Origin: Antedon mediterranea
Taxonomy: Eukaryota > Animalia > Echinodermata
Reading direction: 5' to 3'
Assembly: GCF_964355755.1 (NCBI RefSeq)
Contig: NC_092673.1
Span: 3,720,001-3,784,000, forward strand
DNA length: 64,000 nt
How positions within the stretch are numbered: position 1 is the first letter of the stretch; each line of letters begins with the position of its first letter. Shown in pieces: positions 1 to 64,000 of the stretch. The translations under genes were made by a program, and so were the position numbers. The notes below the pieces were generated by a model. It searched no databases and was not told the DNA's origin. It saw nothing but the letters and a program-made list of their open reading frames with translations.

Positions 1-112
1 AGCGAAGTTATAGACAGTTAGCAATCACAAGCAAATAAGCCATCGCTTGTGATTGGTCAATTCACTTGCGTTGCGTTACGTCCTTCTGTTGCGTCGCTAG
101 TGGGAACCACGC
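1..112. mobile_element. Partial copy of the 179-bp MITE family A, cut by the window edge
   Basis: Nearly identical to the copy at 5876-6054 and ends in the family TIR CTAGTGGGAACCACGCT followed by TTA. Confidence 0.75.
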
Positions 113-611
113 TTTATATTCTTTACTTAAACGCAAGCAATAATAATGAGTATACCTAATACGATAAATTTACACTAATCATACCAAAAATATAGCTTTT
201 ACACACATTATAATGACAAAGATAAGAATGATTTAATCGTGTCGTAAATATTCTACACGCATGAAGCAAACTCGTCTTAATATTACCATACTATTGTATT
301 GTATTGTATTTTATTGTATAGTATTGATTGTGTTTTCCTGCCAAGAAAACAATTATCATTGTACTATGTATGAATGACTTAATAAATCGAATCTGAATCT
401 AATAAGTAACCATATTAACAAAAATAACGCTCGTAAATATTAAGCGTACATTATAACAAAAACACAAACATCTGTAGCTTCCGTTTTTCTTAATAAGGCA
501 TAATAGGCCTAGTTTGTTTTTTTTTTGGGGGGGGGGGGGTGGGGGGGGGGAAACATATTACTGTATTATACTATTTTCCCTTGAAATATTTAGTAGTTGG
601 TAAGTATATAA

Positions 612-917
612 TGAGTGAGTGGCCGAGTGGTTAAGACAGTGGAACCGTAATTACGTAGCCATAACATTGGCAGGGGTTCGAGGCTCACTCGACTCCATGG
701 TTCTGGTGGTAGAACGAGTCTTCTCGGATAAGGACTATAAACCGTAGGTCCAGAGTACACATCTAGCTTGTGTGCACTTTAAAGAACCTAGTACATCTTT
801 CGAGACGCGTAGGGGGTTACCCTGGCGTATTAGTACATCACAGCCACTGTTCACCAACTGAGCCCTCTGGGAGACCAGTCTTTGATTGAAGGGAGGTTAC
901 CCAGTATAAATATATAT
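612..917 (+). mobile_element. tRNA-derived SINE, apparently full length
   Basis: A-box-like TGGCCGAGTGG (620-630), B-box-like GGTTCGAGGC (675-684), a non-tRNA body and an AT-rich tail. The body recurs inverted at ~18478-18684. Confidence 0.75.
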
Positions 918-1101
918 TTCAATCAATAATTTGTTTCTCCGGACATCTTCTCCAATTTCATAGCTTTTTTTGCAAATATCAAGAAAACACAGTGAATGCA
1001 TGCCGAACACATAGATATGTATTTGTATATATTTGTGTGTGAGAAATACAAAGAACACAAAGTATTTAAATGTCCTAATCGATATAAATTCATCTTCATA
1101 G

Positions 1102-4100
1102 CGCTTCCAGGTTCCATTGCAATTATGTCTAGTGGAGTATCTGCATCTGTGGTCACCTACATCTATCAGGTCATCGGTCACCGCAAGACCATATGCATTG
1201 GCGTTGCCTTGTCGTCTCTTGGCCTACTCGCAACTTCATTTGTACATGACATACAGGTTGTGTGCATTACATATGGGGTAATGTTTGGACTGGGTTGTGC
1301 TTTCATGCATCTACCGTTCGTAAGCGTGACGTCATGTTATTTTAAGGGCCGGTATTTAACCAGGGTCCTCTGCTTCCAGTTTGTCGGGGCAAGCGTTGGT
1401 AAGTATAGGCCGCGCCTATAGACATTGTGATAACTCTTGACAAGGTAAACATGGACAGTAAATTTAGGATAGATGTCATGGTCATCCTGCGACATGACGC
1501 TTTCCACTGTAACGCATGGTTCCCACTAGTGACGCATAGTAACCCAACCACGCAACGTAAGAAGATGCCTTTATACAATAAATGTGTTTTCCCCAGCCTG
1601 CCTGCGATGTTTGTTGCACTATTGCGTCGACGGTTCCCACTTGTGGTTACGCAATACAGCACTTTGCGTCGATACGTCGCTGCGTTGCGTCGCTAGTGGG
1701 AACCACGCTTAAAGATGTATTGTCCCCCTGCAAAATAATTGTTTTAAATTTTTTTTTTTTTAATAGGCCATTTTAATGTCACATAATAGTTATTGACTTC
1801 GACCAAAAATTGTATCGAAAGTTTCAGGTTTTCATGGTACTCTAAGCTCCTTAATTTCATTAATCAACCTTTTGAATGGTTTAAAAATATAGTTAATGGA
1901 TGTTTTGTTGAATTTAACCATTTATCATGTTATTTTATAAGTGAAAACATTATTTTTTTCATTCACTTTATTAAAACTACAAAATAATAACATATTCAAA
2001 GTCTGATTTAATTAAGCTTTATTGTTCATGTTTTGGGGGGGGGGGGGACAATACATCTTTAATGGAACATGATGGTAGAATTAGGCCTAGTGATGAGATT
2101 TTTAGCTTGACTTTCGAATGATCCCCAATACTGCATATAACATTGCAATACTTTCAACTTCTCTCGCAGGTCTTTCATTGGCGCCAGGTATTGAATGGCT
2201 CTACAGTAGATATTCATGGAGGGTGGCCCTTCGCATCATTGCCATCGTACTAACAGTTATCGGGCTACCTTGTACAGCAGTTGCCACTGGCAATCGTAGC
2301 CAGGAGGAAAATATTAATGAAGATTCAAAAGATACTAAGAAAGTTGTTAAAAAATCTCGAAAACAAACGTCGAGTTTATTCCGCTACATGACATTAATGA
2401 AGACATTCAATTACGTTATTTCCATGCCAGCTTTTTTGTTGATGTCCGTGTCTGTAGCATTTTCTTATATAAGTCTTGTAAGTACAGTCACCTGCCAAAC
2501 TAATGTGCCTTTTCCTGCTTATTTATTTACCCGGGTAAGTTGATTACATCCACCAACCAACTTATATTACCCGGGTAATGGGTCTTGTTTGCTTTAAAAC
2601 TACTTTGCCCGTGTGGTTCCTAATATCCACCATATTTTGCGATAAGTCAACTTATCCGGGTAAATAGCCAAGTTATCCGGGTAAATAACTAAGCCTTATC
2701 CGTGTAAATAACTAAGCCTTATCCGTGTAAATAACTAAGGCTTATCCGTGTAAATAACTAAGCCTTATCCGGGTAAATAACTAAGCCTTATCCGGGTAAA
2801 TAACCAAGTTATCCGGGTAAATAACTAAGCCTTATCCGGGTAAATAACTAAGCCTTATCCGGGTAAATAACCAAGTTATCCGGGTAAATAACTAAGCCTT
2901 ATCCGGGTAAATAACTAGAACTTATCCGGGTAAATAACTAAGCCTTATCCGGGTATCCTTATGTTTTTTTTACAATATTGATTACTATATTTTTAATTGC
3001 AGGGTATCTATTTAGAAAATGCAAGTCTAAATACAGCCACCATCTCGTTGATATTAAGTCTTATGGGAGCTGGTGATATCGTTGGTCGACTATCAATTTC
3101 CTTTGGTTCCATGCACGTACCTCTCTCACTCACTGTGCAATATATTCTGGTGATCATTACAACAGCCGGGTTCACTGTGGCAATTCCGTTTTCAACCACA
3201 CAGACATCACTTATAGTTGTATTGACAGGTAAATTAAAAAAATAATGTGATAATAAAAAAACGACCTCCAAGAGCAAATCTTTGTAGAACTAGAAAATCC
3301 TTCGTTGTAAATAGCATTCATATTTTTAATTCTAATGTAAGACGTTAATGCAATTTTTAATAGTTTTACATTTTTAACAGCATTTTTAACTTTTTATCTT
3401 GTATTTTTAATCTGTTATAATACTGCACGTTTTTAAATTGTTGCAATATTGTTGTTTTAATCTACCAAGCAAAGTGAATTTCCATTTTTATGGACAAATA
3501 AAATTTCTTGAATCTTGAATCTTGAATGAGTGCACCACTATTTGCTAATCTATCTACATTTGCGTCGATACGTGGCTGCGTTGCGTTCTAGTAGGAATCA
3601 AGCGTTTGGGCCTCGACGTTTAAATGACGACGCACGCGTCATTAGTGTTACTAAATTATTATGTTACTTTATTATTTTGTATTTAGGTTTGGGTATGACT
3701 AGAGGCATGTTATTTACAGCAGTGGTCTCAGCCGCAATTGACGTAGCACCGACTGCCTTGAGTGCCGAAGGACTTGCAATGATGTATATATTTTTTGGTA
3801 CAGGCACGTTCTTGGCTCCTTATGTTACAGGTAATATACCTAACTATCTATTCATTAAATAATATTAAATATATAATAAATAGTGAAAAAAATGTTTTTA
3901 AATGCATTTTTTTCGGTATATAATCAATATACATCTGTAATAATAACTGAATAAAATCAATGATTGACAATATTAACTTACGTTTATCATCATTGACTTT
4001 TTGATATTTTTATATTATCATATTAATAATATTTTTTGTTTTTCAGATAACATCTATGACAAGACTGGAAGTTATAAATTAGGTATATTTGTTTGTGTTG

Positions 4101-4243
4101 GAACGTATATTCTAGCAGCGGCACTGTTTACAATTGGACATATATACAAAAGATACACCAATAGGAGTAACATGCACAGCGAACTAATGGAAACAAAGTT
4201 TGAAAGTGTGCCAATGGATGAAGCGACCGAGCAGCCAGTCTAA
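1102..4243 (+). CDS. MFS monocarboxylate transporter (SLC16/MCT-like), 3' portion; first coding exon probably upstream of the window
   Basis: Phase-consistent exons ~1102(or 1111)-1398, 2170-2477, 3003-3228, 3687-3830 and 4047-4243(TAA). Multiple hydrophobic TM segments and SLC16-type motifs: ITYGVMFGLG, SCYFKGR, YSWRVALRI, GAGDIVGRL, IYDKTGSY. Confidence 0.85.
1513..1709. mobile_element. MITE family B, sharing its TIR with family A, in an MCT intron
   Basis: Ends GGTTCCCACTAG...CTAGTGGGAACC. The interior matches the host elements at 5353-5872 and 6058-6627. Confidence 0.7.
1713..2058. mobile_element. Non-autonomous TTAA-flanked DNA transposon (Kolobok-like), short copy
   Basis: TIR AGATGTATTGTCCCC...GGGGACAATACATCT with TTAA on both sides. 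RR...YY termini plus a TTAA TSD fit Kolobok better than piggyBac (CCY ends). Confidence 0.7.
2650..2955. repeat. Minisatellite, 21-23-bp unit TTATCCGGGTAAATAACTAAGCC, about 13 copies
   Basis: Directly visible tandem array in an MCT intron. Confidence 0.9.
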
Positions 4244-4275
4244 AATCCTGGTGTTATTCATCGACTGCTGCAGAT

Positions 4276-4483
4276 GGGTGACCGTGGGTGGGTGACCGTG
4301 AGGTGGGGTGACCGTAAGGTGGGGTGACCGTGAGGTGGGGTGACCGTGAAGTGGGGTGACCATGGGTGGGGTGACCGTGGGGTGACCGTAAGGTGGGGTG
4401 ACCGTGAAGTGGGGTGACCGTAAAGTGGGGTGACCGTGGGTGGGGTGACCGTGAGGCGGGGTGACCGTGAGGTGGGGTGACCA
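4276..4483. repeat. G-rich minisatellite, ~16-bp unit GGGGTGACCGTGAGGT, just 3' of the MCT stop
   Basis: Directly visible tandem array. It produces the three spurious low-complexity ORFs at 4184-4603. Confidence 0.9.
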
Positions 4484-5352
4484 TCCGTGTTCTCTTGTAT
4501 GTTGTACCGGATTAAGATTGGTTCCTTCTCGGACGCAACACAACGACGTAAGCGCAACGAAAACGAGTTGACCAATCACAAAGCGACATTTCGAATAATT
4601 CATCGTTTGTGATTGGTCAAATTACCTGCGTTGCATCTAAATGGAAACCAAGTTTAGGGATTACACCTCACCAATTTGATGGCAAAGAACTCAACTATCG
4701 ATTGTACACGTTAATAACCCAAGCCAAGGGGTGGACTGTGTTCCTATAAAGCAAATCGGCGCCGTTGGTTTGTAAGCCTACCAAAAAATGATATCATACC
4801 AAGTGATCATGTCAAGCATCTTTAAAAAATTACAGAATAATCTACCGGAAACGAAATGTCACCTTTTGTAATCGATTTTGGAACAAATGGAACAGACTTT
4901 GTTTATAAATACTGTTATAAGAAAGCATTATTTTGCCACATACAACAATGTTATATATATTTTTTCAATGTTTAAAATTGTAGGCCTAATTGTATTTAAA
5001 ATTGTAAAATGGTACTTAGTCATTAAAAGCAAGTGGTTGAAAATAAACTTAGCTCTTACACTTTTTTCTTTAAAAGCAAACACTTGTAATAATTCAATAT
5101 AATTAAACATTAATGCAAGAAACGCCTCATAAAGATGATTGCACGGTAATAAAACAATCATTCTTCAACAATTTCAGTCACAAACTCGAATAGAGTAAAC
5201 AACAGTCTGAAAACACTCGAGACCTGCCATCTCAAAGTACCGATGCTCAAAGTCCAGGTGTTCGTAATTGTCAAGCGGCAACCGTTAAATTACCTGTTTG
5301 TAATTAATGAATACCTGTATTATAATCAAGACTACAGATAATGTAAAGCTTA

Positions 5353-6958
5353 AGCTTGGTTCTCACTAGCAACGCAACGTAACGCAATATACGCAACGTA
5401 ACGCAATCTACGCAACGTAACGCAATCTACGCAACGTAACGCAATATACGCAACGTAACGCAATCTACGCAACGTAACGCAATATACGCAACGTAACGCA
5501 ATCTACGCAACGTAACGCAATCTACGCAACGTAAGAATATGCCCTTCCAATCATTGTGTTTGCCCCCGCCAGCTTAAAATCAACGATGTTTGCAGCACTA
5601 TATTGTGTCGTCGGTTCCCACTAAAACGTGGTTCCCACTAGCGACGCAACACAAGGACGTAACGCAACGCAAGTGAATTGACCAATCACAAGCGATGGCT
5701 TATTCGCTTGTGATTGCTAACTGTCTATAACTTCGCTTGTCATTGGTTAAAACGCTTGCGTTGCGTTTACGTCCTTGCGTTACGTTCTAGTGGGAACCAA
5801 GCTTTACTGATTACGCAATACAGCACTTTGCGTCGATACGTCACTGCGTTGCGTTCTAGTAGGAACCACGCTTTAAGCTTGGTTCCCACTAGAACGTAAC
5901 GCAAGGACGTAAACGGAACGCAAGCGTTTTAACCAATGACAAGCAAAGTTATAGACAGTTAGCAATCACAAGCGAATAAGCCATCGCTTGTGATTGGTCA
6001 ATTCACTTGCGTTGCGTTACGTCCTTGTGTTGCGTCGCTAGTGGGAACCACGCTTTAAGCTTGGTTCCCACTAGTGACGCAACGTAACGCAACCTTCGCA
6101 ACGTAAGCTTGGTTCCCACTAGAACGTAACGCAAGGACGTAAACGCAACGCAAGTGAATTGACCAATCACAAGCGATGGCTTATTCGCTTGTGATTGCTA
6201 ACTGTCTATAACTTCGCTTGTCATTGGTTAAGCGTGGTTCCCACTAGCGACGCAACGCAAGGACGTAACGCAACGCAAGTGAATTTACCAATCACAAGCG
6301 ATGGCTTATTCGCTTGTGATTGCTAACTGTCTATAACTTCGCTTGTCATTGGTTAAAACGCTTGCGTTGCGTTTACGTCCTTGCGTTACGTTCTAGTGGG
6401 AACCAAGCTTTAAAACGCTTGCGTTGCGTTTACTTCCTTGCATTACGTTCTAGTGGGAACCAAGCTTAAGAAAATGCCCTTCCAATAATTGTGTTTTCCC
6501 CCACCTGCGTGAAATCAAACCTACGATGTTTGCAGCACTGTTTGGTCGACGGTTCCCACTTGTGATTACGCAATATATCACTTTGCGTCAATACGTCGCT
6601 ACGTTGCGTTCTAGTAGGAACCACGGTTTAGTTCCCGCTAGGACGTAACGCAACAACGTAAGCGCGACGTAAAGCGTGGTTCCCACTAGCGACGCAACAC
6701 AAGGACGTAACGCAACGCAAGTGAATTGACCAATCACAAGCGATGGCTTATTTGCTTGTGATTGCTAACTGTCTATATAACTTCGCTTGTCATTGGTTAA
6801 AACGCTTGCGTTGCGTTTACGTCCTTGCGTTACGTTCTAGTGGGAACCAAGCTTGAACAATTTAACCAATCACAAGCGATGGATTATCCGAATTTTTGTT
6901 TGTGATTGGTAAACTCACTTGCGTTGCGCTTACGTCCATTGCGTTGCGCCCCAAGCTT
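5353..6958. mobile_element. Cluster of tandem and nested MITEs (families A and B; TWA flanks, PIF/Harbinger-Tourist-like)
   Basis: TIR AGC(G/T)TGGTTCCCACTAG. 179-bp copies at 5625-5803, 5876-6054 and 6231-6409, a 181-bp copy at 6673-6853, and an interrupted copy at 6106-6466. Hosts at 5353-5872 and 6058-6627. A 19-bp tandem ACGCAACGTAACGCAAT(A/C)T lies at ~5372-5533. Confidence 0.8.
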
Positions 6959-7274
6959 TAAGACTTATAGTAGTAAAACATAAAGAATGCACAAAGTTTA
7001 ATTTGTAAAACATAAAGAAACTTAAATTTGTATGTACAAAGTTAATTTGTAGAGAAAAAAACGGAAATAAAGCATTGCCTTTCGTATAATCATATATTGA
7101 CGACCATTCCAATTAGTTCCATTTTCAATTTCTTTCAAAAAAATCAAATCTAGGACGTGTTAATATTACTACGAAATTGCGCCTTAAAATATTGTACAGG
7201 TAATTTTGGAAACAACTGATTAGTGGACTTGGAACGTTTATATACATTGTGACATCTACACGTTTTTCGAGTTT

Positions 7275-8345
7275 TTAGAATATTGAACTTTCGGGCGGGT
7301 TATTATTAATACAGCTCTCATTTTGTCTGCCGCAAATAGCGCGCCAAAATTTCTTAAAGCGTCGTTTGTAATGTTCATTCAAAACGCCGTAGACGATTGG
7401 GTTCACGCCGCAGTTGATCGCAACGTTCGACCACAAAATAAGGAAAATGTGCGAATCGACCTTCATGTTTGTATCTGTAGCGATCCACAGTATCGTTATG
7501 ACCATCGGTATCCACATGATCGCAAATAGTACCACCAAAAGCACCAGCATCCTCAAGACGCGCGATTCCTTAGCAACGTTGTGCGAGGAGTGAATCGTCG
7601 TCGATGAACCTGCGAACCCCGGATGACCACTACTCATTGACGCGACACGTTGGCTGTTTTCCGATATGGTCTTCCTTATTCTGTTATGAGTATACCATAT
7701 AATACCCATTGGTACAATAATACCAAGTATAGTAACTGAACAACAGTATATGATTTCACCATAATTTGCAGATGACCATCCTGGGTCGAGTGTGCAGATT
7801 TTGACCAGCTCTTCATCCACAATAAAATCCTCTTCTACTTGAAAGTTAATGTACATCGGCATTGCACCAAGTAGGGCGATGAGCCAACCGACCGCTATTA
7901 TGCATATCACCTCTTGTATTGTAAGCTTCTGCTTTCTCTGGACAATAAGTCGAAAACGATCGAAGCTGATGATAACCATTGTCCAGATGCTGGTGAACCC
8001 GGTCACGAATTGAAAATAAAAGAAGCTTTTACAAATGAACGAACCGACCTTCCAAGATTCCGTTATTCTGGTGGCTATGACGAACGGGACACAAAATGAA
8101 AAAAGAAGATCTGCTAATGCTAAGTTGCTCACAAGGTAGTTTGTTACAGTTCTCATGCTCTCGTCAACAATAACCACTAATAATACCATAATATTTCCAA
8201 CTAAAGCGACGCTGAATATACAAGTAAGCAGGATCGTCTCCAGGATAACAGCTCCCGGCTCCCATTTGCGATTAAATTCGGAGAAAAATGTAAAGTACCG
8301 GTAGGTGATGTTTTCAACATCTTTTTCGAGGTACGAAATACTCAT
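7275..8345 (-). CDS. Class A (rhodopsin-like) GPCR, free fatty acid receptor 4 (GPR120)-like, 356 aa, single coding exon
   Basis: 7 TM segments with GN (TM1), NLALADL (TM2), DRF (TM3), WIP (TM6) and NPIVY (TM7). The segments FTFFSEF, LETILLTCIFSVALVGN, ATRITESW and KICTL resemble FFAR4 as recalled. A splice acceptor just upstream of the ATG implies a 5' UTR intron. Confidence 0.85.
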   Translation of the reverse strand: MSISYLEKDVENITYRYFTFFSEFNRKWEPGAVILETILLTCIFSVALVGNIMVLLVVIVDESMRTVTNYLVSNLALADLLFSFCVPFVIATRITESWKVGSFICKSFFYFQFVTGFTSIWTMVIISFDRFRLIVQRKQKLTIQEVICIIAVGWLIALLGAMPMYINFQVEEDFIVDEELVKICTLDPGWSSANYGEIIYCCSVTILGIIVPMGIIWYTHNRIRKTISENSQRVASMSSGHPGFAGSSTTIHSSHNVAKESRVLRMLVLLVVLFAIMWIPMVITILWIATDTNMKVDSHIFLILWSNVAINCGVNPIVYGVLNEHYKRRFKKFWRAICGRQNESCINNNPPESSIF

Positions 8346-9169
8346 TTCCGCATCTATAAATAGAAAACAATTTGAGGTATGTCATCAAGACAAAACTGAA
8401 ACCTCCAAGAATAATATGTATTGACAATTTATTTATTTATTTATTTTTTCAGATTTCTAGAGTAGAGAGAGAGATTTCATGAATACTCATGCTTAAAGGC
8501 GCTTCACATCATAAAGACAATATTAAACCGATACATCAATAACAGTAACAAAAAAAGTAATAATTAAATTCAATTGTTATTATGGTATCATCATTTCGAT
8601 CATCCAGGCTCCATAACAAAATGATGGAGATCTTGAAATGATTTGATACCGGTGTGTTTTTTTCTTTTTGTGTGTGTCTGCCTTTCTTATTTAAACTTAT
8701 TTATGCCATTGATTTTGTAACTATTTCCAAAACAAAAGCAAAACGAATGAATGAATGAATGAATTCAACAACTATTTCGACAAAAATTAACATAATGATA
8801 GACTAAACAAATAGAACAACAACAAAAATCATTTGGTCGAGAGACGACATGGTGACTCAAACAAGTCCGTCGCTGTTGTCCCTCCTCATATACACAATCC
8901 ATACAAAAAAAACAAGGTAGGCCTACTAACACATATAGACACAAAAAAAAACAAGCGCCGCAAATTCATAACATTGGCAGATGTTTGTATTTATGGGCCA
9001 CTAATCCACTGTACATCAGTTAGATATTGAAGAATGTAAGTAAAATATTTACGAAGTTTAAAACATTTAAGTTACGTCGGATATTCCTCCCAGCATAACG
9101 CACAACTGAGCCACTGTGTTTCAGCGTTTGTTTGTACAAAATAATAGACAACAAAATTTATACTTACTT

Positions 9170-10640
9170 GCCAATATGCCTATAAAACTTCTAATAATTG
9201 ATATTTCAGAATTTATTTAAGATAAAATGCCAGTTCTTTGCTCCTGACGTCTATACGTTAAGCATTAGTGTACACGTTATCATAGAGCATGATGCATATA
9301 ACATTATTTGCAAACATCAAAGGGGAAAAACATGGTTCCGACGCTCAAATCAACCAATAAGAGAATGATGAGCTATGATATCATATATTTGTTTATTTTT
9401 CATGACAGGTGTTCAATTAACTCCTCTCTCACTACTTTGGCGTTCAGTGTAATTTATTAAACATGATTCCCGTAAAATGTGTTTCTCATCATTACCACTG
9501 TCAATTAACACAAAATCTAAAGTTCATCTCTTCTGTCTCATGACAACGTAAATGCAATAGGCCTACTAATAGATGGATTTACGCAAGGGCGTGGGCTTCG
9601 GCCAGTGGAGTGATGCGTCTTCATCAACGTGGTTCAGGCTTGTCCCCCACCCCCTCCTCCTAAAAATTATATTTATTCAATAAAAGGGCCAATAACTATA
9701 TAAAGCCTCCGTTTTAAGAAGAACCTGTAGTCAAAATTAGGGCCTACAAAGTAGCCTACTGTAAGGAGCCTATTTCGAAATCTTTGATTGGACGACTTTA
9801 TCTTTTGAGTAGGCCTAACGCTTTTGCAAATCAATCATAGGCCTGATCAGTCATTTTCATATTCCTAACAAAATAAAATAAAAAGTACATAAGTAAAATA
9901 TAAAATTCTACTAATTGAGATAATAAGAAGAAAATAAACAACACATTCCAATCATCGATTGAGGAAACGCGTTCTTTAATCGTTTGCGTTTCTTGATAAT
10001 TTAAAATAGGCCTACTATAAATATTCGGAGATTGAATATTCGTGTGAAAAGGGTTGTGAAAAGAGGTAAAGTATTTCATCAGAAAATGAAGACATAAATA
10101 TACAGAGTATTCAATGTAAATTTAGTTAACTTTTGTCAGACTCTTAAATTGACATTAGAAAATTAGTTATATTTTGTGTTGTATTTTGTTGTAGTATTTG
10201 TGTAGGCCTACCTATCCCAACTGTAACATGTTTCTGAAAACCACATGAACCCGATGCAAGCCTGCTGAGAGGTGGTGGTTTCTAGGCACGTATGCGTGGG
10301 CCTAGAAAAAGAGCCTAGCTTACACAAAATATGAAGCGCGTCATAAATATTAATTTGTAAATCTATTTTAGAAATTAAATGTAGTAACCTATACCTAATG
10401 TTATTCCTTTTTTCCAAAGAATATTGTTTATTTGTAGCTAGGCTAGGCCTTCCCCTGCGTTTCTGCTCTCTGCCGACGAATTTGCGTTGTGGTACAGATC
10501 AACGCGTCAACATTCGTTCTAACGCGTTGACATTATATATCTATATCTCTTGAGATCGAGTATCTGTTTCACCACTAAAGAATAAGAATACTTGATGTTC
10601 TTGGGGTTTATTTTAAATCAGAAATTGGAAAGTGTAAATA
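9170..10640. promoter_or_regulatory. Probable divergent promoter region between the GPCR (-) and EXD3 (+)
   Basis: Head-to-head gene layout, a GC-box-like GGGCGTGGGC (~9587), CCAAT/ATTGG boxes, a CRE-like TGACGTC (~9245) and several TAGGCCTA palindromes. No TSS evidence. Confidence 0.4.
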
Positions 10641-13600
10641 ATGCAACAGCCAAATGCAGGAGGAAGTGGAGACCACAGCTCACCAGCTGTTCCATCAATA
10701 GCAACCTTTCAATCATGGTTTAACCAGTTTGAAAAGTTATGGGCAAGCAGAAGGGACGAAGAGATCCGCAAAATGGCAGAACGATTGTTCAACCAACTTA
10801 AACATAATGTACTCGAACTAGTACTGTTTCTTATGGAAAATAATCAAGATCACTTCCGGAAGAAAACTGATACGTGGACAAAAATGGTTTTGAAGAAATT
10901 TTTAGAGATGAAGGAAAGCTTACGAAAAATTAAAAAGGTGCGTTTGTGAGAAGAGAGAATTCTTGTTGCTTTTGACATAATAAATGATGTATTTACTTTA
11001 TTCTTTTAAAACAACTGGAATTTTGTGCTTTAATAATATCATAGCTCATCATGCGCTTTACTTAAACACTTTTACATTTAAGGATCAGTTTACAACTTGT
11101 TTAACGCCTGAGATGCAACAGAGGGCGCTGTACCTAGCAACATGCGGTCATTATAATGTGTTGAGCATCGTCTGCCGTCTCTTTCAACTTGACTGTGATA
11201 ATAATCAACACCTAACTGAGTACATAAATGTAATGATCTCTAGAAAACAGTATAAGGAGGTATGAGGTTGTTTGAACTAACTGAAAGATTCAGGTTTATT
11301 TATCTAAGGCTCTGTCTACACTTTATGTGACAAAAAATGTGATATGCCCATATATGGACACAATGATGTCATATCACTACCATATTTTGGCACATCACAT
11401 TTTTTTGTCAAACTAGTTTGATAGTGTAGACGGAGCTTTAGGCTGTGTTTTCTTAGCCAAAATTATCGGTTAATTTTCAGATTTTAATGAGATACTGTTC
11501 AATTAAATTTCTTGAGCGGAATCAGTTAAACCCTGTTTCCACAGACAGTTTATCGGTTAATTTTTACTGGTTAATTGGCTGCGGAAACACCGACTTAATT
11601 TGTGAGGAGCCTATATTGCTAAAATAAAATATGATTAAGTCTGTGATTCATATTCTTTTAATGCTAAATAATAATAACACACATAAACCAAAAAAAACAT
11701 AAAATAAAAAAATAAATAAGGTGAGGTGATAGGCAGGGATGCAAATGTGAACTGATTTTTCCAGGATTATTATTTTTTATTTTCCGTTTTTTATATGCAA
11801 TGAATTGTAATTCTATAGCTGACATAAGTTGTACTAATTCACGTATTATTCTCTTACACACTAGGCTTGTCGATGCATAACACAGCTAAATTTACAACCC
11901 TACTTCAGTATTCACCAAGTACGTACAATATTTACCATATTTCTACCAGTATGATACATAATTTGAATACATTAATAACAGCCTACTGTTAATAATTATT
12001 AAATTATGTATATTTTTTTCCTACTGTTATTTTAATAATCTAAACAAAACACTTTTTGCTTTATCGCAGGTGGTTAAACCTCTAGTCTTGCTAGATAAGT
12101 TAAATTTAGCTGAAACATATTTGAAAACATTAATAATAGTCTACTGTTAATATTAAATTATGTATATTGTATCTTTTAATTTTAATAATCTAAACATTAA
12201 ATCTCTGTCTGCATTATCAAACTTTATTTGACAAAACAACGTGATGTGCCCATATATGGACATGATGAAATCATATCATCATCACTACCATATTTGGGTA
12301 TATCACTACCATATCACTATCACAATTTTTTTGTCAAACTAGTTTGATAGTGTAGACAGAGCCTAATATTCTTTATCACTGCTTTATCACAGGTCATCGT
12401 ACCTCTAGTCTTGCAAGATAAGTTAAATTTAGCAGAAGCATATTTGAAAAGGCACAATAAGCTACAGATAGAGTTGCTACACTACCTTGATCAGTTCTGT
12501 GCCCAAGGCTTTGATGTCGATACTTTCATTGGGTAGGTTTGTGATCACATAAAGAAAAAAGTATTACAATGTTGAAATAAGGTCTCAAAATGCCAAGAAG
12601 CTTTGTATAAATATGACACCCCAGATTACATTAACACAATTTACTATAGACATGTATATTATCTGTATTTTATGAACATGTTAACCTTGTTAAATTTTAA
12701 CCTCATTCAACTTTGAACAAACAAAAATAATTTCAAACCATGTACTCTATTTTACTGTGTTTGACCATGGATAAATAAAATATCTTTACAAAAAAAATGT
12801 TATTAACCAAAACAGCAATACATCATTTGGAATTTATTCTTGGTTTATAATGTCATCTATATAAGTTTAATAAAATTAGCCTGAAATACTGTATGATTAT
12901 CATGTCCTAGGCTATCTAGGTAATATTAAACTTAAATTAACTTTTTCTTTTTGTGTTAACTGTTTACAATTTGTTTAAAATAAACATTGATTTTGTATCA
13001 TGATTTTATTATAAAATTTGTCTAGAGACCTTGATGTACCAGGCATCAAGAAAGACAAGCTTGCCCCTCGTGCGGTGAGAAAACTGGTTGCAAGACTGCT
13101 ATCTATGTATGATCTAGATTCTGAACTTTGCCCTAATTATGACAAGACTAAGCACATGGGAGCTCTTAAGTATTTACTTCACAAGCGTTATAATGAGGTT
13201 TGTTAAGTTTAATTACTCTATACTTATTAGCCCATTTATGTTATATTCTAATTGTGCTTGTTTCTCACAACACACTATTAATTATTATCTTGCATGTGTT
13301 ATGAATGGTTAAATTGAAATTTCAAAATAATTAATAATAGTATTAGTAATAACAACATTACTTAATAACATTAAGAATAATAATGGTAAGAACATATGAT
13401 ATGTATTTCCTTTAAATTAAGATATTTGTATTCAAATATTAAATTAGTAAATTTAAAATATTAGTTGTTGATAAGTTTATTCCTTATGCTAAGTTTTTAT
13501 GAGATGATGTGGTATTTTTAGTATACTGGGTCTGTTTTTTAAATTTCCACTAACTACAGTTAAAGATGTATTGTCCCTTTGACTAATTCAACAACAAATT

Positions 13601-16600
13601 TTTTTTAAATATTTCTAAAAAAAGTTGGTCATTTTGAAGTATCATAATAGTTATTAACTTTCACCAAAAATTAGTCGAAAGGTTTTTTTGTTCAAAAAAT
13701 AACTTTGACTTCTAGTCAAAGTTTTTGATCAAAACATATCTCATAATGTAGTCTGGGCTCCAGACGGAGTTTTGTCTTAATATTAGTAAAAATATAAATA
13801 TAAATATTTTTGCACATATGGCGTTTCATACGTGTATTACTTGAGTTTGGATACTCCGTCTGGGGAAACACGCACAAGTCACGTGGTTTGACACCAAGAA
13901 TTCTTGGTGCATACGATTATCCGGTTGACTAGTTTCAGCTGCATGCGATTGGCTACTCACTCGTACACTGTTTTAATATTCATATTTCAGAATTTCAAAG
14001 ACTCAACATCTAAGACGATGCGCATGCGCTACATTACGTTTAGACAATGTGTACTTGGGTACATTGATGAAAGTTTCTGAAAGCTAGAAATGATTTTATA
14101 TGCCTAGTAGTCTGGTAAACATTTGATGGGATTTTTCCCAAGAACATGAAAACTCGTCTTGATATGATAGGCTAGCTTCTCCGCAAATCAAACATTGAAT
14201 GGATCATTTATTATGCGGAGATAATTTAATTTATTTCCCACCCTGTCCTGTTCTTTGTGGTGGTGTAGCCCTGTTGTGTGCCGGTGTAGCCCTGTTGTGT
14301 GCGGGTCGGTGGTGGTATGTACCTTATTGGCGTTCTATTTAGCAGGTCATACGTACGAGTTGAGTATCCCTACGAAGGAGGCCTAGGCCAGGACTAAACA
14401 ATTAATAAACAAAACAACTTGGCAACACGATTTTATATTTCAACAGTTGTTCAGTCTCGATCGTACATTCAGCACTGAACGTACTCTATCTTTTTCATTT
14501 TGAAACAAAATGATCATTGGTTGATTCGAAATCCATATTTACATACCGCCCGCCCCATATAGCCAAATACGGTATGATAACCTACGTCATTCTTATCGGA
14601 TGTTTGCGGTCTGCAATTCGATTTCTATACGTGTTTCACAAGTCTGTATTTTCAGAGAAAAATCGCGGTCGAAATAAAAACAAATAAATATAAAAAAAGA
14701 CAATAAATACAGACTTGGGGCAAGTCTACTCATAATGCAACGCGCTTGTTTGGCTACTCTGTATGCATAATGATAAAACTTCTTCGCGATCTGTGTGAAA
14801 ACACCTTCTCAACTTCGATGAGTTGTAAACAATTCTAATTAGCATCATGCATAATGCATACTAATGGTTTGAAATCTTTGTTTACTTTCGCTTTTGACGA
14901 TTTTCCAGACGAAATGTAATCAAATTAATTTACCTGTTAATTACGTAAACTTGTTGTTTTTGGCTCGAATTTTCGACTTAAAGTGAATAACTTTATATTA
15001 CTTTGATATGGCCAATTTAAATTTAGAATATTTTGTTTTTCATTTTTTGTGTTTCAAGGGACAATACATCTTTAACATTTATAGTAGATATTATTTTTTA
15101 TTTCAAATCCATACATCTACATCAGTTAATATTTTTATCTCATTGAGACATAGTACAACTATTGTGGTTTTCGTAACATGTGTGATTTAACTGGTAGGGT
15201 TGTTGCCCAACGAAGTAATAGACAGCAGGGGCTGAAACGGACCCAGAACACAATGGTACACTGGATGACCTCCAGCTTTAAGCACTTGATCGTGTTCGTA
15301 CGGCGATTGAAATACACGTTTATTTGGTTTTTACCCTTGGGGTAAAACCCATACGACGTTCGTACGAATAAACAAAGTACCGGTAAGCTGACACAAAACC
15401 AATTAAGATCGGAATTCTTAGGTCAAAAAGCGCCCTCTGTGCGTCGACCCATATCAATTGACATTGCGTGTTGACAAATTCAACTAGATATTGCATGTCG
15501 TTTCGCGCGCGAATCGTTCAATTATTATTTTTCAATCGACAACCAGACCTATATATTTATAATACATACATCGAATACAATTTACTTTTTAAATAAATAA
15601 TGATCGAAAATCCTGCTAACGTATGTTGTTTGTTGACCACGTGTATTTATCGTGCGAGCCGAACTATTGTTGTGGAAATTCCATTTAATGTACACGCACT
15701 GTACCCCTCTTGTAAAAATCACCACGTGTATTTATCGTGCAAGCCGAACTATTGTTGTGGAAATTCCATTTAATGTACACGCACTGTACCCCTCTTGTAA
15801 AAATCACCACGTGTATTTATCGTGCGAGCCGAACTATTGTTGTGGAAATTCCATTTAATGTACACGCACTGTACCCCTCTTGTAAAAATCACCATACGTG
15901 TATTTATCGTGCGAGCCGAACTATTGTTGTGGAAATTCCATTTAATGTACACGCACTGTACCCCTCTTGTAAAAATCACCACGTGTATTTATCGTGCGAG
16001 CCGAACTATTGTTGTGAAAATTCCATTTAACACGCACTGTACCCCTCTTATCGTGCGAGCCGAACGGTTGATGTGGTAATTCACAGACACCAGGCTACCA
16101 CAATACAGAACTCCCTGCCGTTTACATGTACATTATAAGCCACCGATTCGCAAGTTCAGGTCACCGGAAAAAAACCAACGAGTTGATTATTTATATATAA
16201 TTTTACAAAACAATAGATATACATTCGCATTAACGAGAAAGAACATTTTAAACAATAATTGTTAAACAATCAGAAAGCTTATTTGAGGTCGCGATTTGAC
16301 ATGACCCCGTTAAACGCTTGATTAATTATACCCCGAGGCAGCGTGTAATTGGAATGGGATTGAAATAACCAGTAAAGTTGGTGGATTTTTCGTCCAGATG
16401 GTTTTCTAATTTTTTATAGCCAGAGGCGTAAGTTAATTGCCACACGCGACCTCACAGTTGGAAGTACACGGTAGTTTCAGTCCCGTCCGAACGGGCCTAT
16501 GTGTCCTATCACCTGAACTACTGCCAAAGAGAGCCTGTGGCTATGGTTTGCAAAGCCTTGTCTTAATAAAAAAAAGTGTGATGTGCCCAAATATGGTAGT

Positions 16601-19600
16601 GATATGCTTAAATATGTTTAGTGATATGACATCATCATGTCCATATATGGGCATATCACATTTGTTTGTCACATAAAGTTTGATAGTTTAATCTCTCAGC
16701 CACTCGATAAATCCACTAACAATACAATCATTGTTTTATAGCCTGCATCATGTTCAAGTAATTGGGATGATTTCGTAGAGCAAGCTATTGGAAGTAGTCC
16801 GATACTACAAGATGAGCTTATCATTCAGTTCATCTGTTACAATGACTTACCAGCTGCAGTGAAATGGGCAAAGAGACTAAACATAAGCAGAGAGAGAATG
16901 CCAGAACAAGTTATCACTGCTATTGATGATGCCAACAGGTATTGGTCTTTTAATCATGCTCAACAGAACCTAGAATTTAGACAGATGATGGCATATATAT
17001 TATTCTCACTTTGAGAGTCTCTATCCAATCGAGTTCGAACAATATCATGAAAGCCTCAGTGGTCTAATAGAACATCTGCATATCAAGCAGAAGGATCTGG
17101 GTTTGAACCTCAGTTGGGCGACTTTTTCTCATTCTCACAGATTTTCTCATTTTTATCATTTCAAATTAGTTAATTACATTTCAGTATATCACCGGGTGGT
17201 TTATAATTAATGTTCTGTGCCTGATGTATTTATATGTATATATTTTCACTTATAGGCTTCTGAATCTAGCTCAAACATATGGTGAAATGGGACAAAAGTG
17301 TAGGCTAAGGTTTCAGATTTGAATTTATATATAATTTCTTTTCAAATACACCATGTTGAAGAGGAGCACCATAGCCATATATTATATTCATTTTCTCGTC
17401 TTTTATGTACAGTATTTGAAATATATTTAATTTAAAAAAAGGTAATACAGTGTGTAACTAGGACACTGTATTACATTTTACAATAGCTCACAGCAGATAT
17501 AGTCTCATAATTTGATTGGATGATAAATGCCTGCGACGGAATTAAAATCTGTAACCTTTTGCTGATGAGGCAAGTGTAATAACCATTAGACCACAGAAAT
17601 GTCAACTGAGTTACTTAATGTATGCATTGGTACAACAACTTTCTTATGAATGTTAGTGGATTTGAACCCAGGACTCACGAATAAGTAGGTAAGGCACAAT
17701 AACAACCAAACCACTAAATTATTTATAATACTATTTGAAATGTTTTCTTCCAGCAGTTCACTTGCTGACACAGATGAAGAAATTTGGGAGGCATGTTATA
17801 CTCAAGAGGAGGCAGTAGCACGTAGTAAAATTGAATATTATCAATTAAATTTACCCTATGAGAAGATAGTAATTGTGGATCAGGAATATATGTTGGAGAG
17901 TTGCATTCAACAGTTAACTAGGGTTAGTAATAGTAGTGTGTATTCAGAATTAATTATTTTTTTATACTGAATTTTACTAACATGATTTTTAGTAATGTTA
18001 ATTGTATAAAAATCTTATAGGCCAAAAGCATAATTGGTATAGATATGGAATGGAAACCAGGCTTTCTGAAAACCAAATGCAGGTTCGTTATTTTAACTTT
18101 CTTTGTCAAATTTTATTGGTAACTCAATGAATATTTGTTGTTGAGTTGATATTACAAAAACACACTAAAACTGAATCATTCCAACTTATATTTACTTGTT
18201 GTAGTGTGGTAATAGATTTTATATCCAATTTATTTGCTGCAGTGTATGACCATCAATAATTCTGTTATTTACTTTCTTCAGAGTTGCTGTTGTGCAGCTG
18301 GCATGCGAGTCTCATATTTATCTCATAGACATGCTAGCTCTTGATCCTAATCCAGACTGCCTAGTTTGGTTAATGGAATCTATTCTATGTGATGAGGATG
18401 TTCTGAAGCTAGGTAAATAAAACAGGTATAGAAGAGAAGAAATAGAAATCGATCCATTCCCCATATTAATATCTTTATTTATTTATACTGGGTGACCTCT
18501 TCAGTCAAAGACTGGTCTCCCAAGGGCCCAGTTATGATCAGTGGCTGTGATGTACACCGGGGTAACCCCCTACTCATCTCGAAAGATGTACTAGGTTCTT
18601 TAAAGTGCTTCATGAGCTAGATGTGTACACTGGACCTACGGTTTAAAGTCCTTATCCAAGAAGACTCGTTCTACCACCAGAACCACAAACCTCAACTCTG
18701 CTATTCTATTTTTATTTATTATCTTGTTCGTTAGGATATGGAATCCGCAATGATCTTCAGATGCTGGTGAAATCATATCCATTTCTCTCAGATTGTGTAC
18801 ATAAAATGGAGGGCATGAATGACTTATCGATCCTGCAGTCTAAGGTACTTCTCAATTTTGAAAACCCTAGTGAAAAATAAGGCAATTTTGAATGCCAAAA
18901 TTCTCCACAGAAATCCTAATCATTGAAAATAGAGAACTCTAAACCAACTACTGTAGGTATGTCTCACCAGTCAAATATGTTTGTATCATGATTATTTCTA
19001 TACAGTTGGAATCTGTAAAGCCTAACATACTTGGTGCTACCTCATGTGAAATGGACCGAGGATTGAGTGGACTCGTCAACCGATGTTTTGGAAGACCTCT
19101 AGATAAGAAAGAACAAATGTCGAACTGGGAATGCAGACCGTTAAACTATTCACAGATTGTCTATGCAGGTAATTAACAAATTGTTCACATACTAATTACT
19201 ATACATTATTTTTTTACGAGAGTTGGGAGACTAGTCACCTAGACAGGCCAAATAGCCACATAATATTTAAGGCTAGTGGCTGATAAAACGATCTTCCCCC
19301 TTAAATAATGATAAAGGCAAACATCACAAGATGCTTTACACAAACAAAGTCGTTGGGAATGGAGTTCTGTTGTGAGAAAAACCCTGGTGTCTGACAGGAT
19401 TTGAACTGAAGACCCTGGAATCGGTAGCCGAGCATCTAAACCACCACAGCTCCACTCCATTACTGTGCAACACTGGTATAAACCAATATAGCCTTATATA
19501 CCTGTGTTAGTACAGTAACTGTCCAGAAAACTGCTACACAGAAGGAGAGACCTTAAAAGTCAGATTCTGGTACTTACAGTAGTCGAGTAGGTATGAAGAA

Positions 19601-22600
19601 GAGTTTAAGCTCTGTCTACATTATCAAACTTTATGCGACGAAAAAATGTGATGTGCCCATATATGGACATGATGATGTCATATCACTACCATATTTGGGC
19701 ATATCTCATTTTTTGGTCACATAAAGTTTGATAGTGTAGAGTTTAAGAAGTTACTTGAGCTTTTAACTTATGTATCCTTTTATCTTTTGATCCTAGCACT
19801 GGATGCATATTGCTTGCTGGAAGTGTTTAATTACATGATGGGTAAAGCTGATTCCATTGGCCTGAATATTGATTTAAAATCTGCATTTATAATGAACTCT
19901 CCAACAAAGAAGGTGAAAACAAAAAGAAACAAGAGGAGAGACAAAGAAAAGGCTGTCGTCTCACTTGCTGATATCTCTTTAGTAAGTATAAAATATTTTG
20001 TTTTATCAAACCCAATCAAATAGTTGTAAGGAACAGTGAAGGTAGTCTACATTGAGTGTCATCGTTTTAGCTAACTATCTGGCCCAAAGATAAGCTTCCA
20101 ATACCATTATGGTACCAGCTAATGGAACTGAAATTTCCTTTGTTTAGTCGAATGATAGCTACAAGGAACCAATAACACCACAAGAGTTAGCTGTTGTCTG
20201 TGACACCATGCTTCAAGGATTAGGGAGGCAGCTAAGGTCATGTGGAGTTGATGTAAAGGTTCTAGAAAATGACCAAGATCACAGTCAAGCCGTTGAGGTA
20301 TATATGGCATTGTACTCATTTGGCACCATATGACATACATACTTTTTTATGATATTTTGTGATATTTAGGCAAATTGCCAAGGATAACCAAAAATGAATT
20401 CCTCCACATCCTTCTTAAAGGTGGCAATCCCATTCACAAGACATACACCGTACACAAAAGATACTCTACATAAACAAAGTTGTAATTTGTCATTAGAAAA
20501 AAATCATATGACAGGACAGGAACCTAGGACCCTTGTAGGCAAGCATCATAACCACCAAGCCATAAATCCACTCCACACATACAGTTTTATAAAAAAAAGA
20601 ATTTATTAAACTACTATTGACTTGACTGCTACAAAATTGTTTGTTTTGTTTTTGTAGATCGCCAGAGCTGATGGTCGAATTATTCTCACCAGAGGAACAC
20701 CATATATATCAGTAAGTTACTTTGTTGAATTGTTAGTGATTGAAAACTTGTTTTTCATAGAAACCAAGCATGTTTGCTCACTACACAAATTATCAACGTT
20801 TTATTTAAAAAAGTATTTTGAAACTTTTCTTTGCAGTTGCGCTCACAAGTTGGTGATGACCTTTGCTACCTTGTGAGATGCGTGAAAGCTTGCGACCAAC
20901 TGGAAGAAGTTTTAAATTTCTACAATGTACGCGTCATGGCAAAGGACATATTCAGCAGATGCCAGGTAAGCATTGTTTTTGTATAGACTTTTTGGAGGAG
21001 TGGCAAGATACTAGTCTTCCAATCCAGTATTGCTAGTCTTCCAATCCAGTGCTACTATAGTCTTCCAATCCAGTACTACTATAGTCTTCCAATCCAGTAC
21101 TACTTCTAGTCTTCCAATCCAGTACTTCTTCTAGTCTTCCAATCCAGTACTCCTAGTCTTCCAATCCAGTGCTACTAGTCTTCCAATCCAGTGCTACTAG
21201 TCTTCCAATCCAGTACTCCTAGTCTTCCAATCCAGTACTCCTAGTCTTCCAATCCAAAACTACTAGTCTTCCAATCCAGTACTACTAGTCTTCCAATCCA
21301 GTACTACTAGTCTTCCAATCCAGTACTACTAGTCTTCCAATCCAGTGCTACTACTCTTTCAATCCAGTACTACTAGTCTTCCAATCCAGTACTACTAGTC
21401 TTCCAATCCAGTACTACTAGTCTTCCAATCCAGTACTACTAGTCTTCCAATCTAGTGCTACTAGTCTTCCAATCCAGTGCTACTACTCTTCCAATCCAGT
21501 ACTACTAGTCTTCCAATCCAGTACTACTAGTCTTCCAATCCAGTACAACTAGTCTTCCAATCTAGTGCTACTAGTCTTCCAATCCAGTGCTACTACTCTT
21601 CCAATCCAGTACTACTAGTCTTCCAATCCAGTACTACTAGTCTTCCAATCCAGTGCTACTAGTCTTCCAATCCAGTGCTACTAGTCTTCCAATCCAGTGC
21701 TACTAGTCTTCCAATCCAGTGCTACTAGTCTTTCAATCCAGTGCTACTAGTCTTCCAATCCAGTACTACTAGTCTTCCAATCCAGTACTACTAGTCTTCC
21801 AATCCAAAACTACTAGTCTTCCAATCCAAAACTACTAGTCTTCCAATCCAGTACTACTACTAGTCTTCCAATCCAGTACTACTACTAGTCTTCCAATCCA
21901 GTACTACTACTAGTCTTCCAATCTAGTACTACTACTAGTCTTCCAATCCAGTACTACTAGTCTTCCAATCCAGTACTACTAGTCTTCCAATCCAGTACTA
22001 CTAGTCTTCCAATCCAGTGCTACTAGTCTTCCAATCCAGTGCTACTAGTCTTCCAATCCAGTGCTACTAGTCTTCCAATCCAGTGCTACTAGTCTTCCAA
22101 TCCAGTGCTACTAGTCTTCCAATCCAGTGCTACTAGTCTTCCAATCCAAAACTACTAGTCTTCCAATCCAGTGCTACTAGTCTTCCAATCCAGTGCTACT
22201 AGTCTTCCAATCCAGTGCTACTACTACTATGTATGCATAAACATAATTTACCCTTTTCTTTTAAGATGTGCAACGGTAATGCTTATGCCAAAGTGTCTTC
22301 TTCTACCATGAAAGAAGCCTATGAAAAGAAAAATGCAAGACAACATGGCCCAGCGGAAATGGGTTTATACTCTGACCCCTACGGCTTTGGTGATGACGAA
22401 TTTGACGAAGACGATGGGTTTTACTTTGACTCTGATGTTCTACCAGGTCACGAACCGAATGACTTTTATGAAAGTTATCCTCAAGATCTTCCTGTAGAAG
22501 ATTCTATAATGTACATGCCACAAGCTGAACAGAACGAGGGAGCTGTAGCAGGCTCGTCAAATTTAAACTATAAAGAAGGTGTTGTGTTTTCCAGTAGTGG

Positions 22601-22859
22601 AATTGATATGAATAACCTAACAGTTGGCGATGACGTTGAAATCCAAATGAATGTAATACAGGGCAGTATTTTAGATAGTGTAGACATATTCTATATCTGT
22701 ACTACATGTGGAAAGATTTACTGGGAGGGAAGACATTTCTCAAATGTTTTGGAACAGTATGCACATATTCTTCATAGAGGATCTGATGAGGAGGGCAGCG
22801 CACATGGAATGTTCCAGCATGATGATGATGATAGCATTGAAGGTGGCCTAGTGTTTTAA
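10641..22859 (+). CDS. EXD3: Exonuclease mut-7 homolog / EXD3 (DEDDy 3'-5' exonuclease plus Mut7-C domain), 16 coding exons
   Basis: Phase-consistent exons 10641-10937, 11083-11259, 11865-11918, 12393-12532, 13026-13197, 16742-16938, 17754-17922, 18021-18082, 18282-18412, 18735-18844, 19006-19168, 19797-19981, 20148-20297, 20658-20711, 20837-20965 and 22266-22859. Motifs: ExoI IGIDMEWKP, ExoII GIRNDL, EQMSNWECRPL...YAALDA (ExoIII), Mut7-C VVCDTMLQGLGRQLRSCGVD, and Zn-ribbon SRCQMCN...CTTCGKIYWEGRH. Confidence 0.93.
11308..11437. mobile_element. MITE family C (TIR AGCTCTGTCTACACTATCAAACT), first of about 11 copies
   Basis: Related copies at ~12200-12363, 16570-16688, 19608-19742, 42357-42525, 44186-44333, 48183-48340, 48937-49185, 53866-53979, 54405-54525 and 59597-59704. 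Full copies are typically flanked TAA...TTA. Confidence 0.8.
12070..12150 (+). other. Partial duplicate (pseudo-exon) of EXD3 exon 4 with an intact acceptor
   Basis: TTTATCGCAG|GTGGTTAAACCTCTAGTCTTG encodes VVKPLVLLDKLNLAETYLK, against VIVPLVLQDKLNLAEAYLK in the true exon. The frame reaches TAA at 12148-12150. Confidence 0.8.
13564..15071. mobile_element. Kolobok-like non-autonomous DNA transposon, 1.5 kb, in EXD3 intron 5
   Basis: TTAA|AGATGTATTGTCCCTT...AAGGGACAATACATCT|TTAA. Same TIR as 1713-2058; no long ORF inside. Confidence 0.75.
15638..16063. repeat. Tandem repeat, 85-bp unit, about 4.7 copies, probably inside a degraded mobile element
   Basis: CACGTGTATTTATCGTGCGAGCCGAACTATTG... 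recurs every 85 bp, matching ORF starts 15652, 15737 and 15822. Confidence 0.9.
18478..18684 (-). mobile_element. 5'-truncated copy of the SINE at 612-917
   Basis: Reverse complement of ~700-912 (GACTCGTTCTACCACCAGAACCA, GATGTACTAGGTTCTTTAAAGTGC, AAAGACTGGTCTCCC). Confidence 0.8.
21010..22228. repeat. Minisatellite, 22-bp unit TAGTCTTCCAATCCAGT(A/G)CTAC, about 54 copies, filling the last EXD3 intron
   Basis: Directly visible tandem array. Confidence 0.95.
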
Positions 22860-23500
22860 ATACTATGATAATCTAGTCTTTTATATTATGAATAACTGTA
22901 TTTCTTGAATAAAATATATGTGTATTGTTCATTTTGTGTTTGTTACAGTACAGTATACCTACCACCAAGATTACTTTATATAGCAGCCTCTACGCAATTT
23001 GATTACATATTTTGGCGCTATTGTTGGTCACAAGCTAGTGGACATGCAGCAGTGTTGAAAAACTGTTCATTAAAAATTCAACAGCAAATAAAAACAAAAT
23101 TGGTAAATCTTAACCCTAGCAGCAATCTCAAATATCTCATTAGTCCGCAAGATGTTGCATAGTTTAACATAAAAATGAAATGAGTCTGTATGTTTTGCAC
23201 CTTCGGCACTCCACATGTTTACTTTTAAATAGAAAGCAATATTTTAGTAATAGCACCCTCTATGGTCTGGTGTAATTTTTTTAAATGTTGTAGCACCACC
23301 CTCTATAGTTTTGACACGTTTTCACAAAACTTCCCAATTAACCATCACATTCGCTTGTGTCAAGCTAGCCAACAATAAGCCAGCCAACAATAAGCCAGCC
23401 CACTTTTATTTTTTCCAGCCAACAATAACTATGAAACGCCGTTTGTGCATTCTTTACATTTTCATTGTTACTTATGGCTTTTATGGTATTAGGAATTAAA

Positions 23501-26500
23501 TATTTGTGAGAAAAACGGCGGATTGTTCCTGGGATTCACTAGGTGGGATTATACTAGGGTACCCCCTTAGTCGTCCAGTATAAGTTAGAGTGGGACCAAT
23601 GGTCCCGTTTACTCAGCCCTCATCTTTAAAATTTGAGTGTAACTCAATTACAATTTTTAAAATATAGTTAAATTTGAAACTGTATTTGTGAGAAAATGGC
23701 GGATTGTTCCTGGGAGTCACTTGGTGGGATTAAACTAGGGTACCCCCTTAGTCGTCCAGTATAAGTTAGAGTGCGACCACTGGTCCCGTTTACTCAGCCC
23801 TCATCTTTAAAATTTGAGTGTAACTCAATTACAATTTTTAAAATATAGTTAAATTTGAAACTGTATTGGTGAGAAAATGGCGGATTGTTCCTGGGAGTCA
23901 CTTGGTGGGATTATACTAGGATACCTCCTTAGTCGTACACTATAAGTTAGAGTGGGACCACTGGTACTATTTACTCAGCCCTCATCTTTTAAATTTGAGT
24001 GTAACTCATTTACGATATAAAAAATATAGTGAAATTTGATACTGTATTTGTGAGAAAATGGCGGATTGTTCCTGGGAGTCACTTGGTGGGATTATACTAG
24101 GGTACCTCCTTAGTTGTCCAGTATAAGTTAGAGTGGGACCACTGGTCCCGTTTACTCAGCCCTCATCTTTAACATTTGAGTGTAACTCATTTACGATTTT
24201 TAAAATATAGTGAAATTTGATACTGTATTTGTGAGAAAACGGCGGATTGTTCCTGAGAGTCACTTGGTGGGATTATACTAGGGTGCCTCCTTAGTAGTCC
24301 AGTATAAGTTAGAGTGGGACCACTGGTCCCGTTTACTCAGCCCTCATCTTTTAAATTTGAGTGTAACTCATTTACGATTTAAAAAATATAGTGAAATTAG
24401 ATACTGTATTTGTGAGAAAACGGCGGATTGTTCCTGGGAGTCACATGGTGGCATTATACTAAGGTACGCCCTTAGTCGTCCAGTATAAGTTAGAGTGCGA
24501 CCACTGGTTCCGTTTACTCAGCCCTCATCTTTTAAATTTGAGTGTAACTCAATTGCGGTAAACATTTTTAAAATATAGTGAAAATTGATACTGTATTTGT
24601 GAGAAAATGGCGGATTTTTCCTTGGAGTCACTTGGTGGGATTATACTAGGGTACCTCCTTAGTTGTCCAGTAGAAGTTAGAGTGGGACCACTGGTCCCGT
24701 TTACTCAGCCCTCATCTTTAACGTTTGAGGGTAACTCAATTACGATTAATATTTTAAAATATAGTGAAATTTGATACTGTATTTGTGAGAAAATGGCGGA
24801 TTGTTCCCGAGAGTCACTTGGTGGGATTATACTAGGGTACCTCCTTAGTTGTCCAGTTTAAGTTAGAGTGGGACCACTGGTCCCGTTTACTCAGCCCTTA
24901 TCTTTAAAATTTGAGTGTAACTCATTTACGATTAATATTTTAAAATATAGTGAAATTTGATACTGTATTTGTGAGAAAATGGCGGATTGTTCCTGGGAGC
25001 CACTTGGTGGGATTATACTAGGGTACCCCCTTAGTTGTCCAGTATAAGTTAGAGTGGGACCACTGGTCCCGTTTACTCAGCCCTCATCTTTAAAATTTGA
25101 GTGTAACTCATTTACGATTTTAAAAATATAGTGAAATTTGATACTGTATTTGTGAGAAAACGGCGGATTGTTCCTGGGAGTCACATGGTGGCATTATACT
25201 AAGGTACGTCCTTAGTCGTCCAGTAGAAGTTAGAGTGGGACCACTGGTCCCGTTTACTCAGCCCTCATCTTTAACATTTGAGTGTAACTCAATTACGATT
25301 AATATTTTAAAATATAGTGAAATTTGATACTGTATTTGTGAGAAAATGGCGGATTGTTCCCGAGAGTCACTTGGTGGGATTATACTAGGGTACCTCCTTA
25401 GTTGTCCAGTTTAAGTTAGAGTGGGACCACTGGTCCCGTTTACTCCGCCCTTATCTTTAAAATTTGAGTGTAACTCAATTACGGTAAAACATTTTAAAAT
25501 ATAGTGAAAATTGATACTGTAATTGTGAGAAAATGGCGGATTGTTCCTGGGAGCCACTTGGTGAGATTATACTAGGGTACCCCCTTAGTTGTGCAGTATA
25601 AGTTAGAGTGGGACCACGGGTCCCGTTTACTCAGCCCTCATCTTTAAAATTTGAGTGTAACTCATTTACGATTTTTAAAATATAGTAAAATTTGAAACTG
25701 TATTTGTGAGAAAACGGCGGATTGTTCTTGAGAGTCACTTGGTGGGATTATATTAGGGTACCTCCTTAGTTGTCCAGTATAAGTTAGAGTGGGACCACTG
25801 GTCCCGTTTACTCAGCCCTCATCTTTAAAATTTGAGTGTAACTCATTTACGATTTTAAAAATATAGTGAAATTTGATACTGTATTTGTGAGAAAACGGCG
25901 GATTGTTCCTGGGAGTCACATGGTGGCATTATACTAAGGTACGTCCTTAGTCGTCCAGTATAAGTTAGAGTGCGACCACTGGTTCCGTTTACTCAGCCCT
26001 CATGTTTTAAATTTAAGTGTAACTCAATTACTGTAAAAAATTTTAAAATATAGTGAAAATTGATACTGTATTTGTGAGAAAATGGCGGATTGTTCCTTGG
26101 ATTCACTTGGTGGGATTATACTAAGGTACCTCCTTAGTTGTCCAGTAGAAGTTAGAGTGGGACCACTGGTCCCGTTTACTCAGCCCTCATCTTTAACGTT
26201 TGAGTGTAACTCAATTACGATTAATATTTTAAAATATAGTGAAATTTGATACTGTATTTGTGAGAAAATGGCGGATTGTTCCTGGGAGTCACTTGGTGGG
26301 ATTATACTAGGGTACCTCCTTAGTTGTCCAGTATAAGTTAGAGTGGGACCACTGGTCCCGTTTACTCAGCCCTCATCTTTAACATTTGAGTGTAACTCAT
26401 TTACGATTTTTAAAATATAGTGAAATTTGATACTGTATTTGTGAGAAAACGGCGGATTGTTCCTGAGAGTCACTTGGTGGGATTATACTAGGGTGACTCC

Positions 26501-29500
26501 TTAGTAGTCCAGTATAAGTTAGAGTGGGACCACTGGTCCCGTTTACTCAGCCCTCATCTTTTAAATTTGAGTGTAACTCATTTACGATTTTAAAAATATA
26601 GTGAAATTAGATACTGTATTTGTGAGAAAACGGCGGATTGTTCCTGGGAGTCACATGGTGGCATTATACTAAGGTACGCCCTTAGTCGTCCAGTATAAGT
26701 TAGAGTGCGACCACTGGTTCCGTTTACTCAGCCCTCATCTTTTAAATTTGAGTGTAACTCAATTACGGTAAAAAATTTTAAAATATAGTGAAAATTGATA
26801 CTGTATTTGTGAGAAAATGGCGGATTGTTCCTTGGAGTCACTTGGTGGGATTATACTAGGGTACCTCCTTAGTTGTCCAGTAGAAGTTAGAGTGGGACCA
26901 CTGGTCCCGTTTACTCAGCCCTCATCTTTAACGTTTGAGGGTAACTCAATTACGATTAATATTTTAAAATATAGTGAAATTTGATACTGTATTTGTGAGA
27001 AAATGGCGGATTGTTCCCGAGAGTCACTTGGTGGGATTATACTAGGGTACCTCTTTAGTTGTCCAGTTTAAGTTAGAGTGGGACCACTGGTCCCGTTTAC
27101 TCAGCCCTAATCTTTAAAATTTGAGTGTAACTCATTTACGATTAATATTTTAAAATATAGTGAAATTTGATACTGTATTTGTGAGAAAATGGCAGATTGT
27201 TCCTGGGAGCCAATTGGTGGGATTATACTAGGGTACCCCCTTAGTTGTGCAGTATAAGTTAGAGTGGGACCACTGGTTCCGTTTACTCAGGCCTCATCTT
27301 TAAAATTTGAGTGTAACTCATTTACGATTTTTAAAATATAGTAAAATTTGAAACTGTATTTGTGAGAAAACGGCGGATTGTTCCTGAGAGTCACTTGGTG
27401 GGATTATACTAAGGTACCTCTTTAGTTGTCCAGTATAAGTTAGAGTGGGACCACTGGTCCCGTTTACTCAGCCCTCATCCTTAAAATTTGAGTGTAACTC
27501 ATTTACGATTTTAAAAATATAGTGAAATTTGATACTGTATTTGTGAGAAAACGGCGGATTGTTCCTGGGAGTCACATGGTGGAATTATACTAAGGTACGT
27601 CCTTAGTCGTCCAGTAGAAGTTAGAGTGGGACCACTGGTCCCGTTTACTCAGCCCTCATCTTTAACGTTTGAGTGTAACTCAATTACGATTAATATTTTA
27701 AAATATAGTGAAATTTGATACTGTATTTGTGAGAAAATGGCGGATTGTTCCCGAGAGTCACTTGGTGGGATTATACTAGGGTACCTCCTTAGTTGTCCAG
27801 TTTAAGTTAGAGTGGGACCACTGGTCCCGTTTACTCAGCCCTTATCTTTAAAATTTGAGTGTAACTCAATTACGGTAAAACATTTTAAAATATAGTGAAA
27901 ATTGATACTGTATTTGTGAGAAAATGGCGGATTTTTCCTTGGAGTCACTTGGTGGGATTATACTAGGGTACCTCCTTAGTTGTCCAGTAGAAGTTAGAGT
28001 AGGACCACTGGTCCCGTTTACTCAGCCTTCATCTTTAACGTTTGAGTGTAACTCAATTACGATTAATATTGTAAAATATAGTGAAATTTGATACTGTATT
28101 TGTGAGAAAATGGCGGATTGTTCCCGAGAGTCACTTGGTGGGATTATATTAAGGTACCTCCTTAGTTGTCCAGTATAAGTTAGAGTGGGACCACTGGTCC
28201 CGTTTACTCAGCCCTCATCTTTAACATTTGAGTGTAACTCATTTACGATTTTTAAAATATAGTGAAATTTGATACTGTATTTGTGAGAAAACGGCGGATT
28301 GTTCCTGAGAGTCACTTGGTGGGATTATACTAGGGTGACTCCTTAGTAGTCCAGTATAAGTTAGAGTGGGACCACTGGTCCCGTTTACTCAGCCCTCATC
28401 TTTTAAATTTGAGTGTAACTCATTTACGATTTTAAAAATATAGTGAAATTAGATACTGTATTTGTGAGAAAACGGCGGATTGTTCCTGGGAGTCACATGG
28501 TGGCATTATACTAAGGTACGCCCTTAGTCGTCCAGTATAAGTTAGAGTGCGACCACTGGTTCCGTTTACTCAGCCCTCATCTTTTAAATTTGAGTGTAAC
28601 TCAATTACGGTAAAAATTTTTAAAATATAGTGAAAATTGATACTGTATTTGTGAGAAAATGGCGGATTGTTCCTTGGAGTCACTTGGTGGGATTATACTA
28701 GGGTACCTCCTTAGTTGTCCAGTAGAAGTTAGAGTGGGACCACTGGTCCCGTTTACTCAGCCCTCATCTTTAACGTTTGAGGGTAACTCAATTACGATTA
28801 ATATTTTAAAATATAGTGAAATTTGATACTGTATTTGTGAGAAAATGGCGGATTGTTCCCGAGAGTCACTTGGTGGGATTATACTAGGGTACCTCTTTAG
28901 TTGTCCAGTTTAAGTTAGAGTGGGACCACTGGTCCCGTTTACTCAGCCCTAATCTTTAACATTTGAGTGTAACTCATTTACGATTAATATTTTAAAATGT
29001 AGTGAAATTTGATACTGTATTTGTGAGAAAATGGCAGATTGTTCCTGGGAGCCAATTGGTGGGATTATACTAGGGTACCCCCTTAGTTGTGCAGTATAAG
29101 TTAGAGTGGGACCACTGGTTCCGTTTACTCAGGCCTCATCTTTAAAATTTGAGTGTAACTCATTTACGATTTTTAAAATATAGTAAAATTTGAAACTGTA
29201 TTTGTGAGAAAACGGCGGATTGTTCCTGAGAGTCACTTGGTGGGATTATACTAAGGTACCTCCTTAGTTGTCCAGTATAAGTTAGAGTGGGACCACTGGT
29301 CCCGTTTACTCAGCCCTCATCCTTAAAATTTGAGTGTAACTCATTTACGATTTTAAAAATATAGTGAAATTTGATACTGTATTTGTGAGAAAACGGCGGA
29401 TTGTTCCTGGGAGTCACATGGTGGAATTATACTAAGGTACGTCCTTAGTCGTCCAGTAGAAGTTAGAGTGGGACCACTGGTCCCATTTACTCAGCCCTCA

Positions 29501-32144
29501 TCTTTAACGTTTGAGTGTAACTCAATTACGATTAATATTTTAAAATATAGTGAAATTTGATACTGTATTTGTGAGAAAATGGCGGATTGTTCCCGAGAGT
29601 CACTTGGTGGGATTATACTAGGGTACCTCCTTAGTTGTCCAGTTTAAGTTAGAGTGGGACCACTGGTCCCGTTTACTCAGCCCTTATCTTTAAAATTTGA
29701 GTGTAACTCAATTACGGTAAAACATTTTAAAATATAGTGAAAATTGATACTGTATTTGTGAGAAAATGGCGGATTTTTCCTTGGAGTCACTTGGTGGGAT
29801 TATACTAGGGTACCTCCTTAGTTGTCCAGTAGAAGTTAGAGTAGGACCACTGGTCCCGTTTACTCAGCCCTCATCTTTAACGTTTGAGTGTAACTCAATT
29901 ACGATTAATATTGTAAAATATAGTGAAATTTGATACTGTATTTGTGAGAAAATGGCGGATTGTTCCCGAGAGTCACTTGGTGGGATTATACTAAGGTACC
30001 TCCTTAGTTGTCCAGTTTAAGTTAGAGTGGGACCACTGGTTCCGTTTACTCAGCCCTTATCTTTAAAATTTGAGTGTAATTCATTTACGATTAATATTTT
30101 AAAATATAGTGAAAGTTGATACTGTATTTGTGAGAAAATGGCGGATTGTTCCTGGGAGCCACTTGGTGAGATTATACTAGGGTACCCCCTTAGTTGTGCA
30201 GTATAAGTTAGAGTGGGACCACTGGTCCCGTTTACTCAGCCCTCATCTTTAAAATTTGAGTGTAACTCATTTACGATTTTTAAAATATAGTAAAATTTGA
30301 AACTGTATTTGTGAGAAAACGGCGGATTGTTCCTGAAAGTCACTTGGTGGGATTATACTAGGGTACCTCCTTAGTTGTCCAGTATAAGTTAGAGTGGGAC
30401 CACTGGTCCCGTTTACTCAGCCCTCATCTTTAAAATTTGAGTGTAACTCATTTACGATTTTAAAAATATAGTGAAATTTGATACTGTATTTGTGAGAAAA
30501 CGGCGGATTGTTCCTGGGAGTCACATGGTGGCATTATACTAAGGTACGTCCTTAGTCGTCCAGTATAAGTTAGAATGCGACCACTGGTTCCGTTTACTCA
30601 GCCCTCATGTTTTAAATTTGAGTGTAACTCAATTACTGTAAAAAATTTTAAAATATAGTGAAAATTGATACTGTATTTGTGAGAAAATGGCGGATTGTTC
30701 CTTGGAGTCACTTGGTGGGATTATACTAGGGTACCTCCTTAGTTGTCCAGTAGAAGTTAGAGTGGGACCACACTGGTCCCGTTTATTCAGCCCTCATCTT
30801 TAACGTTTGAGTGTAACTCAATTACGATTAATATTGTAAAATATAGTGAAATTTGATACTGTATTTGTGAGAAAATGGCGGATTGTTCCCGAGAGTCACT
30901 TGGTGGGATTATACTAGGGTACCTCCTTAGTGGTCCAGTTTAAGTTAGAGTGGGACCACTGGTCCCGTTTACTCAGCCCTTATCTTTAAAATTTGAGTGT
31001 AACTCATTTACGATTAATATTTTAAAATATAGTGAAATTTGATACTGTATTTGTGAGAAAATGGCGGATTGTTCCTGGGAGCCACTTGGTGGGATTATAC
31101 TAGGGTACCCTCTTAGTTGTGCAGTATAAGTTAGAGTGGGACCACTGGTCCCGTTTACTCAGCCCTCATCTTTAAAATTTGAGTGTAACTCATTTACGAT
31201 TTTTAAAATATAGTAAAATTTGAAACTGTATTTGTGAGAAAACGGCGGATTGTTCCTGAGAGTCACTTGGTGGGATTATACTAGGGTACCTCCTTAGTTG
31301 TCCAGTATAAGTTAGAGTGGGACCACTGGTCCCGTTTACTCAGCCCTCATCTTTAAAATTTGAGTGTAACTAATTTACGATTTTAAAAATATAGTGAAAT
31401 TTGATACTGTATTTGTGAGAAAACGGCGGATTGTTCCTGGGAGTCAAATGGTGGCATTATACTAAGGTACGTCCTTAGTCGTCCAGTATAAGTTGGAGTG
31501 CGACCACTGGTTCCGTTTACTCAGCCCTCATCTTTTAAATTTGAGTGTAACTCAATTACGGTAAAAAAATTTAAAATATAGTGAAAATTGATACTGTATT
31601 TGTGAGAAAATGGCGGATTGTTCCTTGGAGTCACTTGGTGGAATTATACTAGGGTACCTCCTTAGTTGTCCAGTAGAAGTTAGAGTGGGACCACTGGTCC
31701 CGTTTACTCAGCCCTCATCTTTAAAATTTGAGTGTAACTCATTTACGATTTTTAAAATATAGTAAAATTTGAAACTGTATTTGTGAGAAAACGGCGGATT
31801 GTTCCTGAGAGTCACTTGGTGGGATTATAGTAGGGTACCTCCTTAGTTGTCCAGTATAAGTTAGAGTGGGACCACTGGTCCCGTTTACTCAGCCCTCATC
31901 TTTAAAATTTGAGTGTAACTCATTTACGATTTTTAAAATATAGTGAAATTTGATACTGTATTTGTGAGAAAACGGCGGATTGTTCCTGAAAGTCACTTGG
32001 TGGGATTATACTAGGGTACCCCCTTAGTCGTCCAGTATAAGTTAGAGTGGGACCACTGGTCCCGTTTACTCAGCCCTCATCTTTAAAATTTGAGTGTAAC
32101 TCATTTACGATTTTTAAAATATAGTTTAGAGTGGGACCACTGGT
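23501..32144 (+). repeat. Left satellite arm: about 47 tandem 181-186-bp monomers
   Basis: GTGAGAAAA at 23506, 23688 and 23869 gives a 181-182-bp period. The variant CACATGG recurs every 4-6 monomers, and there is a 1842-bp (10-mer) duplication (CAATT at 27211 and 29053). Confidence 0.95.
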
Positions 32145-35100
32145 ACAAATTTCACTATATTTTATTTTTTTTATTTTTTTTATTTATTAATTTAAAAGAT
32201 GAGGGCTGAGTAAACGGAACAAGTGGTACCACTCTAACTTTTACTGGACGACCAAGGAGGTACCCTAGTACAATCCCACCAAGTGACTCTCAGGAACAAT
32301 CCGCCATTTTTTCACAAATACAGTTTCAAATTTCACTATATTTTAAAAATCGTAAATGAGTTACACTCAAATTTTAAAAATGAGGGCTGAGTAAACGGGA
32401 CCAGTGGTCCCACTCTAACTTATACTGGACGACTAAGTGGGTACCCAAGTATAATCCCACCAAGTGACTCCCAGGAACAATCCGCCATTTTCTCACAAAT
32501 ACAGTATCAAATTTCACTATATTTTTAAAATCGTAAATGAGTTACACTCAAATTTTAAAGATGAGGGCTGAGTAAACCGGACCAGTGGTCCCACTCTAAC
32601 TTATACTGGACGACTAAGGGGGTACCCTAGTATAATCCCACCAAGTGACTGCCAGGAACAATCCGCCATTTTCTCACAAATACAGTATCAAATTTAACTA
32701 TATTTTAAAATATTAATCGTAATTGAGTTACACTCAAATTTTAAAGATAAGGGCTGAGTAAACGGGACCAGTGGTCCCACTCTAACTTAAACTGGACAAC
32801 TAAGGAGGTACCCTAGTATAATCCCACCAAGTGACTCCCAGGAACAATCCGCCATTTTCTCACAAATACAGTATCAATTTTCACTATATTTTAAATGTTT
32901 TTATCGTAATTGAGTTACACTCAAATTTAAAAGATGAGGGCTGAGTAAACGGAACCAGTGGTCGCATTCTAACTTATACTGGACGACTAAGGACGTACCT
33001 TAGAGTATTATCCCACCATGTGACTCCCAGGAAAAATCCGCCGTTTTCTCACAAATACAGTATCTAATTTCTCTATATTTTTAAAATCGTAAATGAGTTA
33101 CACTCTAATTTAAAAGATGAGGGCTGAGTAAACGGGAACAGTGGTCCCACTCTAACTTCTACTGGACGACTAAGGAGGCACCCTAGTATAATCCCACCAA
33201 GTGACTCTCAGGAACAATCCGCCGTTTTCTCACAAATACAGTATCAAATTTTACTATATTTTAAAAATCGTAAATGAGTTACACTCAAATTTAAAAGATG
33301 AGGGCTGAGTAAACGGGACCAGTGGTCCCACTCTAACTTATACTGGACGACTAAGGGGGTACCCTAGTATAATCCCACCAAGTGACTCTAAGGAACAATC
33401 CGCCGTTTTCTCACAAATACAGTATCAAATTTCACTATATTTTAAAAATCGTAAATGAGTTACACTCATATTTTTAAGATGAGGGCTGAGTAAACGGGAC
33501 CAGTGGTCCCACTCTAACTTATACTGGACAACTAAGAAGGTACCCTACTATAATCCCACAAAGTGACTCCCAGGAACAATCCGCCATTTTCTCACAAATA
33601 CAGTATCAAATTTCACTATATTTTTAAAAATCGTAAATGAGTTACACTCAAATTTTAAAGATGAGGGCTTAGTAAACGGGACCAGTGGTCCCACTATAAC
33701 TTATACTGGACGGCTAAGGGTACGGTGTACCCTAGTATAATCCCACCAAGTGACTCTCAGGAACAATCCGCCGTTTTCTCACAAATACAGTTTCAAATTT
33801 CACTATAATTTAAAAATCGTAAATGAGTTACACTCAAATTTTAAAGATGAGGGCTGAGTAAACGGGACAAGTGGTCCCACTCTAACTTATACTGGACGAC
33901 TAAGGGGGTACCCTAGTATAATCCCACCAAGTGACTCCAAGGAACAATCCGCCATTTTCTCACAAATACAGTATCAAATTTCACTATATTTTAAAAATCG
34001 TAAATGAGTTACACTCAAATTTTAAAGATGAGGGCTGAGTAAACCGGACCAGTGGTCCCACTCTAACTTATACTGGACGACTAAGGAGGTACCCTAGTAT
34101 AATCCCACCAAGTGACTCCCAGGAACAATCCGCCATTTTCTCACAAATACAGTATCAATTTTCACTATATTTTAAATTTTTTAATCGTAATTGAGTTACA
34201 CTCAAATTTAAAAGATGAGGGCTGAGTAAACGGAACCAGTGGTCGCACTCTAACTTATACTGGACGACCAAGGACGTACCTTAGTATAATCCCACCATGT
34301 GACTCCCAGGAAAAATCCGCCGTTTTCTCACAAATACAGTATCTAATTTCTCTATATTTTTAAAATCGTAAATGAGTTACACTCAAATTTAAAAGATGAG
34401 GGCTGAGTAAACGGGACCAGTGGTCCCACTCTAACTTCTACTGGACGACTAAGGAGGCACCCTAGTATAATCCCACCAAGTGACTCTCAGGAACAATCCG
34501 CCGTTTTCTCACAAATACAGTATCAAATTTTACTATATTTTAAAAATCGTAAATGAGTTACACTCAAATTTAAAAGATGAAGGCTGAGTAAACGGGACCA
34601 GTGGTCCCACTCTAACTTATACTGGACGACTAAGGGGGTACCCTAGTATAATCCCACCAAGTGACTCTAAGGAACAATCCGCCGTTTTCTCACAAATACA
34701 GTATCAAATTTCACTATATTTTAAAAATCGTAAATGAGTTACACTCAAATTTTAAAGATGAGGGCTGAGTAAACGGGACCAGTGGTCCCACTCTAACTTA
34801 TACTGGATAACTAAGAAGGTACCCTAGTATAATCCCACAAAGTGACTCCCAGGAACAATCCGCCATTTTCTCACAAATACAGTATCAAATTTCACTATAT
34901 TTTTTAAAATCGTAAATGAGTTACACTCAAATTTTAAAGATGAGGGCTTAGTAAACGGGACCAGTGGTCCCACTATAACTTATACTGGACGACTAAGGGT
35001 ACGGTGTACCCTAGTATAATCCCACCAAGTGACTCTCAGGAACAATCCGCCGTTTTCTCACAAATACAGTTTCAAATTTCACTATATTTTAAAAATCGTA

Positions 35101-38100
35101 AATGAGTTACACTCAAATTTTAAAGATGAGGGCTTAGTAAACGGGACCAGTGGTCCCACTATAACTTATACTGGACGACTAAAGGGGTACCCTAGTATAA
35201 TCCCACCAAGTGACTCCAAGGAACAATCCGCCATTTTCTCACAAATACAGTATCAAATTTCACTATATTTTAAAAATCGTAAATGAGTTACACTCAAATT
35301 TTAAAGATGAGGGCTGAGTAAACCGGACCAGTGGTCCCACTCTAACTAATACTGGACGACTAAGGAGGTACCCTAGTATAATCCCACCAAGTGACTCCCA
35401 GGAACAATCCGCCGTTTTCTCACAAATACAGTATCAAATTTCACTATATTTTAAAATATTAATCGTAATTGAGTTACACTAAAAAACTTTAAAGATGAGG
35501 GCTGAGTAAACGGAACCAGTGGTCGCACTCTAACTTAAACTGGACGACTAAGGACGTACCCTAGTATAATCCCACCAAGTGACTCCCAGGAACAATCCGC
35601 CATTTTCTCACAAATACAGTATCAATTTTCACTATATTTTAAAAATGTTATCGTAATTGAGTTACACTCAAATTTAAAAGATGAGGGCTGAGTAAACGGG
35701 ACCAGTGGTCCCACTCTAACTTATAGTGGACGGATATTGAGGTTCCCTAGTATAATCCCACCAAGTGACTCCCAGGAACAATCCGCCATTTTCTTACAAA
35801 TACAGTATCAAATTTCACTATATTTTAAAATATTAATCGTAAGTGAGTTAAACTCAAATTTAAAAGATGAGGGCTGAGTAAACGGGACCAGTGGTCCAAC
35901 TCTAACTTTACTGGACCACTAAGGAGGTACCCTAGTATAATCCCACCAAGTGACTCCCAGGAACAATCGGCCATTTTCTCACAAATACAGTATCAAATTT
36001 CACTATATTTTAAAATATTAATCGTAATTGAGTTACACTCAAATTTAAGAGATGACGGTTTAGTAAACGGGGCCAGTGGTCCCACTCTAACTTATACTGG
36101 ACGACTAATGACGTACCCTAGTATAATCCCACCATGTGACTCCCAGAAACAATCCGCCGTTTTCTCACAAATACAGTATCAAATTTCACTATTTTTTTAA
36201 AATCGTAAATGAGTTACACTCAAATTTAAAAGATGAGGGCTTAGAGTAAACGGGACCAGTGGTCCCACTTTAACTTATACTGGACGACTAAGGGGGTACC
36301 CTAGTATAATCCCACCAAATGACTCTCAGGAACAATCCGCCGTTTTCTCACAAATACAGTATCAAATTTCACTATATTTTTAAAATCGTAAATGAGTTAC
36401 ACTCAAATTTTAAAGATGAGGGCTGAGTAAACCGGACCAGTGGTCCCACTCTAACTTATACTGGACGACTAAGGGGGTACCCTAGTATAATCCCACCAAG
36501 TGACTGCCAGGAACAATCCGCCATTTTCTCACAAATACAGTATCAAATTTAACTATATTTTAAAATATTAATCGTAATTGAGTTACACTCAAATTTTAAA
36601 GATAAGGGCTGAGTAAACGGGACCAGTGGTCCCACTCTAACTTAAACTGGACAACTAAGGAGGTACCCTAGTATAATCCCACCAAGTGACTCCCAGGAAC
36701 AATCCGCCATTTTCTCACAAATACAGTATCAATTTTCACTATATTTTAAATGTTTTTATCGTAATTGAGTTACACTCAAATTTAAAAGATGAGGGCTGAG
36801 TAAACGGAACCAGTGGTCGCATTCTAACTTATACTGGACGACTAAGGACGTACCTTAGAGTATTATCCCACCATGTGACTCCCAGGAAAAATCCGCCGTT
36901 TTCTCACAAATACAGTATCTAATTTCTCTATATTTTTAAAATCGTAAATGAGTTACACTCTAATTTAAAAGATGAGGGCTGAGTAAACGGGAACAGTGGT
37001 CCCACTCTAACTTCTACTGGACGACTAAGGAGGCACCCTAGTATAATCCCACCAAGTGACTCTCAGGAACAATCCGCCGTTTTCTCACAAATACAGTATC
37101 AAATTTTACTATATTTTAAAAATCGTAAATGAGTTACACTCAAATTTAAAAGATGAGGGCTGAGTAAACGGGACCAGTGGTCCCACTCTAACTTATACTG
37201 GACGACTAAGGGGGTACCCTAGTATAATCCCACCAAGTGACTCTAAGGAACAATCCGCCGTTTTCTCACAAATACAGTATCAAATTTCACTATATTTTAA
37301 AAATCGTAAATGAGTTACACTCATATTTTTAAGATGAGGGCTGAGTAAACGGGACCAGTGGTCCCACTCTAACTTATACTGGACAACTAAGAAGGTACCC
37401 TACTATAATCCCACAAAGTGACTCCCAGGAACAATCCGCCATTTTCTCACAAATACAGTATCAAATTTCACTATATTTTTAAAAATCGTAAATGAGTTAC
37501 ACTCAAATTTTAAAGATGAGGGCTTAGTAAACGGGACCAGTGGTCCCACTATAACTTATACTGGACGGCTAAGGGTACGGTGTACCCTAGTATAATCCCA
37601 CCAAGTGACTCTCAGGAACAATCCGCCGTTTTCTCACAAATACAGTTTCAAATTTCACTATAATTTAAAAATCGTAAATGAGTTACACTCAAATTTTAAA
37701 GATGAGGGCTGAGTAAACGGGACAAGTGGTCCCACTCTAACTTATACTGGACGACTAAGGGGGTACCCTAGTATAATCCCACCAAGTGACTCCAAGGAAC
37801 AATCCGCCATTTTCTCACAAATACAGTATCAAATTTCACTATATTTTAAAAATCGTAAATGAGTTACACTCAAATTTTAAAGATGAGGGCTGAGTAAACC
37901 GGACCAGTGGTCCCACTCTAACTTATACTGGACGACTAAGGAGGTACCCTAGTATAATCCCACCAAGTGACTCCCAGGAACAATCCGCCATTTTCTCACA
38001 AATACAGTATCAATTTTCACTATATTTTAAATTTTTTAATCGTAATTGAGTTACACTCAAATTTAAAAGATGAGGGCTGAGTAAACGGAACCAGTGGTCG

Positions 38101-40936
38101 CACTCTAACTTATACTGGACGACCAAGGACGTACCTTAGTATAATCCCACCATGTGACTCCCAGGAAAAATCCGCCGTTTTCTCACAAATACAGTATCTA
38201 ATTTCTCTATATTTTTAAAATCGTAAATGAGTTACACTCAAATTTAAAAGATGAGGGCTGAGTAAACGGGACCAGTGGTCCCACTCTAACTTCTACTGGA
38301 CGACTAAGGAGGCACCCTAGTATAATCCCACCAAGTGACTCTCAGGAACAATCCGCCGTTTTCTCACAAATACAGTATCAAATTTTACTATATTTTAAAA
38401 ATCGTAAATGAGTTACACTCAAATTTAAAAGATGAAGGCTGAGTAAACGGGACCAGTGGTCCCACTCTAACTTATACTGGACGACTAAGGGGGTACCCTA
38501 GTATAATCCCACCAAGTGACTCTAAGGAACAATCCGCCGTTTTCTCACAAATACAGTATCAAATTTCACTATATTTTAAAAATCGTAAATGAGTTACACT
38601 CAAATTTTAAAGATGAGGGCTGAGTAAACGGGACCAGTGGTCCCACTCTAACTTATACTGGATAACTAAGAAGGTACCCTAGTATAATCCCACAAAGTGA
38701 CTCCCAGGAACAATCCGCCATTTTCTCACAAATACAGTATCAAATTTCACTATATTTTTTAAAATCGTAAATGAGTTACACTCAAATTTTAAAGATGAGG
38801 GCTTAGTAAACGGGACCAGTGGTCCCACTATAACTTATACTGGACGACTAAGGGTACGGTGTACCCTAGTATAATCCCACCAAGTGACTCTCAGGAACAA
38901 TCCGCCGTTTTCTCACAAATACAGTTTCAAATTTCACTATATTTTAAAAATCGTAAATGAGTTACACTCAAATTTTAAAGATGAGGGCTTAGTAAACGGG
39001 ACCAGTGGTCCCACTATAACTTATACTGGACGACTAAAGGGGTACCCTAGTATAATCCCACCAAGTGACTCCAAGGAACAATCCGCCATTTTCTCACAAA
39101 TACAGTATCAAATTTCACTATATTTTAAAAATCGTAAATGAGTTACACTCAAATTTTAAAGATGAGGGCTGAGTAAACCGGACCAGTGGTCCCACTCTAA
39201 CTAATACTGGACGACTAAGGAGGTACCCTAGTATAATCCCACCAAGTGACTCCCAGGAACAATCCGCCGTTTTCTCACAAATACAGTATCAAATTTCACT
39301 ATATTTTAAAATATTAATCGTAATTGAGTTACACTAAAAAACTTTAAAGATGAGGGCTGAGTAAACGGAACCAGTGGTCGCACTCTAACTTAAACTGGAC
39401 GACTAAGGACGTACCCTAGTATAATCCCACCAAGTGACTCCCAGGAACAATCCGCCATTTTCTCACAAATACAGTATCAATTTTCACTATATTTTAAAAA
39501 TGTTATCGTAATTGAGTTACACTCAAATTTAAAAGATGAGGGCTGAGTAAACGGGACCAGTGGTCCCACTCTAACTTATAGTGGACGGATATTGAGGTTC
39601 CCTAGTATAATCCCACCAAGTGACTCCCAGGAACAATCCGCCATTTTCTTACAAATACAGTATCAAATTTCACTATATTTTAAAATATTAATCGTAAGTG
39701 AGTTAAACTCAAATTTAAAAGATGAGGGCTGAGTAAACGGGACCAGTGGTCCAACTCTAACTTTACTGGACCACTAAGGAGGTACCCTAGTATAATCCCA
39801 CCAAGTGACTCCCAGGAACAATCGGCCATTTTCTCACAAATACAGTATCAAATTTCACTATATTTTAAAATATTAATCGTAATTGAGTTACACTCAAATT
39901 TAAGAGATGACGGTTTAGTAAACGGGGCCAGTGGTCCCACTCTAACTTATACTGGACGACTAATGACGTACCCTAGTATAATCCCACCATGTGACTCCCA
40001 GAAACAATCCGCCGTTTTCTCACAAATACAGTATCAAATTTCACTATTTTTTTAAAATCGTAAATGAGTTACACTCAAATTTAAAAGATGAGGGCTTAGA
40101 GTAAACGGGACCAGTGGTCCCACTTTAACTTATACTGGACGACTAAGGGGGTACCCTAGTATAATCCCACCAAATGACTCTCAGGAACAATCCGCCGTTT
40201 TCTCACAAATACAGTATCAAATTTCACTATATTTTTAAAATCGTAAATGAGTTACACTCAAATTTTAAAGATGAGGGCTGAGTTAACGGGACCAGTGGTC
40301 CCACTCTAACTTATACTGGACAACTAAGGAGGTACCCTAGTATAATCCCACCAAGTGACTCCCAGGAACAATCCGCCATTTTTTCACAAATACAGTATCA
40401 AATTTCACTATATTTTTTAAATCGTAAATGAGTTACACTCAAATTTAAAAGATAAGGGCTGAGTAAACTATACCAGTGGTCCCACTCTAACTTTTCCTGT
40501 ACGACTTAGGAGGCACCCTAGTATAATCCCACCAAGTGACTCTCAGGAACAATCCGCCATTTTCTCACCAATACAGTTTCAAATTTAACTATATTTTAGA
40601 AATTGTAATTGAGTTACACTCAAATTTTAAAGATGAGGGCTGAGTAAACGAGACCAGTGGTCGCACTCTAACTTATACTGGACGACTAAGGGGGTACCCT
40701 AGTATAATCCCACCAAGTGACTCCCAGGAACAATCCGCCATTTTCTCACAAATACAGTTTCAAATTTAACTATATTTTAAAAATCATAATTGAGTAACAC
40801 TCAAATTTTAAAGATGAGGGCTGAGTAAACGGGACCATTGGTCCCACTCTAACTTATACTGGACGACTAAGGGGGTACCCTAGTATAATCCCACCAAGTG
40901 AATCCCAGGAACAATCTGCCGTTTTTCTCACAAATA
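32145..40936 (-). repeat. Right satellite arm: about 48 monomers in the opposite orientation
   Basis: Reverse complement of the left monomer, with a 1279-bp (7-mer) period (TACGGTG at 33721 and 35000) and a 3855-bp tandem duplication. Confidence 0.95.
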
Positions 40937-43156
40937 TTTAATTCCTAATACCATAAAAGCCATAAGTAACAATGAAAATGTAAAGAATGCACAAACGGCG
41001 TTTCATAGTTATTGTTGGCTGGAAAAAATAAAAGTGGGCTGGCTTATTGTTGGCTGGCTTATTGTTGGCTAGCTTGACACAAGCATTACATTCATCATAT
41101 TCACAACAAAAGTGTACATGGTTTGTTTTTTTTATCAATCACAAAAGTCCATTAGAGGGCGATATATCGCTAAACAAATTGGAGGGCGCTACATAGATTT
41201 TTAATCATCCCACAATATTTATTGTGGACAGCAGCAGTTTGCAATAACTTTTTTTTCAGTAGGGCCTACAACATCTAGGCCCAGAAATAATTTTAAAATA
41301 CTAAGCCTAGGCTATACTCACCTAGTCTCTAGAGGCCCTATAGTGTAGTAGTTCCGTGATATGATAGAGGCAACAAAGCCTAATAAGGTCGGCAGGCAGG
41401 GCTGGCACCTTACGTACAGACTTGTTAACTAAATTAGGCTAATACTGTAATAAATGTCCACAAAAGAAGGCTGGATTGAGTATATTAATAATTTTTGTAG
41501 TAATCCACGACAGTAGAAATTTCGCCACATATAATAAACTAATTATCGATTTAAAAACAAAGCCACATCTCACAGAGCAGACGATCGATGAACGTGTGTG
41601 TGTGTGTGTGACGAGTACCACCATCGCGTGTGCGCGTAATAAGTGCTGGACGTTTACGCGCACCACTTAAGTACTGTATGTCGCACTCAGGGCTAAGTCA
41701 GATACAATAGCGGTCAATTTCGTACGCAATATTAAAATTAAAAACATTCTTCACAAGTTGCTTTCCACTTTTCAGTGCATTTACTATTGACAAGAGATAT
41801 AATATATTTTTATAATAATTTACATCCTTTCCTATAAGTATAACATTTTGGCAATCAGCAGTAGATTGAGATAGGATATGCGATATAACAGAGTTATTGT
41901 ATTATATGATGATTAAACTATGAAAATAGTTCATTTTAATTCAATATTCCCTTCCAACTACTGTAGCTTGATAATTTTATAACAAATGTTGTTGGTTTAT
42001 CCTGAAAAAAAGCAAGTTGTAGTAATTTTAATTTATTAGAGCAAACAGCACCCTCTATAATTCCAACAATAATTTTGATAGTTTAGTATCGTTCAAGATA
42101 AATTGATGTTTTTAATCAATTAAGGCAATTAACATGCCATATAACTATAATTAATGTTTTGTACCCAAGTAAACCATGTGCACTTCTTGAAATAAAAAGG
42201 TAAGGTATTTTACACCATTAAAAAAAACTTGCTAAACATTTGTCCTCATCTAACACCCTTCTATTCCAACATGAGGAAAACTAGAATTGCATACTAGGTG
42301 CAACACTGTAGGCTAAAGGATGGTTCTGAAACTATGGATGAACAGTTTATTGCCTAAAGCTCTATCTACACTATCAAACTAGTTTGACCAAAAAAGTGTG
42401 ATGTGTCCAAATATGGTAGAGATATACCCAAATATGGTAGTTATATTACATCATCATATCCATATGGGCATGTAGGCACATTGTTTTGTAAATTTGTAAC
42501 AAAGTTTTATAGTGTAGACAGAGCTTTAGCCACAACTATTTAAATGTGTGAAAAGACTATAGAGTGTGCATGTTACCAAGAAACAACAATTTGAAAGTGG
42601 AGGGAATATTTTAAATTCTGTAGTCTATGGATGATATGCTATACTGAACATACAACTATTATTAAACAATTATTAAATGCATAAGAAAAATTATTTATAT
42701 TTTTCATAATTACTAGTAACCTTTGAAGGTCAAATATTATGATATTTACAATAACCTATTGAGAAATGAAAATTAAGAATAAAAACACCCAAACTTGAAC
42801 GCATACTAGTAATTCTTCACATTCACTAGCTGTAAAGAATCGCATCTCTACCAATCAATTGAAAAGTTTTTGACCAGTTCCTTTTGCCGATTTAAGTACA
42901 ACTTCACAATTTCCAGTAGCCGATAAATGTTCACAATTTTCATTTTTCAACGTCAAAGTTAAGCACTCGTTCAATGGCACCACAAACCGGATTTAGCACA
43001 GGAATAAAAATTACAATCGTTACAATCATAAACAACAGTTGTACAGTGAGTTTCAACAAGACATTTACTTTACAATTGGCTAGTTACATAGTCCTAGTCT
43101 TGTCAGACTGCTGTATATATTTATAGACAATTTGGAGTCCTTATTTGGCAGTAAAA

Positions 43157-46100
43157 TCACCTAGATCCAGCTCCCATTTTGGCTATTAACTCATCACAAA
43201 TATTTGTAAGTTCTGTATTTTCTTTCGTCTGTGAAAGAACCAAAATTACAAATATTAAATTAAAAATTATAGCAAACATATATTTCATATATTTAATTGT
43301 TCTATTATAATACCGTTTTCACTTATAAAAAGACAAAATAAACAGTAAAATTCAACAAAAAACCCATTGACCTCCAGTCAATTTGACTATTTTTTGCAAT
43401 CAATTACAGTTTTTTCAAGTAAATAATTTGTTTGCGATCCAACTTTTTATCAAGGTAAATAACTAATATGTGAATATGTATATTTTATATTATTATTATT
43501 TCTTAAGGGAGACAATACATATTTAACTAGAATACATACCTTCTGTTCAATAGTTTTTTCCTGACTTGCTGATTTCATCTGTTCTCGTTTCATTCCAGCT
43601 TGTAGTCCAGTTATCTCCGCTATATAGCTTTTCTTTACCTTATCTATTTCGGCATTTGCCCTATATCACAAGACAATACAAAATTACTATTATTGAAAGG
43701 CATATGCGATGTGATTTGTGATTTATGCAGAATCAAGAATAATCACATTTAGTACGAGGCAGTGACACTAGGTATGAGTGAGGGCGTATATTCTCTACAA
43801 CGTACAACACCCTCACGCATCAACAATAAATTTATCAAAATATACTGTATGCCAACAGCTAAGCGGACATCAGATTTTAGTACCATTAAAATACACAAAA
43901 TAGACTCACACCAAGTCATAATTTGTAACTACCAATGAATAAAAGTTAATTTTATAAAAATACAGTTACTACTGTACTTACTTCTCTATTTTTTCTTCAG
44001 CATGTGATTTCAGCGTTTGGTACCGGTTTTCTTGTTTTTTTACTTTTGTTTGATAGTCCGATACACACTTTTTCAAAATTTCTTCATTCTGAAATGACAT
44101 ATGACTGCATTGTCACTTTTTTTTTTCAAATTTTAAATATTTCAGGAGAAAGTTAATTGTTTAACAACCTAAAAACTATGCCTAAAGCTCTGTCTACACT
44201 ATCAAACTAGTTTGACCAAAAAAGTGCCCAAATATGGTAGTGATATACCCAAATATGGTGGTGATATGACATCATCATGTCCATATATGGGGACATCATA
44301 TTTTTTTGTCACAAAGTTTGATAGTGCAGACAAGATGCGTCTCATCAGCTTTTAACTCGGACAACAACGACCATTCAAGACGACATGCCTCGTCGTACGA
44401 TGCTGTAATAGGCCTTAATAGTAGTTGGCCTTAATATTACTTACCTTTTTATAACCTTCAATGGTATTCCTGAGTTTTTCATATCTCTTGTGTAAGTCAC
44501 TGAAAGCATTCTCTACAGACGCCAAATCGTCCAAGGCTTGTTCTTTCTCTCGTTGAAGTTCTTCAAATTTTCCCTCAGATGAGTTTTTATGATGATTCAT
44601 ATCACCTATGAATAAAAACCATGATGATATTAAAATAAAGGCCAAAATAAAAAAATAGCTTGTTTCAGGTCGAGCGCCCGGATAGATTTTTTTTCAGAAT
44701 AATCTGACTGGAAATTTGGTGGGCCAAAAATCAACAGGAAACAAACATTCTTTTTTAGGTTGGCCTAATATATAGTACAGTATAACCCTTCCTTTAGGAT
44801 TTAGGACACCTCTATTAAGGGAGACTTTGCAGTAGCAATATTTGTTAACACTACAAACAACCATTCAGAGGACACCACTATTAAGGGGACACTTTCCCAG
44901 GATACAAAGGAGTTTTTAATCTATATTAATATGCAAATGCAGTCAAATAGCAGGTCTATAGGGTCACCACATGTCACCCTAGGTAGTGAATCACAGACCT
45001 ACCAACTGTACTGGCTTAAGAACACACAAAAAGATAGAAAACCAACATAAGTTAAATACATTACCCATCATTTGCTGTATTGTACGCTCATATTCAGTAA
45101 CCAATGCCCTACAAAACACAAACATAATTATAAACATTAAATAAAATTAATGATATTTACCGAAAGTCCCCTGAGCATATCGCATCATTACTTATTCTTA
45201 TTACGTTCACCATGATTCTAAATTTTTTGTAAGATTTAGCATTTCCCAATTCTTTTTTTTTCATTTGAGATGCAAGAATGAAACCCATTAAATAAACTTT
45301 TGGTTTTTTGACATGTCTGTATGGAATCATGGGTCAAAGGTCAAACTTACTTCAAATCTGAGTTAGTTTTATCCGAAGTCTCTTTTTCTCTTACAACTGC
45401 CTCATATTTCTGTTGCTGTTCTAGCATTCGTTTCTCCATTTCTTTCTGCACTTGATGTCTAGCTTTTCTTACCACTGTATCCATCTCTGTCTGGGAGTAT
45501 TTAAGCAGCTGAAAAGAGACACATATATTATCCAAACAACAGTGAAATAAATGTCATTGGCAGGGCTAAGCAAGTACCTTAACAAGATACTATTCAAGGA
45601 CCAATTGAGAGAGCTAACTATGTACCGTTGCAAGGGCTAAGCAAACTACATAAAAAGGTACCATGCAAGGGCCAATTACTGTACTGTTACGAGAGCTAAA
45701 TAAATACCATTGCAAGGACCAAGCAAATTTCATAAAAAGGTACCATACAAGTGCCAATTACTGTAAGTACCGTTACGAGAGCTAGTACCATTGCAAGGGC
45801 CAAGCAAATTTCATAAAAAGGTACCATACAAGTGCCAATTACTGTAAGTGCCGTTATGAGAACTAAATAAGTACCATTGCAAGGGCCAAGTAAATTTCAT
45901 AAAAAGGTACCATGCAAGTGCCAATTACTGTAAGTACCGTTACGAGAGCTAAATAAGTACCATTGCAAGGGCCAAGAAAGTTTCTTGTAAAATGTAAGGG
46001 TTAAAAAATTGCAATTATGAGGGCTAAATAAGTATGAGTGCAAAGGCTAAGTAACTATCATTGTGAGGGCTAAGTGAGTATCAGTGTGAGGGTTAAATAA

Positions 46101-49100
46101 TTACAATTACGAGGGCTAAATAAGTACTATTGCAAGGGTCAAGTAAGTAGGTATAATTGTGTGGGAAAAAAGTGAGTATCGTTGTGATTGTAAAAGTATA
46201 CAGCTAAATCATTGACAGGAACAATGAGGATAAGAAACTGTAATCAAACCTAAAATGACAAAAACACAATGAAATTGATAGGCTTACCTCTACTATGCCT
46301 TCTTCTCCTCCCCTAGGAGGAGAGTAAACTTTTGGACTATCCCCAAACTTCATACTTGTATTCTGAAATAGATCAAGTTTGCTTATGAATATTCATCAAG
46401 TAGACATTTCAGATATGTTTAAAATTTGTAAATATTGCTATTGTTTTGTACTATATTTGTCTGGCTGTTTTACTTTTACTTGTTTTGATTTAGCTCCATT
46501 GAAATCCATCCACAGCATTGTCATTTTTTCAGTAATTCGCGTTTAGGTTTATATGTATTTAAATACGAGTAAAGGATAACTAGATCACGGTGAATGGTTT
46601 TTTGTTTGTAAATTTAATCAAATGTAAACTGTACATTTATTTGTCCTCTGTTGAATGTTGACCGAGGAAAATCAGATTACAAAAGCACCAGTCCATTTGG
46701 AAATCAGCCATCAGGCACACTGTTCTTTGATTTCTGTCACCTTATTCTAATGCTAATAGTGCAAAACTTTCTATAGCATTTACCTATACATTGATGTAAT
46801 GGTCAACGCCAGTATGATTATCTGAAACAGTTCTACTAAAAGAAAATGTTACTAAACATGATAACCAGGCCTTGTCTTTTAAGGCGAGCGAGTGCGATCA
46901 CTCACCTAACACACTCCTAAACTGCCCTTGAGGAGTGCGATTTACAACACGCCTAAATTTGGTAAACTTCTACACACCAAAATACAAACAGCACACCTAC
47001 AGCACCTGAATGTATTGAGGAGTGCAAACTGTAGCACACCTACAATTTTCTAAAGACAAGGCCTAGATAACATAACATTACCTGATTGTTTGGGCTGTAT
47101 TGCAACAACCTATCAATCTCCTTCGGAGTTTCATGGTTATCAGAGTTGTTTAGTTGCTGTGTACGAGCAATGGGTTTAGAAGGTGGTGGCGTATCCATCT
47201 GAAATAGATCGTTTTCGCCTACTGTTTTCATTACCTGCGGTAATGATCTTGCTGATGCTACTACAAGAATCAAATTGAACAAAAGTTGCATAAATAGTGA
47301 AGAAATAGTAAGCTGCAAGAGTCAGTATAAGTTGCTATCTCCATCCCATTATAATATAGTATCCACTGCTCATTATTCTTACCACATATTTATACTAGTA
47401 TAAAGTCTGGGTAATTTATACATAACATTGTAATGCTAAACATCAACATCTGGTAGTAGTCATTCAATCAATGGAAAGCAAGTCCTAGTATTTGTTTATT
47501 TATTGATTATTTGTTTATTTATGATATTTTTTGGATCACTACTGTATCAAGATTGTATTGTATTTGTATAGTGAGTATATATGGGTATAAGGTAAAAGTA
47601 TGCATCAAATAATTTATCAACGAAGAACAAAACATATAAATATCAGCTTCACAAATTTATTGAATACTTACATGCCAGAGAATCTGCTGGTTTTACTAAG
47701 GGGTCAAACTTCACATACAGTGATTGTCTTGCAAGAGCAGATTCTTGGAACTATAAAAAAAACATTGTATTGATTAAAATTTTACATGGTCGCATAGCTG
47801 GATGGATGGATGGACGGGACCCGTTCCGGAACAGGTGTGAAAGACCATTAATACAAATCTTTTAAACTTACTGAGCTTCCACTGCCAGCCTTCTCAAGGA
47901 AGTCGACATCAAACGCGGCAGGATCAGCTGGTACAAAGACTGAAACAAAAAATAAACATTTTAGAGGAAGCAAAAGAAAACAATTTAAAAAAAACGATGA
48001 CAGACTAATCCTTAGAATGCACATGCAAATAAATATCAAGTTTCCTTCCTTATAGACCAGAAATGGCGCCACCAATTTAATCCAGACAGCATGAATTCTT
48101 AATCAGTTAAAGGAATACCAGAATACATATACATTTTGGTTACTAAAGCTCTGCTCTGGAGCTTTTGATTTGCAACAACTAAAGCTGTGTCTACACTATC
48201 AAACATGATGTAACAAAAAAAATGTAATGTGCCAATATATGGACATGATGATGTCATATCACTACCATATTTAAGTAAATCACTACTATATTTGGGCACA
48301 TAATTTTTTGTCAAACTAGTTTGATAGTGTAGACAGAGCTTTAGCAAACCTAATCCAATCGCTATAAATCATTTTGCAAATAATAAATTACAATGCATCA
48401 TGGGATACATTAACCGGAATAATTTTATTCCTGTATAAATTACAAGTCAATAAAATAAATACATATGTTATGACCTCAGTAAGTGTCCATTAGTGCACAA
48501 CGCTACAACTACCATAGCTACACGTAAATGACAACATAAACATTAGCTAAAAAGCTGATCATTTTCATAACATTAACTGATGACAAAGAAATATTATTTA
48601 TTATATTTGAATAATAGAATAGTTTCAGAAATCAGGTGGAGTCTTCTCTCATGGTATGAAAAGAGATTGCTTCGTTCTGAAATGGTCAATGCATCCTGTT
48701 TGCCACAGGGACACCCACCTATAATTGTCAGGTTTTTACTATCTTATGAAAATCTTATAGTACTGATATTATAATACTTATAATGATGTAATATTTGTGT
48801 AAATATTTTACATTATGTTAACAGACCTTTGGTGTACCCAAAATTGTAATATTTAATTGTTCTTCAACCTTTTCAATGGCCATTCAAGCATGCATTCACA
48901 CAAAAAACAAACACATACTAAAGACTAAATGTTTATAGCTTTGCCTACAATATCAAACTTTATGTGACAAAAAAATGTGATATTCTCATACTGTATATGA
49001 ATATGATGATATCATATCACTACCATATTTAGTCATATCACTACCATATTTAGTCATATCACTACCATATTTAGTCATATCACTACCATATTTAGTCATA

Positions 49101-52100
49101 TCACTACCATATTTAGTCATATCACTACCATATATGGGCACATCACATTTTTTTGTCAAACTAGTTTGATAGTGTGGACAGAGCTTAAGAATGATTAATT
49201 GTGGATTATGAAATTTAAATTTTTTTTAATACACTGTTCAGATACAGATACTATTTCTATACAAAAAACTAAATGTCATTTTGTCGGGATCAGTTGTAGA
49301 AAGTGTACGATATTTATAAATCATCATAAAAACAAAATATTAGTTTTATAATAAATGACACTTATGGCTGCAGATTGAAATTTAAGAATAGTTATCATAA
49401 TTTCTTTTAAATAAAGACATCTTAAATTTTGATGAATAAGAGGTTTAAAACTCACAAAAATTATTGCAAAATCAAATTTGTTAAATGTGGCAAAATTTGC
49501 GTAAAAATACAAGAAATTTGTTGAGTATGTTTCATATTTTTAAAAGGGTCATTTACAAATTTATTATACATTATAATTTTGGCTGTTATTATCATACTTC
49601 ATGAATTGTTAATTAGTTGTAAATATCATCATGCAACATTATGATTTGATGCCTAATCCTCCTTATGAATTAATCATATTCTCAGTTAATAGTCTTATTT
49701 AAACATCTGCGATTTCCCTGCAGAAATACAAGCTTAAATAAGGGATCATACTGATACTCACAGTTACAAATATTTCATACAAAAAATCCACAAAATGGAA
49801 AGCATAAATTAAATCCACAATTAAAACCAACCAGCTTATGGTATTTTACAATCTCTTTTTTATAATTTATATATATATAATATATTGTGCACCATATTGG
49901 TTATGTTGTCTACGAGAAGATAACACGACCTTATCTGAAAAATGATATACTAACTGTATTTATATACTGGCAAATATCATTAAACACATTTTCATAACAT
50001 TGCTTAACATTAACATTTAGTTATCTGTAATGCGGCTTAAATTTTTTGGTAAGGAGCAATAAATGGTGTATGTATATATGTAACTCTATTACTATAGTGC
50101 ATATGAATATTTGTACAGTTACTATTATTAGTTGACACATTCTGTATGTACACCCGTATACCATGCTCTATTCTAAGTGACATAATGACTGCAACCGCAT
50201 GTTTAGTGACGCGTGCATGCACACACACAGTCTTCTGCTTCCTACCTTCCTGCGCTAGGCGGTATTCCATTTCTTCAAAACTTATCTGCCTCTGAACATC
50301 AGTGTCAAAGGGGCCTTCGAAGCGGCAGACGAGAACCGCAGCAAATTGAAAGAGGAAACTTGATGTATTAGTCATGCATTTCGAGCCAAAGTGGCCAAAA
50401 TGAAACTTACATGTTTACCATTTGAACATATCGACTACAAATCCAAAAACACATTAATACTCAAAACGCTCAATGACGTTACAGATTTTGCCACGTTTTA
50501 ACAAATAGTTGAATGCCACTAAATTAAAATCACTGTCAATTTTTCAGAGGGTAAAGAAGCCATATTCGTTAAATTTAACACACAAACTACCATGTTTACT
50601 ATATAAGCTTACTTCCTGTTAAAAATCACTTCATTAAAAATTATAGAGGGGGCTATTATCATTTCTTTGTAAAATTATTTAATGTTTTATAAATTACCTT
50701 CTTCTGCTGGGAAAAACTCTTCTTCCCCTCCTCCAAAATCATCATCTCCAGTTATGTCAGGAGTTAAAATTGCAGAAAAATCTATAAAAAAAAAATTAGA
50801 TTGGGATTATTTTTTTTAATTGTTGTATGCGCTGAATTTGTTACCAGTTTGGTAGGATGAACTTTGCCTCCAACAAAATGGGCAAGATAATCAAGGATCA
50901 GTTATATAGAATTTTTTTAAACAAGCTACACAAATTGGTTTCTAATTAGGAGTTATATAGTAAAAAAACATTATAGTTTTTTATGTGTAAGTGGTACAAA
51001 CAACTAAATATAAAACCCACAGAATGTATAATTATTGGTTAATAAGAAAAAATGGGATAATAATTATAGTTATTAGCAGAAACAAATTAGAAATAAATAA
51101 CGATAGACCAGTGGCAGGTCTAGTATCATAAATGTCACAGTCCATTAAATAGTATTCGAGAAAAAAACACAGCCATTATGATTAGCAGGAGAAGTAATTT
51201 CTAACATTTAGAATCAAAACATACTCAATGCTAAAACCAATCACTTGAGTTATGTGACAGCATACCAAATATCGAGATAATGCTCACGTTTCTGATAGAA
51301 TGAAATACTACATCAGATTTATAATTTACAAATATACAGAGCACTTAAAAATATATCATATAGTTTAACAAGTTCATTTCAGAATGTATATGAATAAAAT
51401 GTATGTTTGAAAAAATGTTCATACTGTACTTCATTTAATACATTAGAATTTATTATCTAAATATGATGTTTAAAATAGATTGTTCATTTAGTAAAATAAG
51501 ATGATTGAATAGAAGTATTAACCTTTTACCTTTGTCTAAAAAATCATTATTTTAGAACAATTTTGAACAAAGGTTGTTACGGAAACATAATTGGTTAATT
51601 ACAGTTATTTTTGTGATTGATGCTGGGGGAAAAAATGTTCCTTGTTTCTCTAGAAGGAATAAATGATTGAAGTTGCATCTTCATCGTTATGAGTTCCCAC
51701 AATCATCATGTTGATTAACACAGAACTAGTCAGTGTGCTGGCAGTATTTACAGCTGGTTTTGGGTTTAGTTTTGATTGTTTGGATTTATTTCTTACATTA
51801 TTTTGTTAACATTTTTTTAAATATTATTTTTTTATTATTAATATTTTTCTTTAATACTTTCTATTTATTTTTACAAGGGGAGGGGGGAGAGGGGGTGACT
51901 CAAGTTGGCAAGGTTGTCATGCCTAAATTTAGATACATTATTTAAATCTCTGTCCACAAACACTACAATCATGAAATTCCAAAAACCAAAAGTGGAATAT
52001 TGATTGACAGTATCTTCATCGATATATCAATCGTCCATTGACACTCTTGGGTGGAGTCAAAATAGATTCGAACCAGTCATCAGATAATTTAGGTGTTCTA

Positions 52101-55100
52101 TCATATTAAATACATTACACACCTGAAGGAGTTGGTATTTCTTTCACTCCATTAACTGGACCTACAGGTACAGGCGTTCTTTCAGATTCAATATTGCCAT
52201 CGGCAGAAGTAAAATCACTAGTAGAATCAGATGTAGACGTATCCTCTACAATGAATCCCACTGATGTGCTACAAAGATAAATTTGTTAAATATTTTTAAT
52301 TAAGTTTATATTAACACTTTTGTGTTGCTTAGTGGTTAAAATGATTGATAATTTCCTAAAAACATGAAAAATGAAGATTAATTAAGTCAGACTTTGAATA
52401 GGTTATTTTGTAGTTTTAATAAGTTAATCCCTTCCGTAAAAAAAAAACATGTTTTTTCAGGTAATACATTTTTTTTCAAAGTGGATAACTATTATGTGAC
52501 ATTAAAATGGCATATTAAAAAATAAAAATATTAAAAAAAAATTTTTTAGGGGGACAATACATCTTTAATAAAACACTTCCTTCCTGAATATACTTGCAAA
52601 TAGCAGGTATACATATTTCAGTAGTTTCTCATCATCATCAGTGATAAATAAACTGATTGACTAATTCAATTAATGTACAGTATACAGTATCAGATTAAAA
52701 CATGTATAAGCATTTCATTGAGAATATATTATTGTCATTTTGAAGGTATAAAATTATATGTAAAACCCTTGTTTGTAGGTCTACTTAAAATTATAATGTA
52801 AAACCATCTGAATATTAAACCACGGCATACCTGTCAGGCTGCTCAGGTGATATCCTGGTTACTTCAACATCATCTAATGAATTTTCAACATCTTTGAGGT
52901 CAAGCTCTGAATTTCTTGGAGGAGAATTAGCAACAGCTGATTTGGTACCAAAAGGATTAAAATTCTGTAACTCCTCATCGGTCATATCAGCATAAGATTT
53001 TGCGGTGTTTGTAGCCTTTGGGGGCGAGTTAGCGACGGCTGTCTTCATACCGAATGGGTTGAAGTTTGCCAATTCTTCATCGGTCATATCAGCTATGGAT
53101 TTTCCCGCCATTTTATTGTCTTTTTGCTGATCAAGTTCGCTAGGAACATAGGCAGCTACCAGATTTTCTTTATCTTCGATGCCAATCAGCAAATCTACTG
53201 GTTGCTCCGGCAAATCCCTAAAAAGTTATTTTCAAAAAGTTTTGAGTTTATAAAATTCTAGTTATGTTTTTATTTTAGATAAACATGTTTACCAAAACAA
53301 AATATTATTAGTAATAGTAGTACTAGTAGTAGTACAGTAGTATTCTCAACATGAAATTTTAATAATTGTTACAAAAACAGATTTATATTCGGAGTTGATA
53401 GATCGCAGTGATTACTGTATTCAACGATTTATCAATATTAACAACATTTGAAAAGTTCAACAAGAGTTTAAATATTAATTATTATTTTTTAAGATTATTT
53501 CCGCAGATATTAACGTAAAGATTGAACTCTCAATGTTGAAAGACTAAGAGCAACATCAATTATACTGCAAATATAAAATGCACTGGTCAATTGCCTATTG
53601 CATTTTATAAATCACATAAAGGAAATTCAATGTTATGAGTAAGGGTACTCAAATACTGGAAGTAAAATGTTGGTACAGCTGTTTAAAAAGAATAAAAAAA
53701 TAGAAAATATAAACCGAGTTTAAATGAATGTGTCCTACAGTATATAATTAAACAACAATCAGTATAATATATAGCTATTGTAAGTTATAAAAAACTTTGT
53801 TCTACTTGACAGTGTATATAAATTAATATAGTCTTACTCTTACACTCGATCTACACTATAGAAACTTTATGTGTCAAAAAAATGTGCCCATATGGAGATA
53901 TATATTTGGGCATATCCCTGCCATATTTGGGCACTTCATACTCTTTTTTTTTTTCAAACTAGGTTGATAGAGTAGACAGTTGTCATGTTGTCCAACTTGG
54001 CTTTTTTTTAAAAATATTATGAGTAAAGTCCATAAATTACTATTGCATCTATAATAGTTTTCCTACTACAGTTACTCAGTACTTTTACTTTTCTTTAGAA
54101 TTAATGGTTCAGGTAAAAGGGATGGGTTATGCACGTATTTCTGAGTTGAATTAACCTTGTTAATTCAATTATAATCAGAATGAAACACATTTACTGTTGC
54201 ATGGGTCAAATGTTGAAATCCACTCCATGGGCTACCTAACTATTTGCCCAGTGGGTCAACAGCAAGTCAGCTGCACCAGACTCGCTTTTTAAAAAAGACA
54301 AGATTTTTGTCTAGACAATATTTTAATATTTTTGAAGTTCATTAGTAAAGTTAGGTTTGCAGTTACGCCATTAGGATACTGCAAACTTAAATTAAATTTT
54401 TAAAATGTGATGTGCCTACATATGGACATGATGTTATAGCACTACCATATTTGAGCATATCACTACCATATTTGGGCATATCAAACTTGTTTTTGTCAAA
54501 CTAGTCTGATAGTGTAGACAGAGCTTTACTAATTGTTTCGAATTGGAAACATATTTTAAGTTCATGCTTCGAATTCGGGTGTCATAAAATAAAATTAACA
54601 AAATAGACTCCTCCATAAAATGGAGTCTTCCATTTTTACCTTAAAGGAAGGTTATCAATAAGCTCGTTGACAAACTCGTTGGCAAATTTTATATAATCGT
54701 TATGATCTTGCTTGGTGACAACTTGGACGCGTTCTATCCAACTCTCCTTGTCATCAAGCTCACGTACGAATTCGTAGGCCGAAAACGCAGTATGCAACTT
54801 GGATTTGTTATTTTTAGGCTTTGAAGGTGTTTGAAAAGTGACCTACAGTACAGGGAGCAAAAAGAAAAATATTGATTAAATAAATACAATGGATTAGAAA
54901 GGAAGTACCGTATGCACATTGGAGCAAAATAATAAATATGCAAGATATATAGTATTAGTAGTATATTCTTAGTGAACTTTTTCTTTAAAAAAAAATTGTC
55001 TTAGATGTATTTGCATTAATTTATTATGAATTCCAACAAATAAAAAAAGATGTATTCATAATTTTTAAAAAAGTGTCATTAGTGTAATGTAATTAGAATT

Positions 55101-58100
55101 ATTCTTTCTTATAGAAACTTCTAAATAGAAATATCTGATACGCAATGTTTTAAATAAATTCAACATGAGCCATAGGGCTTACATTGATAAAAAAATTATT
55201 GTTTGAATCTTGAAAAACTTAAGTTAATTATAAGAAAGATAATAGAAATATAAAACATATTTCCTTAGAGTATATACAGTATTAATAATGTAATCATAAA
55301 ATCAGTAATTATAAAAGAAAGATTTCAGAAGTGTTACCGTTAGGGACTTATATAGCAACACAGCAGGGGTGCAAGAATGTTACCCTGCCGGCCCGTAAGG
55401 GACTTTAAAGCGCCAATGTTCACCCTCAAAAGTCAATATCTTGTCTAAAACACTTCCTTACAGTAACACACGGTACAATTAGCAGTTTCACTTTAAATTC
55501 CAAAACATAAAGTGTTACAAAGAAAGCATATAGATTTGATTTGTTCTTTATTTATGTTGTATGATTTATTATCATATCCTGCATGGCCTAAAGGGAGGAC
55601 ATAAACAAATCAACAGGTTTATAAATAACAAGCAAACTCTAGATTAGTATAATGAAAGTGACAAGGCCTTAGTCATTATAGTGCATTTCATTATATTGTA
55701 TTCCTTATGAGAGGTATGCACTAGGATCAAGTCAAGTACCGTATCATTTATTGTCATTTGTTTTAAGAAAAATACATAGAAATTCTGTTTGCTCTGTTGG
55801 CAGAACATTCATTCATTCATTCATAATAACATTTATTTCTTATCATTTCAAAGTAAACAAAATAACAATTTAAATATAAATAATTAAGAGGCAAAACCCA
55901 GAAAGTAATAACATTTAGAGGTTTCCCTCCAAAAAAACTTGTGACGGGTAGCCAGTTAAGAAATTGTAATCATATTGGAGTTTAAACAAACAGAAACAAA
56001 ACAAGACAACGACAAATTAATAATAATAAAATACTATGGAAGCACAGAAAAACCAGAATAAAAATGTTGTTTTATTATTATTAGTTATTTATGGAGTAGA
56101 ATTTGTTTAAGTTTAAAAGAAAATGTATTTTTTGAAGGTGCCAATTTAATTTCGTCGGGGAGATCATTAAATAATTTGGTGCCACTATAACGGATATTAT
56201 GTTGCATTAATGTTAATTTGGTAAGGGGAGGGTGGAGATTATAGGAGGATCTAGTTTTATGGGTATGAATACTATTATTTTTTATAAAGCTGCAAGAAAG
56301 TTTGGTTGGAAGTAGACAGTTGACATGTTCATAGACGGACACCACACAAACGCAAAAACAAAAACATTTCAAAAAGTGGCTACAGTACATTAAGGTTCTA
56401 ATAGCTCCTGGATGGAAACTATTTGTAAATCGTGCCTTACTGGCCTTAATAGAACGCAATCGCCGACCGCTGCACGTCAACTGATCAAAATTTAATTCAC
56501 CTACAGTATGAGTAGACTAACACCTAGGATTCAGCTAACACCTAGGTTTCAGCCACGAGCGAATGAAAATATGCTAATCTTATACAGTACATGACAGTAG
56601 ATTATAATATGTTCATGTATGCCTTTAGCGATGCTACTGTATTTCATTTTGAAGATCATGAAGGCAAGGTACTGTGGAATACATCGCGGTAAATTATAAA
56701 AAAGAGTAAATTTACATTCTAGTTCTTTAATTAAAAAGCATATCAGTCACTCAAGCTATTGGTTATTCTTAATAATTATTCCTAATTAAATTCATACAGC
56801 ATTACAATTCAATAATATTCTAATTTTTGACAGAACTCAAAAGATTCTGAAAAACACAGAATTTGACATCGGGAAAAATTTCATTTAAAAATTTTGTTTA
56901 GCAATATTGCTATTCAAACTGATTTTTTAGTCAAGAAACATAGTTTTATATATTTTAGAAATGGATAGCAATAAAGGTTGTTTTGTATAGCTTTTTGCAT
57001 GCTACTGTACACTGGCGGAATTATACTCTATGTCATTGTTAAACGCAACTAATAAAATTATTTTTAATAATTATTTTAAATATTTGCTTTTTCTTAGTAT
57101 AGTTTTTAATTACAGTATAAACAGCAGGTTTTGTTTACTATACAGTAATTAGCAATTATACCTACTGTACTGTAGTAGTATATTATTTTTAGAAACTGAA
57201 TTTAATTAAAAACATTTTTATATTGGAACTAGCAAAATACAAAATCATCAATCATTTTGAAATTACTCTTCATAAAGGCCATGTGGAAAATTCTACAATC
57301 TTCAAGATTCAAGACAAAATTTACTGTACAACTGTATATCTATATTACTGGTATTTAATAGTAATACTATAGGAAACCTGTACAAAATTAGATAACTTAG
57401 AGATTAACTTGTTATATCGGTCAATATTAGGTCAGTTGCTATAATTATTCAGAAGTGGGAAATTAAGGATTGGTTAGACTAGTTATCTAAGAAAAGCAGC
57501 AATTCAATGTAGAAAATGCAAAAAAAGTGTACATACAAGACGGATCAAGCAAAGTATCAACAAATTAATGATCAGTATCTTGTGAAATAATTAATTAGTA
57601 CATAGAGCAATTAGTCTTATATTTTTCCCTAACTTTTTAAATTATTTTTCCCTAGCCTTGTTTATAAACGGATGGGTATTCACAAAAAAAAAAAAAAAAA
57701 CATCCCAACAAACAAAAAATCATTTAGTTTTGCAGGAACATATTAAATATTATTAAATATTAACTTTGTAGTAGAAGACACATGCTGCTCATGTCACTAG
57801 TTGTAAAGTCATTTGAGTCTTTTTTTTAAGTACAGTCAATTGTACTGTATATTAAATTTAAACAGTGAAAAATATATTGTTCAAACATAACATGGGCAAA
57901 TCAATATCATAACATATTATGATTTAAGTGAAGAAGTAATTAGTACAAAGAAAAGAGATCACAATGCTTTTATAAGAATATTTATCTATCCCATAATGCA
58001 TTTCTTCATTCACATATCTTATGATGCATTTCTTCATTCACATATCTCATGATGCATTTCTGCATTCAACGTCATCATTCAGTGGTGGCAAGAAAAATAA

Positions 58101-60805
58101 TACCTTTGCTGATTCTAAAAATGGAGACTGAGGTGGCGTGGGAAGGTCAAGACATATTTCTACATCAGGAACCCAAGACTTCGGCTCCGTCGGCAACAGG
58201 AATGACAACGGTAAAGCCTGCCCTCGAGAATCACTATCGGTATATTCTGAATAATCTGACGCATCAAATCGACCTTCATCATCTTCTTCGGATGATTCCG
58301 AATTTGAGTTACAAGATCTTCTGATGATCTGTGGGGACGTCAATCTACGGCGATCAGGGTAGTCTTCTTGAGTGCCAAACCTTTTCAAAGACTTCTGCTT
58401 TCTCAGTTTCTTTAAATTCAACAGGTTGATTGTTTCTTCAATATTTAAAGAGCTACGTTTATCAATATCAACATTCTTTAAAACTAAATCAGTTTTAATT
58501 AACTTATCATCATTAACATCATCTGTACTGTCTTCTGGTAAAGTGTCATTTGTTAGACAATCCTCAGAAAATTTATTTTTAACTGCTTCTAATAGAACAT
58601 CAACATTCATTCCCAGTGAAAATGATCCAGATTCTTCAAATATGTGTAGGGAAGACGTTTCGGAATCGGTTTCCGAATGCACATCTAGCGGAGAATCCAC
58701 CATATATTCCATTAGGCTTTCATCGTCATCATCTTCTTCAGTTTCGTGCAAAATATGCGAAACATCGACGGAATGACATCGGGTCATAGAAGGCTTGTAT
58801 CCTTGTTGACCTGTTGATCGACTGAATGATAATGACTTTTTTAGGTTGATGAAACTTAGAGTTTTCTTTATCCGAAACGATCTCTTATTGACTTGGTCAT
58901 CGGGAACGTGATCCAGCGAATCGCCGACTGATCTTGCATGTTGACGATTTACCGTAAGTCGTGGTTTCCTCAACAAGGTAGCATCATCCAAAGCATGCTT
59001 TCTTTCTCTGGATTGTACGTCACCCATGGTAACTGAGATAAAAACATTCATCAAATAAAAATAAAAACTATTCATTAATACAATTTCTTAAAATCAGCAT
59101 TGCCAGTCATTTTTCACAGAAATTTCATTATATTAAAATTATTGATATCCACTTTGCCATTGAAAATAAATTCGGGCTAGTAAAACAAAAAAGGTTTAAA
59201 GGTCCGGTAGGCTACAGCAGTTAAAAATAACCTTACGGATAACCCTTGAAAATGATTCTAAACCTAAATGATTAAACACAGTTTGTAAATTGTGAAGCAC
59301 AAAAATAATAAAATGTTCTTTACCAATTAAAATACATGAATAAAAATAAATCTTCGATTTTGCAACTTGATCAATCCAAAAGAACTACTAAGGAGCAACA
59401 AATGCAATCAAATACTGATCACTTGTTGGTTTGTAATTTTTTTAAAAATTTAACAAAATTAGTTTTTTAATTCAATATTTCCGATACACACAATTCTCTC
59501 TTATCGCATCATAAATTGTATTCGTTTTACAAATGTACTTATTATTAATTCCCAAAGGCATGTCCGCATCCATTTTTGACCTACAGTATTCTGTAAAGCT
59601 TTGTCTACACTATCAAACTTTTTATCATATTTAAGCATATCACTACCAAATTTGGACACATCATAATTTTTTTGTCAAACTAGTTTGATAGTGTAGACAG
59701 AGCTTTATACAGTAACTAAACAAGATACAGTAGTTAATTCCATTTTAATTTCTATAAATTAATATTTCTCTTTGAGGCAAAATGTATAATTTTAGACAAG
59801 AAACTATAATATAACAATTAACAGAAAATTACAAATTAAAAAGAAGCTTAATTCACTTATATAAAATTCACTAATTGTTTATAATTAAAACAATAATGAA
59901 AGTAAATAACTTTTATAATATAATTATTCTTCAAACTGGGGCTGGATTACCTGCTGAGGCGTGACTGTGAATGATAACCTGTTTATTTCACACCTAAAAG
60001 TGAAATATTAATTAGCCAAATACAAGATTAACAACAGTAGATCAATCAACACTAAAGGATAAATCCAATAATCTGCTTTGCATGGAGCGACAAACACCAA
60101 CAGTACAGAACAAAAGCAATCATTTTCAATATAAACAGTCAGAATATTTTTGATCAATTAAGAATTTGTTTAAATTAAACACATTGATTAGTGCTAATGA
60201 TTTGACATTAGAATTGCAATATTAAAAAAATGATCACTGATTGAAATAGATTTTTTTAGTACAAATTTTATAGACATTTTGATTGATTGTTTACAGTGTC
60301 AACACTGACAATAACACTAGTCCTATCCAGTATATTCCTGAAAATGTCACTGTTCCTTCCCCATTTTGTTTATTACAGAATTACAAAGAGTAAAACAACT
60401 ATCTTTTGTCACAATAAATGCAACCCAACATGGAAAGTATTTTAATTTTTTTTAATTAATAATTTGTATATTAATTTTTTTTGTAAATCTGCCATGTATA
60501 CAAACATACAAATAATTAATTTTGAAGTAACCAGTTACCAATTACGTCTATACCTTTTTATTATGCGCTGAAAGCAACGTAGCCGCAATATTCTCCTTTT
60601 GCGATGCCTTTAAAATTCCGGACTGTGAGGACGGTTTCAATGGCGATGGCAACTTATCAAATTTCTCTGGCACTGGCAGCAATGGAGATGGCAAACTATC
60701 AAACTTCTCTTGTTCAAACAATGGAATCTTTAAATTTTCAACATCAATTGGAGTCTTGCTACAACTATCCAACGAGTGGAGAGGTGAGAATGGGTTACTG
60801 TTCAT
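43157..60805 (-). CDS. TACC: Transforming acidic coiled-coil (TACC) family protein, TACC3-like, 15 coding exons
   Basis: Phase-consistent exons 60805-60554, 54842-54640, 53217-52831, 52268-52123, 50781-50698, 47939-47872, 47750-47672, 47260-47082, 46362-46288, 45508-45351, 45108-45065, 44605-44445, 44088-43982, 43660-43540 and 43228-43157(TGA). Motifs: SQKEN...K|VTFQTP, two NFNPF...NSPP repeats, [34 protein letters not shown] and [17 protein letters not shown]. Confidence 0.92.
44640..44765. mobile_element. Small degenerate MITE with GGCCAA...TTGGCC ends (Zator-like)
   Basis: Imperfect inverted ends GGCCAAAATAAAAAAATAGCTTGTTTC / GAAACAAACATTCTTTTTTAGGTTGGCC with TAA nearby. Confidence 0.35.
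45560..46150. repeat. Degenerate tandem repeat (~80-90-bp unit built from shorter GTACC...GCAAGGGC subunits) in a TACC intron
   Basis: Repeated CATAAAAAGGTACCAT(A/G)CAAG and TACCATTGCAAGGGCCAAG blocks. Confidence 0.75.
50246..50314 (-). CDS. Candidate 69-nt in-frame cassette exon of TACC ([23 protein letters not shown])
   Basis: AG/GT-bounded, phase 1-1 like the flanking intron, GC-richer than the surrounding DNA, with TGCATG on both sides. Confidence 0.45.
55727..56480 (-). mobile_element. Two LINE 3' remnants: a CR1-group (L2/Crack-like) tail apparently inserted in a Rex1/Babar-like tail
   Basis: 56085-56330 encodes HTHKTR...[15 protein letters not shown]...FKLKQILL, followed by AATAAA and a (GAAT)n tail at ~55806-55838. 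56395-56480 encodes [27 protein letters not shown], with a separate AATAAA/(CTTGA)n tail at ~55727-55753. Confidence 0.6.
58104..59027 (-). CDS. Candidate alternative large N-terminal exon of TACC (~308 aa, low complexity, acidic/Ser-rich)
   Basis: Open frame of more than 900 nt inside TACC intron 1 on the same strand. Acceptor TCTCAG|TTACCATGG with good ATG context, and a phase-0 donor AAG|GTATTA at 58104/58103 that fits the VTFQTP exon. Confidence 0.65.
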
Positions 60806-62081
60806 ACTGCACCTAAAATAAAAAACAACAACAAAATAACACTCTACACTATTTAAAATATACATACGCAATACCATCCTACAGTTACACTGTAGTCAAT
60901 CATAATAATTTCATGAACGATACCACTGGCTTGGAGGTAAATCTTAAGAATATTGTTATTGCTACACATTTCTAAAATTGTGTAGCAAAAAAGACAATAC
61001 AAAACTATGTTTCTCGACTAAAAAATCAGTTTGATTAGCAATAATTGGTAAACAAAATTTTAAAATGAAATTTTTCCCTGGCCTATGTCGGTTTATCCAG
61101 GTAAGCTAGGCATGAACTAGACAAAATACTGTATAAACAAAATAATAATTTTCAATCTTTATTCTGGCTTTCCCACTGGCCCATTGTACCAATTTGTCAA
61201 CAAACTTGATATTAAAAAAATTTATTAGATGATTAACTTCTATATTAGAAACTTATTATGATTAAGTTATTAATAAACCTGTAGGTACTGTAGACACAAA
61301 ATATTGGTTTAAAAGCACACAGTGGTTTTACTAGAGCAAGCCTACAGTACAGTGAATAGAATCAATCAATGATTTTAAAAACCAATCCTTCAAATCACAA
61401 TTTAAAATCATCAATTAAATATTTATTTTAAATCTGAGACATACAATACAATTCCCCTCATACTGTTGAAGGAATCAGTCAAGCAGATCCTGGAATCTTC
61501 TGATAAATTATGTATTTCAGTGTTAACCTCATTAGTATGCAAAAGGTATATCAACAGTATCATGTGTCAAAATATTATGATAAGAAAGTAGGCCTTCACA
61601 CAATAAATAATGATAATAGTGTAATGTGATGGTACAGCAGGTAGGTGAAAGCAATACTGTAATGGCAATGTATAGTGGTATTAATCGAAATATTATTTTA
61701 TTTCCTGTAATAAATAATGGTCATTTACTGTTGTTTTTTAAAAATTTCTGTACACCACCGCTTTAAAACAAAGGGCCATGACTTTCATTCTACAGCACTG
61801 CGATCGATAAATAAGTGGGTTTATTATCTATGTTGTTATATGCTGCAGTGTTACATAGGTTTATATTTTAATTTTTTAATGAATAAACAATAATTAATTC
61901 AAAATCCAGAGCTACCCTTTTAGGGTACAGTGACTTAATAATTTACTTGAAATTAAACATTATACCCAGTAACACTTAGTAATTATTAAAAATGATTAAC
62001 TATTAAACAGATGTAAAACTAATATATTTATGAGATTATGTAAATTGTAATAATAAAAGCTGATAATGTTAAAATAATGGC

Positions 62082-62678
62082 AACTAGAGGGTACTCCGAG
62101 AGTACAAACCTCCGCCTACTGTAAAATTCCTCTACACGAAATGTCCCCGGAAAATATATATATTTTTTTAAATTTTTTTTTTTAGTTCTAAGTGTAAATA
62201 GGCTAACTACACCATACAAAGTTGTGGATGAGTGTGTGGTGTAATGGTTATGTATCCAGCCTCTCACAGTTGAGATCGCTGGATAAAGTCCCACTGAGGG
62301 TTTTTTTCTTTTTTTTATTATTATTTTTTTATTTATTTTTTGTTTTGTTTTTTGTGAACCTTGATCTTCAAAATTTAACCACAATTATATGATGAGTCAT
62401 TGATCATTGTGGCTAAGTTTGGTGAGAATTGGATAAAAACTGTGGTCTCTAGGTAGTAATATAGTTTTTTGTTAGTTGTGACCTTGGCCTATGACCTTTT
62501 CCCCTCAAATTCGAACTCGTCCGAGCTTCTGAGGCATAGATCATTGTGTCCAAATTTGGTGAGAATCGGATAAAAACTGTGGCCTCCAGGCTGTTCACCG
62601 ACAGACACATACAAACCCACAAACATACAAACACATAAACATACAGGGGTGAAAATATAATCTCCTTGGCGGAGGTAA
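62082..62678. mobile_element. Non-autonomous Helentron/DINE-like (HINE-type) element
   Basis: Subterminal inverted repeat ACCTCCGCC (~62108) / GGCGGAGGT (~62668), two ~137-bp internal repeats (GATCATTGTG...TTTGGTGAGAAT) and an (ACAA/ACAG)-type microsatellite near one end. Confidence 0.55.
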
Positions 62679-63354
62679 CTAGTAAATTTAACAGTATAAC
62701 AACTAGTTAAATCATAATACCAAATTTTAATACATAACTACCATTACCAATAGGAAATGGCATTAAAAATCTACAGTAGAAAAATGGATCACTTCCTGAA
62801 TTCTATGTCATGTTTCACACTGAAAAAGTTGAACAGGAGACCACTATTCATGCTGTCTTTATTAAATGGCTAGAAATTGGCTACAGGTTAGGATTGAATA
62901 GAAAGGTCTAGATAAACAACAATTATTTTCTCAAGTAATAATGTACTGTATTAGTTCTCCCATCTGAAAAATTCTAAGTTAATGCCATTTTTTGAGAGGT
63001 CATTAAAAATTTGTTTTGTAGGTCATGAATTTGAAATAGAGGATGCTGCTCCGCTGTATCACCATCAGGAAGGAACCATCACTCAAAAACTATTTAAATA
63101 GATTTTTTACAGAATAAATCATTGGAAAATATTTCTTAAACAATTAGTCCTGTCGAAAATAAAGTTAACATAACATATTTGTTTGGGTTCACTGTGGTGG
63201 TTTATTGTGGAGTAAATCATCGGACCCGCATGGATAGGCCAACTTATGGTGGGTAATTTATTACAGTATAAGTAGGCCTATCTAGGCCTAGCCTCGTTAT
63301 TAAATAAAATAAAGTATGGAAAAACTTCAATTAAACCGATTTAGCCAAGCAGAC

Positions 63355-63450
63355 TGAGGCCGAGCTGAATTTACTTGAGGCTGAGTTGATTTGAGGCTGA
63401 GTTGATTTGAGGAAGAGATGGTTGGTTTAGGGCCGACTTGACCTGCTTCC
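63355..63450. repeat. Short 16-bp tandem GAGGCTGAGTTGATTT, probably the end of a repeat element
   Basis: Three to four visible degenerate copies ending GCCGACTTGACCTGCTTCC. Confidence 0.5.
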
Positions 63451-64000
63451 GCCTTTCACACATCATCCATTCATTGGTTGGCTAGGCTTAGGCCTAGCTA
63501 GCAGCTAAATTAAAGGCGAGGAGGAGGATGGATGAGGAGTGTTTTTTAGGCATAAAATTCCGTGTCCTTCAATATTCAACACCTATCTAAATAATTGATA
63601 TATCAACATAAAATCTTATCACTAATAGTAAATCATGATTTACTAAATTATGAGTATATAAGATTTAAAAATGTTAATTTTGAGAGCCGACCTCCTAGCT
63701 AAATTAAACACAGGCAATTTCTGCGCCACCAGACGATCGGCGGGGAGAGAAAGGAATGAAACCCTCAATAACACACGTCATGAACTCGCCCATTTTTCTC
63801 ATCGGGCAATCTCGAGACCTAACGAATTTGTTCAAATTCAATACAAAATGAATGTACCATATTCTGGTTTTTTACTGCAAGTAGGTTTATATGTTCAACT
63901 TACCGTTTTGGTCATGAGAATAATGTTTTGGAGTCGGGATAGGGAGGTGGCCTCGGCCGAAACAGTACCTCGCAATTTCAAATACATGACCGTTTTCTTC

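What the first reader, a model, noticed from the sequence alone, without database searches (positions are those of the whole stretch)
23344..41093. 17.7-kb satellite-filled palindromic transposon (giant foldback MULE-like element)
Seen: ~150-bp unique TIRs that appear identical, each with a tandem 15-bp subrepeat AGCCAACAATAAGCC (two copies plus a partial). The termini are G...C and the 9-bp TSD matches at 8/9. The interior is about 95 monomers of 181-186 bp in two inverted arms of ~8.8 and ~8.9 kb, with no coding sequence. Known: 9-bp TSDs with long, internally repetitive TIRs typify Mutator-superfamily foldback elements such as Drosophila FB, whose arms are usually much shorter. Inference: a mobile carrier and nursery of satellite DNA with both ends and the TSD still readable, possibly an undescribed family moved in trans.
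Basis: partly seen in the sequence, partly recalled or inferred. Interest (0 to 1): 0.85.

Follow-up and report, generated by a model that had tools for sequence, protein, structure and literature searches.

The report
Satellite-armed foldback transposon in feather star
This is a real 17.7-kb insertion made of two inverted blocks of a 181-base tandem repeat between identical ends, missing from a second version of the same site; it is likely a gene-less cut-and-paste jumping element of a kind already described in flies and beetles, whose repeat arms probably grew after it landed.

Summary
The anatomy is confirmed. The element spans 23353-41084 (17,732 bp): ends identical for 167 bp, a 9-bp target duplication matching 8 of 9, 47+48 monomers in two inverted arms, no gene. 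The host is inferred to be a crinoid. Public contigs show the same site without the element in one sample of this species (with 30 bp beside the target also missing) and in two samples of a related organism, and show the same end joined to other flanks. So it is a real insertion of a dispersed family. The arms are not mirror images: each has its own duplications, and the two largest look younger than the insertion, so movement at 17.7 kb is not shown. The ends resemble the MULE Muta1 (terminal palindrome plus short subrepeats). The architecture is described: Drosophila Tetris, and Tribolium Rehavkus-like elements with up to 50 repeats or >11-kb arms. This scan noted two similar elements in other genomes. 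No transposase was found, so the superfamily is inferred. Verdict: new member of a known kind, in a host group where my searches found no report. Interest 0.33.

The parts
23344..23352 (+). Left target-site copy ATCACATTC; its third base (C) is likely the derived one
   Evidence: the right copy, the element-free haplotype in X1 and the organism-B site all have T there
23353..23365 (+). 13-bp terminal imperfect palindrome GCTTG-TGT-CAAGC, likely transposase end signal (inferred by analogy with Muta1)
   Evidence: seen directly; exact matches only at the two ends in the window; analogy PMC5499845 passages
23353..23500 (+). Left non-satellite terminal inverted repeat, 148 bp, with 2.6 copies of a 15-bp subrepeat (23362-23400)
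   Evidence: junction to other flanks at this end in X5 and X6 contigs
23501..32125 (+). Left satellite arm, about 47 monomers of 181-188 bp, including a 10-monomer (1,842-bp) duplication with 6 differences in 1,838 bp
32126..32145 (+). Central junction: about 20 bp of monomer-derived filler, no middle domain, no gene remnant
32146..40936 (-). Right satellite arm, about 48 monomers of 181-189 bp in opposite orientation; innermost monomer has an A/T-run-degenerated end; exact 21-monomer duplication (3,941 identical bases at offset 3,855; 32488 vs 36343)
40937..41084 (-). Right terminal inverted repeat, identical to the left one
   Evidence: same end joined to other flanks in X1, X5, X6 contigs
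41085..41093 (+). Right target-site copy ATTACATTC
41090..41119 (+). 30 bp (end of the target plus right flank) missing from the element-free haplotype in X1; possible excision scar
   Evidence: a homologous stretch is present in organism B

Best explanation
The stretch is an insertion with identical inverted ends, a 9-bp target duplication and two inverted arrays of a 181-bp repeat, and it is likely a non-autonomous foldback DNA transposon of the Mutator/Rehavkus type, inserted by a transposase encoded elsewhere, whose arms likely lengthened in place afterwards. Shown: ends, duplication, no gene, element-free versions of the site, the same end at other flanks, arm-specific duplications. Inferred: (1) a transposase in trans binds the terminal palindrome and 15-bp subrepeats of the outer 148 bp and inserts with a 9-bp stagger; (2) an ancestor had short repeat arrays inside both ends around a coding middle, which was lost by a deletion healed with about 20 bp of monomer-derived filler; (3) each arm then grew by block duplications of 5-21 monomers (unequal exchange or slippage), the two largest probably at this site, from 12-14 kb or less; (4) divergence between the arms (7%) and the asymmetric centre likely make the palindrome tolerable; (5) the element-free haplotype is either a never-occupied allele with a chance deletion or an imprecise loss, about even odds. 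About 0.9 for a TIR DNA transposon, 0.7 for MULE/Rehavkus.
For: Ends identical for 167 bp and 8/9 duplication, null 0.00036. One 1,683-nt contig of run X1 lies on the left flank to 23345 (record 1140) and on the right flank from 41120 (record 1147), with no element between. In organism B, 2 contigs in X6 and 2 in X7 lie on the right flank from 41106; their 115 loose letters did not lie on the element end, and the last 18 match the target region at 14 of 18 by eye. Contigs leaving the element end at 41084-41088 into other flanks: X1 3, X5 5, X6 2, X7 none among the rows shown (2 rows not shown); at the left end X6 3 and X5 1 (89 rows not shown). A 110-nt contig across the end-to-satellite junction, identical to the window, has about 40 times the flank depth in X1 (rough). 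85 of 93 monomers have their nearest neighbour in their own arm, no monomer is identical across arms, and mirror likeness holds only for monomers 1, 2 and 4. Chance of a target-copy difference within the age of the 3,855-bp duplication is at most 0.008, of the 1,842-bp one about 0.03 (upper 0.06), at equal mutation rates. MULE features 8-10 bp TSD and >100-bp TIR, Muta1 end = terminal palindrome + 12-bp repeats, both needed (PMC5499845, PMC5225508, passages); Rehavkus 9-bp TSD (PMC6446971).
Against: No transposase or remnant inside the element or among 64 reading frames scanned (63 of 72 flank frames of 70+ codons plus 1 inside), so the superfamily is untested. No second complete copy with its own paired duplication was seen; contigs show one end at a time. 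The filled right junction was not seen in X1 (depth in 41105-41129 is fully explained by the element-free contig); the filled left side is supported only by depth arithmetic (a window-type contig of depth about 4 up to 23345, tables 2 and 4). The exact 3,855-bp duplication could be an assembly error. Unlike Tetris, no likeness between end and monomer (385 of 500 shuffles score as well), so the monomer is not shown to carry transposase sites. X1 and X4 may be the sample the window was assembled from.
Confidence: 0.8

Rival explanations
1. The element moved, and may still move, as an intact unit of more than 10 kb; the arrays are inherited cargo rather than local growth.
For: Ends are identical; the site is polymorphic; about 40 identical end-to-satellite junctions per flank depth in X1 and roughly 50-95 monomers per end in organism A, like the 47-48 here (depth of contigs is no true copy number). 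Older duplications (1.5-2% diverged) may predate insertion, leaving about 12 kb. Tribolium authors infer the same for >11-kb termini.
Against: The two largest duplications look younger than the target-site mismatch; transposition efficiency falls with distance between ends (PMC6431247 passage); no second full copy seen.
Confidence: 0.3
2. Same anatomy, but the mover belongs to another TIR superfamily with 8-9 bp duplications and internal repeats (Merlin, recalled; P-type Galileo-like).
For: Foldback structure has arisen in more than one superfamily (PMC4079207 discussion); no transposase found here.
Against: 7- and 8-bp duplications fail here (1 of 7, 1 of 8); end structure fits Muta1/Muta5; satellite-armed cases in print are Rehavkus-like or suggested MULE. 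Merlin TSD length is from recall; PMC8101967 was seen only in a listing.
Confidence: 0.15
3. A plain satellite array with an inversion point (macro-dyad), or a chimera of two one-ended copies, not one inserted element.
For: Two-subarray inverted satellites of about 12 kb are common in Tribolium centromeres; arms differ copy by copy.
Against: Non-satellite 148-bp ends, matching 9-bp duplication and element-free sites whose flanks join directly; setting between two genes.
Confidence: 0.04
4. The size is partly an assembly artefact: the exact 21-monomer duplication was traversed twice and the true element is 13.9 kb.
For: 3,941 identical bases, while every other duplication in the element has differences; no read spanning it could be laid.
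Against: The copies are head to tail with distinct outer context; arrays of this kind do duplicate blocks (6 differences in the 1,842-bp block show the process is recent). This would not change the class of element.
Confidence: 0.2

Closest known systems
Rehavkus-like foldback elements of Tribolium (Rehavkus-1_TC, -3_TC; TfSat06, TfSat23, TfSat25/TCsat12), PMC12581902 (section 12 read, passages), PMC10218199 (passages), PMC6446971 (passages)
   Same: TIR plus variable subterminal satellite arrays in inverted orientation; up to 50 repeats; termini sometimes >11 kb; 9-bp TSD; short arrays in one species and long in the sister species, as the rough depth ratios suggest here (2 vs 49-95 monomers per end).
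   Different: No transposase or central part here (20-bp junction only); no sequence comparison possible; Rehavkus hosts listed as arthropods and annelids, this host is a crinoid (inferred).
Tetris of Drosophila virilis, PMC4079207 (parts 1-4 of 6 of the text read)
   Same: Non-autonomous foldback; unique flanking domain then tandem repeats (220 bp there, 181 bp here); 8-10 bp TSD; arrays expanded inside the element; relatives that share only the ends (DAIBAM there; a contig sharing the outer 68 bp here).
   Different: Complete Tetris copies have TIRs up to 1,735 bp and a middle domain; expansion is tied to beta-heterochromatin; end and repeat share 37 bp. Here arms are 8.8-8.9 kb with both ends intact, between genes, and end and monomer are unrelated.
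Muta1/Muta5 MULEs of Aedes aegypti (type 2 foldback), PMC5225508 and PMC5499845 (passages)
   Same: 145-151 bp TIR made of a short terminal motif (palindromic in Muta1) plus 12-15 bp subterminal repeats; 8-9 bp TSD; gene-less derivatives.
   Different: Nine subrepeats there, 2.6 plus a worn copy here; no satellite arms there; activity shown there, not here.
Drosophila FB and sea urchin TU foldback elements
   Same: Long modular inverted repeats; foldbacks are known from sea urchins (cited in PMC4079207).
   Different: Details are recalled only; the primary papers were not held, so no comparison was made.

Membership tests
Foldback TIR DNA transposon (structural class) | Long modular inverted repeats with internal tandem repeats | tested here: met
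Foldback TIR DNA transposon (structural class) | Target-site duplication and an empty version of the site | tested here: met
   8/9 duplication; element-free contig in X1, with a 30-bp loss, and element-free site in organism B
Foldback TIR DNA transposon (structural class) | Dispersed copies with the same end at other flanks | tested here: met
   10 contigs in 3 of 4 runs leave the end at 41084-41088 into other flanks; paired duplications at those sites not testable
MULE/Mutator superfamily | 8-11 bp TSD | tested here: met
   9 bp, 8 of 9; definition PMC6446971
MULE/Mutator superfamily | Long TIR (>100 bp), often terminal motif plus 9-15 bp subrepeats | tested here: met
   148 bp, 13-bp palindrome, 15-bp subrepeat; PMC5225508
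MULE/Mutator superfamily | MULE DDE transposase in the element or in a partner with the same ends | not testable with these tools
   none inside; no whole genome held
Rehavkus | 9-bp TSD, TIR 26-400 bp, tandem repeats inside the termini | tested here: met
   against PMC6446971 table 1 and PMC12581902
Rehavkus | Rehavkus-clade transposase with PHD finger | not testable with these tools
   this copy has no coding middle; partner unknown
Rehavkus | Sequence likeness to a named Repbase/Dfam family | not testable with these tools
   no such library offered
Tetris | Middle domain between the TIRs; repeat derived from the flanking domain | tested here: not met
   20-bp junction only; end vs monomer score no better than shuffles. 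Works like Tetris, is not Tetris
hAT (8-bp TSD) / P-type Galileo (7-bp TSD, recalled) | 8-bp or 7-bp TSD | tested here: not met
   1 of 8 and 1 of 7 match
Merlin | Merlin transposase; 8-9 bp TSD (recalled) | not testable with these tools
   duplication length is compatible; no transposase to test

The most novel reading that the evidence does not exclude
In this crinoid species nearly all of a satellite of thousands of monomers lives inside a few dozen giant, gene-less palindromic transposons with no middle at all, which still jump or excise at more than 10 kb; the element-free haplotype with its 30-bp loss is a natural excision scar, and the roughly 20-fold gain in monomers per end over the related species happened inside mobile elements in gene-rich DNA. 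It would be a living test of whether satellite growth stops a foldback element from moving.
Probability: 0.2. Interest if true: 0.6.

Novelty: new member of a known kind. Interest (0 to 1): 0.33.

Why it matters
It extends satellite-armed foldback transposons, described from flies and beetles, to an echinoderm lineage, and gives an unusually clean locus: both ends, the duplication, an element-free haplotype and a related species without the insertion. The Tetris paper leaves open whether long arrays stop transposition; a family with intact ends and 47-monomer arms could test that. A near-spacerless 17.7-kb inverted repeat between two genes is also a natural case of a tolerated giant palindrome. 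The concept itself is not new.

Tried and rejected
No whole genome is held, so no genome-wide census. Exact scans of metagenome contigs with 29 bases of the end and 29 bases of the monomer: 0 hits each. Rfam on 23300-24300: nothing at E<=1. Monomer folding is not unusual (z -0.39), so its short internal palindromes were rejected as a signal; the centre folds strongly (z -27), which follows trivially from the inverted arms. End vs monomer homology rejected. Arms as a recent mirror duplication rejected (mirror distance 0.071 beyond monomer 4, like the 0.072 between-arm mean). No RNA holder on record; X5 is only guessed to be RNA and its repeat-to-flank depth ratios resemble those of X1, so it says nothing on expression. 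Literature searches with no paper on a crinoid or echinoderm element of this kind: 2 papers, listing only; 0; 0; 14 papers, 13 listed, listing only; one term was a feather-star genus name from my recall, not an identification; on palindrome stabilisation was seen as a listing only, so that step rests on recall. FARE and sea urchin TU papers were not held. Supplements of the Tribolium and Dupeyron papers were not read and may hold closer structural matches. No Rehavkus protein was available as a query, so crinoid transposases were not searched. Earlier notes of this scan: none in this genome; the sequence look-up returned one unrelated bacterial note.
Full report
Observation. The element proper runs from 23353 to 41084 (17,732 bp). 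Its first and last 148 bp are exact reverse complements, and identity continues to 167 bp. It is flanked by ATCACATTC and ATTACATTC; of 14 lengths tried only 9 matches this well, and the chance rate of 8 of 9 in the flanks is 0.00036. Each end starts with a 13-bp imperfect palindrome found exactly only at these two places in the window, followed by 2.6 copies of a 15-bp unit. Inside lie 46.9 and 47.7 copies of a 181-bp repeat in opposite orientation; 93 whole monomers are 181-189 bp long and about 7% apart. There is no coding sequence. At the centre the arms meet through about 20 bp of monomer-derived filler, and the innermost right monomer ends in an A/T run in place of the normal sequence.

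Setting. A GPCR in the window has its best named relative in the feather star Anneissia japonica at 60% identity, the next at 35%, so the host is inferred to be a crinoid. The element lies between converging genes: an EXD3/mut-7-like gene (3'-5' exonuclease and Mut7-C domains; name recalled) whose frame ends at 22859, 494 bp away, with AATAAA signals before the element, and a TACC-like gene on the minus strand whose last frame ends near 43160. No transposase domain was found in 64 frames scanned.

The arms are not mirror images. Monomers 1, 2 and 4 from each end pair across arms (1.7-2.2% apart); beyond that mirror partners are no closer than random (0.071 vs 0.072). 85 of 93 monomers have their closest match in their own arm, and none is identical across arms. 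The right arm holds an exact 21-monomer duplication (3,941 identical bases at offset 3,855) on top of an older 7-monomer one; the left holds a 10-monomer duplication with 6 differences in 1,838 bp. The target copies already differ at one base. At equal mutation rates that is unlikely within the age of the exact duplication (at most 0.008) or of the 10-monomer one (0.03, upper 0.06). So both probably arose after insertion, or the exact one is an assembly error; removing both leaves 12.0 kb. This rests on a single mismatch and is an inference.

Outside evidence. Eleven runs hold part of the left junction region; five were laid, all as contigs. In X1 one 1,683-nt contig lies on the left flank to 23345 and resumes on the right flank at 41120 six letters later: a haplotype without the element. 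It has the T form of the target and lacks the 30 bases 41090-41119. X1 also has two contigs at 41639-41750, one identical to the window (depth 5.0) and one different (5.7), and depth arithmetic leaves a window-type contig of depth about 4 up to 23345; this fits a heterozygous insertion, but X1 may be the source sample and the filled right junction was not seen. In organism B, two contigs in each of X6 and X7 lie on the right flank from 41106; the 115 letters before did not lie on the element end, and the last 18 match the target region at 14 of 18 by eye. So the insertion and the 30-bp loss both appear derived in organism A. The loss could be an excision scar or a chance deletion: the two haplotypes differ by many small gaps, and Muta1 excises precisely in about 90% of cases when a duplication is present (PMC5225508). 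I give even odds.

A dispersed family. Contigs leave the element end at 41084-41088 into other flanks: 3 in X1, 5 in X5, 2 in X6, none shown for X7; at the left end 3 in X6 and 1 in X5. A second end variant with five or six changes makes up nearly half of the depth in X1 and most in X6. Contig depth is no copy number, but as a rough guide the identical end-to-satellite contig has about 40 times the flank depth in X1, and satellite depth per end depth is 95, 49 and 52 in three runs of organism A against 2 in the one run of organism B (ranges 15-175 and 1-14). More diverged monomers in B would be missed at the 85% cut, which would lower its figure.

Mechanism. Most likely a non-autonomous foldback transposon moved in trans. 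Its end is built like that of Muta1, where a terminal palindrome and short subrepeats are needed for binding and cleavage (PMC5499845; Muta5 has a 15-bp unit). The monomer shows no likeness to the end and no unusual folding, so there is no sign that it binds transposase; it is more likely passenger DNA that grows by block duplication. Loss of a coding middle with templated filler, and tolerance of the palindrome through arm divergence and an asymmetric centre, are inferences, the last from recalled work on palindromes.

Comparison with known elements. Tetris is the published case of a foldback element seeding a satellite (PMC4079207). Closer still, Tribolium Rehavkus-3_TC copies carry 6-8 repeats in one species and up to 50 in the other, and TfSat06 forms inverted termini sometimes >11 kb (PMC12581902). 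Rehavkus has 9-bp duplications and is listed from arthropods and annelids (PMC6446971). The element works like these; membership in MULE or Rehavkus cannot be tested without a transposase. Two unchecked notes of this scan describe 11- and 13.8-kb Rehavkus-type elements with satellite arms in other genomes; I had reached the Rehavkus lead and count them as no support. Searches found no paper on such an element in crinoids, but Repbase, Dfam and most subscription papers were out of reach.

Verdict. Real, well supported, a new member of a known kind. What is distinctive is the absence of any middle, the intact ends at this size, the polymorphic site with a possible scar, and the host group. Movement at 17.7 kb is not shown. 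Interest 0.33.

Noticed in passing
run X5 contig on window 23353-23420 / 41017-41084: A contig shares only the outer part of the end (to 23420) and continues for 255 or more letters of different sequence: a candidate sister family or coding partner. Its sequence could not be retrieved.
   Followed up: no
runs X1 and X5, loose ends before window 23468: A variant in which a motif like the terminal palindrome joins almost directly to the inner part of the end, as if about 100 bp with the 15-bp subrepeats were deleted.
   Followed up: no
run X1, loose end behind window 41078: One copy of the end is interrupted six bases short of its tip by a perfect 20-bp palindrome followed by more end-like letters.
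   Followed up: no
runs X6 and X7, window 41030-41091: In organism B a high-depth variant of the end (depth 1003 against about 50 for flanks in X7) runs on into one shared flank; perhaps the end embedded in another repeat.
   Followed up: no
window 5372-6857, also 1-116: A nest of short inverted repeats (57-184 bp, 93-99% complementary) ending in TTAA, like stacked palindromic MITEs.
   Followed up: no
window 21009-22223: 54 copies of a 22-bp minisatellite with strong GC skew just before the last exon of the EXD3-like gene.
   Followed up: no
window 12208-19740 and 42347-61077: A dispersed short element with a 21-bp subrepeat in many copies and both orientations, some folded back on themselves (19615-19740, 48179-48344).
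   Followed up: no
window 698-829 and 18553-18685: An inverted pair of about 130 bp (93-96% complementary) 17.7 kb apart, enclosing the transporter and GPCR genes; probably two copies of a dispersed repeat.
   Followed up: no
window 996-3862 (+), 7278-8345 (-), 18943-22859 (+), 43160-44693 (-): Neighbouring genes: an MFS transporter, an FFAR4-like GPCR, an EXD3/mut-7-like exonuclease and a TACC-like gene.
   Followed up: partly
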